From the NCBI GenBank assembly GCA_963662665.2, contig CAXXJS010000032.1:1-64000 (forward strand): a stretch of 64,000 bases of DNA. The letters run 5' to 3'. A program made the position numbers and the translations under genes. The stretch is from Candidatus Latescibacterota bacterium (lineage in GTDB: Bacteria > Latescibacterota > UBA2968 > GCA-2709665). This document shows, piece by piece, positions 1 to 64,000 of the stretch (its first letter is position 1; the number at the start of each line of letters is the position of its first letter). The notes below the pieces were generated by a model. That model worked only from the letters and a program-made list of their open reading frames with translations. It made no database searches and was not told the origin of the DNA.

Positions 1-1
1 C

Positions 2-1819
2 ATAAAAAACGTATTCGTAAGGCGCCTAGAAGAGTTCCGTGACGAACTAATGAACGCCGCAAACCTCGTCTTGGGGACTGAGCACACTGTTGCGTTTGTT
101 GGAGATATCGGCGTAGGAAAATCCACCGCTATATGCCGCGTATCTGACCTTGAGGTACAAAAGGATAGAACTCACATGCCCGTACTTGAAGTAGGCGGCG
201 GCGGCGTGACGATATGCGAAGTCCATCTCGCACATGGACCTCACTATGGGTTCGTCGTAGAACCCATGGGCGAAAGCGAACTTCGGAGAGAGGTTATTGA
301 GTTCGCTCATTTCCTCAAGCGTTCATCAAACGCGAATCGAGAGGTGGAAACAGAAGACATTGATTCTCACGGGACCTCAAAAGAGATAGAGCGGGCAATC
401 CGAAACATGAGCGGACTAACCAGGAAAGTTAAAAGAGACACCAAACCTGACGGTAAGAGAGTACGGGTAACCGTGGACTCCGCAAAGGAGCTAACGGATA
501 AAATCGCAGACTCGTCTGCTCTCGCGGTTGAAATCTTGACGAGAATGGCTCTCCAGAAAAGAACAAGGCGCGAACTACGGCATTCCGACCACGCTGGCAA
601 CGAACCCCTACAGTGGTTAAAGAAGAATTTCGAGGAGGTGAACAACGGAAGACATCCCGAATTCTCCATACCCAAGCGCATTGAGATCACCGTGCCTCAG
701 CTAATTCTTGGGGAGGATTCGCTGTCTATCCGTATTGTGGACACAAAGGGCATTGATCGTACAGCCGAACGAAGGGATTTGGAAGAACATCTAAGTGCCC
801 CTAACACCATTGTGATACTTTGTTCTTCGTTCAACGCTGCGCCCTCGATATCGGTGCAACAGCTTTTGGAAAGGGCGAAAAAAGGGCGTGTTGTCAATTT
901 ACAGACTAAGGTCGCGGTGTTGGCCTTGCCGCGACCTGGTGAAGCCCTAGCTGTCAAGGATGACGCGGGATTTTCGGCAGAAACGAAGGATGACGGGTAT
1001 GATCTGAAAAGCGAGCAAGTTGAAATGCGTATAGGGGCTCTGAACGTTCCCGACATCTCCGTGGGGTTTTTTAATGCGCTTGATGATGCGCCCGAACGGC
1101 TCAGTGTCTTCTTGTTGGAATTGGTTACTAGCCTCAGACAAAGACATCGAGAAAATCTCAAACAAGCGATAGATGGTACCAATTATCTCGTGCAAAATTA
1201 CGAAAAAACGCAGGTCCATGATATACAGCGAAAAGCGGCCAACTCTCTAATCAGATGGCGAAGAAACAACCGGGAAATCGGGGACTTCCCTTCGCAAATA
1301 GAGGATAGTTTGCTCTCCGCCATCAATAATGCACACGCCAGTTCATTACGGGCAAGCGTTCGGCGACAGGGGGTATGGTACAACCTTGATTATTCACATC
1401 AACTCGGCTACGGTGCTCGTTCAGTGGCGGCGGTTGCTGTGGGAACCAAATTGGAACAGTTTAAAGCGGTCGCTGACAATCTTCTCCAGGACCCTGAGTT
1501 AGAGGTCGCTTACAGTCTGCTGCGACAAGCCCGCCATATCCTCGAATCCGGGACGGAAGATCTTCTACAGAAATGTCAGCATCTTGGAACGACAATTCAT
1601 ACCGGATATTTAAAACCTGACGGAACACTCTGGGCGAATTGCGATAGGGAGTGGGGTAGAGGTATAGGGTATCGTGATCGAGTATCGAATCACCAGAAAG
1701 AGTGGTTTAATGATGAAAGCTACAAGAACACCGGACTGGCAGACGCGTTTATTGAACTTGTCACAAGAGAATGGCAGGAAGTCCTAAAACGCCTACGGGA
1801 CATCCTTGAAGAAAATTGA
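2..1819 (+). CDS. Dynamin-like/P-loop GTPase-domain protein, 5'-partial (frame is open to the window edge); probable defence-island gene
   Basis: Walker A/G1 GDIGVGKST, G2-like GGVT and G3 IVDTKG, followed by a long helical C-terminus. There is no stop codon between nt 2 and the ATG at 50. Confidence 0.7.
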   Translation: MKNVFVRRLEEFRDELMNAANLVLGTEHTVAFVGDIGVGKSTAICRVSDLEVQKDRTHMPVLEVGGGGVTICEVHLAHGPHYGFVVEPMGESELRREVIEFAHFLKRSSNANREVETEDIDSHGTSKEIERAIRNMSGLTRKVKRDTKPDGKRVRVTVDSAKELTDKIADSSALAVEILTRMALQKRTRRELRHSDHAGNEPLQWLKKNFEEVNNGRHPEFSIPKRIEITVPQLILGEDSLSIRIVDTKGIDRTAERRDLEEHLSAPNTIVILCSSFNAAPSISVQQLLERAKKGRVVNLQTKVAVLALPRPGEALAVKDDAGFSAETKDDGYDLKSEQVEMRIGALNVPDISVGFFNALDDAPERLSVFLLELVTSLRQRHRENLKQAIDGTNYLVQNYEKTQVHDIQRKAANSLIRWRRNNREIGDFPSQIEDSLLSAINNAHASSLRASVRRQGVWYNLDYSHQLGYGARSVAAVAVGTKLEQFKAVADNLLQDPELEVAYSLLRQARHILESGTEDLLQKCQHLGTTIHTGYLKPDGTLWANCDREWGRGIGYRDRVSNHQKEWFNDESYKNTGLADAFIELVTREWQEVLKRLRDILEEN

Positions 1820-2023
1820 GAGATGCCCTTGGATCCAAGACTCACACTCATTGAAAACTCAAATCGTCCTTGTCTTTTGAAAGGTGCGCTGCCAAAAGGA
1901 TATAGCCGACTTTCGAGAATCGCGTTCCGGCGTATCCGCCATAACGGCCGGTGAAGTGACCACCAGAGCGTAACCGTTTGGCTTGTGTGGAGGGGCGAGC
2001 GATTACCTAATGGGAGGAAAACT

Positions 2024-2821
2024 ATGTCAATACCGGTGGAAGATAAGAAACGGCTATACGCCGCCCTACGATCCGAACTGAACAATCTATCGATCCAAAA
2101 CATCAGAAATACAGTCGCCGCGGCAGGGTTCGACGTCTCTAAGATTACTGCCAAAGCCGAAGCACAAAGTGGCCTCGGAAGCCGAGCCGAGGTGATGCCG
2201 GCAGTGGATGGGCTGTTCCGGCAAATGAGCGATTCTGCACAAGAGACGGCATTGCGTATTTTAGCAGAGCGACTGATGGAACACAGTCCTGATTTGCAGA
2301 CCAGTACAAAGGAAATTCTGGGCCGTCACGGTTATCAGTTTATAGATGGCAACTTCATCCCTGTGCACGAAATCGATGCACGGGAGGCCGGGTTTATCCC
2401 AAAATCTGCCGCGAACGAGATTGGCCGAGCCATGTCTCGACTTATCGATGGTGACTACAGTGGTGCAATCACATCGGCCTGCGGCGCAGTGGACTTGGTG
2501 ACCCAAGCCATTTATGAAAATCTCAGTCTTGGAAACCCGGGACAAGCTTCATTTCAGACAAAAGTAAACACGGCCCTTAAGCGGTTCGGCGTATTCGAGG
2601 CGATGAGGGAGGAATTCGTTAGCGCTGGCATGAAGCCTGAGGATGTTTCAGCCGCAGTTGACCACATGAAGAAATCCTGCAACCACGCGGCCCACGCTCT
2701 CCAGGTACTCCGCCGCGCGATGGGCGATACCCACGGATCGAAGCCTGCTCTGCGCCAGACAGCTTATGACACGGTAAAATGGTCATCGGCGATCTGTGGA
2801 CTTCTTCAACGAGATTCGTGA
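2024..2821 (+). CDS. Abortive-infection (Abi_C/HEPN-like) family protein
   Basis: GGAGG RBS before the ATG at 2024. The C-terminal domain has DYSGAITSA...LRRAMGDTHG, an R-x-H motif typical of Abi_C/HEPN. Confidence 0.6.
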   Translation: MSIPVEDKKRLYAALRSELNNLSIQNIRNTVAAAGFDVSKITAKAEAQSGLGSRAEVMPAVDGLFRQMSDSAQETALRILAERLMEHSPDLQTSTKEILGRHGYQFIDGNFIPVHEIDAREAGFIPKSAANEIGRAMSRLIDGDYSGAITSACGAVDLVTQAIYENLSLGNPGQASFQTKVNTALKRFGVFEAMREEFVSAGMKPEDVSAAVDHMKKSCNHAAHALQVLRRAMGDTHGSKPALRQTAYDTVKWSSAICGLLQRDS

Positions 2822-2954
2822 GGCCGGAATCCGGTTCATGGCCACCACGTTTCGCCTCACGTAGGTCTTGACATTGCGGTCGCCATCAGACTACACTGTG
2901 CCTTCCGAACCGGCAGAATTTTCCATCAATCAAGCCCACAGGGAGCATAAACCG

Positions 2955-3786
2955 ATGCGAAGAATATGTTTTCTGATGTGTGTATACGCGTCTATCTGTG
3001 TTTGTTTCAGCTCATTGGGCTACGCCTCTCCGGCGCCAGCTGAAAGCGTCCACTTCTGTCTGCCTCTCGACATCGACGAAATGCAGGCGCGCGACAGCAT
3101 CTATGCCGCGAGCAAACAGACGTTGAATCTAAACGTCGGACCCTCACGGACGGTCCGCATGATCTACTTTCTCCCCAACGACCGCCCGTACCGCGCCAGC
3201 GTGGTGGACTCTATGAAGAGGACGATTCGTCAGATTCAGACCTTCTACGGCGAGCAAATGCAGGGGTACGGATATGGCTACAAGACGTTTGCCTTCGAAT
3301 CCGATGCATCGGGGGAACCAATCGTCCATCGTTTGGACGGGCAATACCCTGATAGTCACTATATTGACAACACATCTCGGGCAGTGCTTGACGAGGTTGA
3401 ACTGGTCTTTGATCTTGATGAGAATGTTTGCCTTCTTGTCATCGACAATAGTACAAACAAAATTGGTACCGGCGGTGGTGAAAGTGCTGCGGGAGTTGGT
3501 GCCAATCTGGGGAAAGTAGGTGGCTTTGGGTTGATTCATGGTGAATTTTCATTCGGGACTGCAGCCCACGAACTCGGACATGCATTTGGCTTGATGCACA
3601 ATTTCAAACACTACGCTTATATCATGTCTTACGGTCGTGAAGGCTTGCAGACACCAAGAGAGAGGGAGAGGCTGTCGGCTTGCAATAGCGAGTTCTTGGC
3701 AGTACATCCTTACTTCAATTCAGATGTCGCGGAACGCGAAGTAAGGCCACCTTCAGTCGCACTCATTTCTCCAACGAGTCATCTAC
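2955..3786 (+). pseudogene. 5' part of an IS-interrupted secreted protein: signal peptide plus zinc metallopeptidase (metzincin) domain
   Basis: Hydrophobic signal MRRICFLMCVYASICVCF and HEXXHXXGXXH motif HELGHAFGLMH. The ORF ends only because it runs into the IS end at 3787. Confidence 0.8.
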
Positions 3787-5484
3787 CCTGACCTATTCAT
3801 GAATCGTCAGGGATTGCAGATTCGTGCAGCAGAAGCAGCTTTCGAGTGAGTCTAAGAACGCAGGAGAAAGCTGGCTGTGCGGAACTGGCGTTTTCAAGCG
3901 ATTTCAGGGTGTATTTTTGTAGCAGGGTCGCGTGGAGGCGTCAGGATGACCTTGTTGTGACTGCCAAGAGCACAGACTTCTCCATTGCTTTTGGTGGTAG
4001 CAATCAAGACGTGAAGGCGGCCTGTTCCAGATGGAAACGTTATGGCATGGCGGTTCCCAGATTGTAGAGCATGGTTCGATAGAGGTGTTTGAGTGGAAAC
4101 GCCGTTGGCAGATGGAACGTGATTTTGGTTTTCAGTTCACAAACGCGCCCGGCGACTTTCAAGATGCGGTTTTGCAGCGTATTAAACTGGGCGTTCGTCC
4201 ACGTGGTGCCGCGCAACCCGATATGGGCCAGGGCGTGTACCAACACATAGGCGGCGCTGTGGAGAAAGAGCCGGAAGTGATTGGCGTGGAAGGTGTGGCA
4301 AGAGGTGCGATCGGAATGCAGAAAGGTCTTGTGATTCTTGATGAAGTTTTCCATCCTGCCGCGTGAGCAATAAGCGGTTTTGTAGATGAATGACGGTTGT
4401 GCGCCGTTCAGGTTGGTGACCACGAATCGGATATTGTGACCTTGCGGGGTGACTTCTGCCTTGCAGATGATGCGGCGTGGGGAAGACCAGCTGCCGGCCT
4501 GATAGTCCCAACAGCGATACAGGCGAACAGGTTTTCCCCCATCTGCATACAGCGCTTTGGCCTGGTCCATCAAGGGCTGTGCCAATCGCAGCAGCACCGC
4601 GTTTCCGCCTTGTCCGAGGATAAAAAACACATCGTTTTCGTCACACATCGTGTGTACTTCCGGACACGAAAAGTGTGAATCGCCACGCAGCAGGATCTTG
4701 ACATCGGGCCATGCGTGACGCAGGTAGGCGATCACCCGTTTGAGAATCGACACGATCTCTTTGCCCGTGGGTCGGCGGCCCGGACGCAAGACCGTCGTGA
4801 TCAACTTGCCGGTTTGCCCTTCATAGATATGCAGGGGTTGGTAGCAATAGCCCTTGAAATACGCATTGAATAACGACAACTGCTGGGATCCATACACCTT
4901 GTCTTCCGTGTCATCGATATCCAACAGGATGGCTTCGGGGGGGTGCTTATACGAGGCGATAAACGCATCGGCAAAGGCCGTCGCGATCCGATATAAGTCA
5001 CCTCTGGTGATCCGGTTCTCGAACCGACTCATCGTGGGTTGACTGGCCAGGTTTGCACCGGTGACCGGCAACCGATCGCAGGCCGCCTTGAAGCCGGGGT
5101 CGCTACGCAACGTATTGCAGTCGTTCGCATCCTCATACCCACACGCCATCTGAAAGACACGCTGAGTCAGCAGGTCCACCGACGGGTGATCCACGTAACT
5201 TGGATGCCGACGATCTGTTATCGCCTCGACGATCCGACACAAAATGCCGATTTTGGATTCCACCTCTCGAAGCAGCATCGCCCCGGTGTCGCTGGTCAGC
5301 ATGCCCCCGTCGAAGGTGGCTTCCACCCGTTTGCCAGAAACACTTGCGAAAGACATCCTTTGTTGTTTATCTTGACCTGCCACGGTAGTTTCCTCCCGGT
5401 TCATTGTTATCAGGTTATTCGCGTAACCATAATATAATACAATGATTTGGGTAAGGAAACTACCTTTTTTGTGAATTATTCAGA
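3787..5484 (-). mobile_element. IS1380-family insertion sequence (1,698 bp) with CTAC target-site duplication
   Basis: Imperfect terminal IRs CCTGACCTATTCATG / TCTGAATAATTCACA. CTAC flanks both ends (3783-3786 and 5485-5488). One DDE transposase lies inside. Confidence 0.9.
4040..5404 (-). CDS. IS1380-family transposase
   Basis: Motifs FDGGMLTSDTG, GYEDAND, LASQPTMSRFEN, LDIDDT, LRGDSHF and Y..RG.MEN.IK are characteristic of IS1380 transposases. Confidence 0.95.
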   Translation of the reverse strand: MNREETTVAGQDKQQRMSFASVSGKRVEATFDGGMLTSDTGAMLLREVESKIGILCRIVEAITDRRHPSYVDHPSVDLLTQRVFQMACGYEDANDCNTLRSDPGFKAACDRLPVTGANLASQPTMSRFENRITRGDLYRIATAFADAFIASYKHPPEAILLDIDDTEDKVYGSQQLSLFNAYFKGYCYQPLHIYEGQTGKLITTVLRPGRRPTGKEIVSILKRVIAYLRHAWPDVKILLRGDSHFSCPEVHTMCDENDVFFILGQGGNAVLLRLAQPLMDQAKALYADGGKPVRLYRCWDYQAGSWSSPRRIICKAEVTPQGHNIRFVVTNLNGAQPSFIYKTAYCSRGRMENFIKNHKTFLHSDRTSCHTFHANHFRLFLHSAAYVLVHALAHIGLRGTTWTNAQFNTLQNRILKVAGRVCELKTKITFHLPTAFPLKHLYRTMLYNLGTAMP

Positions 5485-5488
5485 CTAC

Positions 5489-8400
5489 AAAACTCGCCGA
5501 CCATGCAGTTGCGATTTAGAGTCAGCGATTCAGATGGACTCCACCAGGTAGTTCTGCTCGTTAAGACAAACGAACCACACCCGGCAGCAGGATTTCTTGA
5601 AGTTAAAGCCTGTCGTGGATTGAGGGGTCAGACAAGCAACATCGTGGAATTCGAATACGACGGTGTTATTCCATCTGAATGGAGAATGACTTCTTCGTAC
5701 CACGACGAGCATCCGATTACGATCTACGCCGTGGATACTGAAGGGAATGTAAAGCAAAACGAAGTCACATTCACGTGGACGCGATTTCCACCCGCAGATT
5801 TATCAATCGCATCCCTCAAGGGACATCGTCGTCCCGTTCGCTCTGTAGCGTTTGCACCGATCGGAAATACACTGGCATCGACGTCTGGAGACAGCACACT
5901 AAAGCTGTGGGACGTTGTGACACACCGCAATCTCAACACGATAGGTCTTACGTATCAAGTTAATTCTCTGGCGTTTGAGCCAAATGGAAAAACGCTGGCA
6001 GTTGGATCGAATAGTAATGCTGTTAACCTATTCGATCTGACATCGAGGCAAGCGAATGTCACTACACTTGGATCACTTAGATCTTCTGTGACATCTGTGG
6101 CATTCGCACAAGATGGAAGTACTCTTGCTGCGTCGTCATTTGGACAGGTTAGGCTGTGGGATATTGCGACACGAGCAACTCTAGCCAATCTCAGTCATAA
6201 CAATATGGTCGAGTCCGTGGCATTCTCACCCGATGGCAAAACCCTTGCTGCAGGTTCATGGGGTGGTCCGAATTCAGAATATGCCGGAGAAATCTGGCTG
6301 TGGGACGTGCATACGAGACGACAAATCGGCATCCTAGCCGGGCATAGCGCAAGCGTAACGTCTGTAGCGTTTTCACCCAGTGGAAAGACGCTCGTTTCTG
6401 GATCGAATGATGAACTGGTCAAGCTATGGGATATCTCTACGAAATCAAACATCGCCACATTTGAAGGGCATCAGTCTGAGATTCGTTCAGTAGCATTTTC
6501 TCCTGATGGCAAACTGCTTGCATCGGGTTCGCAGTATCGCGTAACTGGGTCAGAAGCCACCGGATCCCTGAATACGATCAAGCTGTGGGACGTGGAAACA
6601 CAACGACTTCTTAAAACATTAAGGCATGTTGATGAACAGGCAGATCGGGCGTATCCTGTACATTCTATCGCCTTCTCACCTGGGGGGTCAATCCTTGCAT
6701 CCGGAGGAGGCGGTTGGGACGCGGAAGGCACCGTCATGCTATGGGACCTGTCCGAATGGACATCCCGTCTACTGGAGCCTCAGTCGCTACAAATAATCTC
6801 CGGGCAAAACCAGCAGTCATCGACGGGTTCAGAGTTGGCGAACCCGTTTGTCGTTGAGGTAAGAGATCATAATGGCAATCCCCTACAAGGAGTGCAGGTC
6901 GCGTTTACTGTCACTGCCGGCGACGGGAGACTCAGTGGGAGATCCACTGCTGAGATAGCAACCACAGATGCCAACGGCAGGGCAGCAGTCAGGATGAGAC
7001 TTGGGACGAATCCGGGGACAACCGTCGTCGTGGCGAGTGTTGCTGGTCTCGATGCTGTGGCTTTCGCCGCAGTGGCGACAGGTTCGGTTGCCTTTCCGAA
7101 CGACAACAGCCTGCGGGGGCATAGACGCGTCGTCCGTTCCGTCGCCTTTTCTCCTGATGGCCAGATGATCGCTTCAGGGTCGGCGGATAGCACCGTAATC
7201 CTTTGGGATGTCGCGACACGCCGTGATATTGCCACACTCCAGCATACACATTTGGTTCGCTCTGTTGCCTTCTCCCCCAACGGCGCAATTCTAGCGGTTG
7301 GCTCGAATAGTAGAGCGATCGAGATGTGGGACGTCGCGACACATCGAAAGATTGGTACACTTCACGGACACAGACATTTGGTTACGTCGTTAGCATTCTC
7401 TCCTGATGGCACGATTCTTGCGACCGGATCACGGGACCGCACGATCAAACTGTGGGAAGTTGGGACTCGCCATAATATCGCTACGCTATCTGATATGCAC
7501 GTAGTTGAGTCTGTGGCCTTCTCGCCGGATGGTACAATACTCGCATCAGGGTCGTGGGGTGGTAACAGTTCGGCTGATCCGGGATTCGTCCGGTTATGGG
7601 ATGTGGTGACAAGACAACAGATCTCAAAGCTCGAGGGCCATGGCGGCGCAGTCCGTTCAGTCGCATTCTCACCCGATGGCACACACTTGGCGTCGGGAGC
7701 AGAAGACTACTCTTCGGGGTCATACGATGGAAAGGTCATACTTTGGGATATCGGTACACGAAAAAGCATCGCGACGCTGGATGGATATGACTCCTGGGTG
7801 TATGCGGTTGCGTTTTCACCTGACGGTACGATTCTAGCCTCAGGCACACGTGACAGTGGTTACCCGTCAGCGAATAACACGCTAAAGCTGTGGGATTTGT
7901 CGACAAGGAAATTCGTCGCGACTCTGAGACACATTGATAGAAGCACAGGTCACGCGCAACCTATTCATTCTGTTGCATTTTCACCGGACGGAACAATCGT
8001 TGCGTCTGGCGGAGGACGTTGGGACTTGGAAAGTTCCGTGGTTCTATGGGATGTGTCGCAATATACATCAACAGTTCCACGATCTTCCGGTTCTAACTCC
8101 GACGCGGTGTTGTCCCTCGACCTGATTCCGAATGGCGGCGCGGGCAATCAGGTGAACGATGGCGTTACGTCAGGCACAGTTTCCGGAAAGGACACGAAGA
8201 TCGCCGTCGAAGTTTTCGCGTCAGACGTGAAGACGTCGCTGGCCGGCCTGCTGGTCAAGTTCGACTTCGATTCTTCTGTTCTCGCGTTCGTCAAAGCAGA
8301 AAGTGGCGCGTTTGGCTTTAACATTCCTCAAGCCACCGGCACATACTTTGCGGCCACCAATAATGTTGTTTTGCCGGCCTCGGGGTTTCTGACGCGGGGA

Positions 8401-9150
8401 GAGTTCAAGACCCTGATTGATGTAACGAATCGACCGTTCTCCATTGGCATTGACGTCGTGACGCTCGCCGAAAGCCAGACTGTATCAAACGACATCAGAA
8501 CCACGAAAGTCATATCGTTCAATGCTGCCCCGCCACCTGCTGCTTTTTCGATTTCCCTGGACGGCAATAGTGCCGCTGGCGATCAGGGCATCACAATGCT
8601 CGACGTGGCCACCGGATCGGTTGTCCCGATACAGCTTTTTGGTAATGATATCCGGGGTGTAAGCGGTGTTTCCGCCCGGTTTGAATATGACGCGGCTCAG
8701 GTCGGTTATGGCGGGTTCGATCCGGGAAGCCTGTTGCCGAATGCGCAGGTACTCGCGGTGCCTGCGACGAATCCAACCGCCATTGATATCAACGTCGTGT
8801 CATTTGGCGGACAGGTCGCGGTCGATAGTGGAATGGTTGGCAGCGTTCGTTTCCGCACGACGGACGGGTTTTCGGGTTCGACGATTCGGATGGTAAGCGC
8901 TGAGATCGGACGCGGAGACGAGCGCGAGAGCATAACGCCATCTGATATCGCCGTCACCCTGAGGCTGGCTGAACCGTCGCCGGACTTCAACGGAGACGGC
9001 AGGGTCGATTTTGGCGACTTTGTGGCGTTTGGCATGCACTTCGGCGCAAGCCAGGGCGATGCGAGATACGACGCGAAGTACGACCTGGATCAAGACGGCA
9101 TGATCGGATTTGGAGACTTCCTGATATTCGGGCAGGAATTCGGCACGTAA
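5489..9150 (+). pseudogene. 3' part of the IS-interrupted gene: two WD40 beta-propellers, an Ig-like (Big_1) domain, cohesin-like domains and a C-terminal dockerin/EF-hand pair; could be translated alone from the ATG at 5503
   Basis: Many GH...V.SVAFSPDG..LASGS.D..LWD repeats, TTDANGRA Ig-like segment, and the duplicated DFNGDGRVDFGDF...DLDQDGMIGFGDF motif. It is in frame with 2955-3786 once the IS is removed. Confidence 0.85.
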
Positions 9151-9771
9151 CGTCGAATTCATGCCGACACTGACATTCGACATTTCGAAAGCAGAATTGT
9201 GGAAGCAGCCGACGTGATTCGTGGAAGACACTGAGCGCTACGGGCGGATCCACACGCTTTGTTTGGATGTTGTGAGAAGCAAGACGATTACATCACCGTC
9301 TTTTCATTCTTAAAAAACGAGGGGATCTTTGGATCGCCCTCGTTTCTTCTTTGGAGCTGGTAGCCAAACGTGCAGGAAACCCCGAACTCTCAGGTGTAGC
9401 AAAACGCGACACCGGCGGTTCGATGCTCAACTGTACTGAATTCCCTTTATCTGATGCAGGGTAGGAGGCAGGTTGATTACGACATGAAACCCTTCGCTCA
9501 CCATCGATGTCCGACGCCAAGACCACGCGTCCCCTGTTGTTCCGAAAAGCAGCGAGAGAGCGATCAGCTCTCAGTAATCGGCTTGAACCAAGAATCCAAT
9601 CCGTTGTTGACGTCAGCGCCGTGAAGAGGCAGGACCAGAAGTGGCGCAGCGAGGGCAAGGATGCCCTCGCTCCCGGGAAAAGCAGCGGAAACAGCTATAA
9701 GCGACTGGCAGTCAGCTAAACCCGGTGGACGTAACGTCCACGCGTAATCAATTCGCGGATGCCCGGCTTAT

Positions 9772-9794
9772 GTAGGGGCGATCGGCCGGTCGCC
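9772..9794 (+). repeat. GTAG-type REP-like palindrome
   Basis: GTAGGGGCGATCGGCCGGTCGCC: GTAG followed by a GC-rich hairpin in intergenic DNA. Confidence 0.45.
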
Positions 9795-9816
9795 GGCTCG
9801 ATGCCTGACGGTAGAC

Positions 9817-11787
9817 TCAAACGGCCTCCGTTACCGCCCCTCGCATCTTCAGGATGTACTTCGCCCGGTCCAGCGGCGAAATCCCCTTGTAGGGCCGCAT
9901 GACGCCCTCGCCCGGCGGGCACGGCTCATATCCGTCGTACTTGAAGGAGAATTTCGCCGTTCCGCCCGTCAAAGAGTTCAGCCGGATGGGATAGTCCATC
10001 GAAGTCGCCAGGGGTACTCGTCCTGTAACCGATAGCGCACCTCCGTCTGCCTCTACCGGATCGAAGGCGCCGCGCGCGTTTATGATATCCGACGTGATCC
10101 TTCCAACGTAGGTCTCGGCCACCGAGATTTTGAACGCCAGTATCGGTTCGAGCAGAATCGACCCGGTCTCCGTCAGCCCTTTCAACACCGCGATATTCGT
10201 TGCGAGTTTGAAATTGCCCGCGCGGCTGTGCAGAACGTGATCGCTCCCCTCCACCAGGGTAATCTTCAGATCCGTGACTTCCCATCCCTTGATTCCCTGC
10301 CTGAGCGCGCCCTCTATCGATCTTTCGATCTCCTTCTGAAATCGTGCCTTGATGTCGTTGACGCCGACCTGTGACGAATAAATCACGCCGCTTCCCGGCT
10401 CGCCCGGTTCGATCCGATACTTCACGATGGCCCAACACGGCTTCGGCATCGTGTAGCGCTCGACGCCGAAGCCGACCGACGCAGGTGTCTCCTTGTAAAT
10501 GACCGTTGGGTCACTAAAACGCGTCTTGATGTCAAATCGCGTATCGAGCATCTCCTTCAGAATCTCCGCTTGAACCGTGCCCATGATCTTCACATGCAGT
10601 TCGCGTTCATTATCGAACCATGTAAAATTGAGGTGCGGGTCTTCGCTCGACAATTGCTGCAGCGCCCCGGCCAGTCGAGCGTGATCCACCAGGTCTTCCG
10701 GGACAGCCTGTACCGACAGCAGGGGCTCTCCGAGTTCACAGGACCCGGGGACGGGGCCCGGGTCGCCAAGAATGTCGCCGATCTTCGCGTCCGGCATCCC
10801 GCAGAAGAAACCGATGTCGCCCGCGGAGAGGGCGCCTGTGTCCTCGTATCGATTGAGATAGGACTTCTTGATCTGCGTAATCTTCTCGTCGCGATCCGCC
10901 GTAACGTTCCGGATGACATCCCTGTTATGGAGTCGTCCTGTATAGAGGCGAACGCCGGCGATGCGCCCGAGTTTCGGATCGTGGTCAAGCTTGAACACCA
11001 CGCCGGAGGGCGGACGTGAGGCGTCGGTATTCGCATCGGGAAACCACGCCACGATCCTACCCAGCAGTTCCTCCGTTCCGATCATGTTCTTGGCCACGCC
11101 GCAAAGTACCGGAAACAGCTCTCTCTTTGCCGTGCAAGCCGCAATCACCTTCTCGATCTCTGCTCGTGAAATTGGCTCCTCGTTCAGGAATCGCTCCAGG
11201 AGCGCGTCGTCCTTCGCGGCGACGCCCTCTGTCAGGGCGGCTTCACCGTCCGGGTCAAGCTCGGCGATGCGCGCGTCCGACTCGCCTTCCTCTTCCGGCT
11301 GATTGACCGGAATCACGTCGGGCGAAAACCGGCGCTTCAGATCATCGACGACCTTCGCCGAATCCGCGCCGATCCGATCCAGTTTGTTCACGAACAGGAT
11401 GACGGGTACGTTCAGCGCTTCCAGCGCGACCCATATCGACTCCGTCTGGGCCTGGATGCCTTCGACCGCGGACAGAACGAGCACGGCGCAGTCCAGCACC
11501 CGAAGAGATCGTTCGACTTCGGCGGAAAAATCGACGTGCCCCGGCGTGTCGATCAGGTTGATCGTCACTCCCTCCCAAACGAATGACATCGCCGATGCCC
11601 GGACCGAAATCCCTCGCCGCCTTTCCACGTCGAGCGCATCGGAGAGACTGGTCCCTTTGTCGACGTTTCCTGGCGAGCGGATGGCGCCGCTCAGGTACAG
11701 GAGATTCTCAGTCACCGTCGTCTTTCCGGCATCGACGTGCGCGAGGATACCAAGATTGCGAATTCTTGAGGGATCTTCAGGAGGCAC
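9817..11787 (-). CDS. TetM/TetW/TetO-like ribosomal protection protein (EF-G-like translational GTPase)
   Basis: IRNLGILAHVDAGKTT, ERRRGIS, INLIDTPGHVDF, NKLD and EF-G domains III-V. Start estimated at the GTG at 11787 (the ORF extends to 11847). Confidence 0.85.
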   Translation of the reverse strand: MPPEDPSRIRNLGILAHVDAGKTTVTENLLYLSGAIRSPGNVDKGTSLSDALDVERRRGISVRASAMSFVWEGVTINLIDTPGHVDFSAEVERSLRVLDCAVLVLSAVEGIQAQTESIWVALEALNVPVILFVNKLDRIGADSAKVVDDLKRRFSPDVIPVNQPEEEGESDARIAELDPDGEAALTEGVAAKDDALLERFLNEEPISRAEIEKVIAACTAKRELFPVLCGVAKNMIGTEELLGRIVAWFPDANTDASRPPSGVVFKLDHDPKLGRIAGVRLYTGRLHNRDVIRNVTADRDEKITQIKKSYLNRYEDTGALSAGDIGFFCGMPDAKIGDILGDPGPVPGSCELGEPLLSVQAVPEDLVDHARLAGALQQLSSEDPHLNFTWFDNERELHVKIMGTVQAEILKEMLDTRFDIKTRFSDPTVIYKETPASVGFGVERYTMPKPCWAIVKYRIEPGEPGSGVIYSSQVGVNDIKARFQKEIERSIEGALRQGIKGWEVTDLKITLVEGSDHVLHSRAGNFKLATNIAVLKGLTETGSILLEPILAFKISVAETYVGRITSDIINARGAFDPVEADGGALSVTGRVPLATSMDYPIRLNSLTGGTAKFSFKYDGYEPCPPGEGVMRPYKGISPLDRAKYILKMRGAVTEAV

Positions 11788-12037
11788 GGGAATTTCGTTC
11801 AAAAAGTGGGTGGTGGGAAGGCACACAAACGACGTGCGCGGAAACACACTTGCATGATAAACAATAGTCGCCTCGCCTGCCAGAAAGACCTGCAGCGGGA
11901 CAGGCGTTTACGTCGCTGATGGCCCAGAAGCTGCCACCCCAGAATGAACCGACGTGATATACAACGGCCAGCCAGGTCAGGCAGGACACAGCGAACGGCC
12001 GGGCAACCATTGTCTACGCCGTTTCTGTCGACGACGC

Positions 12038-12092
12038 GGGCAACTACAAGGGTTGCCTGACTGCGTGCGGCCACCCACAGGCAGGCCCCTAC
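12038..12092 (-). repeat. Cluster of degenerate GTAG-type REP-like palindromes
   Basis: GGGCAACTACAAGGGTTGCC (12038-12057). The reverse complement of 12068-12092 reads GTAGGGGCCTGCCTGTGGGTGGCCG. Confidence 0.4.
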
Positions 12093-12207
12093 ATATGCAA
12101 GGATATCGCCGGGCGGGCACGATGCCCATGCTCCAGGGTAAGCCGCCGACGGTAACACCGCTGACAATCCCCGTGGTACAACAGCATCTGTATTTCAACC
12201 TTTTTGC

Positions 12208-12237
12208 TTGACAAGGTTTACCTCTTTGGCGTACTTT
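12208..12237 (+). promoter_or_regulatory. Putative sigma70 promoter
   Basis: TTGACA-18 nt-TACTTT upstream of the GGAGG RBS and the ATG at 12264. Confidence 0.45.
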
Positions 12238-12263
12238 TCTTTCGTACAAATTGGAGGTACGCC

Positions 12264-12494
12264 ATGAATGGGAAAATCTTCAACGAAGACAATATGCGAT
12301 TGGTACTTTTACTATTGGCCATCTGGGGTCTGATGTGGAATTTTTCCTCCGGAATCAATCAAAGAATAGACAGATTGGAGGATAAATTGGAGACTAAATT
12401 CGATACCGTTGACAGGAAATTAGAAAGAATAGATGCGCGCCTGGACGCCTTCGGGGAACGCATCGCCGCAAACGAAGCAAAACTCAAAGAGTAA
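12264..12494 (+). CDS. Small membrane-anchored coiled-coil hypothetical protein (76 aa)
   Basis: GGAGG RBS, one hydrophobic helix (LVLLLLAIWGLMW), then heptad repeats (RIDRLEDKLETKFDTVDRKLERIDARL). Confidence 0.7.
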   Translation: MNGKIFNEDNMRLVLLLLAIWGLMWNFSSGINQRIDRLEDKLETKFDTVDRKLERIDARLDAFGERIAANEAKLKE

Positions 12495-12524
12495 AATTCC
12501 ATTACATCCGAAACATTGTCAACC

Positions 12525-12561
12525 GCCTGCCAGTAAATCACATTGGCAGGCTTTGTTATTT
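12525..12561 (+). terminator. Rho-independent terminator
   Basis: GCCTGCCAGT-loop-ATTGGCAGGC hairpin followed by TTTGTTATTT. Confidence 0.6.
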
Positions 12562-12695
12562 CCCTTTCTTCCCCGTAATCCTTGCCTACATCGACGCATT
12601 TTCTTAAAATAACAACGCTGCCCTTATCGAATTGGAACGGTGCGGGCGCGGTATTTCCGTCCGATCATTGCCTTTTCAGGCAACAGGAGAATCTG

Positions 12696-13979
12696 ATGCA
12701 GAGAGATTTCGCATTTGAGATGGGGACTTCGAATTTGCGGTTCGGCCCGGGCGCGACGAGGGAAGTGGGAATGGATCTGTCGGAATTGGGCGCCGGGCGG
12801 GTGATGCTGCTAACGGATCCCAACCTGGTGGACCTGCCGCCGGTGCGGACGGCGGCAGACTCCCTCAAACGCGAGGGAGTCGATTACGCGCTTTACGAAC
12901 GGGTACGGGTAGAACCCACGGACGTTTCTTTCCGGGAAGCCATTGACTTTGCATTGGATGGGAATTTCGATGCCTTTGTGGCTGTGGGCGGGGGCTCCTC
13001 GATCGATACGGCGAAGGCCGCGAATCTCTATTCCACGTATCCGGATGATTTCTACGCGTACGTGAACGCGCCGATCGGGAGCGGCAAGCCGGTTCCCGGT
13101 GCGCTCAAGCCGCTGATCGCGATTCCGACAACCGCGGGAACGGGCAGTGAGACCACCGGAGTGACGATATTCGATCTCTCGGAAAGACACGTAAAAACCG
13201 GTATCGCGCACCGCCGCCTGAAGCCCGCGCTGGGCATCGTGGATCCCGAGAACACGCGGACGATGCCGCCGGTTGTGGCCGCGTCTACCGGCCTGGACGT
13301 GCTTTGCCACGCCCTCGAGTCATATACGGCGATCCCGTACGATCAGCGGCCTTTGCCCGAACGGCCGATCCTTCGGCCGGCTTACCAGGGTACCAATCCC
13401 ATCAGCGATATGTGGGCGCTCAGGGCCATCGAGCTGGTCGCGGAAAACATCGTGCGGGCGGTTGCGGACCCGGAGGATGACGAGGCCCGCTCGAACATGA
13501 TCCTGGCATCGAGTATGGCGGGAATGGGGTTCGGCAACGCGGGCGTTCATCTGCCTCACGGGATGTCCTATCCCGTATCGGGGATGGTGCGTGCTTACAA
13601 ACCCGAGGGGATGGTGAGCGGTCATCCCATCGTACCCCATGGGATGTCGGTCTTCCTGAACGCGCCGGCGGCCTTTCGATTTACGGGCCCGGCCTGCCCC
13701 GACCGGCATCTGAAGGCAGCGACATTGCTGGGCGCCGATATTTCGGACGTGAGAAATCCTGAGGCGGAGGCGGGCGGAATACTCGCGGAACGCATTGTCG
13801 CACTGATGAAGCGCCTTGAAATGCCGAACGGACTGTCGGCAATCGGTTTTACTGAAGCGGATGTGCCGGCGCTGGTGGAGGGCACGATGCCGCAGCATCG
13901 CGTGACCAAGCTGTCGCCGAGGCTGGCCGGCAAAGAGGATCTTGCGGCTTTGTTCAAGGACTCACTGACGGCCTGGTAA
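12696..13979 (+). CDS. Hydroxyacid-oxoacid transhydrogenase (ADHFE1/HOT-like, iron-containing ADH family)
   Basis: AVGGGSSIDTAK, IPTTAGTGSE, GLDVLCHALES, FGNAGVHLPHGMSYPVSG and VPHGMSV motifs. AGGAG RBS before the ATG at 12696. Confidence 0.9.
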   Translation: MQRDFAFEMGTSNLRFGPGATREVGMDLSELGAGRVMLLTDPNLVDLPPVRTAADSLKREGVDYALYERVRVEPTDVSFREAIDFALDGNFDAFVAVGGGSSIDTAKAANLYSTYPDDFYAYVNAPIGSGKPVPGALKPLIAIPTTAGTGSETTGVTIFDLSERHVKTGIAHRRLKPALGIVDPENTRTMPPVVAASTGLDVLCHALESYTAIPYDQRPLPERPILRPAYQGTNPISDMWALRAIELVAENIVRAVADPEDDEARSNMILASSMAGMGFGNAGVHLPHGMSYPVSGMVRAYKPEGMVSGHPIVPHGMSVFLNAPAAFRFTGPACPDRHLKAATLLGADISDVRNPEAEAGGILAERIVALMKRLEMPNGLSAIGFTEADVPALVEGTMPQHRVTKLSPRLAGKEDLAALFKDSLTAW

Positions 13980-14006
13980 CAGATTAGCACGACCAAAGGA
14001 CCGGAA

Positions 14007-15017
14007 ATGAAAAATACTGATAACCTGCCCCCGTTCCCCGAGGGGTGGTATCTGGTAACAACCCGCAATGCCCTTGTGCGAGAGAAACTGGTCGAGAAGA
14101 CCTGGATGGGTGAAGAAATCGTCGCCTGGTGCGACGAAGAGGGCCGTGTTTGCGTGGCCGATTCCATATGTCCGCACCTGGGCTCGTCCCTGGGACCGGA
14201 CGTTGGCGGGAAGGTATGCGACGGCCGCCTGGTCTGCCCGTTTCACGGCTTTGAATTCGATACGACCGGTCAATGCGTCGCGACACCGAACGCCCCGGCG
14301 CCCAGAGCCGCGAAACTGAAGATATACGAGACCAGAGAGATCCTCGGCATGGTCTTCGCCTGGTTCGGGAACGGCGGCCGGCCGTCACACTGGGACCTTC
14401 CGGATGAGCCGCCCATCAGCGCCGAGTGGAGCAAACTGGGATTCCGGCGTCTCCGCTTCCGCAGCCATCCCCAGGAAACAGCGGAGAACTCCGTGGACCT
14501 GGGACACCTGCGCTACGTACACGGCTACGACGAGGTGACCCCGGTGGGTTCGGTTACCGTGGACGGCGCCTACCTGAAGAGTCGTTTCGACTTCAGACGC
14601 GTCCGCAGTATTCTGGGTATGAAAGACCTCGTGTACGAAATCTCCGCCGTCACCCATATTTATGGACTGGGCTACTCCTACGTTGAAATCCACGAAAAAA
14701 CCATCGATATGCACGCGAGACTCTGGGTACTCCCCATACCTGTTGACGGCGCCGTCATCGATCTCGTTCTTGCCGGCCAACTTCGGGAATTACGAAAACC
14801 CCGGCGGTTCATCACGGGCCTCGGTTTCGTCCCTTCGAAGCTGCGCCAGAGGCTGATGAATTATATTCTACTGTCACAGCAAAAACGGGATGTGCTGCAG
14901 GACGTGGTGATCTGGGAGAAGAAACGGCATCGGTCTCCCCCCAGGCTTTGTCGTTCCGACGGTCCCATCGGTACCTACCGACGCTATTGCCGGCAGTTCT
15001 ATCCGGAGAAGCCGTAA
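14007..15017 (+). CDS. Rieske non-heme iron oxygenase, KshA/Neverland(DAF-36)-like steroid-acting subfamily
   Basis: Rieske CPHLG...CPFHG, mononuclear iron site ENSVDLGHLRYVH, and C-terminal QDVVIWEKK...DGPIGTYRRYCRQFY. Confidence 0.8.
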   Translation: MKNTDNLPPFPEGWYLVTTRNALVREKLVEKTWMGEEIVAWCDEEGRVCVADSICPHLGSSLGPDVGGKVCDGRLVCPFHGFEFDTTGQCVATPNAPAPRAAKLKIYETREILGMVFAWFGNGGRPSHWDLPDEPPISAEWSKLGFRRLRFRSHPQETAENSVDLGHLRYVHGYDEVTPVGSVTVDGAYLKSRFDFRRVRSILGMKDLVYEISAVTHIYGLGYSYVEIHEKTIDMHARLWVLPIPVDGAVIDLVLAGQLRELRKPRRFITGLGFVPSKLRQRLMNYILLSQQKRDVLQDVVIWEKKRHRSPPRLCRSDGPIGTYRRYCRQFYPEKP

Positions 15018-15075
15018 GTCAGAGCGACGCCACTCGCGCCGGCGATCGCCCCTTCCTGCATATAGTCAATCCGCT

Positions 15076-16455
15076 TCAGGCCCTCGCCTTCCTGAACCAC
15101 CAACCATACAGCATGCTTCCATAGTAATTGAACGTCCGCCTTGCCTCGGGATCGTCGAAGGGATAGTCCGCGCCGATCTGCGTTGCGGCGGCAAGCCCGC
15201 TGACGAAGCACGTCTCCTGGCTGTTGATCAGCGTGTGCGCACCGCAGTGCCAGGTCCGCTTCCTGCCCTGAATGAAGCGGAACAAAGGAACGAGCAGGGC
15301 AACGTGGCGCACGTCGTGTACAATGTGCTGGAACCACCACCGTCCAATGATCTTCTGTTCATCGATCCGGCTGATCGGGTTGTAGGTCACCAAACAGGGC
15401 CTATCAGACCGTTTCGCCCACGGCTGCTGGTTATGCATGATGTACGTGATTTCATAATTGTCCGGTCTTACGCCGTATTGCTCGATGTGATTGCTGCGCG
15501 TCGTCAGGGGTTTCACTTCGTTGCCCGGAAGGACCGATGCGTCGGAGTGGACAATCGTATGGTTGTGAAGTTCGCTCTCGTAGCGTATGGACGAGAGAAT
15601 GTAGCGTTCCAGCATGGTGGGTTTGTCCAGGATCATCAGTGTCTGGTTCGCATTGCACGCGAAGATCACGTCGTCGAACGTCTCCTTAACACCTTCCTCG
15701 TCCTCTACCACAACGTGGGAGGACCGGCGGTAAACCCTTCGGACGGGACGGTTGAGGCATATCCTGTCCCGGAATCTCGAAGCCAGGTTCTCGTAGATGC
15801 GTCGTGTTCCCTGGTCCCATGTCTGCATGGGCGTGGCGGTTTCGATATCGAAAAATTCGAGATATCTCGTAAAGAGGGCCGCAGGCATATCGAACACGTT
15901 CGTCGCCATCAGGAAGTTGACAAACATGGGCTTCAGTACCTTGTACCGGAAGTCCCCGGAAAAACCTGCCAGATTCAGAACCGTCCCCATGCTGATGTAG
16001 TTGAACGGATTGAGGGCGTTCAGAAACTTCGATCGGGAGCGGGTCAGCCAACCGAACTTATGCAACCGCTTCAGGACCCGTTGAAACCTGGCAATCTCGA
16101 ACTGCAGCTGGTCCCGGATATCCGAGTCGAAATCGTGCGCATAGATGCCTCCGCGGTATTTCACGCTGTAGCTGAATTTGGTATCGATAAGTTCGATGCC
16201 GAACTGTTCCATCAATAACATGACATGCAGATATACCGACGGAATACAGGCAGTGACCGAAATGTCGAATGGAATGGAGCTTCCGTCATCCTGCGGCATA
16301 TCGGCTGTAACCGCATTTCCGCCAATCCGGTCCTGGGCTTCGAACAGCCGGAATTCAAACCGTTCCGGGTGATGGTGCAGTGCCCAGGCGGCTCCCAGAC
16401 CCGAAACGCCTCCGCCGATAATGGCGATCCGACGTCGCTGGTCACTCTTTCCCAC
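15076..16455 (-). CDS. FAD-dependent oxidoreductase (amine-oxidase-like, resembling lipid-modification-associated NAD/FAD-binding proteins)
   Basis: IAIIGGGVSGLGAA dinucleotide fold, LFEAQDRIGGNA, and C-terminal IQG...WHCGA...NSQETCFVSGL. Confidence 0.8.
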   Translation of the reverse strand: MGKSDQRRRIAIIGGGVSGLGAAWALHHHPERFEFRLFEAQDRIGGNAVTADMPQDDGSSIPFDISVTACIPSVYLHVMLLMEQFGIELIDTKFSYSVKYRGGIYAHDFDSDIRDQLQFEIARFQRVLKRLHKFGWLTRSRSKFLNALNPFNYISMGTVLNLAGFSGDFRYKVLKPMFVNFLMATNVFDMPAALFTRYLEFFDIETATPMQTWDQGTRRIYENLASRFRDRICLNRPVRRVYRRSSHVVVEDEEGVKETFDDVIFACNANQTLMILDKPTMLERYILSSIRYESELHNHTIVHSDASVLPGNEVKPLTTRSNHIEQYGVRPDNYEITYIMHNQQPWAKRSDRPCLVTYNPISRIDEQKIIGRWWFQHIVHDVRHVALLVPLFRFIQGRKRTWHCGAHTLINSQETCFVSGLAAATQIGADYPFDDPEARRTFNYYGSMLYGWWFRKARA

Positions 16456-16478
16456 AGATACCCCTTATCTTGTAGCAC

Positions 16479-16648
16479 TGTCAGCCAAAAGCCGACGGCT
16501 CAAAGCCGTTTTTCGACCAACTCCCCCTCTCCTCGCAGGAGAGGGTGGTCTGCCTTTCGTGGTCGTCCACATAATGGCGCTGACGTCACCCAATACTGTA
16601 TTCGCTTTTTGCTCTTGGCTGACAACTGAAGGCTGATAGCTGACAGCT
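16479..16648. repeat. Small inverted-repeat element with heptamer tandem repeats
   Basis: TGTCAGCCAAAAGC (16479-16492) and GCTCTTGGCTGACA (16611-16624) are 13/14 inverted repeats. Heptamers GCTGACA/ACTGAAG/GCTGATA/GCTGACA. Internal CCCTCTCCT-AGGAGAGGG hairpin. Confidence 0.45.
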
Positions 16649-16717
16649 CAGTCCGACGGATCGGGAGGAAAGTTCGCCCTCTTGTGATTTCCTGGACGGT
16701 AATACGTGCAATCTACT

Positions 16718-16751
16718 AAAAAGAGCCTGTCAGACGTATTACGACAGGCTC
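16718..16751 (-). terminator. Rho-independent terminator ending the OMF-MFP-RND-P450-SMT operon
   Basis: GAGCCTGTC...GACAGGCTC stem with a T-tract on the minus strand. Confidence 0.65.
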
Positions 16752-16843
16752 ACAGACACACATTCATTTCCCGGGCGGACCGATTGTTCGGAAGACTCTT
16801 TTTTCATCCCATCCAACGCCCCGGATCTTGAAGCAACGGTACG

Positions 16844-17083
16844 TCAGACGACAAGTTCGCGCCTTTGCTCGGCAATGTGAAACTTCAGCTTCTTGCTTGG
16901 TTTCATCGACGGTATCGGGCTGAATTGGAGCATATAGTTCGCCGGCGACACCTCGATCGTAAAGTAGTGCGCGACCATCAGCACGTTGACGGCCAGTTGC
17001 AATTCCAGCCACCTGGAGCCAAGACACGTGTGCGTGCCAAGCCCGAACGGCGCATACCCGGGACTGCGGTGCTCGTCTCGAGG
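16844..17083 (-). pseudogene. C-terminal remnant of a second cytochrome P450 paralog
   Basis: Manual translation gives PRDEHRSPGYAPFGLGTHTCLGSRWLELQLAVNVLMVAHYFTIEVSPANYMLQFSPIPSMKPSKKLKFHIAEQRRELVV*, collinear with the C-terminus of 18268-20295. There is an in-frame stop just upstream and no start codon. Confidence 0.85.
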
Positions 17084-17192
17084 CCTTCACAGTTCCATCC
17101 GGCGGCAGTGGGGGCCTCGGAAAGGCATCCACACGGGAGGTTCGCCCGTACTCTTATGCCCTCTTTTCAAGCATCCGCACCTTCAGGCGGGC

Positions 17193-18227
17193 CTATAGAG
17201 GCTTGCGAGCCAGGAAACAGTACAGCGGCGTAAAGATACCCGCCTTGCCGCCCGCGACATAAGCCTCCGCGGTCCGGCCCAGAAGTCGGACCACTTCAGT
17301 GGAGCCCTTCGGAAAGAGCCGCAGTACTTCAGCCAGCTTCGATCCTGCAATGACCGCCTTGCGGCCCCACGGAAGCCTGCGCAAAGCGTTTCCCAATGTC
17401 CCATGGCGCCTCTCCATGGGTTGATACCAGGGTGTGGAGGGTACTTCCGAGACGTCCATGTCCATCCCTTCCATGACGTGGAATCCCGCGGCTTCGAGCG
17501 CGTGATTCACTTCCCCGAAGGTCGCGATGTCCTTCAGCGCAACACCGCGCATGAGATCCTGCTCGATGGCCTGGTGCCGGTCGTCGTTCGGATCGAACTT
17601 GCCGGTCAGACACATTTCCTGACCCCAGAACAGGGCACCGGGCTTCAGCACGCGGAATACCTCCTCGAAGCAGCGTTGCTTGTCCGGCGCATGGCACGTT
17701 GATTCCATGGCATAACCCCGGTCGAAGGTGTCGTCCTCGATGGCGCTCATGTCCATAAAGCTGCACGTCTCGAAATCGACCATGTGATCGAGCCCCGCCT
17801 CGGCGTTCAACCTTTTCGCCTCTTCCACCTGGTTCTCGCAGATGTTGATTCCTACAACCCTGACACCGGCCTCAAGGACGACGCGGCGCATGGGGGCGCC
17901 GATTCCACAACCGACGTCGACCACCGACATACCCTGTTGCAGCTCCAACTTGGAGATCATCACCCTCTGATGCCGGACCTGAGACTCCTCCAGACTCTCA
18001 TGAGGCGTTAGGGGCGCGAAGTGCAGGGACTCGCCCCAGCCCCACACCATGAACCCGCTGCAAAGGTCGTAATAGTTTTTTACTGTTTCAGTGTGATCGT
18101 ACCCGCCCGCGCCACCGGACTCCGGCGCCGCCCGGTCAAGCCAGCCATCGAAGTGCTGCACTCGACGTGCGACGCCCAGCCCCCTGTACGCATCTTTCAG
18201 CATTCCCGACAGTTTTCCCAACCGCAT
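17193..18227 (-). CDS. Sterol C24-methyltransferase-like protein (ERG6/SMT family)
   Basis: YYDLCSGFMVWGWGESLHFAP (SMT region I), VDVGCGIGAP (SAM binding), YAMESTCHAP, and Sterol_MT_C-like GGKAGIFTPLYCFLARKP. Confidence 0.85.
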   Translation of the reverse strand: MRLGKLSGMLKDAYRGLGVARRVQHFDGWLDRAAPESGGAGGYDHTETVKNYYDLCSGFMVWGWGESLHFAPLTPHESLEESQVRHQRVMISKLELQQGMSVVDVGCGIGAPMRRVVLEAGVRVVGINICENQVEEAKRLNAEAGLDHMVDFETCSFMDMSAIEDDTFDRGYAMESTCHAPDKQRCFEEVFRVLKPGALFWGQEMCLTGKFDPNDDRHQAIEQDLMRGVALKDIATFGEVNHALEAAGFHVMEGMDMDVSEVPSTPWYQPMERRHGTLGNALRRLPWGRKAVIAGSKLAEVLRLFPKGSTEVVRLLGRTAEAYVAGGKAGIFTPLYCFLARKPL

Positions 18228-18267
18228 TTCGTGGTGTTTCCTCCCGGCTCCCCAAGAAGCCGTGTCG

Positions 18268-20295
18268 TCAGGCCGACAGCTCCCGTCTCTGCTCCGAGAT
18301 GCGGAACTTCAGCTTCTTGCTCGGCTTCAGCGACGGAATCGGACTGAAACGGAGCTTGTAATTCGCGGGCGACACCTCAATCTTGAAGTAGTGCGCCAGC
18401 ATCAGCAAGTTGGCCGCCAGGTGCAGCTCCATCCACCGGGTGCCGAGGCACTTGTGCGTGCCCAGCCCGTACGGGGCGTAACCGGGGCTGCGATGCTCAT
18501 GGCGGGGCGGCAGGTAGCGGTCGATGTCGAACTTCCAGGGGTCGGGAAAGACCTCGCTCATGTAATGCGTGGCGGTCATGGCGATGTGGATCCGTTCCCC
18601 CATAGGCAGCTCGTAGTTCTCGACCACGCACGTATTCATCACGTTCCGAATGGACATGGAGACGATCGGGTACATGCGCAGGCACTCCATGAGGAAGCGG
18701 TGCGTCACGTCGATGTTGGCTGGGGTGAAGTCTTCTCTCCCGGGATCGCCCTTGGCGAACAGGGCATCTGCTTCGTCCTGGATTCTGGCGTAGAGATCTG
18801 GCTGCGACGCCATGGCGTAGACGACGAGGCTGAACGTATCGCCGAGGTACACGCTGGCAATCAAGGCCGCGGAAAAGGCGAAGAGCAGGTTGGATTCCGG
18901 GAGGAATTGCGGGTCGCTCGCATGCAGGCTGAGATAATCGTCCACCAGGTCCCGGGGGCTGTCCGCCCGTTGGGCGGGGGTATGGATGCCCTCGACTCGC
19001 TGCATCAGTGTGTCCAGGACTTTCGCCCGGCGTCTCATGCCCGGGGTGTTCAGCGTGAATTTGGGCAGGAGCCTGGCGATGTGCACGCTGAGGGCCCGTT
19101 CCTTGTAGATCATCAGGTCGTCCATGAGGTCCTGGGTATCGATGCTGAGGAACAGTGGCGAGAGTTGGGCGTTCACCATCGCCCGGCACATGGACGTGGC
19201 GCGGTAGGAGTCCCCAACCTTCAAGCTCGCCATGTACTTGCGCCCCTGACCGTAGAGCTTGTCCAGCTGCCCTCCCAGCCTCCCTACAGAATAGGCCGGG
19301 GACAAGGACCTGCGAAGCCGGAAGTGATCGGCGCCGTCCAGGGCAGGCAGGACGCCGGACGCGCCGTAGACCTTCTCGAAGTCGCTGAAGTAGTCCCTGG
19401 CTCTCAGGTACATGCGCCCGCGCTTGTGCACCCAGCGGTTCGTGTCGAGTCCGGCCAGGAAGATCATGGGCTTCGAGAAGGGTGGGCGGACCTGGAACAC
19501 CGGACCGTACTCCTCCGCGAGGTTCCCGAAAAGCGCGTTGAGGTTGCCGTCCCGAATATGCGGGTTCAGCAGCAGCTTGGACAGGGAAACCGTCGGAATC
19601 TTTCTGGTAAGCGGAGGACGTTGGAGGGCCGGGCCGGCGAGGTTTTGAGAGACCGCAGCGGCCAGGGAGCGGCCGATCAGGTCCATCTTGCAGATGAATT
19701 CGATGCGCTCCTCGGCCTCGTCGTCGAGATGGAATATGAAACGGAAGACGTCGCAGGTATTGACGAGGCAGATGATGATGACATCTCTCGGATCGGGGAT
19801 TTCGTCGGTGAAGATGACCCTGCTGATCCGCGTTCTTATGAACTGGCCCGCAGTGCCCTCCTCCGACTTGCCGCCCAGTTCCCCGCGCCAGACGGTAGGA
19901 GCCAGTGTCCAGAATTCGCCGTCGTGATATTCCAGGACCTTGAGGTCAACCAGGCGATCCAGAACCGTATCGATGATCGACTCCGCGTGGGGGGCGAGCC
20001 GCTCGATCCAGTATTGGGCCTTCCGTTGAACAGATTCGGCCGCAATTTCCTTGAGAATGGGGTCTAGGGCAGCGTTGCCCGTCTCCGTCGGGTTCACGAG
20101 GAAGAGCGACTCCATGTCCGTGTCAATCCGCGACAGGAGGGAGAGTTCGGCAAGCACTGCCCCGACCACCGCGCAGTTCAAATGCCAGCCGGGCAACTGA
20201 TGAAAGTAGCCAGTCTCCTCGTTGAGGAGCATCAGGATGAGTTCCTCAGTCAGACTATGCGGATGGGTCGTCAAACCTTCGGTAGGATCAGCCAT
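18268..20295 (-). CDS. GPP34 (GOLPH3/Vps74-like) domain fused to cytochrome P450
   Basis: N-terminal LTEELILMLLNEETG...GAVLAELSLLSRI is GPP34-like. The P450 part has ExxR (ECLRMYP), FDIDRY and heme ligand YGLGTHKCLG. GGAGG RBS before the ATG at 20295. Confidence 0.8.
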   Translation of the reverse strand: MADPTEGLTTHPHSLTEELILMLLNEETGYFHQLPGWHLNCAVVGAVLAELSLLSRIDTDMESLFLVNPTETGNAALDPILKEIAAESVQRKAQYWIERLAPHAESIIDTVLDRLVDLKVLEYHDGEFWTLAPTVWRGELGGKSEEGTAGQFIRTRISRVIFTDEIPDPRDVIIICLVNTCDVFRFIFHLDDEAEERIEFICKMDLIGRSLAAAVSQNLAGPALQRPPLTRKIPTVSLSKLLLNPHIRDGNLNALFGNLAEEYGPVFQVRPPFSKPMIFLAGLDTNRWVHKRGRMYLRARDYFSDFEKVYGASGVLPALDGADHFRLRRSLSPAYSVGRLGGQLDKLYGQGRKYMASLKVGDSYRATSMCRAMVNAQLSPLFLSIDTQDLMDDLMIYKERALSVHIARLLPKFTLNTPGMRRRAKVLDTLMQRVEGIHTPAQRADSPRDLVDDYLSLHASDPQFLPESNLLFAFSAALIASVYLGDTFSLVVYAMASQPDLYARIQDEADALFAKGDPGREDFTPANIDVTHRFLMECLRMYPIVSMSIRNVMNTCVVENYELPMGERIHIAMTATHYMSEVFPDPWKFDIDRYLPPRHEHRSPGYAPYGLGTHKCLGTRWMELHLAANLLMLAHYFKIEVSPANYKLRFSPIPSLKPSKKLKFRISEQRRELSA

Positions 20296-20330
20296 CGGTC
20301 TTCGCCTCCCTGCAACATGCATGAAGTGCA

Positions 20331-23300
20331 TTACGTGGCGCGGGCGCCAGAACGGTCCCGCGAAGCAGTCAGATGCCGATGTGTGGTGTAGAGTGCGGGA
20401 ACGACCATCATGAGTAAGGCAGTTGTAAAGAGTATGCCGCAACCGAGCGATGCGGCGAACGGGACGAGGAACTGGGCCTGGATGGCCCGTTCGAGGATGA
20501 GGGGCGTGAAGCCGAGGAACGTAGTCACGGAAGTGAGCATGATCGGACGAAAGCGCCCCTTGGCGCCCTCGGTGATCGCGGTTCGCACCGGAGCACCTTC
20601 CTCGAGTTTCTGATCGATGAAATCGATCATCACCAGGGAATCGTTCACCACCACGCCACTCAGGCCGAAGACGCCCATGAAGGATACCGCGCTCAGGGCT
20701 ACTCCCAGGACCCAGTGGCCCAGGATCACACCGACCAGACCGAACGGAATGACGGCCATAATAATGAACGGCTTTGTATAGGATCGGAGGGGGATGGCGA
20801 GAAGAGCAAAGATCATGATCAGGGCAACCGCGAACCCGCGGTACAGCGCATCCAGGGATTCGAGCTGCTGTTGTTGCTCCCCTCCGAAACTGTATGTCAG
20901 GTCAGGGTGCGCGGCGGTCAGGTTCGAGAGGATCGATTTTGCAAGGATGTCGTTGGCTTTGTCGCCGGAAATCACCGAAGCATCGACGTCCGCCGTGACC
21001 GCGACGACCCGCTGGCCGTCCTTCCGCCGGATGGCCGGCGGCGACAGGCCCGGGCTCAGGGAGGCCACACTCATGACCGGGACCTCGGCCCCGCCCGGGG
21101 TACGGATCAGGTACCCTTCGATATCGGTAATGGAATTCCGCTCTTTCTCGGGCAAGCGCACGTAGACCCGGACCTCCTCCCGGCCGCGCTGCACCCGAAC
21201 CGCCTCGGCGCCGAAGAACGCGGCGCGCGTCTGCCCGGCCAGTTCCTCGAGTGTGAGACCGAGGGTCCGCGCTTCCGGTCGCAGCTCCAGTTGCACTTCC
21301 GGGACGCCCGGAGCGTGATCCGTACGTATGTCGTAGACACCTCCGATGCCGCGGAGTCCATCGACCACGGAGTCCGCAATAAGGGCGAGGCGCTCCGGGT
21401 CCGGATGGGACAACACGGCCTCCACCGGGTTGCCCAGATCGAAGACCTCGCCGGTGTAGGTGACACCGCGCACATGGGGAAGCACACCCACCTCCTCCCG
21501 CCATGCCTGCACGACCTCTCCGGTGGAGATCTCTCTTTGTTGGGCGCCCAGGAGTTTGAACTCGATGGTGGCGATATTGGCTTCCGGATTGAGGGTTGGC
21601 TCCGGATTTAGCCCGCCCTCGAGTCTCGATCCCTGTCCGACGGTCACCGTTACGCCGGTCAGTAGCGGTGGCGCGTCCGCAGGCCGGCCGCGCGAGAGTC
21701 GTTCGATGACCCGGAGGCCTGCGGCCTCCAACTCCTGTGCCACTTCGTGCGTCCTCTGAGCGGTAGCCCCATCGGGCATCTCCAGGACGACCGTTGCGAA
21801 ATCCCCCTCCACGTCTGCGGCCAGCGTGGTGGGAACGATTCCGGCGGACAAGAGGGAGATGCTCAGCACGAGAATTCCCACGGCCCCTGCCATCGTCACC
21901 CCGGGCTGGTCCGTCGCGAACCGCAGGGCCCGGTCGAGAGGCCCTTGCACGAACCTGTTCAACAGCGCGTCGACACGACCCTGGACCCGCGCGAAGAATC
22001 GGTCGAAGGCATTTGCCGGCGCCCACTCCGGGCCGTGCAGGTGGGACAGGTGGTTGGGCAGCACCAGCAGCGATTCGACCAGCGAAACCAGCAGCATGGC
22101 GATCATGATGATCGGCAGGGCCCGCCACACGTCACCGATGCCCCCTGGGATGAAAAGTAACGGGACGAAGGCCACGACGGACGTCAGAACAGCAAACGTC
22201 AACGGCACCTTGATCCGCCGTACGCCGCGGATCGCGGCCGTGACCCCGGGTGTTCCCCGGTTCCGTTCAGATTGAATGTGCTCGGCCACGATGATGGCAT
22301 CGTCGACGACAATTCCTATGGCGAGGACGAAGGAAAACAGGCTGATGGTGTTGATGGCCACGTCGAATGCCATCATGACTGCCAGGGCGCCGATGCCCGA
22401 AACGACGAGACCGACGGCGACCCACATCGCCAGCCGGATCTGGAGAAACAGGCTGAGGGAGACCAGCACCAGCAGAAGGCCCAACACGCCGTTCTTGAGG
22501 AGAAGATAGGCGCGCTCCTCATATACTTGGGATTCGTCATTCCATATGGTGATGTCCACGCCGTCGGGCAAAGCCGGCATCACCTCGTTCGCCACGTGCT
22601 CCCGGACGGCCGTGGCAACGTCCATCACGTGTTCGCCGTCGGCCCGGAAAACCTCCACGAATACCGCGGGATGGTTCTGATGCCTGACAATCAGGTCGGC
22701 TTCCTGAAAATCGTCGCGGACTTCGGCAATATCGCCAACGCGCAATACCGTGCCATCACTGTTGCTGAGAAGGACGATCTCTTCGAAATCATGCTGATCA
22801 TAGTTCTGGCCGATGGTGCGGATCCTCACCTGGGATTCCCGCGTATCGATGCTGCCGGCGGACAGGTCCAGGGAACTCCGACGAATCGTGTTGGCGATGT
22901 CATTGAGGGTAAGTCTGAGCGCTCTGAGGCGATGAAGCGGCACCTCGATGGAGATCTCGTAGCTCCTGACGCCGCTGACCTCCACCTGGGAGACGGAGGG
23001 AAGTGTCTTGAGCTCGTCCTCGATCTGGAATGCCAGTTCCTTCAGCGAGCGCTCCGATACATCGCCGTAGACAATGAGCCGCATCATGCTCTGACGGTTC
23101 GTCATCTCCCAGAACAGGGGACGTTCGGCGCCGCCGGGGAACGTCTGAATACGATTGACAGCGGACTCGATATCGTCCAGGGCCCGAGCCATGTCCGTAT
23201 CGAAATCCATTTGAACCCGCACTGAGGCAATACCCGGGGCCGCAACGGACTTGACCGCCTTCACGTCGTCCAGCCCGCTGACCTGGTCCTCGATCCTAAC

Positions 23301-23525
23301 GACGATCGACTCCTCCACCTCCTCCGGCGTGGCCCCGGGATAGGCCATCGAGACTTCGATATGGTAGAATGGGGTGACGTGCCAGGCTTCCCGCTCGATA
23401 CCGGTCAGCGACACCAGGCCGGCGGCGATGATGGCCCACATCAACAGGTTGGCGGCCACGCCGTTGCCGGCCATATAGGCGATCGGACCGGGCCGTTCGC
23501 CGTGGTTGTGTCCGTTCGTACTCAT
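20331..23525 (-). CDS. RND efflux permease (AcrB/AcrD/AcrF family)
   Basis: 1064 aa with YPGATPEEVE, GIVVDDAIIVAE, GVVVNDSLVMID and RFRPIMLTSVTT. Confidence 0.95.
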   Translation of the reverse strand: MSTNGHNHGERPGPIAYMAGNGVAANLLMWAIIAAGLVSLTGIEREAWHVTPFYHIEVSMAYPGATPEEVEESIVVRIEDQVSGLDDVKAVKSVAAPGIASVRVQMDFDTDMARALDDIESAVNRIQTFPGGAERPLFWEMTNRQSMMRLIVYGDVSERSLKELAFQIEDELKTLPSVSQVEVSGVRSYEISIEVPLHRLRALRLTLNDIANTIRRSSLDLSAGSIDTRESQVRIRTIGQNYDQHDFEEIVLLSNSDGTVLRVGDIAEVRDDFQEADLIVRHQNHPAVFVEVFRADGEHVMDVATAVREHVANEVMPALPDGVDITIWNDESQVYEERAYLLLKNGVLGLLLVLVSLSLFLQIRLAMWVAVGLVVSGIGALAVMMAFDVAINTISLFSFVLAIGIVVDDAIIVAEHIQSERNRGTPGVTAAIRGVRRIKVPLTFAVLTSVVAFVPLLFIPGGIGDVWRALPIIMIAMLLVSLVESLLVLPNHLSHLHGPEWAPANAFDRFFARVQGRVDALLNRFVQGPLDRALRFATDQPGVTMAGAVGILVLSISLLSAGIVPTTLAADVEGDFATVVLEMPDGATAQRTHEVAQELEAAGLRVIERLSRGRPADAPPLLTGVTVTVGQGSRLEGGLNPEPTLNPEANIATIEFKLLGAQQREISTGEVVQAWREEVGVLPHVRGVTYTGEVFDLGNPVEAVLSHPDPERLALIADSVVDGLRGIGGVYDIRTDHAPGVPEVQLELRPEARTLGLTLEELAGQTRAAFFGAEAVRVQRGREEVRVYVRLPEKERNSITDIEGYLIRTPGGAEVPVMSVASLSPGLSPPAIRRKDGQRVVAVTADVDASVISGDKANDILAKSILSNLTAAHPDLTYSFGGEQQQQLESLDALYRGFAVALIMIFALLAIPLRSYTKPFIIMAVIPFGLVGVILGHWVLGVALSAVSFMGVFGLSGVVVNDSLVMIDFIDQKLEEGAPVRTAITEGAKGRFRPIMLTSVTTFLGFTPLILERAIQAQFLVPFAASLGCGILFTTALLMMVVPALYTTHRHLTASRDRSGARAT

Positions 23526-24733
23526 GGCGACTCGCCAGTCTCGGTCCGGACGGGCATTCCGTCCGTTGCGAATTGAATCCCGCCGGTGATCACCGCCAAA
23601 CCGTGTTCCAGCGAACCCGTCACGAAGGCTTCATCGTCGACACGCTGCAGAACCCGAACCGGTACGATAGTCACAACGCCGCTTTTCACCATCCAGACCT
23701 CGTCGCCGGGTTTCAACGATGCCCGCGGCACTTTGAAAAAGCCTTCCGGCGCCAGGCCCTCGATTTCCACCCGGACAAACTTGCCCACCAATAGCGGCGG
23801 ATGACCGCCGGGACTGACGACGCCGTTCGTCGCAACGCCCGCGGAAAACGGATTTGGCACGCGCACGATGACGTCGATGGTGCGCGATTGCTCGTCCAGG
23901 GTTGCCTCGGCTCGATCCACGTAACCTTCCCATTCGTATTTCGCATCGCCGTGCCGGGCGACCACCCTGGCCGGCACTTCACGTTTACCGTCTCCCGCCT
24001 TCAGGTTCCAGAGTCCCGGGATCATGGCGGCATCGGAATCGGACAAAGGCACGACCACTTCCACCGCATCGGCGGCGAACAGCCGGCCCACCGGCCGGCC
24101 TGGGTTGACGACCTGTCCCGGATCCACAGATTCCTCACGCACCAGACCGTTAAAAGGCCCGGTGATCCGGGTTCTGGACAGGGCGAGTCTGGCGTCGGCA
24201 AGCCTGGCCTCATCGCGACTCAACGCGGCCCTCGCCGCGTTCAATTGGGGCTTTCTCAGCGTGAGAGGATGCGTATCGGAAGACGAAGCCTCGTCCCCTC
24301 TTTGCTCCGCGTAGCGTTCATATTGCGAGCGGGCAATCGATGCCTGTTCCTGCTCCTTGAGCAAAGCCACCCGGCTGGCCGCGAGATTGGCCTCCGCTTC
24401 CTGAACTCTGAACTGATAATGGACCTCTTCGATTCGGAACAGGGGCTGTCCGGCCTTTACCCGACCCCCGCTCTTGAATCCCGGATCCACCCAGACGACC
24501 CTGCCGCCCACTTGAGGGACGATATCGATCTCCGCGCTTGGCCTCACCGTACCGGACCCGAAAACCGGTATAGGCCCGGACCCGGCTGTAACCGGGCCCG
24601 TCTGCACGAACGGTATCTGGGGAGGCTGTTCGATCCGCGTCGGTTCGGGCGCCAGTGATTGCAGCAGGGCAGCCAGACCCACCGAAAACACGATTATGGC
24701 GCAGGCAATCAGAATGCTGGATTTACGGGACAT
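23522..24733 (-). CDS. RND periplasmic adaptor (membrane fusion protein)
   Basis: N-terminal TM, lipoyl-like PQVGGRVVWV, coiled hairpin and LSRTRITGPFNG. ATGA overlap with the RND gene. Confidence 0.93.
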   Translation of the reverse strand: MSRKSSILIACAIIVFSVGLAALLQSLAPEPTRIEQPPQIPFVQTGPVTAGSGPIPVFGSGTVRPSAEIDIVPQVGGRVVWVDPGFKSGGRVKAGQPLFRIEEVHYQFRVQEAEANLAASRVALLKEQEQASIARSQYERYAEQRGDEASSSDTHPLTLRKPQLNAARAALSRDEARLADARLALSRTRITGPFNGLVREESVDPGQVVNPGRPVGRLFAADAVEVVVPLSDSDAAMIPGLWNLKAGDGKREVPARVVARHGDAKYEWEGYVDRAEATLDEQSRTIDVIVRVPNPFSAGVATNGVVSPGGHPPLLVGKFVRVEIEGLAPEGFFKVPRASLKPGDEVWMVKSGVVTIVPVRVLQRVDDEAFVTGSLEHGLAVITGGIQFATDGMPVRTETGESP

Positions 24734-24739
24734 GACGAT

Positions 24740-26269
24740 CTACTCCGTTGGTGGTCGGGAGATACGTTGGGTGGGCGGTTCCTGCCCGAGGGTCTGTCGG
24801 GCGTCCGGGGTCCACGCGCCGCCCAGCGCCCGGTGCAGGGCAAGACGGGCCAGACCCAGATCGCGTTCCGCGGCTGCAAGTACGGATTCCGCGGCCAACC
24901 GTGCCTGCACCGCCGTCAGGAATACCTCATATTCGCCCACACCCGAAACATAGCGTTGCTCCTGCAATTCTGCTTCCGCTTCGGCCTCCTCCGAAAGGGA
25001 AGCCAGCAGCGAATGACGGCGGCGGCTGGCCGCCAGTCCGGCAAGGGCGGACTCAACCTCACTGACGGCTGTGACCACGGATCTCCCGTAGGCCGCGACA
25101 GCCTCTTTCATTCTGGCCTCCGCGAGAGCAACATTGCCGCGAAGACGGGAACCCTGGAAAACGGGTCCGAGCAGGTTCATGCTCAGATTCCGGAACCATT
25201 GCTCCGGGTTGAACCACTCGCTCGATTCCGTACTCTGCAGCCCGATGGATCCGTGAAGGGACAATCGCGGCGCCAGGTCCGCGCGGCGCGCGCCAACCTG
25301 GTATCGGGCTGCTTCCATGCGCTGTTGCGCCGCGACGACGTCAGGCCGCTGCGTCAGCAGATGGGTCGGTATGCCTGGCGGAACAGGTTTCCGGACCTCT
25401 TTACGTGTCAGGGAATCCGGCAGTAATTGCGCCAGGTCCCTGCGGGGATCTCCCATGAGCACGCGGAGCCGCCCCTCTGAATTCGCCAGCAGCGCTTCGA
25501 TCTGCGGCAGTTCGGCTTGCGCGTTGCGTGCATCCCGTCGTGCCCTGTGTAGCCCGCTCACATCGGTAAGCCCGCGGTCGTAACGAGATTCGGCCAGGGC
25601 CTCCCGTTGACGATAGATCTCTGCGATTTCCCCGGCCAGCCTTTGTTGATGGCGCAGGTTCACAATTTCAAGGTAGGTTCGCACGGTTTCGGACAGCACC
25701 CCCATCCGGGCGGTCCGGTAGTCCGATTCGGAAGCAAGGTGCCCGGCTCTCGCGGCGAGACCGTCGTTCCGGTTGCGCCCCCAGAAATCCAGTTCGTAGG
25801 CGAATTCCGCACCAACAGTATACGTAGTAAGGCCAAGTCGATCGGGGAGGACGATTCCGATCGGGGTACCGGATCCCGAATCCAGTCCCAGTTCGTCCAG
25901 CTGCGCACCTATACCGGCATTGGTGGGTGTATCGAATTCGTTGACGCCGGCTGTCGGCTGAAGCGACGGAAACATTGGCCCCCATGCGATTCGCGCTCGC
26001 GCCCTGGCCTGTTCCACCCGGGCAACCGCGCCGGCCAGGTCGAGGTTCGATGCCAGTACGTCATAGATTACCCGGTCGAGTACCGGGTCGGCGAACGTCG
26101 TCCACCACTCGCGCCGCTCGATTGAACCGGCAACGTCAGCCCCGACAGACGCGTCGGTCAGTTCCGCAACCGATTCGGGAACCGGGGGAGTCGTGCGCGG
26201 CGCCAGGGTGCAGGCCGAGATAAGTAGACCGGCAATCGCCGGCGTCAGTCTTTTTCGCGAGATATGCAT
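24740..26269 (-). CDS. Outer-membrane efflux lipoprotein (OprM/NodT/TolC family)
   Basis: Lipobox LISAC, WWTTFADPVL, YELDFWG, LLTQRPDV and LHRALGGAW. Confidence 0.93.
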   Translation of the reverse strand: MHISRKRLTPAIAGLLISACTLAPRTTPPVPESVAELTDASVGADVAGSIERREWWTTFADPVLDRVIYDVLASNLDLAGAVARVEQARARARIAWGPMFPSLQPTAGVNEFDTPTNAGIGAQLDELGLDSGSGTPIGIVLPDRLGLTTYTVGAEFAYELDFWGRNRNDGLAARAGHLASESDYRTARMGVLSETVRTYLEIVNLRHQQRLAGEIAEIYRQREALAESRYDRGLTDVSGLHRARRDARNAQAELPQIEALLANSEGRLRVLMGDPRRDLAQLLPDSLTRKEVRKPVPPGIPTHLLTQRPDVVAAQQRMEAARYQVGARRADLAPRLSLHGSIGLQSTESSEWFNPEQWFRNLSMNLLGPVFQGSRLRGNVALAEARMKEAVAAYGRSVVTAVSEVESALAGLAASRRRHSLLASLSEEAEAEAELQEQRYVSGVGEYEVFLTAVQARLAAESVLAAAERDLGLARLALHRALGGAWTPDARQTLGQEPPTQRISRPPTE

Positions 26270-26790
26270 ATCGCTGGACCGATGACAATCGACCTGGCGC
26301 TTCGGGCAGCGCCAATCCGACGTTGAATTCTAACCTTGATACGTAATTCTTCGGGGAAGTAAAACCGAATATATGCAAGTAGATAAAGGCGATTTGACTT
26401 CGGATTACCAGGATACACCAGGTCACTGGACGTGAACTGAAAAAACGTCCTTTATTGACGACCGTTACGCCCCGTTTCAGGGGTTTTCGTCGCGTCGCCG
26501 AGTTGCAGTTTTTTTCTAATTGAGGCTAATACCAGGAAAGATGCGTATTTGAACGGTTTCAAAGCAGCTCTTATGTCCTCTCTCCGGTTGCGCAGCCGCA
26601 ACTTTCGATACAAAATTATACGCATTTTGTCAAATTAAAAATGGGATTCCGTCCCGCGGTGACCGCCTGCCGGAGTGCGTTACGGCGAATTGCCTTCAGT
26701 CAATTAATCGTTGCGTGTCAGTGCCTTTATTCATACCTTGCCGGGCCTGTTCTTCGCGATTTCTACATTTCCGCTGGAGGGACGGACGTT

Positions 26791-28752
26791 GTGGAAGCCA
26801 AACTGATCTGGTTGTTGATCTTTGTGGGTCTTTACTGGGCCTATTGTCTCTTTTGGGGGTTCCGGGGAGCGCTGCGATCGCGTACCTCCGCGGACTATTT
26901 CGTGGCGGGGCGCAGTATTGGCATCTGGGTTTTCGTGCTTGCCGCCACGGCGACCAGTTTTTCCGGCTGGACCTTTGTGGGCCATCCGGGTCTGATTCTT
27001 GAGGCGGGCCTTCCCTATGCGTTTGCTTCCTTCTACGCGCTGACGATTCCGTTTACCGGGGTGCTTTTCCTTAGGCGGCAATGGCTCATCGGGCGGGCAT
27101 TTCAGCATATAACCCCCGGCGAGATGTATTCCCATTACTACGGTGGCGATACCATCCGGCTGCTGACCGTGCTGGTGGCCTTTCTCTTCAGCGTGCCGTA
27201 TCTGGGCGTTCAATTGCGGGCATCGGGGGCGTTGTTCAACGTACTCTCCAATGGCTTGTTGAGCGTCGAAGTGGGGATGTTCGCCCTGTCCGCCATCGTG
27301 ATGATCTACGTGGCTGCCGGCGGGCTGCGTTCCGTAGCATACGTAGACTGCGCGCAGTGTATTCTACTGGCGCTCGGGATCGTCACACTGGGTTTCGTCG
27401 CCGTCCAATTTGCCGGCGGCTGGACCGCTTTCACCGAGGGCGTAGGAAATCTGGTCCGGCAGGACCTGGCTTCCGGCAGGGGATTGACGCCGGCGGGGCA
27501 TTCACACTACGTGGCGCTGCCCGGCTCGATTCAGATTGTCTCCGAGGGGTCGAAATCGGTTGGCGGCATCTGGACCGGCATGATGTGTATGACCTACATG
27601 TTTGCACTGATGGGCATCCAGTCTTCGCCCGCGTTTTCGATGTGGGCGTTTTCCAACCGTACCAGTCAACCCTTTCGCTGGCAGCAGGTCGTGGCTTCGT
27701 CGGTAATCATCGGGATCATCCTGTTTACCTTTACCATTTTTCAGGGGCTTGGCGGCAATGTGCTGCTGGCCAACGGGGTCTTCGACGAGGTTAGCCGGCC
27801 TGAACTGGTGCCCCAGTTGATTAACCTGCTGGCAGACAACTATCCGTGGCTGGTGGGGCTGCTGGCTGTGTGTGCGCTGGGCGCCATGCAGAGTACCGGG
27901 GCGGCCTATATGTCCACGTTCAGCGGGATGGTAACCCGGGACCTCTATCGGCGCTATATTTCGCCCGATGCGTCGGACAGTTCCCAAAAGCTATACGGTC
28001 GCATTTTTGTAATTCTGGTAACGCTCGCCGCGCTGTTGGTAGCAGCCAAATCCACGCAGGCCATCGTGATGCTGGGCGGCCTGGCCGTGGCGTACGGGTT
28101 TCAGATGTATCCGGCCCTTATGGGGCTGTGTTACTTCCGCTTTTTCACGCGACGGGGCGTGGTGTGGGGGCTGGTGGCGGGACTCGCGGCCGTCACGCTG
28201 ACGGACCGCACGGTTGCGGAGGTCCTGCCTGCGATTATGGGATTTATGAAGCTGTTCCTTCCGGAGCGTATTGCATCGACGATCGGAGACGCGCCCTGGG
28301 GAGCGTACCCACTGACGATTCACAGCGCCGGCTGGGGAATTTTCTTCAATCTGCTGGTCGCCGTACTGGTTTCCTACCTGTGGCCGGAGACCGGCGCCAA
28401 CCGCGAGAAAAAGGAAATCCATCACCGCTTCGTGCAGGCGGTTTCGGGGATTTCCGAGGATCGGCGCAGGCATGTACCGCTGGCATGGCTATTTACCGTG
28501 GCCTGGTTCCTCGTGGGCTTCGGTCCCTTTGCCGTGGTGGGAAATTCGCTGTTCGGCGATCCGAACCAGCCGGCAACGTGGGGTCCGTTCGGCCTGCCTT
28601 CCTTGTGGGTCTGGCAGTTGCTGATGCTTGGTTTCGGAATTTTCGTGATGTGGTACCTGGCGTTTTACGTAGGGCTTTCCAAACCGATTCCACCCGAGAA
28701 GGTGGAGGAGGCGCGGCTGGCGCATCTGCCCGAGACGGATGGCACGATCTGA
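26791..28752 (+). CDS. Sodium:solute symporter (SSS) family protein
   Basis: DYFVAGRS, ATATSFSGWTFVGHPG, GGLRSVAYVD and many TM helices. GGAGG RBS before the GTG at 26791. Confidence 0.9.
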   Translation: MEAKLIWLLIFVGLYWAYCLFWGFRGALRSRTSADYFVAGRSIGIWVFVLAATATSFSGWTFVGHPGLILEAGLPYAFASFYALTIPFTGVLFLRRQWLIGRAFQHITPGEMYSHYYGGDTIRLLTVLVAFLFSVPYLGVQLRASGALFNVLSNGLLSVEVGMFALSAIVMIYVAAGGLRSVAYVDCAQCILLALGIVTLGFVAVQFAGGWTAFTEGVGNLVRQDLASGRGLTPAGHSHYVALPGSIQIVSEGSKSVGGIWTGMMCMTYMFALMGIQSSPAFSMWAFSNRTSQPFRWQQVVASSVIIGIILFTFTIFQGLGGNVLLANGVFDEVSRPELVPQLINLLADNYPWLVGLLAVCALGAMQSTGAAYMSTFSGMVTRDLYRRYISPDASDSSQKLYGRIFVILVTLAALLVAAKSTQAIVMLGGLAVAYGFQMYPALMGLCYFRFFTRRGVVWGLVAGLAAVTLTDRTVAEVLPAIMGFMKLFLPERIASTIGDAPWGAYPLTIHSAGWGIFFNLLVAVLVSYLWPETGANREKKEIHHRFVQAVSGISEDRRRHVPLAWLFTVAWFLVGFGPFAVVGNSLFGDPNQPATWGPFGLPSLWVWQLLMLGFGIFVMWYLAFYVGLSKPIPPEKVEEARLAHLPETDGTI

Positions 28753-28831
28753 TCGGCGTCGCGTTCATCAGGGAAAGAGCGGCCCTTGCAGACAGGGCCC
28801 GTATCCACACATGAGAGTGTGGTTCAGGATC

Positions 28832-28882
28832 GAAGAAGGAAAAGGACGGGTTCGGTTAACGAACCGTCCTTTTCTGCTTCTT
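28832..28882. terminator. Bidirectional terminator between the convergent SSS and heparinase genes
   Basis: GAAAAGGACGG(G)TTCG-GTTAA-CGAACCGTCCTTTTC long stem with A/T-rich flanks on both sides. Confidence 0.7.
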
Positions 28883-28904
28883 GGAGACTCGGAAATGACA
28901 AATG

Positions 28905-31232
28905 TCACCTGAGTAAAACCGGTCCCCGTCCATCATTCCAGTCCATGCGAACGCGATCCCGCCTGTCGTCGGTATGGTCGATGGCGACCGTCCAGACGTC
29001 CCCGCGCCGCGTAGTTTTCGTCGTGATTCCTGCAGTAACCCGGTCCCCGCCGAAGGGGTAAATCACGTACCCCGTCCTGAACGGCAGCCGCGTCCGTCTC
29101 CTGTAGACGGCCACGGGCGCGGGTACATCCTGCCCGCTGATGGCCAGCCAACCCTGCACCGGGTCGTTCCGGCCGCAGATCAACCGGGGCGTCATCCTGG
29201 TCAGGGGAAGGAGTTCCAGATTCGGCGCATTCATACGCCCGGTGCGGACGGCGCCGGTATCCGGATCAATGAGCAGACGGAACGGCATGAAGTGGAAGAA
29301 CGCCTCGTACGTATGGGTACCCTCGCCTGTCAGTTCATCGAAGACCATGAAATAATCGGGTTTGATAAAAACCACCGCACGGCGGTGCCGGACGGCCGCG
29401 TCCAGGTCAGCGTAGGGCGCGTCATAGCTCGCCACGGCGACGTCTGAATGGTCATCCGAATGCCATACCGTCGTCTTGCGGGCGGATTCGACCCATTGAT
29501 CGATCGTCTGGTTCCGGCCCCGCGCCTGCGGCCGACCGTCCACAAGGACCGTATTGTGCGCCTGCGTGGTCGTGTAGAACCGGGTCCAAGGGTTGGTGTA
29601 GTAAGACGTGATGCCGGGGTCCACAATGAAGGACGTGCCATGGGCGTAGACTTCGAAGTTGAGTTTGTCTTCGTGCTGGTGCCAGCGGCCGTAGGGCCCC
29701 CCCTCGAAGAACAGATACCTGGCGTCGCGATCCCAGCCGCTTCGCATAATGAAGCAGCCCGAGTCCCGCAGCGCAATCGAACGATAGTCCGGCGGGGCGC
29801 CTTCGCGGCCCCCGGTGCCAACCCAAACCGCGGCCGGATTGTCCAGGACGCGTCCCGGGTGGGCGAGGGTATCTTCGTATTTCGAGTCCATGCTGCCGGC
29901 GTCTGAAACGGAGGGATGGGTGAAGTCCGGGCGGGTGATGGCCACGCACCAGTCGAACATCGATCGAATGCCGGCCTCCAGTTCGGGGTCGAGCGGATGA
30001 TTGAACTTTCGCGCGACCTGGAATGACTCCAGGAACCACGTGGCAATGCTCATCTGGTAACCGGGAGTCAGCTCGTAAGAAGCCCCGTCGGGCATCACCT
30101 GTACGCGCATGTCCTCCAACAGCCGGCGATAGCCCTCTTCCCGCCAGTGCGCGGCGTTATTGAATTCGGGAAATGCGCAGCCCAGCGCGGCGATGGTCCG
30201 GGCCTCGGCGATGGTTTTGTTCGAGGGTGGGTAGGATTCGAAACTGTGCAGATACGCCTGGTGCTCGTAGATGGACTTGAGCATCTCAATGATCGTCACG
30301 TCATCGGTTTCCGGACAGGCGCACAGGACACGGAACACGTCCACGAGCGTACTGAAGGGACGGATGGCCACCACCAACGAATGGCCCCACGGGTACCCCC
30401 CGGCGCGAACGCCGTACGGCACCGGGCAGTGTCGCATCCAGTCCGCGATGTACCGCTCGATGCCTTTTGCGTATTTCGCCTGTCCGGTTACCCGGAATGC
30501 GTCGATCGCGGGCCTGAGGAACAGGAGATAGTGGATGGCCAGCGTCCATTCAATGTAGCCGGTTGGATTGGCTTCCCAGTCGATTTCCGCCGACCAGTCC
30601 TGCCCCAGGACCCGGCCTTCCAGGACCCGGTCGGCCTGATCGGGGTCGCCATTCGGCTCCCGTTCGCTCGGGACCAGTTCCCGGTCGAAGCCGCTGGACC
30701 GGAAATACCTCGCAACTTCAGTCAGAGTGGATCCGTTCGGCGCGCCCTTCAGGAATTCCAGGCCGGGGTGGTCCGGGTTCAGCGCCGCGATGAAGTCTTC
30801 ATCCGTCATCCGCGGACCGGGCGTTACCTCCCTTTCCACAAGGCGAACGTTGCGAAACCGGCTGCCCGCGGGCCCGTCCATCATTGCCGATCGCGTCTCC
30901 TTCCATCCCGAAGGAATCCCCTGCGTATAGAAACATTCGCCCGGAAACCGGAATTCCCGCCACCCTTCCCAGATGTTCCCTCCGCGGCGGGAGACGATGG
31001 CGTTGAACTGATAGCCGTCGTCCTCGCTCATGCCCTCCGTGCGATGGCCCGACGTCAACCGGCACCGGATCTGGCCGTCCGCGTCGGGCGGGAGATACAC
31101 GTCGGCGCGAATCTCGTTTGCCCGCCGCCAGTCCCCCGCATCCACCGGCAGGTCGACGTGCTCTCCGCGCTCGGAATCTACAAGATACTGTTCCGAAATT
31201 ACCACGTCGTCGTGAAATTCAGCGAGGTCCAT
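28905..31232 (-). CDS. Heparinase II/III-family polysaccharide lyase
   Basis: QVMPDGASYELTPGYQ, SGCFIMRSGW, HQHEDKLNFEVYAHG, IVDPG and TQAHNTVLVDG. Start at MDLAEF with a GGGAG RBS. Confidence 0.85.
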   Translation of the reverse strand: MDLAEFHDDVVISEQYLVDSERGEHVDLPVDAGDWRRANEIRADVYLPPDADGQIRCRLTSGHRTEGMSEDDGYQFNAIVSRRGGNIWEGWREFRFPGECFYTQGIPSGWKETRSAMMDGPAGSRFRNVRLVEREVTPGPRMTDEDFIAALNPDHPGLEFLKGAPNGSTLTEVARYFRSSGFDRELVPSEREPNGDPDQADRVLEGRVLGQDWSAEIDWEANPTGYIEWTLAIHYLLFLRPAIDAFRVTGQAKYAKGIERYIADWMRHCPVPYGVRAGGYPWGHSLVVAIRPFSTLVDVFRVLCACPETDDVTIIEMLKSIYEHQAYLHSFESYPPSNKTIAEARTIAALGCAFPEFNNAAHWREEGYRRLLEDMRVQVMPDGASYELTPGYQMSIATWFLESFQVARKFNHPLDPELEAGIRSMFDWCVAITRPDFTHPSVSDAGSMDSKYEDTLAHPGRVLDNPAAVWVGTGGREGAPPDYRSIALRDSGCFIMRSGWDRDARYLFFEGGPYGRWHQHEDKLNFEVYAHGTSFIVDPGITSYYTNPWTRFYTTTQAHNTVLVDGRPQARGRNQTIDQWVESARKTTVWHSDDHSDVAVASYDAPYADLDAAVRHRRAVVFIKPDYFMVFDELTGEGTHTYEAFFHFMPFRLLIDPDTGAVRTGRMNAPNLELLPLTRMTPRLICGRNDPVQGWLAISGQDVPAPVAVYRRRTRLPFRTGYVIYPFGGDRVTAGITTKTTRRGDVWTVAIDHTDDRRDRVRMDWNDGRGPVLLR

Positions 31233-31681
31233 GCATGGCTCCCTTTTCGTGTTCCAGATTGAATTCTCCGCGCCCGCACATTGGCCGGTCGAGCGGTTGA
31301 GAAAGCGAATGTGAAGGTGCGGCAGACATTCCTGTCTGCCGCCGTTCTCATTGTCGTTCTGCCCGAATGCGGACAGAAATAAGGTTCGGGTCGCCCTCCG
31401 TCGCCTGTTGTCCAATTTACCGCGGGTCTGAATCGGCGAAAAGGCCATTTTCGTCCGGGCGACAGCGCAAACGCGGTATCGCACACAGATCAACCCCGCA
31501 AAGGACCCCACAGCGGCGCCTGCCCGATACACAGGGGTTGACAACGTGTTTGTGAAGGGTACATTCTGATTGTGCGTGGATCGTCATCGAGCGAAACATT
31601 ATCCACAATGATCGACCCGGGATGTCGGCCAGGGAACCGGGCGACTCCCTCAGTCGCAGTTGCTAATTGAAGGGTGACACA

Positions 31682-32674
31682 ATGGAACTGACCTATCGGC
31701 CCCGACGGTTGAGGCGCACTGAACCCATACGGACGCTTGTCAGCGAAACCGTAATGAACGTTGGAGATCTGATCTATCCCATGTTCGTGACGGAGGGCGC
31801 CAGGGTGCGTGAACCCATCGAGTCGATGCCCGGACAGTTCCGGTTTTCCGTCGACGAACTCGTTCGCGAATGCGAGACCGTTTACGACCTCGGTATCTGC
31901 GGTGTGAATCTGTTCGGCTATTCGGAGGAAAAGGACGAGCGCGCCACGATGGCGTACGCGCCGGACGGGTTGATCCAGAGGGCGGTCCTGGCGCTGAAGG
32001 CGGCGCTGCCCGACCTTTGCGTGCAGACCGACGTGGCGTTGGATCCCTACACGACGCACGGGCACGACGGTCTGCTGATCGACGGCGAGATCGCCAACGA
32101 CAAAAGCGTCGAGGTGCTGTGCAGAATGTCGCTTTCTCACGCCGAAGCGGGCGTGGACTGGGTGACGCCATCGGACATGATGGACGGCCGAGTGGGCGCC
32201 ATCCGGGTGGCGCTGGACGACCATGGATTCAGCAACGTCGGCATCATGGCCTATTCCGCAAAATATGCATCCTGCTTCTACGGACCGTTCCGGGGGGCGC
32301 TCAAGTCAGCCCCGGTGGAGGCGCAAGGCGTACCGAAGGACAAAAAGTCGTATCAGATGGACCCCGCCAATATCCGGGAAGCGATGAAGGAAATCGCGCT
32401 GGACATCGAGGAAGGGGCCGACGTGGTGATGGTGAAACCCGCACTGCCGTACCTGGACGTCATCGCAAGCGCGAGGCAGAGTTTCGAAACTCCCATCGCG
32501 GCGTACAACGTGTCCGGCGAATACGGGATGGTCCTGGCGGCCGCGGCGCGGGGCTGGGTGGAAAAGGAACGCGCCATGGTTGAAACGCTCACGTCTATCA
32601 AACGGGCGGGCGCGGATATGATACTGACCTACTTCGCAATCGAAATGGCGCAACTCTTGACAGAGGGGACGTAA
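31682..32674 (+). CDS. hemB: Delta-aminolevulinic acid dehydratase (porphobilinogen synthase)
   Basis: RPRRLR, DVALDPYTTHGHDG, PSDMMDGR, YSAKYAS.FYGPFR, YQMDP and MVKPA. Confidence 0.97.
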   Translation: MELTYRPRRLRRTEPIRTLVSETVMNVGDLIYPMFVTEGARVREPIESMPGQFRFSVDELVRECETVYDLGICGVNLFGYSEEKDERATMAYAPDGLIQRAVLALKAALPDLCVQTDVALDPYTTHGHDGLLIDGEIANDKSVEVLCRMSLSHAEAGVDWVTPSDMMDGRVGAIRVALDDHGFSNVGIMAYSAKYASCFYGPFRGALKSAPVEAQGVPKDKKSYQMDPANIREAMKEIALDIEEGADVVMVKPALPYLDVIASARQSFETPIAAYNVSGEYGMVLAAAARGWVEKERAMVETLTSIKRAGADMILTYFAIEMAQLLTEGT

Positions 32675-32723
32675 CCGCCGTCGGGGCGCGGCGCGCGGAA
32701 ATTCCCGAAAACGCAGAAATCGC

Positions 32724-32752
32724 TTGACAGACGAATGAGAATTCGATATCGT
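32724..32752 (+). promoter_or_regulatory. Putative sigma70 promoter of the trpS leader
   Basis: TTGACA-17 nt-TATCGT. Confidence 0.55.
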
Positions 32753-32790
32753 TGACCGGACCATTACAGACCTGTTAGAGGGGAAATAAG

Positions 32791-32868
32791 ATGGCGGCGC
32801 GCATTGATATTTCCGGAAGTTGGTGGTGGTACGACGCAAATCGTACCGGCCGGCTGACTGCGTGCTGA
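32791..32868 (+). CDS. trpL: Tryptophan attenuator leader peptide (MAARIDISGSWWWYDANRTGRLTAC)
   Basis: GAGGGG RBS, 25 codons with three consecutive TGG, directly upstream of trpS and a terminator. Confidence 0.8.
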   Translation: MAARIDISGSWWWYDANRTGRLTAC

Positions 32869-32897
32869 ATTTGACATTCAACCTGAAAAGATCAACG

Positions 32898-32930
32898 TCC
32901 CTGCCGGTCCACGGCGGGGATTTTTGTTTT
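32898..32930 (+). terminator. Attenuator terminator upstream of trpS
   Basis: TCCCTGCCG-GTCCA-CGGCGGGGA hairpin followed by TTTTTGTTTT, just before the trpS RBS. Confidence 0.8.
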
Positions 32931-32943
32931 GGAGGGAGTCGCC

Positions 32944-34020
32944 ATGGATGAACGGAAACGGATCCTGACGGGAGACAGACCCACGGGGAGGATGCACCTT
33001 GGACATTACGTGGGATCGCTGAAAAACCGGGTTCGGCTGCAGGACGAATACGAATGCTTCTTTCTGGTTGCGGACCTGCACATGCTCACGACCCGGCCGC
33101 AGAAGGAACATATATTCGCCCTCCGGGAGAACGTGCGGGACATGCTCCTGGACTACCTGGCGGTGGGCATCGATCCGTGCAGGTCGACCATCTATCTGCA
33201 GTCGGCCATTCATGCGGTATACGAGATGAATCTCTTTTTCGAGATGCTGGTGACCCTGCCGAGAGTAGCGCGTTTGCCCAGCATCAAGGATATGGCCCGC
33301 GCCGCCCGGCTGGACGACGAGGCGATCCCGTTCGGACTTGTCGGATACCCCATTTTGCAGGCGGCGGATATTCTGACGCCCCGTGCGCACCTGGTTCCCG
33401 TGGGAAGGGACAACCTGGCGCACGTGGAGGTAACCCGTGAAATCGCAAGGCGGTTTAACAGCTATTACGGAGAAGTCTTCCCGATTCCGGACGCGCTGAT
33501 CGGTGAGGTCCCGGTTCTCGTGGGCACCGATGGCCAGGCCAAGATGAGCAAGAGCCTGGACAATGCGATATTTCTGTCTGACGATGCGCAGACTGTGAAG
33601 AAGAAGGTGCGGGGGATGTTTACGGATCCCAACAGGGTGAGAGCCGATATCCCCGGCAACGTGGAAGGGAATCCCGTGTTTATCTACCACGACGCTTTCA
33701 ATCCGAATCTGGAAGAAGTGGCGGACCTGAAGTCGAGGTACCGCGCAGGGACTGTCGGCGACGTGGAGGTGAAAGAGAAGCTGACCCGGGCGCTGAACGA
33801 TTTTCTCGACCCGATACGGGAGCGAAGGGCGAGATACGAAGCGGATGCCGGGTACGTCGAAATGGTCTTGTACGAAGGAACGCAACGCGTCCAGGTGGTG
33901 GCTGATGAAACGTTAAAGGCAATGAAGAAGGCGATGGGGCTTACCGGTGTCTGGAACCGTATATCCAGGAAAGCCCGGGACCGGACGAAGAAGCGCGAGG
34001 CTACGGGCTCCGGACCGTGA
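32944..34020 (+). CDS. trpS: Tryptophan--tRNA ligase
   Basis: [17 protein letters not shown] (HIGH), [17 protein letters not shown] and KMSKS. Confidence 0.97.
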
Positions 34021-34057
34021 GGAAGTCGTTGGGACCGTGGAATTGCGTTACGGAAAC

Positions 34058-35005
34058 CTATTGGGACAGGGAAACAGGGCCGCTGTTGGCGGCCTTGAAC
34101 AGGCCGGCGGCGAGCTCTTCAATGCGCTCGCGCCATGCCAGTTTGTCGAGCCATCCGGCCGGAGCGCTCGACATGCCCCACAACGCGCCCGCAAGCTGGC
34201 CGGTGACGGCGGCCACCGTGTCGGCGTCATCGGCGAGATTGGCGGCCAGAATCAGGGCATCCTCAATCGATTCCGATCTGCTCGCGCACCACAACGCCGC
34301 TTCGAGCGTGTGCAGTACGTATCCCGATGAAGAAATGGCGTCGCGCCCCTTTGCGCGCCACGATCCGGCGGCCACCTCGGCGATCTGAGCGTCGCCGATC
34401 CAGTCCCTCCCGCGCAGGACGTTCTCCTTAGGCGCTCCCGCGATCGCTTCGATCAGCAGTTCGGCGTAGAGGGCGCAAGCCTCAACGGCTTGTGGAGCGC
34501 CGTGCGTGGTCCGGCTCTGCAACCGCGCGGCCGCCGTCGCACCGGATCTGTCGCGCCACCAGCGGATCGCCACCGGCGACAGGCGCATGAGCGAACCGTT
34601 GCCCGCGCTGTGTGGATCGGTGCTGCCGCTCAACGGCTCGCCGGTTTTCCGAAAAGAACGGAGCGCGCCGTCCGTGGCATTGCCGATATCGAAACACACG
34701 CCGGTGACCGAGTTATACCCTTCCTCGCGCCACCGGAGGAACCGTACCATCAGGTCCTTCACGTCTAGCCCGCCCCGTTCAAGCAACGACTCCGCGAGGC
34801 ACAGGGCCATGCTCGTATCGTCGGTCCACTCCCCGGCGGCCAGGCCGAACGGGCCTCCGCCAACCAGGTCCGTAACCGGCGGCCTCGTGTCCCGCGATGT
34901 GAATTCAAGCGTTGTGCCCACCGCGTCGCCCAGCGCGAGCCCCACCAGAGCGCCCTTTGCGCGATCCAGAGCCCCCGCCATATCAGCGTTTGTCGCCTGA
35001 CCCAT
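34058..35005 (-). CDS. ADP-ribosylglycohydrolase (DraG/ARH family)
   Basis: GALVGLALGDAVG, WTDDTSMAL, AGNGSLMRL and DADTVAAVTGQLAGA. The real start is likely the ATG at 35005. Confidence 0.92.
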   Translation of the reverse strand: MGQATNADMAGALDRAKGALVGLALGDAVGTTLEFTSRDTRPPVTDLVGGGPFGLAAGEWTDDTSMALCLAESLLERGGLDVKDLMVRFLRWREEGYNSVTGVCFDIGNATDGALRSFRKTGEPLSGSTDPHSAGNGSLMRLSPVAIRWWRDRSGATAAARLQSRTTHGAPQAVEACALYAELLIEAIAGAPKENVLRGRDWIGDAQIAEVAAGSWRAKGRDAISSSGYVLHTLEAALWCASRSESIEDALILAANLADDADTVAAVTGQLAGALWGMSSAPAGWLDKLAWRERIEELAAGLFKAANSGPVSLSQ

Positions 35006-35127
35006 CACGCTACCCTCGCGAATTCTCCACAAAAGGCTCGTTATCGGACGTGCTTCGGGACCTCGGCCTTGTACGAGAGGGGGTGCGGCAACCGCCGCAC
35101 CCCCTCTTTTGTCATCCACCGTCGTCA

Positions 35128-38085
35128 TCAGAACCGCATGCTGACCTGGCTGAAAACGAGGCGGCCCACTTCCGGTGCGCCGATGAACGATCGGTAGTGC
35201 GTATTCAGGACGTTGCTCCCGTCGATATGCAGAACCACGTCCTTTTCGACCGGCAACCGATAGTTCATCGTCAGGTCGACAACCGTGTAGGCGTCCACGT
35301 CGCCCACGTACACCCCCGATTGCATGGGAAAAGAATCGGTGAAGCGCAACGCGCTGCCCACCGACAGCCCCAACCGGGAAAACTCGTACGACGCCCCCAG
35401 TTTGAACTTGTGCCGGGGAGAATTCAGCGTGATATCGCCGCCACCCGGGACATGGGTATATTTCAGGTTCTCGAAGAAATTCTTGTTCACATAGGAATAG
35501 TTGCCCGTCAACCGCCATTGCGCCGTTGGATAGTAGGCCAGGCTCAGGTCCAGCCCGCGAATGGTGATATCTTCATAGTTGCGGTAGGTCAACACCATCG
35601 CGTAGGGATCGGACGCCTGTTCGGGCGACACCGTTCCGTAAGGGATCGCCGCCGCCCCGGCCACAAAGATGGCGGTCAGTTCGTCCACCGGCGTACCGTT
35701 ATTGTTGCCCTCGAGCAGTCCCGGCACCTGCACTGCGTCGATCAGTTGGATTCCTGCGGCGAGCACCGCGTTGGATGGATCGGACAGCGTCTGTTCGAAT
35801 CCCCGGCTCAGAGCCTCGGCAAGGCTTTCCGGTTCGAGAAAGACGTTGGGGGTTTCCACCGAAACCGAACCCACGTAATTTTCGATCCTGGACTGATACA
35901 GATCCGCGGCCACGATGAGTTTGTCGGCCAGGACGCCCTTGTATCCGAACTCGATCGTCCTGGTAATCGCCGACTGGATGCGCGGTACGTCATAGGCCGT
36001 AACCGGAGTGGCGCCGTCCGACTCGACAAAGAAGAACGGCTGTTGGATATTTTCCGGATCTTCGCCCAGCGGCGGCGTTGCGATATTCAGTCGACCCATG
36101 ACATTGCGAAGACCGGTCAATCGCTCGGGGACGATACCGGGAAAGGCATCAGCCAGTCCATTCGCGAAAGACCGGGCCTCTTCGGCGCCCATGCCCTGTT
36201 CGATCAGGATGCCGACGGCCATTTCCTTTACCGTTGGCAACAGCTGCTCAAGCACCACCTCCCTGCCGATGCCCCACATCACGTTCGTGAAGACCGGGTC
36301 ATCCATGCGCAGATACCCGTCGGCCGGAAGGCCGGCCACCGGGGCAAAAGGCGAGCGGAACAGAGGGCGGCCCCCTTCACGGCGGAACGTGAAGCCGTAG
36401 TCGTTGTCCTGGTAGTTCCCCTGAGTCCAGAGGTCGATCGGATCGAACGCCAGTCCGCGCGCCGTAAACATCGGTGTGAAAATGCCGCTGAAACCGAAGG
36501 GGTCCCGGGTTGCCAGCAGATCGAGGTACAGATTATTCGACGTGGGTGTGGTGAAAGCCCGGTTGAACGTCAGACGCCACGTCTGGCTCGGCTTCAGCTT
36601 GAACACCAGCGCGGCCCGGGGCGAGAATTCGGGGTCCGCGAGGCGGCTGTGGTAGTCGTAGCGCAGAGCAAGCACGAGATCCAGCATCCTGGAAAGGGAG
36701 GTTTCACTCTGCAGGTAGACGCCGAACTCGTTCAGATCGTCGTCATCCTCGTTCCTGCCCATAATTGTCTTTTCGGTATCCGGGCGCGTCAGCAGTGCGT
36801 CCAGGCCGTACGTAAACCGCTGCCGGGAACCCAGTTTCGACACGTGTTGCGCCTGGAATACCGTGAGGGAGGACTTGTCAACCACCGGATCGCCTGTACG
36901 CAGCAGGAAAGTGCCGCCGGAATCGGTCCAGTTGCGGAAGGCCTGAACAAACCAGTCGCCGTACAGAACGCGCATCTGAGCGTAGTTGTACTGCCAGTCT
37001 CTCGTCTGTGAGGCCCCCACGCCAGTCAGCCCCACCAGGTCCGCCTTGTTGTGCCCGGCTGAAAAAATGGCAGTGAAGTTGTCGGAGGCGCGCCAGTCCA
37101 GACGCGCTTCCAGGCCTAGATTGTTGGTCTCGGGATTGCGGGTTGGAAGCCGCGAAAGGTCCAGGCCCGATGCGATTTCCTCCTCCCTGCGTTCCCTGGC
37201 TCGCACTTCCTCCGGATCTGTATAATCCCACTCCACCCCGGTATAGTACCGTGCGGACACCTTGTAGCCCACCCGGTCGCCGACTTTGCCGGCGTGCCGA
37301 AGTGAGGCCTGGCGCAGGCTGCGCTCTCCGTATCCGAAATGCGCGCTCGTGCCCTGGGAGGTAAAGGGTGAATGGGTGATAATGTGCATAACGCCGTCCG
37401 CGCTGTTGGGTCCGTACAGCGCGGAACCGGGCCCCAGAACCACCTCGATTCGTTCCACGTCGTCGCTGGTAATGGGAATGAAATTCGGGGCGTTGACCCG
37501 CACGGACGGCACCCGGGCAAGCCGGTTGTCCGTCATCATGAGCAGCGTGCCCGTGAATACGCTGTTGAAGCCGCGCACCACGATGCTGCTGTTCGCCAGT
37601 CCGGTTTTCGCGAAGTCCACCGACGGCAGGTCCTTTACGTGGTCGGCGACGTTCATCGAGGGATTGTTACGGATATCGGAGGTCTCGACCACCGAGACCG
37701 AAGCGGGAGCGTCCGAGATCTTCTCCCGCCGTCGTGAAGCGGAGACCACGCTCTTCTCCAGGAAGATGACCTGTTCCTTGAGGATCACATCCAGCCTGGT
37801 TGACCGGCCTCGCTGCACCGACACGTTTTCTCGGATTTCGTCCCTGTATCCGATGAATGTGATCTCAATCCGGTAATTCCCCTCCGGAACGGCAAATCGG
37901 AACCGCCCTTTGTCGCCTGTTGCGACCCGGGTTCGTTCCCCGACGTCCCCACCCAATACGACGACATTGGCCCCGGGCAGGGTCTCGCCGCCTTCCCCTT
38001 TGACCGTCCCTTCGATAAAGCCATTGGACTGGGCCCGGACCGTTACGACCCCCAGCACCAACCAGCAGAATAGAAACACGCGCAC
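35128..38085 (-). CDS. TonB-dependent outer-membrane receptor with N-terminal carboxypeptidase-regulatory-like domain
   Basis: Signal peptide, plug motif VERIEVVLGPGSALYG, beta-barrel strands and a C-terminal Phe. Confidence 0.92.
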   Translation of the reverse strand: MRVFLFCWLVLGVVTVRAQSNGFIEGTVKGEGGETLPGANVVVLGGDVGERTRVATGDKGRFRFAVPEGNYRIEITFIGYRDEIRENVSVQRGRSTRLDVILKEQVIFLEKSVVSASRRREKISDAPASVSVVETSDIRNNPSMNVADHVKDLPSVDFAKTGLANSSIVVRGFNSVFTGTLLMMTDNRLARVPSVRVNAPNFIPITSDDVERIEVVLGPGSALYGPNSADGVMHIITHSPFTSQGTSAHFGYGERSLRQASLRHAGKVGDRVGYKVSARYYTGVEWDYTDPEEVRARERREEEIASGLDLSRLPTRNPETNNLGLEARLDWRASDNFTAIFSAGHNKADLVGLTGVGASQTRDWQYNYAQMRVLYGDWFVQAFRNWTDSGGTFLLRTGDPVVDKSSLTVFQAQHVSKLGSRQRFTYGLDALLTRPDTEKTIMGRNEDDDDLNEFGVYLQSETSLSRMLDLVLALRYDYHSRLADPEFSPRAALVFKLKPSQTWRLTFNRAFTTPTSNNLYLDLLATRDPFGFSGIFTPMFTARGLAFDPIDLWTQGNYQDNDYGFTFRREGGRPLFRSPFAPVAGLPADGYLRMDDPVFTNVMWGIGREVVLEQLLPTVKEMAVGILIEQGMGAEEARSFANGLADAFPGIVPERLTGLRNVMGRLNIATPPLGEDPENIQQPFFFVESDGATPVTAYDVPRIQSAITRTIEFGYKGVLADKLIVAADLYQSRIENYVGSVSVETPNVFLEPESLAEALSRGFEQTLSDPSNAVLAAGIQLIDAVQVPGLLEGNNNGTPVDELTAIFVAGAAAIPYGTVSPEQASDPYAMVLTYRNYEDITIRGLDLSLAYYPTAQWRLTGNYSYVNKNFFENLKYTHVPGGGDITLNSPRHKFKLGASYEFSRLGLSVGSALRFTDSFPMQSGVYVGDVDAYTVVDLTMNYRLPVEKDVVLHIDGSNVLNTHYRSFIGAPEVGRLVFSQVSMRF

Positions 38086-38489
38086 CGTCTTTCCCCCTCA
38101 AGCGATCAGGGCCGAACCCTGAAATGGCGGATTGAGATAGGAAACGCCTTGGGTATGAGAAATCACTCCAATGACTTGACGCCCGTTTCTGCCGTCATTC
38201 AACGAACTTTCCCCGGCAAATCCCGGACCCGAAGCCATCATTCGGGCCGTCGCAAAGATGCCTCGTGAACTGAATTCCTGAGGATGCCTGCTACCGGCCA
38301 TTGTTCGAATTTCGATTTTTGTTATATATTAAGTTACAAGGCAATACCCGACTTTGTCAACTTTCGAATTACCGTGGACGTTCAGGTGATTTGAGAGCTC
38401 GGCGGGGACCTGACAGACTCGTGAATCGCCGAAACCCGGATGCCGGGAACAACGCAACAGGATGTGATCCCTATTGAAAGGGGGTCCGG

Positions 38490-39281
38490 ATGCGAACCGG
38501 AATGTGTGTTCTCCCCGTTATTCTGAGCCTCGCAATTGTCGCGTGTAAAGACTCAGTCGGACCTGACTATATCGAGACAATTGAAGTTACCGTGGGTCCG
38601 ACCCTGGCCAGATGCTACGGCGTTGGCGAACAGACCTGTATGGTGGTTGACGGCAGGTTGTTTTACGACGGCATCGAAGGATTTAACTACGAACCCGGCT
38701 TCACCTACCGCCTGCGGATCGGGAAATACGACCCCTGGAATGGAGAAGAGCCACCCCAGGATGCGGGCCGATACGCCTATCGTCTGCTTGAACAGCTGGA
38801 TAAAACCCGCGCCCCATCCACTCCGGCGACGTTGCTTATCGGGCCAACACGGGTTACGTGCTCGAATTCGGATGACTTCTGCCTGCTGGTTAACGGTGTT
38901 CCATACGACGACATCGTCACGAACTTTGAATACGAGGCGGGTTTTTACTATACCTTAAATGTAAACAAATTTGGCGATGGCCGCCATGTGCTCGATGAAA
39001 TCGTCACAAAGGACGAGGCGACGGGGACGGACGAGGAAATAATCGTGGTTGGGCCGGGCCGAGTACACTGCGACGATAATCGTTCCATCTACTGCAAAGT
39101 TGTCAATGGAGTCCCGTTTCGAAGTGAAATCGTTGGCTTCCAGCCATGGCACGGCTATAACTACCGACTGCGCGTGGTACGATTCAGCATGTTCCCAGGC
39201 GGCGTAACGCCGCCGTCAAACAATATCCCTACCTACGGGTATCGCTGGCTGGAAACGCTCGAGCGAAGTCCCGGGAATTGA
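38490..39281 (+). CDS. Lipoprotein with three tandem DUF4377-like repeats
   Basis: Lipobox-like IVAC. Three repeats of VGP....C......C..V.G..F...I.GF.YE.G..Y.L. Confidence 0.7.
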   Translation: MRTGMCVLPVILSLAIVACKDSVGPDYIETIEVTVGPTLARCYGVGEQTCMVVDGRLFYDGIEGFNYEPGFTYRLRIGKYDPWNGEEPPQDAGRYAYRLLEQLDKTRAPSTPATLLIGPTRVTCSNSDDFCLLVNGVPYDDIVTNFEYEAGFYYTLNVNKFGDGRHVLDEIVTKDEATGTDEEIIVVGPGRVHCDDNRSIYCKVVNGVPFRSEIVGFQPWHGYNYRLRVVRFSMFPGGVTPPSNNIPTYGYRWLETLERSPGN

Positions 39282-39321
39282 ACCCTGGCAGCCCGATAGA
39301 TGAGTTCATCAGGAGAGGTAC

Positions 39322-42300
39322 ATGACGGAGTCAGATCGGCAATTCGATTCTTCGGAAAAACGACGAACCGGACATGAAGGTCCCGTGTCCGCGCAACCCA
39401 TAGCGATCGTGGGTATAGCCTGTCGATTCCCAAGTGCGTCTGACGTTCCTGGATTCTGGCAATTGCTCGATTCTGGCGGAAACGCCGTCAGTGAGGGGGT
39501 GCCGGGTTCCGGCAGCGGGCGCGTCGGCGAACTGTTTCCGGACCGTGAAGCCCAGGCCGCCGCCTGCAGGTACGGCGCATACCTGGACGGGCTGGAACTC
39601 TTCGATGCGTCGTTCTTTCGCATTTCACCGGCCGAGGCGCAACTGCTTGACCCCCAGCAGCGACTCATGCTGGAGACAAGCTGGCGGGCTCTCGAGGATG
39701 CGGGGATGGATCCGGATGGTCTGAAAGGAAGCCGGACCGGGGTCTACGCCGGGATCAGCAACAACGAATACCGGGGCCTGATTCTGGATGCCAGCGACAC
39801 GGCAGAGCCGGCTCCCAGCCTCTATTCGGTAACCGGTACTTCTTTTAATACAGCGATCGGCCGGGTTGCTTACGTGCTGGGTCTGGAGGGGCCGGCGATT
39901 GCACTGGACACCGCCTGTTCCTCGTCGCTGGTCGCCATTCACCAGGCGGTCTCGGGCCTGGAACGTGGGGAGTCCGATCTCGCCCTGGCGGGAGGCGTAC
40001 ACGCGATTCTGTCCGGCCGACTGCTGGAAATGCGCGCAAATGCCGGCATGCTGTCGCCGGACGGGAGATGCGCAACGTTCGACGCGGCCGCGAATGGGTA
40101 CGTACGCGGCGAAGGATGCGGAATCGTGGTTCTGAAACGTTTGAGCGAGGCGGAGGCGGACGGGAACCGGATCTGGGCGGTAATCCGGGGATCCGCCGTG
40201 AACCAGGACGGGGCGAGCGCGGGACTCACGGTGCCTAACGAAGACGCACAAATGCGGGTCATGGAAAGTGCGATGCATCGTGCCGGTCTTCGACCCGTGG
40301 ACGTGGACTACGTAGAGGCGCATGGGACCGGAACCGAGGTGGGCGATCCCATCGAGGCACGCTCGACGGCTGCGGCCTATGGCAGGGGGCGCCAACCCGA
40401 CAATCCACTGTTGATCGGTTCCGTAAAGACGAACATTGGCCACCTGGAGGCCGCTGCGGGAGTCGCCGGTGTCATCAAGGTCGCGCTATCCATGAACCAG
40501 GGGATTATTCCACGGCATCTGCACTTCCGCAATCCGAATCCTGAAATGGACTGGGGACGAATGCCACTCCGGGTGACGGCCGATTCGACAGACTGGCCGC
40601 GTCATTCCCATCGTCCGTATCGGGCGGGCATCAGCGGGTTCGGATGGTCGGGAACGAACGCGCATGTGATCCTGGAGGGGTACGGAACCGGTGGCGAATC
40701 CACGGCGGATTTCGAAAGATTTCAGATGCCCGCCGGCTCTCCACTGAAAGTGGCCGTTTCGCCACGGAACGGAAAGGAAGAGGAATCCCTCTCAGGCAGG
40801 GACACACGTTTCCTCCCGCTATCGGGAAAGTCGAACGAGGCGCTTTGCGAACTGGCAGGGCGATACGTGAACTGGCTCGACTCGTGCGCTCTCGAAGCAG
40901 ACGACGCGGGCGCCGCCGGCGAGATGCTTGCCGATATGGTATGGACGGCAGGCGTGGGACGCAGCCATTTCACGCACCGGGCGGGCATCGTATTCAGTGA
41001 TGAGACGTCCCTGCGCGAGGGCTTGCGTGCGGTTGCGGATTCAGGCGCGGTAGCCGGCGTACAAACGCCCTCACGGGTCGCGTTCCTTTATACCGGTCAG
41101 GGTAGCCATTGGGTGGGCATGGGCGAGTCGCTGTACCGGACCGAGCCCGTGGCCCGGACCGTTTTAGACCGCTGCGACGCCGAACTGGCAAAAGAGCGGG
41201 GTGAATCGCTGCTGGATGCGATGTTCGGACGTTCGGGTGATCTTGCCGACCAGGTCTGGACGCAGGCGGGGATTTTTTCGCTGGAGTGCGCGTTGACGGC
41301 GCTGTGGGAGAGCATCGGCGTCTGCCCCCAGGTTGTGATGGGACACAGTTTCGGGGAACTCGCGGCGGCGCAGGCGGCGGGCGTATTCAGTCTGGAAGAA
41401 GGGGTGCGATTTGCCGCGGCAAGGGGTTCACTCGCGGCAACGCTGCCGGGCGGCGGAGCCATGGCCGCTATCTTCGCGGACGTTCCGCAGGTCGAAGCGG
41501 CGATAGGTGACCTGAATGCCGCTGCCAGGGGGACGGGTCTGTGCATAGCGGCGTTCAACGGCGCCCATCAGGTCGTGAGCGGACCGGAAGCCCTCGTCGA
41601 TGAGATCTCGGAGCGCTTTCTTTCCGAGGATATCCGGGTCAACCGCCTGAATACCGGAAACGCCTTTCACAGTCCGTTTGTGGATCCGATGCTGGACGGG
41701 TTGGAACGTGTGGTTGCGGGTCTCGAGACATCGCCACCAAAGCTCACACTCGTCAGCAACGTAACGGGCCGGGTGTTCGAACCGGGTGAGCGGATGGACG
41801 GCGCATACTGGCGCCGTCACACACGGGAGCCCGTGGCCTTCAGTCGAAGCATGGAAACGCTGGCGCGTATGGGCGTCGATTTGATTGTTGAAGTCGGACC
41901 CCACGCCGTGCTGGGATCGATGGCGACTCTGGCTTGGCCTGATACAGCCGGAAACACGGATCCGCCGGTTGCGCTTTCCAGCCTGCTGCGCCCCTCGACC
42001 CGGGTGTCGCAGGCCGAAGCCGACCGCGCGTTTACAAAGGCGGCGGCAAGCGCCTACGAGGCCGGTCTCCAGCTGTCGTTTTCCGGACTGTACGCAGGGG
42101 AAGCGCGCCGTCGCATCGCCCTGCCGGATTATCCGTTTCAGCGCCAGCGCCACTGGATTGATGCACCCCGTCGTCGCCGGACGAGATCGGATCACGCGTT
42201 GTTGGGTGAGCGGCACGAGTCGGCGAGTGGGGAAATTACCTTCGAGACGGATGTATTCCCGTCGGATCCCGAGTGGCTGAACGATCATCGGGTATTCGGC

Positions 42301-45300
42301 CGGGTCCTGGCGCCGGGTGCGCTCTATGGGGCTATGGCGGCATCCGCGGCATCTGCCGAGGTTGGGTCGTGCAATCTTGAGGACATGCAGTTGCACAACC
42401 CTCTCATCTTCCCGGAAGCCGGGGACGAATCCGGAGATGCGGGACGGAAGATCCAGGTTCTGTTCGATGGCGGCGAGGACGGGGCGTCACGCCGGGTCCG
42501 GATCCTCAGCAGAGGACAAGAAGGCGCGGAGTGGACGCTGCACGCAGAGGCGCAGATCGCGTCCGGACCTCCCGCACCTGGATCCGAACCATGCCCGGAT
42601 CTGAACAATCTGAAGTCTCGCATGTCGCCGGAGAATGTACCGGCGTTCTACCGCGCTAAAGCCGAGGTGGGTATCGACCTTGGTCCCCGGTTCCGTACGC
42701 TGGGGGCGGTCTGGTCCCGCCCGGGAGAGGCGCTGGGAGAGGTATCTCTCTCCGATGCACAGGATCGCGGCGGGCTCGATATCCATCCGCTCCTTCTGGA
42801 CGGGTGTTTTCAGGTGCTGGGCGCCGCGCGCAGTGCAGGAAGCGACGACGACGGAATTACCTATCTGCCGTTCGCCTGGGAACGGTTCTGGTTGGCGGGA
42901 CCGCTGCCCGATCAACTGGTCTGCCACGTACGAATGCGGGAAGACGCCAGCAACCGGGAGCCGGATGAGGAAGCCGGCGAACCTGCGGAGGTCCTTGCAG
43001 GGGACCTCCGCGTCTACGACGTGAACGGCGAACTGGTCGGCGAACTGACTGGTTATACCGTCAAACGCGCCACTCGGGCCACGCTGCTTGCAGCCGTGGA
43101 AGGACTCGACGAGCTTCTCTACGAGGTTGTATGGCGCGACGGAGCGCTGGCACCCGGACTGCTCGACGCCGACTTCCTCCCGAATCCGGAAACGGTCGCG
43201 GCGGGCTCGGGGTTTTTCACGAGGTACCTTGAGGCCGAAGGTGTGGGAGCAGAAGCCAGGGACGCTCTGCTTGAAGATCTCGAGTTGCTGTCTCGGTCCT
43301 ATGCCCTCCAGACGTTTGACAGGCTGGGTTGGGACCGTAAGGCGGGCGAGTCCGTGGATCCCGAAGAACTGCGCGAGCGATTGGGCGTCATTCCGGATCA
43401 CAAGCGCCTGTTCAGGAGACTGCTCGAAATGCTTTCCCGGTCGGGCGTGCTGAACGAAGCAGGCGATGGCTTTGTCGTTTTGGTCGGGTCCGGTGACGCG
43501 CTGCCCGAGGAACTGCGGGACGACGCCGACGATTGTGCGGTGAGTATGGCCGGGCTGCATTCTCACGGTTCCAATGAAATCGGTCTGTTTCGACGCTCCG
43601 GCAACGCACTGGCCGACGTGCTGCGCGACAAGGAGGACCCGCTCACGCTTCTGTTCAGCAGCGGAGAACCGACAGCGGCCGATCTGTATCTGAAGGCGCC
43701 TGTCGCGCGCGCTGCGAACAGGATGTTGGGCGACGCGATTCGGACGCTCGTAGCCGGATTACCGCGCGGACGGCAGTTACGCATCCTTGAAGTCGGGGCG
43801 GGTACCGGTTCGGCGACAGCGTCTGTATTGCCGGAGCTTCCGGACGGGAGTTTCAACTACACGTACACCGATATTTCGGCGGGCTTTTTCTCGGAGGCCG
43901 AGTCGCGTTTTGGAGACGACGCAGTCGAATATCGTGTGCTGGACATTGAGAAGCACCCCGGGGAACAGGGCTTCGAGGCACACGCATACGACCTGGTCAT
44001 TGCATCCAACGTGCTGCACGCTACGCGGTACCTCAACGATACACTCTCGCACTGCCGGGAGCTTCTCGCGCCGTCAGGGCAGTTGGTGGCGCTCGAAAAC
44101 CTGCGCGGCCAGGGTTGGCTGGACCTGACCTTCGGCCAGTTGGACGGCTGGTGGCGGTTCGCCGACGCCTATCGTCCGCACCACGCTCTGGCCAGCCCCG
44201 CGGTATGGCGGCAGGCGCTGGAGGACGCCGGCTTCGGAATAGTCGAGGTCCTCGGCGTGGACGAGTCGGGATTGGCCGGCATGCCCGACAGGGGCGTGAT
44301 TGTCGCGCAGGGGCCGGTGAAAGTGACCGAGCAGGCGGGTACATGGGTTCTCGCGGTCGACGAAGGCGGCGTCGCCGAACAATTGGCGGCGGAACTTGCG
44401 GCGCGGAACCAGACGGTGGTACTGGCGGGCAGGGAAGCTGAATCAAAATGCTCCTCTCGAGTCGTAAAAAAAAACGTGGATATGGAGCGGCGCGAGTCCT
44501 GGCGGGCGCTGCTGAGCGAACTTCCGGGCGACGCGCCTCTCACCGGCGTTGTGCATCTTGCGTCACTGGACGGCCATGGACCGCAGGCCACGACCGCGGA
44601 AATGGCGGCGGACGTGAAGCGGGTGACGGCGAGCGCGCTGGCGCTGGTCCAGGGCCTTCTCGACGCCGACCTGACACCTGAAAGGGGAACGTGGTTCATA
44701 ACGGGCGGCGCACAGATACTGGAGCAGGAACGCGGCGGACAGATTGCCGGCGCCACGTTGTGGGGTTTCAGCAAGGTGGCGGCGCGCGAGGCGCACCACT
44801 TGCAGCCGAGGATGATCGATCTCGATCCCGGCGACGCGGCGCCACTGACCGGCGTCGCGAACGAGCTTCTCTATCCGGATTCCGAAACTCACATCGCTTA
44901 TCGCTTTGGCCGCCGCCAGTGTGCACGGCTGGTTCGGGCGACGGATGTCACGGACCGGTTGACCCTGCCGGAGGAACCCGGATGGACGCTGGAACCGGAC
45001 GCCGGCGGCTCCCTCGACGCCATTCAGGTGGCGCCGGAGCCTGAGCAGCCGCTGGCGCCGGGGGAAGTGCGCGCCGCCATCGAAGCTTTCGGCCTGAACT
45101 TCCGGGACGTGTTCATCGCGCTCGGCCTCGTCGACGACTTCATGGGCGGGGAGTTCTGCGGCCGGGTGCTGGAGGTGGGAGACGGCGTCTCCGGCGTCGA
45201 GGTGGGGGATCGCGTCGTCGGAATGACCTTCCGGAACTACGGGTCGGAGACGGTGACCCTGGAAAAGATGATCGCTCCCGCGCCGAGGGGTTTCTCGGTC

Positions 45301-48300
45301 ACCGAGCTTGCGACGATTCCAACGGCATTCGTCTCGGCGGCGCTCTCGTTCGAGCTTTCGGGGCTGAACGCCCGCGACCGGGTACTCATTCATGCCGGGG
45401 CCGGCGGCGTGGGGCTGGCCGCCATCCAACTTGCCCGGGCGGCAGGAGCAGAGGTGTTTGCAACCGCAAGCGCGCGCAAGCGGGACTATCTGCGCTCGCT
45501 CGGCGTGGCCCACGTGTTCGACAGTCGCACGACGGCTTTCGGTGAGGAGATTCTTGACGCCACAGACGGCGCCGGGGTCGATATGGTGCTGAACAGCCTG
45601 ACCGGCGAGGGCTTCATCGAGGCAAGTCTCTCGTGCCTCGCGCACGGCGGTCGCTTCGTGGAAATGGGCAGGGTGGACATCCTGAGCGAGGACGAGATGG
45701 CGGCGGTCCGGCCGGACGTCTCGTACGACATTCTCATGATCGACGTTCTCAAGGAAGAAGAGCCCGCACGCGCCGGCGACATCCTGCGGCGCGTGATGGC
45801 GCGGCTCACGGCCGGCGAGTTGACTCCGCTCATCCACGCCCGATGGCCTGTGGCCGAGGCGGGGCGCGCGATGAAGTGCATGCAGGGTGGTCGTCACGTC
45901 GGCAAACTCGTCTTCACCAATTCGCCGCTGGCCCGAGGCCGGTTGCGAGACGACCGGACCTATCTGGTTACCGGAGGCCTCGGCGGGATCGGCTGCGCGG
46001 TGGCCGGCTGGCTGGCCGAACGCGGCGCCGGCGTTATCGCGCTCAACGGCCGGCGGCCCCCCGACCCCGAGGTTGAGGCGGAGATCGACGCGCTCCGCAA
46101 ACGCGGCGTCCGGGTACAGGTGGAACTCGCGGATGTGACCAGCGCCGATGCACTGGATGCGATGCTGGCGCGAATGGACCGGGACCTTCCGCCGCTTGGG
46201 GGTGTTATCCACAGTGTGGGCCTGCTTTCGGACGCATCGATAGGAAACCAGCGCTGGGAGACGTTTGAGGCGGTAATGTGGCCGAAGATTCTCGGAGCCT
46301 GGCACCTTCACCGTGCAACCGTGGAACGCGATCTGGACATGTTCGTCCTCTTTTCAAGTGTGGCGGGCGTGCTGGGCAATCCGGGCCAGTCGAACCACGC
46401 GGCGGCCAACGCGTTCCTGGATCAGCTCGCCGCCCATCGACGCGCGCAAGGGCTTCCCGGACAGGCCATCGCCTGGGGCGCATGGTCGGAGATTGGCGAA
46501 GCCGAGGAACAGCGGGAACGGATGACCCGGCGTTCGGCGACGACCGGAATCGAATGGATCACACCGCAGCAGGGGCTCCGCGCGTTCGACCGTCTGGTGC
46601 GCGAAGACGCCGATACCAGCGTTGTGCTGGCGAGGGACTGGGTCGTATTCGGTGAATCACTCGAAGACAGGCCGGACTTCCTCGAGGACCTGCTGTCAGC
46701 GGATGAGGACGGAAACGCCGACGATGCCTCCGCGCCGGACGATCTGATGGCCATGCTGGGGCAGTCGCCTGTTGCGGCCAGAGAGGCACTGCTGGTGTCG
46801 TTTCTGCAGCGGGAGGCGCAGGCGGTGCTGAGAATGCCGTCTGTTCCCGAACCCGCCGTAGGGTTTTTCGATCTGGGCATGGACTCTCTGATGGCGGTGG
46901 AGCTGAGGAATCGGCTCAACCGGGCCTTTTCAGGCGAGTATACTGCGCCGAACACCCTGGTGTTCGACTACCCGGACATCGCGAGCCTTGCCCGTCATCT
47001 GGCCGGAGAGCTGGGCGAGGTCAGCGGTGAACCGACCGCTCCGGAACAGTCCGGGCCCGAGCGTCAGCCCGTTCTGCAGCGGGAGAGCGGCGATGAAGGC
47101 ATTGCAATTGTGGGTATGGCGTGCCGGTTTCCCGGCGCCCCTGATCTCGATTCCTTCTGGCGTCTGCTCGAAGCGGGCAACGACGCAGTAACGGACGGAC
47201 GCGGCGATTCCGGTACCTGGGGTGGCCTCGCCAAAGACCTCCCGACTGAGTACGCCGCGTTCCGACAGGGCGGATTTGTGGATAAGATCGATCGATTCGA
47301 CTCCAGGTTCTTTCGAATCGCGCCGATAGAAGCACGAATGATGGACCCGCGGCAACGGATGCTGCTGGAAACGAGCTGGCAGGCATTGGAGGACGCAGGA
47401 ATTGATCCGGACGTGTTGAGGGGAAGTCGAACCGGGATCTATGCCGGCATTTCCGCCAGTGAATACCGCGACCTTATGTCAGGCGGCAGATACGGCGTCA
47501 GCTACCTGAGCACGGCAGGGAGCATGGCGGTAGGACGCGTGTCCTACGCGTTCGGTTTCGAGGGGCCGACAATGCCGGTGGAACTCAACTGCGCCTCGTC
47601 GCTGATCGCCGCGCACTATGCCGTTGCGGCCTTGCGGCAGGACGAAGTCGACATGGCCCTGATCGGAGGGACACATGCACTCCTTTCAGCGGACATTACC
47701 AGGGAAATGGCGGATCTCGGGATGTTGTCGGCCAGCGGTCGTTGCAGAGCCTTCGACGATTCCGCCGATGGATTCGTGCGAAGTGAAGGCTGCGGCGTCG
47801 TCGTACTCAAACGGCTGAGCAGGGCGGAAGCCGACGGCGACCGCATCTGGGCAGTCATACGGGGGTCCGCGGTCAATCAGAACGGAGTTAGCGCCGGACC
47901 CACCGTACCCAACGGTCCGGCACAGGAGCGGGTAATTGCGGAGGCGCTGTCGCGAGGAGGCATTGCGCCCTCGGACGTGGACTACCTGGAAGCGCATGGG
48001 GCAGGTTCCGAGTTTGGCGATTCCATTGAAGTGCAGGCGGCGGCAGCGGTCTACGGCAGGGAACGCGAAGTTGACCGGCCGCTGTTGATTGGCTCCGTGA
48101 AGACGAACATTGGCCATTTGGAGCCGGCCGCGGGGGTCGCAAGCCTGATCAAGACCGTGCTGGCGATAAATCGTGGCGTGATCCCGCGCAACCTCCACTT
48201 CCGGGAGCCGAACCCGAACCTGGACTGGGACAGTCTCCCCGTGAGCGTAGTGTCGGCCAATACCGAATGGCCGGCCCACCCCGAACGACCGCCGCGAGCA

Positions 48301-49581
48301 GGGGTGAGCGCCTTCGGTATATCGGGCACAAACGCCCATGTCGTGTTGGAAGGGTACGGACCTGCAGACGATTCACGCACCGATGCAGGCCCGATCCTCG
48401 CAGGCGCCCCATGCTCCGTCGACGTATCACTGCCGGAGCCAATGGCCGACCTGCCGCTGCCGGAGAACGACGTGTTACAGGCGCGTGAGACGCGGTTCCT
48501 GCCGCTTTCGGGAAAGGCGGGTGGCGCGGTAATTGACCTGGCGCGGCGTTATCTCGACTGGCTCGAACACAGGGCTGGCGATATAGCTTCCGAAACGGCG
48601 GCGGAAGACCTGCTGGCGGACATGGCCTGGACCGCCGGGGTAGGTCGCAGCCATTTCGACTACCGGGCGGGCGTGGTCTTCAGCGATGCCCCGTCGTTAC
48701 GTGAAGGGCTCATGCTGGTCGCACAGGCCGGCGATGAACCGGAAGCGGCGGCGGCCGGGAAGGTAGCGTTCGCATACACCGGGGAGGACGGCCAATGGGC
48801 ACGCATGGGTCTGTCGCTGTACAGAAGGGAGCCGGTGGTGCGAGCGGTCATGGATCGCTGCAACGAGATTCTTGGCAACACGCTGGGGGATTCGCTGTTG
48901 GACGCGATGTCCGAGGGCGCCGGATCGGACGGTGTCCTGAACGACCCGGTGTGGACGCAGCCTGTCGTCTATGCGCTGCAATGCGCGCTTACAGCGCTTT
49001 GGTCCAGTGTGGGTATCCGCCCGAACGCGGTCGTTGGACGAGGCGCGGGAGACCTCGCGGCGGCTCAGGCGGCGGGGGTTTTCTGTCTTGAGGAAGGATT
49101 GCGACTTGCATCGGCCCGGGGCGCTGAAGAACCTGTGGACGCCATTGCGGCCAAAACGCCTTCCATCGACCTCGTCAGCAGCGTTACCGGGCTGGTCGTT
49201 GCATCGGACGAGACATTCGACACTGAGTACTGGCGCCGCCAGACAGATGAACCCGGGTCGTTTCGCAATTGTGTCGGCACGCTGGCGGAATTGGACGTCA
49301 AAGTCATCGTGGCGGTCGGCCCGAACGGTGTAAACGGTGCCGACGTACTTCAGGCCCGGTCGAAGTCAGCCGAAGGCGACGAGGCTCCGGTTGTCATCGA
49401 CAGCCTGCAGTCTCCAACGTGCGACAATGCGGGGGCGGGTGACGGTGGGTTTGTTAAAGCGGTTGCGGACGTATACGAATCGGGGCTCGCGGTTTCCTTT
49501 GCGGGGTTGTTCGCGGGCGAAACCCGGCGCCGCGTCGCGTTGCCTCCATACCCCTTCCAGCGACGGCGCCACTGGATTTAA
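39322..49581 (+). CDS. supA: SupA-type type I polyketide synthase, KS-AT-DH-cMT-ER-KR-ACP-KS-AT0
   Basis: KS DTACSSS/HGTGT/NIGH; AT GHSFG...NAFHS; DH DHRVFG..LAP; MT LEVGAGTG; ER LIHAGAGGVG; KR TGGLGGIG; ACP GMDSL; second KS ELNCASS; terminal degenerate AT. This domain order matches the sponge-symbiont ubiquitous PKS. Confidence 0.88.
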   Translation: MTESDRQFDSSEKRRTGHEGPVSAQPIAIVGIACRFPSASDVPGFWQLLDSGGNAVSEGVPGSGSGRVGELFPDREAQAAACRYGAYLDGLELFDASFFRISPAEAQLLDPQQRLMLETSWRALEDAGMDPDGLKGSRTGVYAGISNNEYRGLILDASDTAEPAPSLYSVTGTSFNTAIGRVAYVLGLEGPAIALDTACSSSLVAIHQAVSGLERGESDLALAGGVHAILSGRLLEMRANAGMLSPDGRCATFDAAANGYVRGEGCGIVVLKRLSEAEADGNRIWAVIRGSAVNQDGASAGLTVPNEDAQMRVMESAMHRAGLRPVDVDYVEAHGTGTEVGDPIEARSTAAAYGRGRQPDNPLLIGSVKTNIGHLEAAAGVAGVIKVALSMNQGIIPRHLHFRNPNPEMDWGRMPLRVTADSTDWPRHSHRPYRAGISGFGWSGTNAHVILEGYGTGGESTADFERFQMPAGSPLKVAVSPRNGKEEESLSGRDTRFLPLSGKSNEALCELAGRYVNWLDSCALEADDAGAAGEMLADMVWTAGVGRSHFTHRAGIVFSDETSLREGLRAVADSGAVAGVQTPSRVAFLYTGQGSHWVGMGESLYRTEPVARTVLDRCDAELAKERGESLLDAMFGRSGDLADQVWTQAGIFSLECALTALWESIGVCPQVVMGHSFGELAAAQAAGVFSLEEGVRFAAARGSLAATLPGGGAMAAIFADVPQVEAAIGDLNAAARGTGLCIAAFNGAHQVVSGPEALVDEISERFLSEDIRVNRLNTGNAFHSPFVDPMLDGLERVVAGLETSPPKLTLVSNVTGRVFEPGERMDGAYWRRHTREPVAFSRSMETLARMGVDLIVEVGPHAVLGSMATLAWPDTAGNTDPPVALSSLLRPSTRVSQAEADRAFTKAAASAYEAGLQLSFSGLYAGEARRRIALPDYPFQRQRHWIDAPRRRRTRSDHALLGERHESASGEITFETDVFPSDPEWLNDHRVFGRVLAPGALYGAMAASAASAEVGSCNLEDMQLHNPLIFPEAGDESGDAGRKIQVLFDGGEDGASRRVRILSRGQEGAEWTLHAEAQIASGPPAPGSEPCPDLNNLKSRMSPENVPAFYRAKAEVGIDLGPRFRTLGAVWSRPGEALGEVSLSDAQDRGGLDIHPLLLDGCFQVLGAARSAGSDDDGITYLPFAWERFWLAGPLPDQLVCHVRMREDASNREPDEEAGEPAEVLAGDLRVYDVNGELVGELTGYTVKRATRATLLAAVEGLDELLYEVVWRDGALAPGLLDADFLPNPETVAAGSGFFTRYLEAEGVGAEARDALLEDLELLSRSYALQTFDRLGWDRKAGESVDPEELRERLGVIPDHKRLFRRLLEMLSRSGVLNEAGDGFVVLVGSGDALPEELRDDADDCAVSMAGLHSHGSNEIGLFRRSGNALADVLRDKEDPLTLLFSSGEPTAADLYLKAPVARAANRMLGDAIRTLVAGLPRGRQLRILEVGAGTGSATASVLPELPDGSFNYTYTDISAGFFSEAESRFGDDAVEYRVLDIEKHPGEQGFEAHAYDLVIASNVLHATRYLNDTLSHCRELLAPSGQLVALENLRGQGWLDLTFGQLDGWWRFADAYRPHHALASPAVWRQALEDAGFGIVEVLGVDESGLAGMPDRGVIVAQGPVKVTEQAGTWVLAVDEGGVAEQLAAELAARNQTVVLAGREAESKCSSRVVKKNVDMERRESWRALLSELPGDAPLTGVVHLASLDGHGPQATTAEMAADVKRVTASALALVQGLLDADLTPERGTWFITGGAQILEQERGGQIAGATLWGFSKVAAREAHHLQPRMIDLDPGDAAPLTGVANELLYPDSETHIAYRFGRRQCARLVRATDVTDRLTLPEEPGWTLEPDAGGSLDAIQVAPEPEQPLAPGEVRAAIEAFGLNFRDVFIALGLVDDFMGGEFCGRVLEVGDGVSGVEVGDRVVGMTFRNYGSETVTLEKMIAPAPRGFSVTELATIPTAFVSAALSFELSGLNARDRVLIHAGAGGVGLAAIQLARAAGAEVFATASARKRDYLRSLGVAHVFDSRTTAFGEEILDATDGAGVDMVLNSLTGEGFIEASLSCLAHGGRFVEMGRVDILSEDEMAAVRPDVSYDILMIDVLKEEEPARAGDILRRVMARLTAGELTPLIHARWPVAEAGRAMKCMQGGRHVGKLVFTNSPLARGRLRDDRTYLVTGGLGGIGCAVAGWLAERGAGVIALNGRRPPDPEVEAEIDALRKRGVRVQVELADVTSADALDAMLARMDRDLPPLGGVIHSVGLLSDASIGNQRWETFEAVMWPKILGAWHLHRATVERDLDMFVLFSSVAGVLGNPGQSNHAAANAFLDQLAAHRRAQGLPGQAIAWGAWSEIGEAEEQRERMTRRSATTGIEWITPQQGLRAFDRLVREDADTSVVLARDWVVFGESLEDRPDFLEDLLSADEDGNADDASAPDDLMAMLGQSPVAAREALLVSFLQREAQAVLRMPSVPEPAVGFFDLGMDSLMAVELRNRLNRAFSGEYTAPNTLVFDYPDIASLARHLAGELGEVSGEPTAPEQSGPERQPVLQRESGDEGIAIVGMACRFPGAPDLDSFWRLLEAGNDAVTDGRGDSGTWGGLAKDLPTEYAAFRQGGFVDKIDRFDSRFFRIAPIEARMMDPRQRMLLETSWQALEDAGIDPDVLRGSRTGIYAGISASEYRDLMSGGRYGVSYLSTAGSMAVGRVSYAFGFEGPTMPVELNCASSLIAAHYAVAALRQDEVDMALIGGTHALLSADITREMADLGMLSASGRCRAFDDSADGFVRSEGCGVVVLKRLSRAEADGDRIWAVIRGSAVNQNGVSAGPTVPNGPAQERVIAEALSRGGIAPSDVDYLEAHGAGSEFGDSIEVQAAAAVYGREREVDRPLLIGSVKTNIGHLEPAAGVASLIKTVLAINRGVIPRNLHFREPNPNLDWDSLPVSVVSANTEWPAHPERPPRAGVSAFGISGTNAHVVLEGYGPADDSRTDAGPILAGAPCSVDVSLPEPMADLPLPENDVLQARETRFLPLSGKAGGAVIDLARRYLDWLEHRAGDIASETAAEDLLADMAWTAGVGRSHFDYRAGVVFSDAPSLREGLMLVAQAGDEPEAAAAGKVAFAYTGEDGQWARMGLSLYRREPVVRAVMDRCNEILGNTLGDSLLDAMSEGAGSDGVLNDPVWTQPVVYALQCALTALWSSVGIRPNAVVGRGAGDLAAAQAAGVFCLEEGLRLASARGAEEPVDAIAAKTPSIDLVSSVTGLVVASDETFDTEYWRRQTDEPGSFRNCVGTLAELDVKVIVAVGPNGVNGADVLQARSKSAEGDEAPVVIDSLQSPTCDNAGAGDGGFVKAVADVYESGLAVSFAGLFAGETRRRVALPPYPFQRRRHWI

Positions 49582-49814
49582 CGAGAGGGGTCCTCACACC
49601 GGCGGCTTGAAATGAAAACCGCGATAGTGTACTTGAACAATATAGCAGAATGGCTGGGCGCAAGGCGTATTTTTACGGTATTGTCAACGCCGCGAACGGG
49701 GAACATCATTGCGCAAAAAGGACGCGCTCCAAAAAAACGGTTTGACTTGACGTGTTACGATCGCTATTTTACTTGTTAGTTCAACCATCAACCTAATATG
49801 AAAGGGTCATTTCA

Positions 49815-50054
49815 ATGGCGTCAACGGAAGATCGTATCAAGAAGCTCGTCGCGGAGAATCTTGAAGTGGACGGGCAACCTATCTCGCTGCCGGATGACCT
49901 GAACATCAGCCTGATGGAGGCCGGCATTTCCTCCGTGGACCTCGTCGCGTTCGCAAAACTGGTCGCGCAGGAATTCGACGTGAAATTTACGCTTCAGGAT
50001 TGCGGCGAGGTCAAGAGCATCCGGGACCTTTGCAATCGCCTGGATGCAGGGTGA
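49815..50054 (+). CDS. supB: Free-standing acyl carrier protein (SupB-like)
   Basis: 79-aa acidic protein with GISSVDL at the phosphopantetheine position, directly downstream of the PKS. Confidence 0.75.
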   Translation: MASTEDRIKKLVAENLEVDGQPISLPDDLNISLMEAGISSVDLVAFAKLVAQEFDVKFTLQDCGEVKSIRDLCNRLDAG

Positions 50055-50097
50055 TAAGCTTTCCAACCGGAAAGAGAGTGTTCACTGCTTGAGGGCT

Positions 50098-50121
50098 GGC
50101 CCCGGATTCCAATCCGGGGCC
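50098..50121. terminator. Perfect GC-rich hairpin after the ACP gene (terminator or mRNA-stabilising stem)
   Basis: GGCCCCGGATT-CC-AATCCGGGGCC, with no clear U-tract. Confidence 0.4.
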
Positions 50122-50211
50122 ACATTGAATTTGAGGAGAATCAATTCAAGTAACGGGACGCACGTGCGAGTTGAGACGTTAACCGATGACCGTACAGACG
50201 AGACCACTGAT

Positions 50212-51123
50212 TTGACCACCAACTCGAAAACCGTCTGGGAGATACCGGAGCCGTTATCCACAGTCGCCGTTTCCGTGGACGATGAAACTGAAATCTTCCT
50301 GCGCCGTCATGGAAATCCCAGGGGTCCGCGTCTCGTACTCAGCCATGGCAACGGTCTCGCTATCGATCTCTATTTTCCGTTCTGGTCTCTGCTGATAGAC
50401 GATTTCGACCTGATTGTCTACGATCTGAGAAACCACGGTTGGAACGGGGTCAGTACGCTTCATGAGCATAGCGTTCCCACGTTCGTCAATGACCACGACC
50501 GTGTTCTCGAAGCGATTGACCGGCACTTCGGGGAAAAGCCGAAAATAGGCATATTCCATTCGGTATCGGCCCTGACCACGCTTCTGTCCCCCGAGAGAGG
50601 CAGTGGATTGGCCGCGTGCATTCTGTACGACCCCCCATTGTGCAAGCACGGCGCCAGTTACGAAGAGTTCGATGCTGCGGCCGATCGTGTGGCCGCGATG
50701 ACCCGGCGCCGCGCGAGTCAATTCAATACCAGGGAGGAATTTGCGGAAGTTCTTCCCTACCTTCCAACCTTCCAGCGTGTCGTACCCGGAGTTTTCGAGC
50801 TTGTAGCAAGGACAACGCTTCGCGAATCCGCGAATGGAACGGGCTTCGTGCTTCGATGTCCTCGCGAATACGAAGCGCAGATAGTGGATTACGCGGCCAC
50901 GTTCGCCGTGCTGGTGGACTTTCACACATTCTGTTGTCCCCTGAAGGTCATCGGCGCCGATCCCACTTTGCCTTTTTCATATCTGCCGACGCTGGACCTC
51001 AGCGATATTGTTACCGTCGATTACGATTTCCTCCCTGAAACAACCCACCTCCTGCAAATGGAACAACCCGAGGAGTGCGTCGCGGCGATGCACGAATTCC
51101 TCAAAAGTCATTCGCTGGTCTGA
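50212..51123 (+). CDS. Alpha/beta hydrolase (SupD-like)
   Basis: SHGNG oxyanion motif, YDLRNHG, nucleophile FHSVS and C-terminal THLLQMEQP. Start uncertain (ORF runs from 50044; GTG 50164 or TTG 50212). Confidence 0.8.
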   Translation: MTTNSKTVWEIPEPLSTVAVSVDDETEIFLRRHGNPRGPRLVLSHGNGLAIDLYFPFWSLLIDDFDLIVYDLRNHGWNGVSTLHEHSVPTFVNDHDRVLEAIDRHFGEKPKIGIFHSVSALTTLLSPERGSGLAACILYDPPLCKHGASYEEFDAAADRVAAMTRRRASQFNTREEFAEVLPYLPTFQRVVPGVFELVARTTLRESANGTGFVLRCPREYEAQIVDYAATFAVLVDFHTFCCPLKVIGADPTLPFSYLPTLDLSDIVTVDYDFLPETTHLLQMEQPEECVAAMHEFLKSHSLV

Positions 51124-51371
51124 TCTGCCTCCTTTCCATTGCGTCACGCGTCGTTCCCGCCGGAGCCTGGCTATCCACCCGCAGCAATAGTGTCCGCCGG
51201 GCCAACACGCGCCTTCCACCCTCACCCCAACGTTTTCAGTGATCCGGACTCATGGGAGTCGAATTGAATGAACCATAGCCGGTACCCGCGAAACGATACC
51301 ACGATACCTCGGGAATCCTTAACTTGACCCTGCAACGGGACCAATTTCGACTATTGACAGAATTCCTGTTG

Positions 51372-51944
51372 ATGCTGCGGATGGCGATATGTATCGGCGG
51401 CGTCGTATGCCAATCGGCGAGCGCGGCAGCACAGGACGGCAACGGGGGCAACACCGTCCTGTGGGACACGACGCTGAAAACGATCCGGGCAAAATTCCCG
51501 GCGGTCGCCCAGATACCGACCGATACGCTGCAGTCCTGGCTGGACAAATCGCCGAAGCAGGAGGATCTCATTCTGTTGGATATACGGGAGCCAGAGGAAT
51601 TCGCTGTCAGCCACTTGCCCGGCGCCCGGCCGGCCCCATCGAATGACGAGGCACTGAAGGCGATCCGTGGCACACCCGCGAATCGGCGAATCGTCCTGTA
51701 CTGTTCCATTGGGTACCGCTCCTCAGACGTTGCGGAGTTTCTGATGAAGCGAGGGTATACGGAGGTCTACAATCTGGAGGGATCGATATTCGCGTGGGCT
51801 AACGAAGGACGACCGGTCTACCGGGGCAGCGAACGGGTGCCCGTCGTCCATCCGTATGACGAATACTGGGGCCGACTATTAAAAAAATCATTGCGGCCAG
51901 CGGTCAAGGACGATTCCCGTGCGCCGCGGGCGACGTCGCAATGA
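51372..51944 (+). CDS. Secreted rhodanese-like domain protein
   Basis: LLDIREPEEFAVSHLPGA, YCSIGYRS, NLEGSIFAW and a signal-like N-terminus. Start approximate. Confidence 0.85.
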   Translation: MLRMAICIGGVVCQSASAAAQDGNGGNTVLWDTTLKTIRAKFPAVAQIPTDTLQSWLDKSPKQEDLILLDIREPEEFAVSHLPGARPAPSNDEALKAIRGTPANRRIVLYCSIGYRSSDVAEFLMKRGYTEVYNLEGSIFAWANEGRPVYRGSERVPVVHPYDEYWGRLLKKSLRPAVKDDSRAPRATSQ

Positions 51945-51962
51945 GTACCCTACCGGTGGTGC

Positions 51963-52649
51963 ATGGTGAAACTGGTCCTTACGAACGATGACGGTATTGA
52001 GGCAGAGGGATTGAACGTTCTGGTTCGGCTGGGGTCACAGTGGGGTGAGGTTGTGGTTGTCGCACCTGCGGAGCCTCAGTCGGGCGTCGGACATAAATTG
52101 ACAGTCGACAAGCCCATACGCGTCGATGAACTTTCGGAAGCCCGATTCAGGGTCTGGGGCACACCGGCAGACTGTTCCCGTCTGGCCCTGAGCCAGCTGG
52201 CCCGCGACGCCGACTGGGTCCTCTCAGGTATCAATGACAGTGGCAATCTTGGGGTGGATGTCTACGAATCCGGGACCGTGGCCGCGGCCCGGGAGGCTGC
52301 TATTCACGGTTGCAAGGCGATGTCCCTGTCACACTATACCGTAAAGGACCGGCCGATCGACTGGCGTCTGGCCGCCGAACGGCTTGAATCGGTTCTGTGC
52401 AGACTACTGGACGAAACGCTTGAAGCCGGGTGTTTCCTCAACGTGAATCTGCCCCATCCCGAACACGAAGGGGTTCGCCTGGAAACGAGGCAGGCTCACG
52501 TCGACAAGAGTCCTCAGGCAATCAGGTTCGAGCGAAACGACCGTGATTTTCAATATGCCGGCGTCTACCAGGAGCGCCCGCGACAACCCGGAAGCGACGT
52601 CGACGTCTGTTTCAACGGCCATATTTCGATCTCAAGAATCCGCGTTTGA
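51963..52649 (+). CDS. surE: 5'/3'-nucleotidase SurE
   Basis: LTNDDG, VVAP..PQSG, GTPADC, SGIN and SGTVAAAREA. Confidence 0.93.
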   Translation: MVKLVLTNDDGIEAEGLNVLVRLGSQWGEVVVVAPAEPQSGVGHKLTVDKPIRVDELSEARFRVWGTPADCSRLALSQLARDADWVLSGINDSGNLGVDVYESGTVAAAREAAIHGCKAMSLSHYTVKDRPIDWRLAAERLESVLCRLLDETLEAGCFLNVNLPHPEHEGVRLETRQAHVDKSPQAIRFERNDRDFQYAGVYQERPRQPGSDVDVCFNGHISISRIRV

Positions 52650-52945
52650 ATGGATGGCGCTTCACCCCGTGGCTGCACAGAGACCAACACGGCCGTGAAG
52701 GCGCCGATCCGTCTTGTTTCGTTGCGTTGTTTACACTGAACTTGTCAAGACGTGGGCATTGCCTGTGCTGCTTGCGTTGAGCTTGTCGAAACGGCTCGTC
52801 TGAGAAAGCATGTCGAAATGCCCGTGTTAACTGACCCAATTAACGCTCTTCAGCGCCCTTCGCCGTCCTGAGCCTAATGCCAGCCGGGCGCACTGGCGGC
52901 CGAATTTCAGAGATCTTTTTCCGGGACAGAACACCAGGAGGCACT

Positions 52946-53848
52946 ATGCCCCGACATCCCGAGACCAGTAAGGGAGTTGACAATCCCTGGTACCCGGAAG
53001 GCGGTCCGGGACGTCACCTCAAAGCCCGGCTGAAACGTGGCGACGTGCTGATCGGCGCGACGATTGAGGCGTATGCCCATCCTTCTCTCGTCAAATTGTT
53101 CCGGCACGCCGGTTTCGACTTCGTCTACATTGAGTACGAGCACAGCCTCTTCGACCTGCAGGACCTGGCCGACACCATCCTCGCCGCCCGCGACAACGGT
53201 TTGCCCGTCATCGCCAAGACGCCCCAACTGGAACGCCAGGAGGTCTCGAAGTTGCTGGAAGCGGGCGTGGTGGGAATCCAGCTGCCCAGAACGGAAACCC
53301 GCGAGGATGTGCAGCGCCTGCTGAGTTATCTGAAATTTCCCCCGGCGGGAACCCGCGCCGTGGCGCCCGGTTGGGGCAACAGCGACTACCGGGAGGTTGC
53401 GGACTGGCGGGGATGGATGGAAGAACAGGACCGGGAGACCGCGCTGGTTGTGCATCTGGAGACGGTCAGGGGGTATCGGAACGCGGAGGAGATTCTGAGC
53501 ATGCCCGGGGTCGACATGTGCTTCGTGGGGCCGGGAGACACCTCCATCGAGTTTGGCCACCCCGGCGACTTCGATCACCCGGAGGTGCGCGGCCCGATGG
53601 AAGCGGCGCTGAATCTCTGCAAAGCGTACGGCGTGGCCTTCGGCACCATGCCATGGAGTGGGACCTCCGCGGGCGAGTGGGCACGCAGGGGGGCCACCTT
53701 CTTCGAAGCCACGTCTGAATTGGGGTTCATCCGGGCGGGCGCCGCCGCCCTGTTGGGCGAATATCGGGCGCATCTCAACTCGGGACAGGAAACGCCCACG
53801 GAGGAAAAACGGTCCGAGTCGGAACCAACCGGAAAGAGTGCAACCTGA
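52946..53848 (+). CDS. HpcH/HpaI aldolase/citrate-lyase family protein
   Basis: AGFDFVYIEYEHS, FPPAGTR, HLET and FVGPGD. AGGAGG RBS before the ATG at 52946. Confidence 0.88.
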   Translation: MPRHPETSKGVDNPWYPEGGPGRHLKARLKRGDVLIGATIEAYAHPSLVKLFRHAGFDFVYIEYEHSLFDLQDLADTILAARDNGLPVIAKTPQLERQEVSKLLEAGVVGIQLPRTETREDVQRLLSYLKFPPAGTRAVAPGWGNSDYREVADWRGWMEEQDRETALVVHLETVRGYRNAEEILSMPGVDMCFVGPGDTSIEFGHPGDFDHPEVRGPMEAALNLCKAYGVAFGTMPWSGTSAGEWARRGATFFEATSELGFIRAGAAALLGEYRAHLNSGQETPTEEKRSESEPTGKSAT

Positions 53849-53909
53849 AGCTTCAGCACCGGCTCCTGTGCCGGGCGCTACGGATTTCTTGCGTCTCAGG
53901 TTGAACGCT

Positions 53910-55655
53910 TCACGAACTTGCCTGCGGGGCCACCTGTACGGTAACGACGTCCATCCCGTGGTACTTCTGGTGCCGGACCGAAGATGCATAGTGACGCAGC
54001 ATGCGAAAAGACAACTCGCTCACGTCCGGGGTTTCCGCCTGTTCGTCGAGATACGCGAGGCGGTCTTCCAGATTTTCCTCGTCGAAAATCGCCACGAATT
54101 CCAGATTCACAGCCCCTCCGTCCGGACGCGCGACCACGATTAGGCGCGGCGCTTCCCCTGCCTTATATTCTTCCCCCGGCTCCATCAGGCTCGCAAGCGT
54201 CTCCTCACCCGCGGAACGCAGGCGACCGGTCGCCGCAGCGTCCCAACCCATCCTGGCCGCAACTTCCTGAAGAAAAATGTCGATTCGTGGAAGGTCGGAA
54301 AAATCCAGCCGCACCTCCAGGCGTCGACGCCGGGGACTGGTCAGCTCCAGAAATGCGGTCAACAGAATCGCTGTAACCGTGCCTACGGTGATGCCGTTAC
54401 CGAGCAACATACCCCAGGGATCCCCCAGAAGGTCCTGAAGAACGTTCTGATTCTGCATTCCCAGACCCAGGGCGAACGCGAGTCCAACGACGATGGCCTT
54501 CTGTGCGTCGAGACCGGCCCTGGAAAGGGTCTGGATCCCCTCCACAAAGAGCATGCCAATGGCCACCAGGAGGAATCCCCCCATAACTGGGCTGGGAATG
54601 GCTAACAACGCGCTTGTTACCTTGGGAAAAAACGCCAGCACGATGAGAATGCCGCCCATCGCGTATCCTGCCCTTCGTGCTGAGACTCCTGTAAGGTTGA
54701 TGAGCGAGACGGTGAGCGATGAATATCCGGTCGTGGGGGGCGTCCCGGAGAGGCCCGAAAACAGAAGACCCAACGCATTGGCGTTGATTGAGCCCTGGAT
54801 CAGCCGGAAATCCGTTGCCCTCGGGCGTCGTCGGGACACCCGCTGAACGACCATGCCGTCGCCGATGCCCTTTATCGCCTGTATTAGAGTCACAATCAGA
54901 AACATCGGCAGCAACGCCCAGAATCCAGCGGTCGGCGCCAGAACCAGCCCAGGCAGTTCCGTATCCGGGACGCCGAACCAGGATGCGTCACTCAATCGCT
55001 CGAAATCGTATAGCCCGAACGGCGCCGCGGCAACACAGCCCGCGCCGATTCCGGCGAGAAGCGACCACGGCCGCCATTTTCCCGGGGCGCGCAACACCAG
55101 AATCGCGGCGACAACCAGCGTCACCGCCGCAACGCATGGACCCGCAGCCGCAGATGCCCCCTCCGGTACATCCTTGAGGCGATCGAACGATATCGGAATG
55201 ATCATCGCCGCGATTAGCATAAGCACGGTACCGGAGACTACGGGCGTTATGAGACGGCGCAGACGCGGCAGCCAGGCAGCCAGCGCCAGGTAGAAGACCC
55301 CCGAAAGGACGATGAGGCTGGACAATGCGGCGGGACCGCCCTCGTCCAGCGCGATGACAGAGACGGCGATGTAGTTGGGAGTGACGCCCGTTATTAGCAT
55401 ATGGCCGCCGCCCAGCCGTCCGATCCTGGCCGCCTGGAGTACAGTGACCGCGCCAACGATGATCAGCGCGGCGAAAACCGTCCATGCCAGAAACCGTTCG
55501 TCCTGGCCGCCCGCCAGGACGGTGATGGCCACAATCAAAACCGCCGGCGCCAGTACGATCATGATGCCCTGAATTCCAACACTGACGGCCAGCAACAGCG
55601 GACACGGCTCATTCGGTTCGTAGCGGATTGGGTCGTTTGATCGGGTTGATGTCAG
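53910..55655 (-). CDS. NCS2/xanthine-uracil permease family protein with a C-terminal degenerate HATPase-like (RsbW-like) domain; SupE-like
   Basis: LRRLITPVVSGTV, LTGVSARR, AFFPKV and IPSPVMGG, then a ~140-aa soluble tail containing LRSAGEETLASL. GGAGG lies 6 nt before a CTG at 55655 (the ORF extends to 55736). Confidence 0.8.
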   Translation of the reverse strand: MTSTRSNDPIRYEPNEPCPLLLAVSVGIQGIMIVLAPAVLIVAITVLAGGQDERFLAWTVFAALIIVGAVTVLQAARIGRLGGGHMLITGVTPNYIAVSVIALDEGGPAALSSLIVLSGVFYLALAAWLPRLRRLITPVVSGTVLMLIAAMIIPISFDRLKDVPEGASAAAGPCVAAVTLVVAAILVLRAPGKWRPWSLLAGIGAGCVAAAPFGLYDFERLSDASWFGVPDTELPGLVLAPTAGFWALLPMFLIVTLIQAIKGIGDGMVVQRVSRRRPRATDFRLIQGSINANALGLLFSGLSGTPPTTGYSSLTVSLINLTGVSARRAGYAMGGILIVLAFFPKVTSALLAIPSPVMGGFLLVAIGMLFVEGIQTLSRAGLDAQKAIVVGLAFALGLGMQNQNVLQDLLGDPWGMLLGNGITVGTVTAILLTAFLELTSPRRRRLEVRLDFSDLPRIDIFLQEVAARMGWDAAATGRLRSAGEETLASLMEPGEEYKAGEAPRLIVVARPDGGAVNLEFVAIFDEENLEDRLAYLDEQAETPDVSELSFRMLRHYASSVRHQKYHGMDVVTVQVAPQASS

Positions 55656-56037
55656 ATGGCGCCTCCGATTCGGGCTTCGCTGACTTAACGAAATAGCGAA
55701 ACAGGTTTCAGAAATCGACGGGCATGCGGCAGGCATATCCTGGAGTGGAAACGCCTTACGTGGAATTGAGTAAATTCACGATCCGGGTTCCCGGCTGTCT
55801 GAAATGCAAAAGCCTTTCTGGAATTCCTTACGGATCGTCCGCCGCTCATGCGCTTACGTTCCGGACCCGAATCGGAATTCTAAAAAGGCTGGTTCGAATT
55901 CTACGGCCGCCTGTACCGAACCCGTTAAATCAACCTCCCTGGCGTTTCCGCATTGCCATTGTGCCGGTAGCGGTTTTATCAAGGCTCTCTGGTCCCTTCC
56001 GAAACATCCGGCAGGACCGGAACAATCTGTATTGCCG

Positions 56038-56310
56038 CTAGTCGACGACCTCACCGAGCACGTCCTCGGCCAGGCTGAACAGATCTGCCAGATACTGCTT
56101 GCGCAGCAGGCTTAGTTCGGTAACTCTCTTCCACAGAATCTCCTCAATCCTGGCGACTGCTTCCTCGCGCACCCCGGATGAGAGGGTGCTGTCATTCCTG
56201 AATTCGTATTTATCAATTGTGAATTCAGCGATGTCCGAGATGTTATCACCGATGACTTGCATATCGATCGCGCTCTTCATCGACCCGATTTTTTCTTCAT
56301 CACTGTTCAT
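56038..56310 (-). CDS. Small helical hypothetical protein (90 aa)
   Basis: GGAG RBS upstream and protein-like composition. No family recognised. Confidence 0.6.
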   Translation of the reverse strand: MNSDEEKIGSMKSAIDMQVIGDNISDIAEFTIDKYEFRNDSTLSSGVREEAVARIEEILWKRVTELSLLRKQYLADLFSLAEDVLGEVVD

Positions 56311-56379
56311 CTCGTTACTCCGGTTCTTTTGGGTAGATCTTCTGTTTCACGAATGAATGAAATTCCTCCAGGATTCAAC

Positions 56380-56676
56380 TTAGTTAACATCGAACGCTTT
56401 AGTTGCCTCTGCCTGTGACGGGAAAATGTCTATAATCTGATCGAAACCGCTAATGGCGACAACGTCACGGACCGGATCCGTGAGTGTGCAAACGCCGAAT
56501 TGCTTTCCAGGTTCCTTGAATTTCCAGGCGATGATCACACCAACGCGAAGCCCCGCGCTGCTGATGAAAGTTACCTGCTCGAAATCCAGAATCAAAACAC
56601 TGTCTTCCGGGCCGATTCCAAACTCCAGAGTATCTTGAAGAACATCGGCATTGTTGCCGTCGATACGACCCGCAAG
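56380..56676 (-). pseudogene. STAS/anti-sigma-factor antagonist, 5'-truncated
   Basis: LAGRIDGNNA...ILDFEQVTFISSAGLRV. The frame upstream reaches a TGA (56704-56706) with no suitable start, next to an IS-end-like sequence. Confidence 0.7.
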
Positions 56677-56867
56677 TGCCGGACGTAGCCCGGATGGACT
56701 TTTTCAACGGGCTGTTAAGCCAATGACTCAAAGACAGGCTTTGGCAACGAAGGCTTCTCATTAAAAATCTAAGGGAAATATCTCCAATAGCAACCCCGCG
56801 ACGTATGATTTCCCTTGCAACGCCGCGGGGTAGGCTGAACGCGAAGTGTCTCAAGCCCCGGCTCTAT

Positions 56868-57602
56868 TTAATTCCGCCCGTCCGCGTGTGCCGGTGGCGC
56901 ACGGTTGAGTTCATCCCGATGAGATCGCCACGATGGCATGAACCTGTCCATCAACTTCCAGAAACGACCGTTGTGACGGCGCTCAATCAAGTGGACCATC
57001 TCGTGCACGACCACGTACTCGAGACAGGATGCCGGTTTCTTGGCGAGTTCCAGATTCAGCCAGATTCGGCGGGCAGCCGGATTGCAGGTTCCCCAACGGG
57101 TCTTCATCTTTCTGATTCGCGCTTCATTGACCCGTACACCCATTTCGGGCTCCCATTTTGCAATGATCCCCGGAAGACAATCACGGAGATGGCGTCGGTA
57201 CCACCGATCCAGTACAGCCTCCCTGATGTTCCTGTCGTCGCCCGGCCGAACGCACATCGCCAGGGTAGAATTGTCGAGGAGACGGACCGCAGGTGGACCG
57301 TCCCGTTCCGTCACGTCGAGCCGGTAGCGCCTGCCTTCGAAAAAGTGGCTTTCACCTGTCACGAATTCCCACCGGGATTGCCGTTCCTGTTGCTGGAATT
57401 TTGCCTTCTGGCGATGAATCCACCCAAGCCGTGAGATGACAGCCATTCGTACCGCGTCATCGTCAAGACGACGCGGTGCGGACACCCTTACCCGTCCATT
57501 CGGTGGATAAACCCTTATATAGAGGTTCTTGATGTTCTTGCGCACCACGTCTACGGCAGTTCCACGTACTTCAATGCTGTAATTTTCCCGCTCAGTTTTC
57601 AC
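56868..57602 (-). CDS. M48/SprT-like metal-dependent hydrolase (YgjP/DUF45), the type usually found after hsdR
   Basis: RKNIKNLYIRV, GESHFFEG, MKTRWGTC and YVVVHEMVHL.ERRH. Confidence 0.9.
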   Translation of the reverse strand: MKTERENYSIEVRGTAVDVVRKNIKNLYIRVYPPNGRVRVSAPRRLDDDAVRMAVISRLGWIHRQKAKFQQQERQSRWEFVTGESHFFEGRRYRLDVTERDGPPAVRLLDNSTLAMCVRPGDDRNIREAVLDRWYRRHLRDCLPGIIAKWEPEMGVRVNEARIRKMKTRWGTCNPAARRIWLNLELAKKPASCLEYVVVHEMVHLIERRHNGRFWKLMDRFMPSWRSHRDELNRAPPAHADGRN

Positions 57603-57681
57603 TCTGCACCTTTACAATCTCGACTATCATTGGCACGCGAGGTCAGCACGGCGATGCCAACAACTTCTCCCAAGCCATGGT

Positions 57682-58458
57682 TCATCCCGAGATGCTCTCG
57701 TTCAGAAAGCGTATTATCCTCTCCTGGTTTGCAGTAAGACTGGAGAACTGCTTCTCGCAGACGTCGCTGAAGCGGGCCAACACCTTCCGATTGATCGACT
57801 CCTGGTCTTCGAAAACGGCAAGTGAACGAAACGGGATCTCCCACCGTTCGAATTGGAGAAGCGCGATTGTAGCATCGCGAGTTCTGCCGTCGCTAGAGAG
57901 TGCATGAACGAACAAGGGCCGGTGCAATCCGTTTACTCGACAATCCACGGTGTACATCCCTTGAGGATCATGTTCGGGATCGCTCCAGTCAAATCTCCTG
58001 CGCTCTTCCGGAATTGCCTCACTCATCACCGAACGAAAATCATCCATGAAGGTGGACCGTACGCGCTCCCGCGACAGATACGATACGTCTGATATCTTAA
58101 GTAACCCCTGAACGAACGAATACAGTGCATCACCGTAACGTTCCTCTGGCACGTCGAGTACTAACTCTCCATCGCGGTCCTCGATCTGAAACATGGACAA
58201 TGCATTGGAGATGATCTTCTGACGCGTGCCGCCATGAAGATCCTTCTCCTCGATATCGTATGTCAGATGCATGTACGTATGCGCCTCATCGGAAAGCACC
58301 CAACGCGCTCCGTCCTTCCTTAGAACGATGCCCAGGTGATCACCGTCGTCGAATTGGAAAGGGGTGAACACGCGGAACCGTTCCATGCCCTCGGCTGCAA
58401 GCCGAATCTTCGACGAAACTTTCTCGTGAAAATCTCTCTCTATGGCCTGGACGGACAT
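57682..58458 (-). CDS. DUF1828-like domain protein
   Basis: [12 protein letters not shown] and LSDEAHT N-terminal pattern, then a nuclease-like C-terminus (YTVDC). Confidence 0.6.
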
Positions 58459-58461
58459 TGC

Positions 58462-58910
58462 TTATCCCTCCTCAAATAGATCGCCCTGCGGCTTCGGCGG
58501 TTTCTCAAAATTCGCATCGTCTATCAGACAGCGAAGAGCGCCACGAAAGTCTCCGTAACGGTCGGTTGGCTCGGCGTATGCATCCTCCCTGGTTCCGATT
58601 TCCTGATACCTCTCCGTAGCGACGTGAATGTGAAAGTCATAGAATTTCACGTCTTCAATGCGGTTCGAATGTTCTTGGCTCTTGCCGTTGTAGCGTCGGA
58701 GGCGAAAGGAACTGGCTTGACCCGGGTACTCGAACAGCCAGAATAGCTGAAAAGTCGAGGTGATTGATCTAATGCTGGCTGAGGATTTGACGGAATACTC
58801 CGTCGTCGTCAGCGGCTAAATCAAAGAGTTGTTCGTCGTGGCCACGCTTGAACCTTAGACGAGTCCGGCTGGCGTCAATCGAGAGGCAGGAGCTTGCGCT
58901 CGTACAAAAG
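58462..58910 (-). pseudogene. Degraded upstream partner of the DUF1828-like gene
   Basis: Pieces KRGHDEQLFDL...LDFSAILAVRVPG / FRLRRYNGKSQEHSNRIEDVKFYDFHIHVATERYQ are broken by an in-frame TAG (~58750) and a frameshift (~58708). Confidence 0.6.
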
Positions 58911-58998
58911 GTCTAACTCGCGCCTAAAATAGTCTGAGCGCCAAATAGCACTAGGCAACAACGAAATCAGCATTTTAGGTTCCGGCTGTGCGCAATGC

Positions 58999-59664
58999 TC
59001 AAGCCGCTCTGAACGCCAAGAATGCGTGATGCAGATCTATTGGCGAAGTGCACGTGTGCGGATGGCTGCTTGCCCAGACCCACGGCTCGGCAACGAGAAC
59101 CGACGGTTCGAGATTTTCGTCGTATCGTGACTTGCGATTCAGATGGTCGTTAATGCAGTTCGCCGCCGCTCTTGCATCCCCATCAATCAGGTATCCGATC
59201 ATGAATCCCATAGAATGATTGATTGAGTATTGACCGGTTCGGAAGCGGTCGATGCCTTCCACGACATATTCTCGGCACAGGTGAGCGTTGTTACCTGCGA
59301 CGCGCTTACATTCGATGATCGCGTGTGGATCGTGTTCTCTGAATTGTACGAATATTTCGATCCAGTGGATCGAAATATCGGTTCGACCGTCTGGCAGCAG
59401 TATTTCTGGACGGGACCGTGACTCGGTGCCGGGAAGCACTATCATCGACTTCCACGGCAGCATCCCTGAGTCCAGCGCACAACGCATACCATCGCGAAGC
59501 CGTTCCGTGATTTCTACCTCGCCGGATTCCGTATTGACGTCCGGAGACTGTGACGCAAACGTCCAGCCGGCCTCGACCGTTCGCAGGACCGCCGCAGCGA
59601 TATCAGGTCTAAGGTCAATAAACCGTCGGCCAGCCGCAGCCGTAACATCAAGCGGCAACTTCAT
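58999..59664 (-). CDS. Hypothetical protein with a PD-(D/E)xK-like motif, coupled to the DNA methyltransferase
   Basis: GRTDI...IIECKR and YVVEGIDRF. ATGA overlap with the methyltransferase stop. Confidence 0.65.
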   Translation of the reverse strand: MKLPLDVTAAAGRRFIDLRPDIAAAVLRTVEAGWTFASQSPDVNTESGEVEITERLRDGMRCALDSGMLPWKSMIVLPGTESRSRPEILLPDGRTDISIHWIEIFVQFREHDPHAIIECKRVAGNNAHLCREYVVEGIDRFRTGQYSINHSMGFMIGYLIDGDARAAANCINDHLNRKSRYDENLEPSVLVAEPWVWASSHPHTCTSPIDLHHAFLAFRAA

Positions 59665-62606
59665 GAGACCGTTCCAGAAAAGCTTTCCACAATGACCGAG
59701 TCCGCGTCTTCCAGCGCTGAGACGCCCATCCAGTGTCGACGGGCGGCAGGTTTAATAACCACTACCTCATTACTGCCATGCACCCGAAGCTCGCGATGAC
59801 CAACCATAAAGTTTGTAATTGGGACCTCCAAGCGGTCACCGATCTCTTCCAGAACATCCCTCAGGTGTCTATCTGGTGTAACGACCTCCGACCGGGAAGG
59901 TTCTAGAACATCGGAGCACTCTTCAAGAACGAAGCGAACAACCCGAAGCGGCGCCTGATGAGGAAAATCGAAAATCTCGGCACGCAAACAGTGTCGATTT
60001 GCGGCGGAGAGCCAAGTACCCACTGCCGCCTGAAACGTTCGCGCATAGTTAGAGACATCACTAACTTCAGCGGCTTTAACTGAAGCGACTCTGCCAGCCC
60101 TCCACTGCCAACTGGCACGGAACAGACCGTCACGCGCGACAATGCGATCTGTTTCGTCCAACCCGTACAGCTCGAATACAGCCTCATCGAGCGTTTGCCA
60201 TTCGGAGGCAGACGGAGGACCCTTTTGAAATTTCCTGGCAAGCTCCGTCAAGCGTACACCTGATTTGGAACAAAGGGCCTCTTCAAGATCAGGAACAGGC
60301 ATGCATTCGATATCCCGGCACTTGATCCTCTGCATCCACAACCCAAAAGAGGAAGCGGTCATCAGAAAGAACCAAGATGCCAACGACGAACTCAGAATTG
60401 CAGCGAGAAGGTCGGCAGTTTTTTTTTCGCCAACTGGAAGAGATGCTCCGAAGAATGAATCCGTGAAGACAATATCTCGATCAGCAACGGCGACGACAGG
60501 CCGAGGCCCTCCCCGCAGAAACTCTTTGACGAGCAGCAATGGTGCTCGATAGATATCGCGATCGCGAGGTGACTCAGCCTGCAACGCATCAAACGGGCCT
60601 AAATCGCGCGGCACCAAAAACGGATCAAGATCCTTTGTTGTAAGAAACGGAAGCCCGTGGAGAAAACTCGGATCGCTGCTTTGATTACCGAACGTCAGCC
60701 CTATACGAAGTGTAGTACCAAGTCTAGCGAGTTGGTCGCCTAGTGATTGATGGCTCAATATCAGCCTATCCAGCAACGAAAGATCGCGGCGGAATCCGAC
60801 AAACGCGGCCTTGAGAAATTCCGGTCTTCGCTGCCAGTCGGCCAACTGTATCGTGATGATATCGCTACGTCCTATCTCGAACGTATGGCTTTTTGCTCCG
60901 AGCGGAGACCAAGGGACCTGAACTGCGGTGATCAGGTCCGAGCGCGATTTCCTGTGTCTCGCGAAGAGTACGACTGCGGGCATGTTACTATTCGGAAACA
61001 GCCAATCAGACTGATTTGACAGATTGACAAGCGTCACAGGAGATAGTTCTTCTATTAGTTGACGCGAGGCGGCCTTGCCGGTACTGCTCCGGCTGAAAAA
61101 TTGGACAGCACTTAAAACCAGACCGAATCGGGTGCTTTCCGAAGCAAAATCCAAGCATCGAAATACAAAGTCCAAACTTTCGCCGCGCGGTGGACGGACA
61201 CTATAAGCGCTAGTCCTCGCACGGCGTGCGGCAGTACTCGCTTTACCTCGATAGCTCCAAGGTGGATTGCCAACAATGACATCGAATGTTCTCCGGTCAT
61301 TCCATCCTTGCTGAAAAACGTGACCGTTACTCATTCTTTCTACACCCCAAACGTCACCGACTATAAGCGTTTTTCCAATTAATGGCTTGAATTTCAGCGT
61401 CTCTGGCGAATTGGGATGTGGGTCCAACTCCAACGCCGCCAGATAAAGACTGAACGCAGCAACACGCACTGCAGCTTCACTGATGTCCATACCGTATATT
61501 TGTTCGTGCAGCGTGTTACGGATTATCTCACGATCTGGCTGACGGCCGTTTGATCGAAGATTTACCAGCCTTCGCAAAGCTTCAACAAGGAATACACCCG
61601 ACCCACAAGTCAGATCAAGCACGGTTTCCTCGCCTGAGAGCCCTTCCATGGTTTCATCTAATACCAGGGAAACTAGCGACAGGCGGGTATAGAAGACATC
61701 CGTTTTCGGTTTGGCGTCAGGGATTGACGGGGTAGAATGGGCGAACTGTTCGTAGATTGAGCTAATCAATTCCACCGGTATGAGGTCGAATTGATACGGA
61801 AAGAGTGTCGTTTGTCCTGACTGTGGATCCACCGCTTCTAGGAAGTCCGCAACTCTATTGAGATGCTTTGGGCTCGGTGAAGTTGATCCCTGCAATGGAA
61901 ACATGTCGCCATTAAATCTATCTTGAAGCCAATCGAACAACCGTTCCGTGGCGTGCGGATCTCGCAGAATGGATGGAAAGGACCGGTGTCCGTAATCGCT
62001 CGAAAGCGAAAACTCCGTGACGATGTCGCGATCGACCAAATACTGAGTGAATATTGACCGGCCGATCAACCCCTGGGCATCTTGACGGCCCAACCTTGCT
62101 GCCACGAGATCACGTTCAAGATCTGAAAGGTCGTTGAGAAGTTGTCGATCCACGCTAGTCTTTCGGTTAACGGAGGGTGCTTGTTGCCAGAATTGTCCCG
62201 TTTCCATAGCTAGACGGCCGGCAAAGCCGTCGAGTTTGTCTAACTCACTAGCAATCAACTTGAATGTACGTAGACGATGCGATTTGGCATCCTCTGTCTC
62301 AAGGGGACGACCGAAGCCGTTGTATAGATCGATCCTACCGGGTGAAACTACCCATAGCAACGGGGCGAAACCCTGGTTCCAGATTTCCTGACGCCACCGT
62401 GCCACCTGCCCAGTAGATGGGACTTCCGCTTCCACCTTGAAGTAGACGGACAGGGCCGACTCACTCAGCCACAAGGCGTCCGGGGAAAACTCTCGAGCCT
62501 GACACTTGGTACGGGCATCTTGGTCCAGATAGACACCATGCGCTGGTTCACCATTCCTCAGATAGCCAGTTGCTTCAAGAACTTCGCCTAAGTATTGGGC
62601 GATCAT
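59661..62606 (-). CDS. Large N6-adenine DNA methyltransferase (type IIG/Eco57I-like, ~980 aa)
   Basis: IPVELISSIYE, FYT, motif I LDLTCGSGVFL, motif IV VGNPPW and a C-terminal TRD-like region. GAGG RBS before the ATG at 62606. Confidence 0.88.
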   Translation of the reverse strand: MIAQYLGEVLEATGYLRNGEPAHGVYLDQDARTKCQAREFSPDALWLSESALSVYFKVEAEVPSTGQVARWRQEIWNQGFAPLLWVVSPGRIDLYNGFGRPLETEDAKSHRLRTFKLIASELDKLDGFAGRLAMETGQFWQQAPSVNRKTSVDRQLLNDLSDLERDLVAARLGRQDAQGLIGRSIFTQYLVDRDIVTEFSLSSDYGHRSFPSILRDPHATERLFDWLQDRFNGDMFPLQGSTSPSPKHLNRVADFLEAVDPQSGQTTLFPYQFDLIPVELISSIYEQFAHSTPSIPDAKPKTDVFYTRLSLVSLVLDETMEGLSGEETVLDLTCGSGVFLVEALRRLVNLRSNGRQPDREIIRNTLHEQIYGMDISEAAVRVAAFSLYLAALELDPHPNSPETLKFKPLIGKTLIVGDVWGVERMSNGHVFQQGWNDRRTFDVIVGNPPWSYRGKASTAARRARTSAYSVRPPRGESLDFVFRCLDFASESTRFGLVLSAVQFFSRSSTGKAASRQLIEELSPVTLVNLSNQSDWLFPNSNMPAVVLFARHRKSRSDLITAVQVPWSPLGAKSHTFEIGRSDIITIQLADWQRRPEFLKAAFVGFRRDLSLLDRLILSHQSLGDQLARLGTTLRIGLTFGNQSSDPSFLHGLPFLTTKDLDPFLVPRDLGPFDALQAESPRDRDIYRAPLLLVKEFLRGGPRPVVAVADRDIVFTDSFFGASLPVGEKKTADLLAAILSSSLASWFFLMTASSFGLWMQRIKCRDIECMPVPDLEEALCSKSGVRLTELARKFQKGPPSASEWQTLDEAVFELYGLDETDRIVARDGLFRASWQWRAGRVASVKAAEVSDVSNYARTFQAAVGTWLSAANRHCLRAEIFDFPHQAPLRVVRFVLEECSDVLEPSRSEVVTPDRHLRDVLEEIGDRLEVPITNFMVGHRELRVHGSNEVVVIKPAARRHWMGVSALEDADSVIVESFSGTVS

Positions 62607-62789
62607 TACGCATTTCCTCACACTAATGCGAGTCCAATTGTGGCGACCATATAGTCTATATATAGTCACATTTGGCTTGATATTCAACAAGATCGGCGTT
62701 TTTGTGCCGTTTTTCGCGAAATTCGACCCTTTGCGCCCCTGTTGATAACGCAAAGAGTGGATCGTATGTCGCTAAATTAAGGGAAGGAC

Positions 62790-63026
62790 GTATCCCAGAT
62801 CGGCGGGAGATGAAACTCGGTGAGGTACTCGGGGGTATTTCCAATGGCCTCAAATCGTGCGCTGAGGGGTTATCTGCTGCCCATCTGGGGTCTTGAGACG
62901 CTCGGCGATGGCCTGAATATCACTATCCGCCAAGCTACCCGACGCGAGCAGTTTCTCCACCGCTTCCTGTATCCAATCCTGTTGCTGGTGAAGCCAGCTA
63001 CGGATGTCCTGCTCTATGTTAGGCGC
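62790..63026 (-). pseudogene. N-terminal fragment of an AAA/ABC-type ATPase of the kind inserted in type I R-M operons
   Basis: Manual translation PNIEQDIRSWLHQQQDWIQEAVEKLLASGSLADSDIQAIAERLKTPDGQQIT, then a stop. The start codon is lost. Family assignment is by recalled similarity only. Confidence 0.4.
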
Positions 63027-63480
63027 CTTCGATACTTTCTTGCTCGACCAGCCTTACCCGGCCGGTGAGAAGCTGCTACATCACGCCGTGCTTGACACTT
63101 CGTATCTTGTCCGTGCGTCTCTCCAGCGAGACGACCTCGGTGTCAAAGTTAGAAAGAACTGACGAGATCACGATTTGTACATCAATTATTTGGAAAGGGA
63201 ACAGCTATGGATAGGATGGTTCGTAGGTTTAGCCCCTGCGGCCACCATCTCCAGTAGACATACCGCGTAACTCTTCGTCACGAGAATCCAAAATTTAGTA
63301 TAGGTAATTTGGATTGAAGGACTCATTTGGGCAGATTGCTGCAATCGAATTATTCGTGCAAAGCCCGGCTGCGTTTGTGGTTACAGCCCTTTTGTCTTTC
63401 CTTGTCCCACCAAGCCTACCAAGACACATTGCGACGGTGTAATCTTGGTACTCGATTCCCTTAGACCAATCGAAAGTAGT
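63019..63480 (-). pseudogene. hsdS: Type I restriction specificity subunit C-terminal remnant
   Basis: LCTNNSIAAICPNESFNPNYLY*ILDSRDEELRGMSTGDGGR / GLNLRTILSIAVPFP / VQIVISSVLSNFDTEVVSLERRTDKIRSVKHGVM*QLLTGRVRL. This is a typical HsdS TRD plus conserved helix, with stops and frameshifts. Confidence 0.75.
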
Positions 63481-63499
63481 CCTCCGCCGCAATTCAACA

Positions 63500-64000
63500 C
63501 TATCCCTGACACAATTCCGCTATCATCGCCGCGTTTTCGCCGAGTTGATCGTTGAATTTCTGATACATCCCCACCAGAAGAATGTCGTTGGCCTTGATAT
63601 TATTGAGGGTAAACGCGAACTCTTCGCGAATCTGCCTACTGGAGTTGATGGTGCGTCCTGCCGCGAGGACCTTGAAAACGATGCAGGGTTTGGCCGTGTT
63701 CCTGATAATCCGGCACATACGGTCGCGATGTTCGCGGAGGTAGATTTCGCCGAGAGGCGGATACCCGAATTTTCGTACGAACTCCTCCCGTGCGCCTTCC
63801 AGATAGTACAGCGCGGTCATGTAATAGTCGATGTCCCAGTCTTCTGCTTCGGCAATATCGATGAGACGGGGATTGTGGACCGACAGGCCGACAAGGGCCC
63901 CGGTGTTACGAATGCGCTTGAGGATATCACGAAGATGCCCGAGCCGATTCTCCTTGAGACACCGCCCTGCGACACCGCTTCCGTGGGGCGCCATTCCGAT
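63500..64000 (-). CDS. Conserved hypothetical (TIM-barrel/aldo-keto-reductase-like) protein, 5'-partial
   Basis: VGLSVHNP, KPCIVFKVLAAGR and LLVGMYQK. Continues beyond the window end. Confidence 0.65.
   Translation of the reverse strand: MGMAPHGSGVAGRCLKENRLGHLRDILKRIRNTGALVGLSVHNPRLIDIAEAEDWDIDYYMTALYYLEGAREEFVRKFGYPPLGEIYLREHRDRMCRIIRNTAKPCIVFKVLAAGRTINSSRQIREEFAFTLNNIKANDILLVGMYQKFNDQLGENAAMIAELCQG

Follow-up and report, generated by a model that had tools for sequence, protein, structure and literature searches.

The block of genes between positions 13980 and 26640 of the window, a 64,000-nt stretch of a Candidatus Latescibacterota genome, is best explained as a variant of a modular cassette that bacteria of many phyla pass among themselves by horizontal transfer. 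With fair but far from full confidence, we read the cassette from sequence comparison as one whose products modify a sterol and transport it across the cell envelope. Because most carriers appear unable to make sterols, the block probably reworks sterols taken from the host. Domain assignments come from Pfam and NCBIfam profile searches of the block's ORFs and give the following features:

13980 to 26640, no strand: whole inserted block, between an Fe-alcohol-dehydrogenase gene that ends at 13979 and a sodium:solute symporter gene that starts at 26641

14007 to 15017, plus strand: KshA/Neverland-type Rieske non-haem-iron oxygenase, 336 aa (Pfam Rieske 60.8 bits, KshA_C 81.9 bits)

15076 to 16455, minus strand: FAD-dependent amine-oxidase-family oxidoreductase (flavoenzyme), 459 aa (Pfam Amino_oxidase 53 bits, NAD_binding_8 42.4 bits)

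16718 to 16751, minus strand: intrinsic-terminator-like hairpin closing the minus-strand operon (read in the sequence and from its fold)

16853 to 17083, minus strand: 3' remnant of an older, resident GPP34-P450 gene, 77 aa (alignment to the intact fusion)

17193 to 18227, minus strand: sterol-methyltransferase-like class I SAM methyltransferase (SMT), 344 aa (Pfam CMAS 70.1 bits, Methyltransf_11 64.2 bits, Sterol_MT_C 59.5 bits against a cut-off of 21.7)

18268 to 20295, minus strand: GPP34-P450 fusion, 675 aa from the ATG at 20295 (the open frame extends to 20442)

~18277 to 19557, minus strand: P450 domain of the fusion (Pfam p450 116.1 bits)

~19648 to 20253, minus strand: GPP34 domain of the fusion (Pfam GPP34 103.5 bits)

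20331 to 23525, minus strand: RND inner-membrane permease, HAE1-like, 1064 aa (ACR_tran 517.8 bits)

23522 to 24733, minus strand: periplasmic adaptor (MFP), 403 aa (RND_mfp TIGR01730 163.4 bits, cut-off 94.9)

24740 to 26269, minus strand: outer-membrane factor (NodT family), 509 aa (TIGR01845 253.3 bits, cut-off 210; Pfam OEP matches in two stretches)

26270 to 26640, no strand: AT-rich spacer between the divergent pump operon and symporter gene (GC 0.456 versus 0.60 for the block)

All eight genes of the first-pass annotation lie where it had placed them, and its gaps of 6, -4, 35 and 40 nt match the ORF coordinates, given a fusion start at the ATG at 20295, near which tblastn matches in relatives begin; the MFP gene and the RND start overlap by 4 nt. 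The flavoenzyme and Rieske genes are convergent, as described, with a spacing of 58 nt. The terminator that had been placed at the end of the operon was located as a 10-bp hairpin (~16722-16751, minus strand) followed by T5, with a fold of -16.5 kcal/mol (z -3.17) that 2 of 200 shuffles equalled in stability; a simple consensus scan did not report it, probably because its loop exceeds 8 nt. The spacer is presumed to be a promoter region, and a consensus scan called no sigma-70 site within it. No redox partner (ferredoxin, reductase or KshB) is encoded in the block, all of whose ORFs are assigned to other families; this counts against the sterol reading.

Comparison of the flanks with same-genus genomes identifies the ~12.7-kb block as an insertion. 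In three congeners (G097, G099 and G100) the two flanking genes are adjacent, ~20-90 nt apart, leaving the site empty, and in two others (G094 and G098) the identical site is occupied by variants that lack the SMT. The GC content of the block is 0.602 versus 0.588 for the genome, and no direct or inverted repeats of at least 9 nt were found at its two junctions. The site also records an exchange within the cassette. A second P450 remnant had been proposed from the letters alone; it does exist, in the frame at 16853-17083 (minus strand), but not as the 122-aa ORF at 16764-17132, which has no Pfam match and shows no similarity to the intact P450 (E 0.97). Residues 597-673 of the intact fusion, the Cys-ligand loop included, match the remnant at 81% identity, and the P450 C-terminus of SMT-less G094 matches it at 93.5%; DNA homology with G094 extends across the spacer downstream, at 84.8% over 375 nt. 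The remnant shows that a P450-SMT module took the place of a resident P450.

The gene set recurs well beyond this genus. Among the 80 closest SMT loci, which carry ~12 phylum-level labels and were picked by SMT similarity, so that the counts describe this SMT subfamily only, the fusion lies near the SMT in 75, the Rieske gene in 65 (identity 55-90%), the flavoenzyme gene in 41 (77-91%), and an RND-superfamily transporter in 60, of HAE1 type in 38 and MMPL type in 22, never both. Restricting the count to loci whose 10-kb flanks are complete (58) gives 57 for GPP34-P450, 49 for Rieske, 29 for flavoenzyme and 49 for transporter. SMT relatives are 71-90% identical over their full length, with a median across loci of 79%, and the permease is 68-90% identical (median 84%) in the 38 loci that hold it. 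The arrangement is far from chance and recurs in dozens of genomes, most of them labelled sponge or coral MAGs, and these comparisons support treating the genes as one conserved unit. Identity between cassette proteins reaches 72-92% in genomes that share just 50-59% identity in HemB, a pattern that indicates spread by horizontal transfer. This holds for 34 genomes in the case of the SMT (72-88% identical); the nearest relative has a HemB 92% identical and an SMT just 86% identical, whereas in another genome the values are 57% and 88%.

Could the same genes instead serve generic detoxification and efflux? The P450, Rieske enzyme and flavoenzyme would then oxidise lipophilic host or microbial metabolites (terpenoids, steroidal toxins, xenobiotics) for the RND pump to expel, and the SMT would be an occasional passenger. 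RND pumps of the HAE1 type usually export multiple drugs, and resistance loci often pair a P450 with a pump. The permease of the window fits this picture in that its best solved relatives are multidrug pumps (at most 233 bits) and that it stays under the NCBIfam subfamily cut-offs (RND_permease_2 406.6 bits against 1250). Same-genus genomes also carry pump, P450 and Rieske, sometimes with the flavoenzyme, at the same site without an SMT, and in this phylum the fusion is found in 50 of 168 genomes versus 25 of 168 for the cassette-type SMT. The SMT is thus not the core of the system: it is dispensable to the cassette, and methylation is not its core reaction. What makes detoxification unlikely in our judgement is the fixed partnership across phyla, with the permease and SMT medians given above, which argues for one specific substrate; the MMPL/HAE3 lipid-transporter types that stand in for the pump in other lineages; and a cassette embedded among sterol biosynthesis genes in Nitrospirales. 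The MMPL-type partners share a Pfam family with HpnN and BstA, which are hopanoid and sterol transporters (PMC10942540).

SMT-like enzymes are not in themselves proof of a sterol substrate, and the tie to sterols is instead supported, by gene neighbourhood, through the Nitrospirales loci. There the cassette adjoins a true CYP51 (355 bits to a solved CYP51), an ERG4/ERG24 gene (245 bits), an SdmA-like Rieske gene (407.5 bits), a second SMT paralogue (43% identity) and a fused squalene-epoxidase/oxidosqualene-cyclase (SE-OSC; osq_cycl 731.7 bits). With ERG24 in 8 of the 80 SMT loci and SE-OSC in 5, the sterol link is a neighbourhood in one lineage. In the window, squalene epoxidase and OSC are absent, as had been reported, and a search of the whole genome (92% complete) found neither of them nor SHC; a lone ERG4/ERG24-family gene lies elsewhere than the block. 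Across 42 carrier genomes, four have an OSC-like cyclase, eight only an SHC-like one, and 30 no full-length cyclase. Since the window's genome lacks OSC and SE and 38 of the 42 carriers lack an OSC-like cyclase, the simplest reading is that the cassette acts on exogenous sterols.

A substrate made by the cell itself is also conceivable: an endogenous, non-cyclised isoprenoid such as squalene, methylated by the SMT-like enzyme, tailored by the oxidases and pumped into the outer membrane. Botryococcus SMT-like triterpene methyltransferases methylate squalene, and Pfam Sterol_MT_C, whose single match in the window's genome is the SMT, does not separate sterol from triterpene methyltransferases. 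HpnC, HpnD and HpnE all exceed their curated cut-offs in that genome, which has no cyclase, so the genus is predicted to make squalene through these three enzymes without cyclising it; HpnC passes its cut-off in 21 of the 42 carriers. The other 21 carriers lack HpnC above the cut-off, however, and HpnC and HpnD occur in all five congeners tested, including three with an empty site, so that they do not co-vary with the cassette. The Nitrospirales cassette, moreover, sits alongside OSC, CYP51, ERG24 and the SdmA-like gene, and we regard squalene as a distinctly unlikely substrate.

The P450 of the fusion is a point in favour of the sterol reading. It can be aligned over its whole length to CYP120, taxadiene hydroxylase and CYP51 (~66 bits), and its Cys-ligand loop does not vary among 35 sequences. 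The AlphaFold2 model (pLDDT 80.5, pTM 0.67) has Methylococcus CYP51 as its best fold match (TM 0.81, normalised to the target), and the P450 thus most closely resembles sterol and terpenoid P450s in sequence and modelled fold. The other domain is a true GOLPH3 homologue, with a profile match to GOLPH3 of 44.8 bits beside its Pfam score. At the positions aligned to human GOLPH3 W81, R90, R171 and R174, which we take to be the PI4P-binding residues, and where chain 9qpq confirms W and R at those numbers, the consensus has P, V, E and I; in 25 fusion-type sequences, no basic residue occurs near the sites that align with R90, R171 and R174.

Ferreira et al. (2025, Microbiome 13:4; PMC11706023) describe the same two-domain architecture as GPP34_L, a sponge-symbiont-specific fusion of which the window's gene is a member, and count 656 such proteins across symbionts from many phyla and not one in their free-living relatives. 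They read GPP34 as a secreted effector that would bind host PI4P and block phagosome maturation, a model in which the neighbouring genes are unrelated. GPP34 genes are indeed confined to symbionts in their data (604 of 780 symbiont genomes, 0 of the 85 free-living ones), 45 of 107 MAGs express them, and the homology to GOLPH3 is genuine. Set against this, GPP34_L is said there to bind PI4P, and the residues discussed above are not conserved in the fusions here. The window's fusion, moreover, is an operon gene with gaps of 35 and 40 nt on its two sides, and the metabolic genes beside it stay the same from phylum to phylum, as part of a conserved SMT-Rieske-flavoenzyme-transporter cassette. Its translation, read by eye, has no hydrophobic signal-like stretch at the N-terminus, and a P450 requires haem and cytosolic electron donors. 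We therefore think it very unlikely that the fusion is such an effector.

The Rieske protein shows the CxH...CxxH and DxxHxxxxH motifs, and KshA is its best solved relative, which together with its KshA_C domain could suggest steroid catabolism, with ring B being opened so that steroids serve as a carbon source. The similarity to KshA is confined to residues 12-172 (75.2 bits), however, and this is the only KshA_C gene in the genome; the block holds no reductase or other catabolic gene, and the partners are an anabolic SMT and an exporter. Catabolism is accordingly extremely improbable to us. The SdmA model gives the window's Rieske protein just 35.5 bits against a cut-off of 600. LkcE is the best solved relative of the flavoenzyme over its full length (99.8 bits), and the HpnE model scores it at just 23.9 bits.

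We propose that the sterol cassette may work in the following steps, of which we infer the substrate, each reaction, the reaction order and the direction of transport:

(i) A sterol would arrive at the inner membrane; in the window's genome it must be exogenous, because no cyclase is encoded.

(ii) The SAM-dependent SMT would add an alkyl group to an olefinic side chain; hydroxylation or desaturation, of the nucleus or the side chain, would fall to the P450, with its CYP51-like fold, and to the KshA/Neverland-type Rieske enzyme; and the LkcE/CrtI-type flavoenzyme may form a double bond or move one. The GPP34 domain would serve the P450 in handling membrane or lipids rather than act as a PI4P-binding effector.

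(iii) The OMF-MFP-RND pump would deliver the product to the outer membrane or release it outside the cell, a role that an MMPL/HAE3 transporter may take in other lineages. We infer that the cassette could in this way contribute to sponge sterols.

The first-pass annotation had called the system undescribed, which appears to hold for the linkage and does not hold for its parts: the SMTs (PMC10070321) and the fusion (PMC11706023) have been published separately. Our literature search found no paper on the linkage of an SMT with the GPP34-P450 fusion and none giving the fusion a sterol reading. The main text of PMC11706023 does not contain the words sterol, methyltransferase, efflux, operon or lipid, and the flanks described there are those of the short GPP34 form only. 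Brown et al. (2023, Nat Commun 14:1859; PMC10070321) assayed 10 symbiont SMTs in vitro, 8 of which methylated desmosterol. These SMTs, likewise from uncultured symbionts, also combine a methyltransferase domain with a C-terminal SMT domain, but here the SMT is accompanied by pump and oxidase genes and most carriers lack OSC. The emphasis there is on de novo synthesis clusters (erg genes, sdmAB, OSC), with methylation of host-acquired sterols raised for Chlamydiae; P450 and Rieske are absent from the main text. Kelly et al. (2022, Microbiome 10:164; PMC9531527) report steroid gene clusters (ERG24-CYP51-LSS) in Ircinia symbionts, spread horizontally over 10 phyla under purifying selection, with SMT1/ERG6 enriched and sometimes flanking them. 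Our cassette is likewise horizontally spread over sponge-symbiont phyla, but those clusters are the de novo core pathway, whereas the window's genome lacks LSS and SE; the cassette has a different gene content and lies next to such a cluster in the Nitrospirales loci only.

The Methylococcus capsulatus sterol operon with its BstA/BstB/BstC transporters (Zhai et al., 2024, eLife 12:RP90696; PMC10942540) likewise joins sterol-modifying enzymes to an RND-superfamily inner-membrane transporter, there thought to move sterols to the outer membrane. BstA is MMPL/HpnN-like and works with a periplasmic binder and an outer-membrane lipoprotein, whereas the window has an AcrB-like tripartite pump; the BstA model does not match this pump, and it gives the MMPL-type variant just 45.5 bits against a cut-off of 1400. 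In PMC11706023, two genomes are reported to encode fusions of GPP34 with a Rieske domain, and a P450 gene is reported close to the short GPP34 form; both observations provide an independent link between these domains.

The block at 13980-26640 is a real and strongly non-random feature of a genome that comprises 4.86 Mb in 66 contigs, the window being contig C32, and is estimated to be 92% complete. Its parts are laid out as follows.

Layout of the block
26269 to 17193, minus strand: five genes, in order a NodT-type OMF, an MFP adaptor, an AcrB-type RND pump, a GPP34-P450 protein (the fusion) and a sterol-methyltransferase-like enzyme (SMT)
Some 110 nt beyond the stop codon of the SMT: P450 C-terminal remnant of 77 aa, including the haem-ligand loop
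About 100 nt past the P450 remnant: hairpin with a 10-bp stem and a T5 run (-16.5 kcal/mol, z -3.17)
Rounding off the block: two convergent genes, for a flavin amine-oxidase-family protein on the minus strand and for a Rieske/KshA_C oxygenase on the plus strand

The five minus-strand genes are separated by 6, -4, 35 and 40 nt, given a fusion start at ATG 20295, near which the matches in relatives also begin. Everything that the first-pass annotation had read here (the gene set, these gaps, the remnant, the terminator, the FAD oxidoreductase and the convergent Rieske gene) was borne out by domain matches, coordinates and folding, with one correction: the second P450 remnant exists, but not in the ORF first picked by the ORF finder (122 aa, 16764-17132), which has no Pfam match and no similarity to P450, the remnant lying in another frame. 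A consensus scan for promoters and terminators reported neither for the operon; the hairpin was found by direct reading and folding.

The gene set recurs far beyond this genome. Scanning one genome per GTDB species for relatives of the SMT gave at least 458 stretches, the best 80 of which match it over its full length at 71-88% identity. The record titles of these 80 loci bear about twelve phylum-level labels (Latescibacterota; Gemmatimonadota / Longimicrobiales; Dehalococcoidia / Chloroflexi; Nitrospirales; Nitrospinota; Acidobacteria groups; Binatia; Thermodesulfobacteriota; Rhodothermales; Opitutales; Actinomycetes; Gammaproteobacteria), which are unreliable because titles can conflict on taxonomy: loci L006 and L007 are titled 'Gemmatimonadota' and L070 'Latescibacterota', and all three have flanking genes 92% identical to those of the window. 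The synteny that the first-pass annotation proposed to look for is there, in that much of the gene set recurs together among the best 80 loci.

Neighbours of the SMT among the best 80 loci and, second, among the 58 of these with full 10-kb flanks (tblastn with the window's proteins, E <= 1e-20, at least 30% of the query); the loci were picked via the SMT, so that the counts describe this SMT subfamily and not all fusions
GPP34-P450 fusion: 75/80; 57/58
Rieske protein: 65/80; 49/58
Flavoenzyme: 41/80; 29/58
HAE1-type RND pump: 38/80; 31/58
MFP adaptor: 19/80; 18/58
OMF channel: 12/80; 12/58
RND-superfamily transporter of any type: 60/80; 49/58

Within the window's own phylum the distribution is patchy. 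Cassette-type SMTs (at least 74% identity) occur in 25 of 168 genomes, with five more holding only paralogues of 39-44% identity, and the fusion occurs in 50; each is present in 7 of the 49 genera. A search among proteins of 603-2000 aa gave no fused form of the SMT, and P0053 (477 aa), in which only the C-terminal 100 aa of the Rieske protein read through into the SMT, is not counted as a true fusion.

The window carries a tripartite RND set in one operon (ACR_tran 517.8 bits; TIGR01730 163.4 and TIGR01845 253.3 bits, with cut-offs of 94.9 and 210), which by NCBIfam cut-offs falls into no named multidrug RND subfamily, the best being RND_permease_2 at 406.6 bits against 1250. All-against-all clustering of the locus ORFs showed that the lineages lacking this HAE1-type pump bear a transporter of 763-827 aa with MMPL and sterol-sensing domains (HAE3), which is found in 22 of the best 80 loci and in none of them together with the HAE1 pump. 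Both types differ from the BstABC system: the BstA model gives no match to the window's RND protein, and the MMPL-type variant at locus L076 reaches 45.5 bits against a cut-off of 1400. Near the cassette in MMPL-type lineages we also observed two further ORF families, an outer-membrane beta-barrel of ~300 aa (13 of the best 80 loci; e.g., L018:3158-4057) and a TPR protein of ~255 aa (15 of 80; e.g., L033:2276-3043), both possible candidates for envelope accessory parts.

The block is an insertion, and a modular one. It is flanked by genes for an Fe-alcohol dehydrogenase and a sodium:solute symporter, which lie directly adjacent, with a gap of ~20-90 nt, in three genomes of the same genus (G097, G099 and G100). 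Two other congeners have different contents at the same site: G094 holds OMF, MFP, RND, fusion, flavoenzyme and Rieske genes without an SMT, and G098 holds OMF, MFP and RND genes, a fusion that is inverted and more distant (53% identity), and a Rieske gene, but lacks both SMT and flavoenzyme. The P450 remnant in the window shares 93.5% identity with the C-terminus of the fusion in G094 and 81% with the intact copy in the window itself, and DNA homology between the window and G094 extends past the remnant into the downstream spacer. The most economical account is that a P450-SMT module came in by recombination and took the place of most of a resident P450.

Movement between lineages was gauged against the window's HemB, a conservative housekeeping protein matched in 38 of the 42 cassette-carrying genomes searched (the carriers). 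HemB identity is 92% in the nearest relative, G038, 71-73% in three others and 50-59% in the other 34. For the SMT, these 34 genomes show 72-88% identity, and those of them that have the fusion or the RND pump show up to 92% and 83-90%, respectively. The order of relatedness is incongruent, with G038 at 92% for HemB and 86% for the SMT, as against 57% for HemB, 88% for the SMT and 90% for the fusion in G001. No flanking repeats of 9 nt or more were found at the block's two junctions, and its GC content (0.602, against 0.588 for the genome) is not anomalous; these two absences neither support transfer nor exclude it.

The SMT has a class I SAM-dependent methyltransferase core (Methyltransf_11 64.2 bits, CMAS 70.1 bits), its glycine-rich SAM loop being visible in the translation, and with a PF08498 match of 59.5 bits against a cut-off of 21.7 it bears the C-terminal Pfam domain specific to sterol methyltransferases; the same model has no match in 14 control genomes. 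Yeast and plant SMTs bind sterols through an aromatic motif known as region I, of which the cassette SMT has a variant that keeps the WGWG..HF core. At locus L027, in a Nitrospirales genome, a second SMT paralogue (4941-5972, minus strand) lies in the same cluster; it is 43% identical to the cassette SMT and has a more canonical-looking N-terminal aromatic motif, so that some symbionts hold two SMT types side by side.

In Nitrospirales loci, the cassette directly adjoins genes of sterol biosynthesis. The order at L027 is CYP51 (355 bits to solved CYP51), ERG4/ERG24 (245 bits), an SdmA-like Rieske protein (407.5 bits), the SMT paralogue, flavoenzyme, outer-membrane beta-barrel, Rieske, SMT and fusion. 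In related loci, squalene epoxidase and a complete oxidosqualene cyclase (OSC)-like enzyme are joined in one SE-OSC protein of ~1150-1270 aa, seen at L024 (121-3579, plus strand; PF08491 78.8 bits, osq_cycl 731.7 bits) and also at L022, L026, L029 and L032, and in genomes G015, G016, G017 and G041.

The fusion is a single stop-free open frame that holds both a GPP34 and a P450 domain and so has the architecture termed GPP34_L. By sequence, its P450 part is nearest to CYP120, taxadiene hydroxylase and CYP51, at ~66 bits, and its predicted fold (pLDDT 80.5, pTM 0.67) best matches Methylococcus CYP51 (TM 0.81 normalised to the target, 20% identity). We rejected an assignment as CYP51, to which it is nearest in fold only, its ~65 bits against solved CYP51 chains being far below the 355 bits of the true CYP51 of L027. 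The Rieske protein (Rieske 60.8 bits, KshA_C 81.9 bits) has readable Rieske and non-haem-iron histidine motifs and is nearest to KshA, at 75 bits over the N-terminal half only; it was rejected as an SdmA at 35.5 bits against the NF052579 cut-off of 600. No KshB-like cognate reductase is encoded within 13980-26640, where all ORFs belong to other families. LkcE is the closest relative of the flavoenzyme (99.8 bits), which, from its membership of the CrtI/amine-oxidase superfamily, is a putative desaturase. For these last two proteins the ESM Atlas returned generic family names only.

For the GPP34 domain, a quite different role has been put forward. According to Ferreira et al. 2025 (PMC11706023), the GPP34-P450 fusion occurs in symbionts of many phyla, is absent from free-living relatives of these and is proposed to be a secreted PI4P-binding effector. 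The domain itself is clear in the window's protein (PF05719 103.5 bits), and a profile built from 26 bacterial GPP34 domains matches human GOLPH3 (44.8 bits) and yeast Vps74 (36.5 bits); phmmer with the GPP34 part alone gave no match among solved structures. The PI4P pocket of human GOLPH3, which we take to be W81, R90, R171 and R174 (W, R, R and R at these positions in the full-length chain 9qpq), is matched by P, V, E and I in the bacterial consensus, in an inexact alignment of low identity. In the 25 fusion-type sequences compared, no basic residue stands near the positions that correspond to R90, R171 and R174, and the ten-residue hairpin before R171 is missing; a conserved W stands two residues off in the bacterial alignment. 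With so low an identity, this absence of the presumed pocket residues is suggestive and no proof. Together with the operon setting and the attached haem enzyme, it makes a role in handling lipid or membrane for the P450 more likely than that of a secreted effector. Elsewhere in the genome, a stand-alone short GPP34 gene (C28:215220-215819; L087:9176-9901; 166.5 bits) lies amid transporter genes, and the surrounding stretch that was examined contains no P450.

A sterol-tailoring cassette raises the question of where its sterols would come from. The first-pass annotation had noted that neither squalene epoxidase nor OSC is present in the window, and the genome-wide search that it suggested extends this: no cyclase and no squalene epoxidase was found in the window's genome, 92% complete, or in its nearest complete relative, G038. 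A weak SQHop_cyclase match on contig C28 was discarded as a hidden cyclase, the 296-aa protein having a single prenyltransferase-type repeat. Of the 42 carriers, most of them single-chromosome assemblies, 30 lack a full-length triterpene cyclase and 12 possess one; the cyclase is OSC-like in four (osq_cycl 720-740 bits), all of them SE-OSC fusions, and SHC-like in eight (224-291 bits). Most carriers are thus predicted to be unable to make sterols. The window's genome also has a lone, sterol-reductase-like gene of the ERG4/ERG24 family (C8:72126-73184; L086:9049-10188; 131.8 bits) among unrelated genes for an FAA hydrolase, a glyoxalase, an esterase and a generic methyltransferase; it is predicted to encode one more enzyme of sterol type, the genome itself having no sterol pathway.

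A live rival to sterols is that the cassette acts on squalene or another non-cyclised isoprenoid. The window's genome, which has neither SHC nor OSC, contains an HpnC-HpnD-HpnE operon (C24:1611-4719; L088) whose three genes all score above the curated NCBIfam cut-offs and which therefore makes squalene available with no cyclase to consume it. This situation is repeated in all five congeners tested for HpnC. Two findings count against this rival: HpnC and HpnD are present in these five congeners whether or not the cassette is, and an HpnC above the cut-off is missing in 21 of the 42 carriers. Near the squalene operon lies a group II intron reverse transcriptase/maturase (L088:8718-10088 on C24; 354 bits, above its cut-off).

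The cassette is a relative of bacterial sterol-modification and transport clusters, and sterol tailoring is the best-supported reading of it, one that we regard as probable to a modest degree, judging only by gene neighbourhood and domain content. Parts of such a system have been described: SMTs of bacterial sponge symbionts with activity in vitro (Brown et al. 2023, PMC10070321), ERG24-CYP51-LSS clusters that have spread horizontally (Kelly et al. 2022, PMC9531527) and an RND-superfamily sterol transporter within a sterol operon (Zhai et al. 2024, PMC10942540). The literature within reach, in which subscription journals are thinly covered, contains no paper that ties GPP34 or the fusion to sterols, an SMT or an RND pump. 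Apparently new, in the sense of not being found in print within that same literature, are four points:

(i) The conserved linkage of the fusion with the SMT, a KshA-type Rieske protein, an LkcE-type flavoenzyme and an RND or MMPL transporter.

(ii) The insertion polymorphism and modular exchange of the cassette.

(iii) The occurrence of the cassette mostly in genomes without OSC.

(iv) The sterol reading of GPP34_L.

A broader picture can be drawn from these points, although we think it unlikely to hold in full. Sponge bacteria of a dozen phyla would share a mobile cassette that imports host-made sterols, alkylates and oxidises them through the SMT, GPP34-P450, Rieske and flavoenzyme, and returns or displays them via a dedicated RND or MMPL transporter. 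The unusual demosponge sterols with alkylated side chains, among them the precursors of the disputed Cryogenian 'sponge' steranes, would then be joint products of host and symbiont, and GPP34 would be a sterol- or lipid-handling P450 module and no PI4P effector. 

Should the sterol reading hold, the sponge-symbiont SMTs and the sponge-specific GPP34-P450, published separately, would become one functional unit, the phagosome-effector model of GPP34 would have a testable alternative, and the debate on sponge biomarkers would be affected. If most carriers indeed lack OSC, the key question becomes the re-tailoring of host sterols and not de novo synthesis of 24-alkyl sterols by symbionts, and arguments based on SMT copy number or on OSC miss such re-tailoring. 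The reading would also provide a small, defined gene set for expression and assay, with the natural variants (empty site, SMT-less and SMT-bearing) serving as built-in comparisons of genotype and sterol profile.

Outside the block, the window also holds a DDE transposase (4040-5404, minus strand; PF13701, 519 bits), a WD40-repeat protein of 1215 aa (5503-9150, plus strand), a heparinase II/III-like protein (28905-31544, minus strand) and an open frame of 3419 aa (39322-49581, plus strand).

Follow-up and report, generated by a model that had tools for sequence, protein, structure and literature searches.

Proteins in which a GPP34 domain is joined to a cytochrome P450 have been described in sponge symbionts under the name GPP34_L (Ferreira et al. 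2025, Microbiome 13:4, PMC11706023), where 656 loci are counted and it was proposed that the proteins are secreted effectors binding PI4P. The words "sterol" and "methyltransferase" do not occur in the main text of that paper. The PI4P pocket of human GOLPH3 is formed by residues W81, R90, R171 and R174 (Wood et al. 2009, PMC2806290). Sterol clusters known from sponge metagenomes have been presented as de novo pathways, cyclase included (Brown et al. 2023, PMC10070321; Kelly et al. 2022, PMC9531527), and the simultaneous presence of the Sterol_MT_C and Methyltransf_11 domains served in PMC10070321 as the criterion for bacterial sterol methyltransferases. Another description of a sterol cluster (PMC7074536) does not mention a P450, and a 2025 preprint on bacterial sterol methyltransferases mentions neither P450 nor GPP34. 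We found no paper joining GPP34, cytochrome P450, sterol and bacteria, and no paper on a sterol methyltransferase of Gemmatimonadota.

The gene considered here encodes a GPP34-P450 fusion, and its existence is not news, because the architecture is already in print. Absent from the text of PMC11706023 are the gene neighbourhood, the census of cyclases, the state of the pocket residues and the variant of the I-helix.

The fusion gene

The window, that is, the whole 64-kb stretch of DNA that was analysed, carries the fusion gene on the minus strand (18268..20295, 675 aa). The stop codon occupies positions 18268-18270, and the likely start is the ATG at 20295, with a Shine-Dalgarno sequence, GGGAGG, ahead of it. 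The RND permease gene upstream ends at 20331. Homologues of 673-686 aa can be aligned from residue 1 on. The protein sequence contains no signal peptide, no hydrophobic N-terminus and no membrane helix.

The initial annotation had suggested a GPP34-like domain fused to a P450 and had named a HMMER/InterPro search and an AlphaFold model among the checks. Both agree with it. PF05719 is matched at residues 15-216 with 103.7 bits (cut-off 29.1) and PF00067 with 116.5 bits (E 1.8e-33, cut-off 22.8). The AlphaFold2 model of the whole protein has a mean pLDDT of 89.5 and a pTM of 0.87, so that it is predicted with confidence as a single body, and Foldseek recovers both the GOLPH3/Vps74 fold and the P450 fold. 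The fusion is real, and its architecture is that of the published GPP34_L.

Both Pfam domains are present in all 120 clusters of relatives listed. The relatives are 65-92% identical across phyla; more distant fusions, 24-40% identical, also exist. Metagenome bins account for many of the records, and where taxa are named they agree with PMC11706023.

The GPP34 domain

The PF05719 match (19648..20253, minus strand; E 1.8e-29) covers profile positions 1-199 of 201, and a six-frame search gives the same coordinates. The model of this domain alone has a pLDDT of 80.7. All of its eight top Foldseek matches are GOLPH3/Vps74 structures (best E 2e-9, TM 0.65-0.67), and the next match has E > 0.1. A phmmer search of the PDB with the N-terminal 232 residues alone gave no match even at E 10; since the single sequence retrieved nothing, a profile of 11 family sequences was needed to find GOLPH3 (3kn1, E 1.3e-8).

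None of the four PI4P pocket residues is kept in the profile alignment, where W81, R90, R171 and R174 correspond to P35, V44, E105 and I108; the R171 and R174 columns are less certain, because the alignment crosses a 10-residue insertion nearby. The commonest residues in these columns across 44 fusions are P, A, D and R, the R174 column being Arg in 20 of them. Thus targeting to PI4P in the manner of GOLPH3/Vps74, the analogy drawn in the initial annotation, is not borne out. A strand pair is predicted at residues 121-131 of the model. The domain may dock the protein at a membrane.

The P450 domain

The P450 domain spans approximately residues 240-675 (18271..19578, minus strand). Its phmmer matches include CYP120A1, CYP725A4 and CYP51 at about 1e-17. 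In Foldseek the target-normalised TM is 0.74-0.83 over the listed matches, at 14-20% identity, with CYP184A1 and CYP51 of Methylococcus capsulatus at 0.82-0.83. The ESM Atlas search with this part yielded only generic "cytochrome P450" clusters. Identification of the protein as CYP51 was considered and rejected: at about 20% identity CYP51 scores no better than CYP120A1 and CYP725A4, and the fusion has Tyr-Leu where CYP51 has His-Thr.

The ExxR motif E537-C-L-R540 (18676..18687) and the codon of the heme ligand Cys616 within GTHKCLG (18448..18450), both on the minus strand, are intact, as the initial annotation had stated; E537, R540 and C616 are unchanged in all 44 aligned fusions.

The I-helix segment ALIASVYLGDTFS (residues 477-489; 18829..18867, minus strand) lacks the acid-alcohol pair. 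The phmmer alignments with CYP725A4 and M. capsulatus CYP51 place A480-S481-V482-Y483-L484 on A-(G/S)-x-(D/H)-T. The MAFFT alignment of the family places A480-S481 on A-G, followed by a one-residue deletion and by Y483 in the Thr column. Could the D-T of the GDT motif further on be the missing pair? Among the 80 orthologous loci, 50 have Ala at position 487, 25 have Thr and five have Met, and the next relatives have GSG, GAG, GSA or GNS in place of GDT; judging from these alignments, D-T is not a conserved pair. The non-canonical I-helix noted initially is therefore upheld by the alignments: A-S-V-Y-L with a one-residue deletion, and mostly Ala for T487. Of the 44 aligned fusions, 28 retain the canonical (D/E/H)-T and 12, the present one among them, have lost it.

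The pattern (A/G)Gx(D/E)T is typical of P450s, not obligatory, and P450s without the Thr can still hydroxylate. The missing acid-alcohol pair may point to unusual chemistry such as desaturation or rearrangement, and a lipid-directed P450 with such chemistry is plausible.

As noted initially, no gene for a redox partner is adjacent. There is no Fer2 domain near the fusion (seven in the genome, none on the contig of the window), Fer4_15 is absent from the genome, and Pfam scans of the larger ORFs of the window revealed no ferredoxin or reductase adjoining the fusion.

Neighbouring genes

The fusion gene is preceded by genes of an RND pump and followed by a gene for a sterol methyltransferase homologue, all on the minus strand. 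The pump comprises an outer-membrane efflux factor of the NodT type (24740..26269; OEP; TIGR01845, 253 bits, cut-off 210), a periplasmic adaptor (23522..24733; HlyD_3; TIGR01730, 163 bits) and a permease of the AcrB family (20331..23525; ACR_tran, 517.8 bits). It is of the general multidrug type, below NCBIfam cut-offs. The genes are separated by 6 bp (efflux factor and adaptor), a 4-bp overlap (adaptor and permease), 35 bp (permease and fusion) and 40 bp (fusion and methyltransferase), and this spacing fits co-transcription from the pump through the methyltransferase. No terminator-like sites were found between the RND, fusion and methyltransferase genes, although this is a weak test: the scan for promoters and terminators gave fewer sites than in shuffled sequence, and none between genes.

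The methyltransferase (17193..18227, 344 aa) contains Sterol_MT_C (59.5 bits, cut-off 21.7), Methyltransf_11 (64.2 bits, over its cut-off) and CMAS domains, and according to tblastn it has a single copy in the genome. It carries both domains used in PMC10070321 and would be classed there as a bacterial sterol methyltransferase.

Downstream of it, also on the minus strand, a second fusion allele survives as a relic of 77 codons that correspond to residues 597-673 (16853..17083; 80.5% amino acid identity to the intact gene). It is closest to the allele of locus L069 (85.7%), where the FAD oxidase gene follows the P450 with no methyltransferase detected between them. Here the relic is followed by a gene for an FAD-dependent protein of the amine oxidase family (15076..16455, minus strand, 459 aa; Amino_oxidase, NAD_binding_8), whose closest solved relative is LkcE (1e-27).

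On the plus strand there is a Rieske oxygenase with a KshA-type catalytic domain (14007..15017, 336 aa; Rieske and KshA_C, 81.9 bits). Its closest solved relative is the 3-ketosteroid 9-alpha-hydroxylase KshA (3.9e-20). Assignment of this protein to SdmA, the 4-beta-methylsterol monooxygenase, was rejected (35.5 bits against the NCBIfam equivalog cut-off of 600). An iron-containing alcohol dehydrogenase gene lies upstream of the Rieske gene (12582..13979, plus strand, 465 aa; Fe-ADH, ADH_Fe_C); it probably stands outside the core set, because it occurs in only 4 of 80 loci. The window also contains eukaryote-like WD40 repeats, and a large polyketide synthase is situated 13 kb off.

Conservation of the locus

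We compared 80 related loci, retained from 201 found and representing at least nine submitter-labelled phyla. The Rieske oxygenase is present in 69 of them and the FAD oxidase in 44, and 65 have the methyltransferase at a distance of up to 10 kb from the fusion. In the remaining 15 loci no methyltransferase occurs within 10 kb; several of those contigs are short. The RND permease is found in 28 loci, all from the Gemmatimonadota-type clade plus L069. All five annotated loci from other phyla, namely L046 and L044 (Dehalococcoidia/Chloroflexota), L031 (Acidimicrobiia), L033 (Gammaproteobacteria) and L067 (Binatia), have a transporter of the MMPL family with sterol-sensing/Patched matches at 0.04-1.3 kb from the fusion, and L033 has two LolA-like genes as well. 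A second GPP34_L copy in genome G015 again adjoins a methyltransferase with Sterol_MT_C. In genome G001 the I-helix of the second copy is canonical, and the flanking genes encode a glycosyltransferase-like protein, an LRR protein and a PhyH dioxygenase; no sterol genes were observed there. Overall, the data support a strongly lipid- and sterol-related context of the fusion, and this association is conserved across phyla.

Sterol genes in carrier genomes

The squalene/oxidosqualene cyclase domain PF13243 is over the cut-off in two of 15 genomes carrying the fusion, and the present genome is not among them. Sterol_MT_C was found in 13 and ERG4/ERG24 in eight of the 15, as compared to none of 14 control genomes for both domains. 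The absence of the cyclase is defined by one Pfam model per genome. The present genome, which is 92% complete, has one methyltransferase and one ERG4/ERG24 homologue, and contains neither a cyclase match over the cut-off nor a CYP51-like P450. A weak cyclase-like match (24 bits, below the cut-off) was observed in a 296-aa frame of contig 28. The genome's second P450, on contig 10, was considered as a candidate CYP51 and rejected, as its best matches resemble CYP184A1 and the genes around it have no relation to sterols. The bacterium is apparently unable to make sterols itself.

Possible function

On balance, and with little more than even confidence, we read the fusion as a cytoplasmic, membrane-docked P450 that tailors host-derived sterols. 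It would be a cytoplasmic heme monooxygenase of the GPP34_L family in a bacterium of Gemmatimonadota type, a kind found in sponges. The GOLPH3-fold domain would hold the P450 at the inner face of the membrane, or bring a membrane lipid or a transporter to it, a task resembling that of the N-terminal membrane anchor of eukaryotic sterol P450s. With the methyltransferase, the Rieske oxygenase, the FAD oxidase and the RND pump, the fusion may make up a transferable unit whose products alter a sterol, most likely in the side chain, and carry it over the envelope. Since the bacterium has no squalene/oxidosqualene cyclase, it would depend on an external sterol, presumably supplied by the host. In the lineage of this fusion one I-helix residue and the acid-alcohol pair have been lost and a Tyr is conserved there, which suggests chemistry other than proton-relay hydroxylation, for example desaturation. 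In sum, the analysis establishes the architecture, the fold, the motifs, the conserved neighbourhood and the lack of cyclases. We infer the sterol substrate, the membrane docking, the host origin of the sterol and the type of reaction.

P450s require cytoplasmic reducing partners. Ferreira et al. (2025, PMC11706023) also describe uncommon proteins in which GPP34 is joined to a Rieske domain or to an ABC ATPase; these too are partners at the cytoplasmic face, which argues for the cytoplasmic reading.

Several observations weigh against a sterol-tailoring role. By sequence and fold, the nearest solved relatives of the P450 are generic (CYP184A1, BM3, CYP51; 14-20% identity), that of the FAD oxidase is a polyketide enzyme, and the Rieske protein is not an orthologue of SdmA. 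The second copy in G001 has no sterol neighbours, and the methyltransferase is missing within 10 kb in 15 of 80 loci. Finally, the GOLPH3 lipid pocket is not conserved, and GPP34 would dock at the membrane by some other means, if at all.

An unlikely alternative is that the locus detoxifies or tailors a hydrophobic compound other than a sterol, for example a terpenoid, alkaloid or polyketide of the sponge. In this case the compound would be oxidised by the P450 and the Rieske protein, the methyltransferase would methylate an olefin, and the RND pump would expel the product. The pump indeed belongs to the general AcrB-type efflux pumps, LkcE, to which the FAD oxidase is similar, takes part in lankacidin biosynthesis, the cyclase is missing from most carriers, and a large polyketide synthase lies at a distance of 13 kb. 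Moreover, enzymes related to sterol methyltransferases use isoprenoid olefins of other kinds as substrates. However, Sterol_MT_C in the methyltransferase is well over its cut-off and is accompanied by Methyltransf_11, so that both marker domains of PMC10070321 are present, and the Rieske protein has a catalytic domain of the steroid KshA type. The matches to sterol-sensing domains in the transporters of other phyla and the homologues of the ERG4/ERG24 sterol reductases in eight of 15 carriers and in the present genome also point to sterols.

Within the sterol-tailoring reading, a more specific proposal, which we consider quite speculative, is that the fusion is a sterol side-chain desaturase acting at C-24(25) or C-22 on saturated host sterols such as cholesterol. 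It would make, or further process, an olefin for the methyltransferase, with export via the RND or sterol-sensing transporters, and the GOLPH3-fold domain would be a lipid-presenting or transporter-docking module and no reader of PI4P. CYP710A and CYP61, the sterol C-22 desaturases, are side-chain P450s of the CYP51 lineage that are paired with a C-24 methyltransferase and are not known to keep the conserved Thr in the I-helix. By these general traits they may resemble the fusion, a likeness that serves as a lead only. If the proposal is true, cyclase-less symbionts of many phyla could turn sponge cholesterol into 24-alkyl sterols, and host and symbiont would jointly produce a part of the unusual sterols of sponges, and with it a part of the sterane biomarkers that these sterols give rise to.

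The effector role suggested by Ferreira et al. (2025), in which the GPP34 protein is secreted, attaches to host PI4P on the phagosome and keeps the phagosome from maturing, with the P450 as an unspecified helper, seems to us distinctly improbable. None of the four pocket residues is kept here, and in the set of 44 fusions Arg is frequent in the R174 column alone. The protein lacks both a signal peptide and a hydrophobic N-terminus, although it might leave the cell through a secretion system that operates without a signal peptide. The intact Cys loop and ExxR, together with 65-92% identity across phyla, indicate selection for catalysis, which needs cytoplasmic electron donors, and the adjoining genes encode lipid enzymes and transporters rather than secretion components. 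On the other hand, the domain has a true GOLPH3 fold, and eukaryote-like WD40 repeats are encoded in the same window. According to PMC11706023, reports of GPP34_L are confined to sponge symbionts; it was found in 92.6% of the 54 symbiotic Gemmatimonadota genomes and in none of the three free-living ones, and of 107 A. aerophoba genomes 45 showed expression of GPP34 genes.

Sterol catabolism, with a host sterol taken up as a carbon source, its side chain oxidised by the P450 and its ring attacked by the KshA-like oxygenase, is very improbable: it agrees with the closest solved relative of the Rieske protein and with the alcohol dehydrogenase gene ahead of the Rieske gene, but a C-methyltransferase builds up the side chain rather than breaking it down, the pump is of the exporter type with an outer-membrane factor, further genes of steroid degradation were not seen within the 64-kb window, and the alcohol dehydrogenase is rarely linked (4 of 80 loci).

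Implications

The published effector reading derives from the eukaryotic namesake, and from nothing else. A testable biochemical hypothesis for the GPP34_L family arises from its linkage with lipid transporters, a steroid-type Rieske oxygenase and a sterol methyltransferase in genomes mostly unable to cyclise squalene. This linkage places the GOLPH3 fold of bacteria in a functional context for the first time, and with it comes a P450 lineage whose I-helix has a deletion and bears a Tyr. It also bears on a question of geobiology, that is, who makes the side-chain-alkylated sterols of sponges, whose fossil steranes serve to date early animals. Surveys based on cyclases would miss bacteria that alter host sterols without having a pathway of their own.

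Comparison with known systems

The fusion has the same domain order, size and range of phyla as GPP34_L of PMC11706023. With eukaryotic GOLPH3/Vps74 (3kn1, 9qpq, 2zih) its N-terminal domain shares the fold (Foldseek E 2e-9, TM 0.65-0.67). However, the PI4P pocket W/R/R/R is replaced by P/V/E/I in the respective columns, and, unlike in eukaryotes, the domain is joined to an enzyme and occurs in bacteria, which have no Golgi.

CYP51, including the CYP51-ferredoxin of M. capsulatus (6mcw, 7jj1; PMC7947880), is among the best sequence and fold matches of the fusion. The M. capsulatus protein is a bacterial sterol P450 that is also a natural fusion (PMC7947880). In contrast to it, the partner domain here is N-terminal and is not a redox protein, the I-helix has no His-Thr, and the genomes carrying the fusion mostly have no cyclase.

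The sponge-metagenome sterol clusters (PMC10070321, PMC9531527) resemble the present locus in that a methyltransferase with Sterol_MT_C and Methyltransf_11 adjoins a Rieske oxygenase in symbiont genomes of the same phyla. Those clusters are described as including a cyclase, whereas it is absent in 13 of the 15 genomes that carry the GPP34-P450 fusion.

The fusion protein

The fusion gene lies on the minus strand. Its longest open reading frame (18268-20442) opens with a TTG located inside the upstream gene, close to its end. Translation probably begins at the ATG at 20295: GGGAGG precedes this codon, and the stop codon of the upstream RND permease gene is 35 bp away. The product of this frame (18268-20295) has 675 residues, and its relatives, 673 to 686 residues long, can be aligned from residue 1.

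The initial annotation of a GPP34 domain fused to a P450 was borne out by profile search, as both Pfam matches are well above the curated cut-offs (complete GPP34 domain at residues 15-216, profile positions 1-199 of 201, E = 1.8e-29; P450 domain, E = 1.8e-33). The ExxR motif (E537-R540) and the heme ligand (C616 in GTHKCLG) are intact as described, and E537, R540 and C616 are invariant in an alignment of 44 sequences. The latter consists of the query, four close relatives, and 39 full-length fusions (653-711 aa) picked from the 150 best representatives of a relatives search. The AlphaFold2 model built on this alignment is confident as a single body (mean pLDDT 89.5, pTM 0.87). Its P450 part is similar to CYP184A1 and M. 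capsulatus CYP51 (target-normalised TM 0.82-0.83), BM3 (about 0.80), and CYP3A4 (0.74-0.76), at just 14-20% sequence identity. Neither a signal peptide nor a membrane helix was found in the fusion protein. No Fer2 or Fer4_15 ferredoxin gene was found by profile search on the window's contig, and therefore the statement that no redox partner is adjacent stands.

The GPP34-P450 architecture is already known, and the query is a further member of a published family. As described in the text of Ferreira et al. 2025 (PMC11706023), there are short GPP34 proteins and long "GPP34_L" proteins. Among the latter, 656 of 663 consist of GPP34 plus P450, and in the rare others GPP34 is joined to a Rieske domain or an ABC ATPase. 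In the same account, GPP34_L is found only in sponge symbionts, from many phyla, including 92.6% of 54 symbiotic Gemmatimonadota genomes, and of 107 Aplysina aerophoba genomes, 45 have expressed GPP34 genes. The flanking-gene analysis described there dealt with the short form. The words "sterol" and "methyltransferase" do not occur in the main text of that paper, and its supplements may hold neighbourhood data.

The I-helix

In the model the I-helix is unbroken over residues 468-496. The string originally noted as non-canonical occupies residues 477-489, and the acid-alcohol pair is indeed absent from it. In phmmer alignments, residues A480-S481-V482-Y483-L484 fall on A-S-Y-D-T of taxadiene hydroxylase CYP725A4 and on A-G-H-H-T of M. 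capsulatus CYP51. The conserved column contains Thr, preceded by D, E or H, in 28 of the 44 aligned fusions. In twelve of the 44, the query lineage among them, one I-helix residue is deleted, and the Thr column is then occupied by Tyr (10) or Asn (2). Judging from this alignment, the query lineage has lost the acid-alcohol pair from an ancestor possessing it. Because of this loss, the P450 may be suggested to perform desaturation or another non-standard reaction.

The downstream D-T was considered as a displaced acid-alcohol pair and rejected, as position 487 in the 80 orthologous loci (the best 80 of 201) is occupied by Ala (50), Thr (25) or Met (5), and the next relatives have the motif GSG, GAG, GSA or GNS.

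Gene neighbourhood

The genes encoding an outer-membrane efflux factor, a periplasmic adaptor, an AcrB-type RND permease, the fusion, and a methyltransferase follow each other on the same strand. The efflux factor and adaptor genes are separated by 6 bp, the adaptor and permease genes overlap by 4 bp, and the fusion is 35 bp from the permease gene and 40 bp from the methyltransferase gene. The methyltransferase matches Sterol_MT_C (59.5 bits), Methyltransf_11 and CMAS. Beyond it, after a 737-bp gap, there is a gene of the FAD amine-oxidase family. The opposite strand encodes an iron alcohol dehydrogenase and a Rieske oxygenase with a KshA-type catalytic domain, whose closest solved relative is 3-ketosteroid 9-alpha-hydroxylase (3.9e-20). 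The Rieske protein was rejected as an SdmA orthologue, scoring 35.5 bits where the cut-off is 600.

The 737-bp gap contains what is left of a second, diverged GPP34-P450 allele (16853-17083, minus strand), namely its 3' end, with 77 codons matching fusion residues 597-673. This relic is 80.5% identical to the intact fusion, and its closest relative (85.7%) is the L069 allele; at that locus the FAD oxidase gene follows the P450 and the methyltransferase was not detected. This pattern suggests that a resident allele may have been replaced, via recombination, by an incoming P450-plus-methyltransferase module.

Elsewhere in the window, a type I polyketide synthase of 3419 aa (39322-49581, plus strand) has ketosynthase (two stretches), acyltransferase, dehydratase, C-methyltransferase, enoyl-reductase, ketoreductase, and carrier-protein matches; it may be akin to the methyl-branched fatty-acid synthases of sponge symbionts. 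A WD40-repeat protein of 1215 aa with eukaryote-like repeats (5503-9150, plus strand) adjoins a DDE transposase (4040-5404, minus strand), and an MmeI/Eco57I-type restriction-modification methylase fusion of 1030 aa is encoded at 59661-62753 (minus strand). The G+C content is 0.50-0.53 in the first and last ~8 kb of the window, compared to about 0.60.

Conservation in other genomes

A scan of one genome per species yielded 201 loci encoding a relative. The proteins of the best 80, which were kept, are 65-92% identical to the query at full length. By the submitters' own labels, some of which may be wrong, these loci belong to Gemmatimonadota, "Latescibacterota", Chloroflexota/Dehalococcoidia, Binatia, Thermodesulfobacteriota, Acidimicrobiia, Gammaproteobacteria, Rhodothermales, and Vicinamibacteria. 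Among loci L005-L084, those whose proteins are 88-92% identical and whose gene order agrees are titled "Candidatus Latescibacterota" or "Gemmatimonadota" depending on the record, and thus some labels are probably inconsistent. A quick tree of 77 rows has two shallow clades with phylum labels mixed in both, and needs 13 label changes against a minimum of 8. This fits transfer between phyla, but is no proof of it.

The neighbours of the window's fusion were searched for by tblastn, a match being counted if at least half of the query was covered. Among the best 80 of 201 loci, matches are most frequent for the Rieske gene (69) and the methyltransferase (65), followed by the FAD oxidase (44) and the three efflux components (RND permease 28, adaptor 20, outer-membrane factor 11), with only 4 for the alcohol dehydrogenase. 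Some misses are due to truncation, as several loci are short contigs. In all five annotated loci from other phyla, a transporter of the MMPL family with matches to sterol-sensing/Patched domains is encoded 0.04-1.3 kb from the fusion gene. In the Gammaproteobacteria-labelled locus L033, which also has the MMPL transporter, two LolA-like lipoprotein-carrier genes (9088-9909 and 12364-13146) flank the fusion; such a layout resembles a lipid shuttle to the outer membrane.

In a Dehalococcoidia genome, the second copy of GPP34_L likewise adjoins a Sterol_MT_C methyltransferase. A second copy with the canonical I-helix in a close relative of the window's genome (genome G001, L085:9554-11533, 64% identical to P0139) has no adjoining sterol methyltransferase; its neighbours encode an EryCIII-like glycosyltransferase, a 1147-aa LRR protein, and a PhyH dioxygenase. 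Thus different GPP34-P450 copies may serve different pathways.

Sterol-pathway genes

In the window's own genome (G000; 4.86 Mb, 66 contigs, 92% complete), neither of the two squalene/oxidosqualene cyclase domains has a match above the cut-off. This genome encodes a single methyltransferase of the kind next to the fusion and two P450s including the fusion; the other P450 was rejected as CYP51. An ERG4/ERG24 sterol-reductase homologue of 379 aa (G000 contig 8: 72126-73184, plus strand, or L003:9049-10188) is on a different contig from the fusion. Its neighbours are unrelated genes, with an esterase and a methyltransferase encoded after it. The genome also has a short GPP34 gene standing alone (241 aa, Pfam E = 1e-48; G000 contig 28: 215220-215819, minus strand, or L004:9176-9901), located between xanthine/uracil permease and sulfate permease genes, with no P450 seen among the neighbours scanned.

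Fifteen carrier genomes of 3.3-6.3 Mb were reached via their loci (for 13 of them the record is filed as "chromosome: 1"). The cyclase domain scores above its cut-off in two, both Dehalococcoidia, Sterol_MT_C in 13, and ERG4/ERG24 in eight. Neither Sterol_MT_C nor ERG4/ERG24 was found in any of the 14 control genomes. In the genomes with coordinates compared (G001, G004, G014, G015), the methyltransferase match is within a few kb of a fusion copy.

Proposed function and comparison with GOLPH3

The architecture, motifs, fold, gene linkage and cyclase counts are observed, and the functional reading built on them is inferred. Most likely the fusion is a cytoplasmic P450 whose GOLPH3-fold domain keeps it at the membrane or docks it to a lipid transporter. 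The substrate would be a host-derived sterol, with the methyltransferase, Rieske oxygenase and FAD oxidase as partners, and the RND or sterol-sensing transporter would move the product. It is an appealing idea that the side-chain double bond needed by the methyltransferase may be formed by the P450. That these genes tailor and export a non-sterol compound seems unlikely. The published model, in which a secreted effector binds host PI4P and blocks phagosome maturation (PMC11706023), we consider improbable. A docking module for partners at the cytoplasmic face fits better than a secreted lipid reader, because GPP34 is also fused to a Rieske domain and an ABC ATPase in the fusions described in that text. 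Sterol catabolism is less probable still. The sterol context is of moderate interest, since it recasts a speculative effector as a testable enzyme hypothesis, bearing on the origin of sponge sterols.

The initial interpretation is supported in part. A lipid-directed, unusual P450 is plausible, but PI4P targeting is not supported, as this GPP34 domain probably does not read PI4P, judging from its pocket residues. When the N-terminal domain was modelled by itself (pLDDT 80.7), its top eight structure matches were all GOLPH3 or Vps74 (best E = 2e-9, TM 0.65-0.67), with no other match below E = 0.1. In the description by Wood et al. 2009 (PMC2806290), the PI4P pocket of GOLPH3 consists of W81, R90, R171 and R174. 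When a profile of 11 bacterial GPP34 domains is aligned with GOLPH3 (E = 1.3e-8), these columns contain P35, V44, E105 and I108 in the query, the last two being less secure, as they follow a 10-residue insertion in GOLPH3. Across the 44 fusions the residues most often seen in the four pocket columns are P, A, D and R, the last in 20 of 44 sequences, and the near-invariant residues R56, D78, W96, R114, R156 and R197 are peculiar to the bacterial GPP34 domains.
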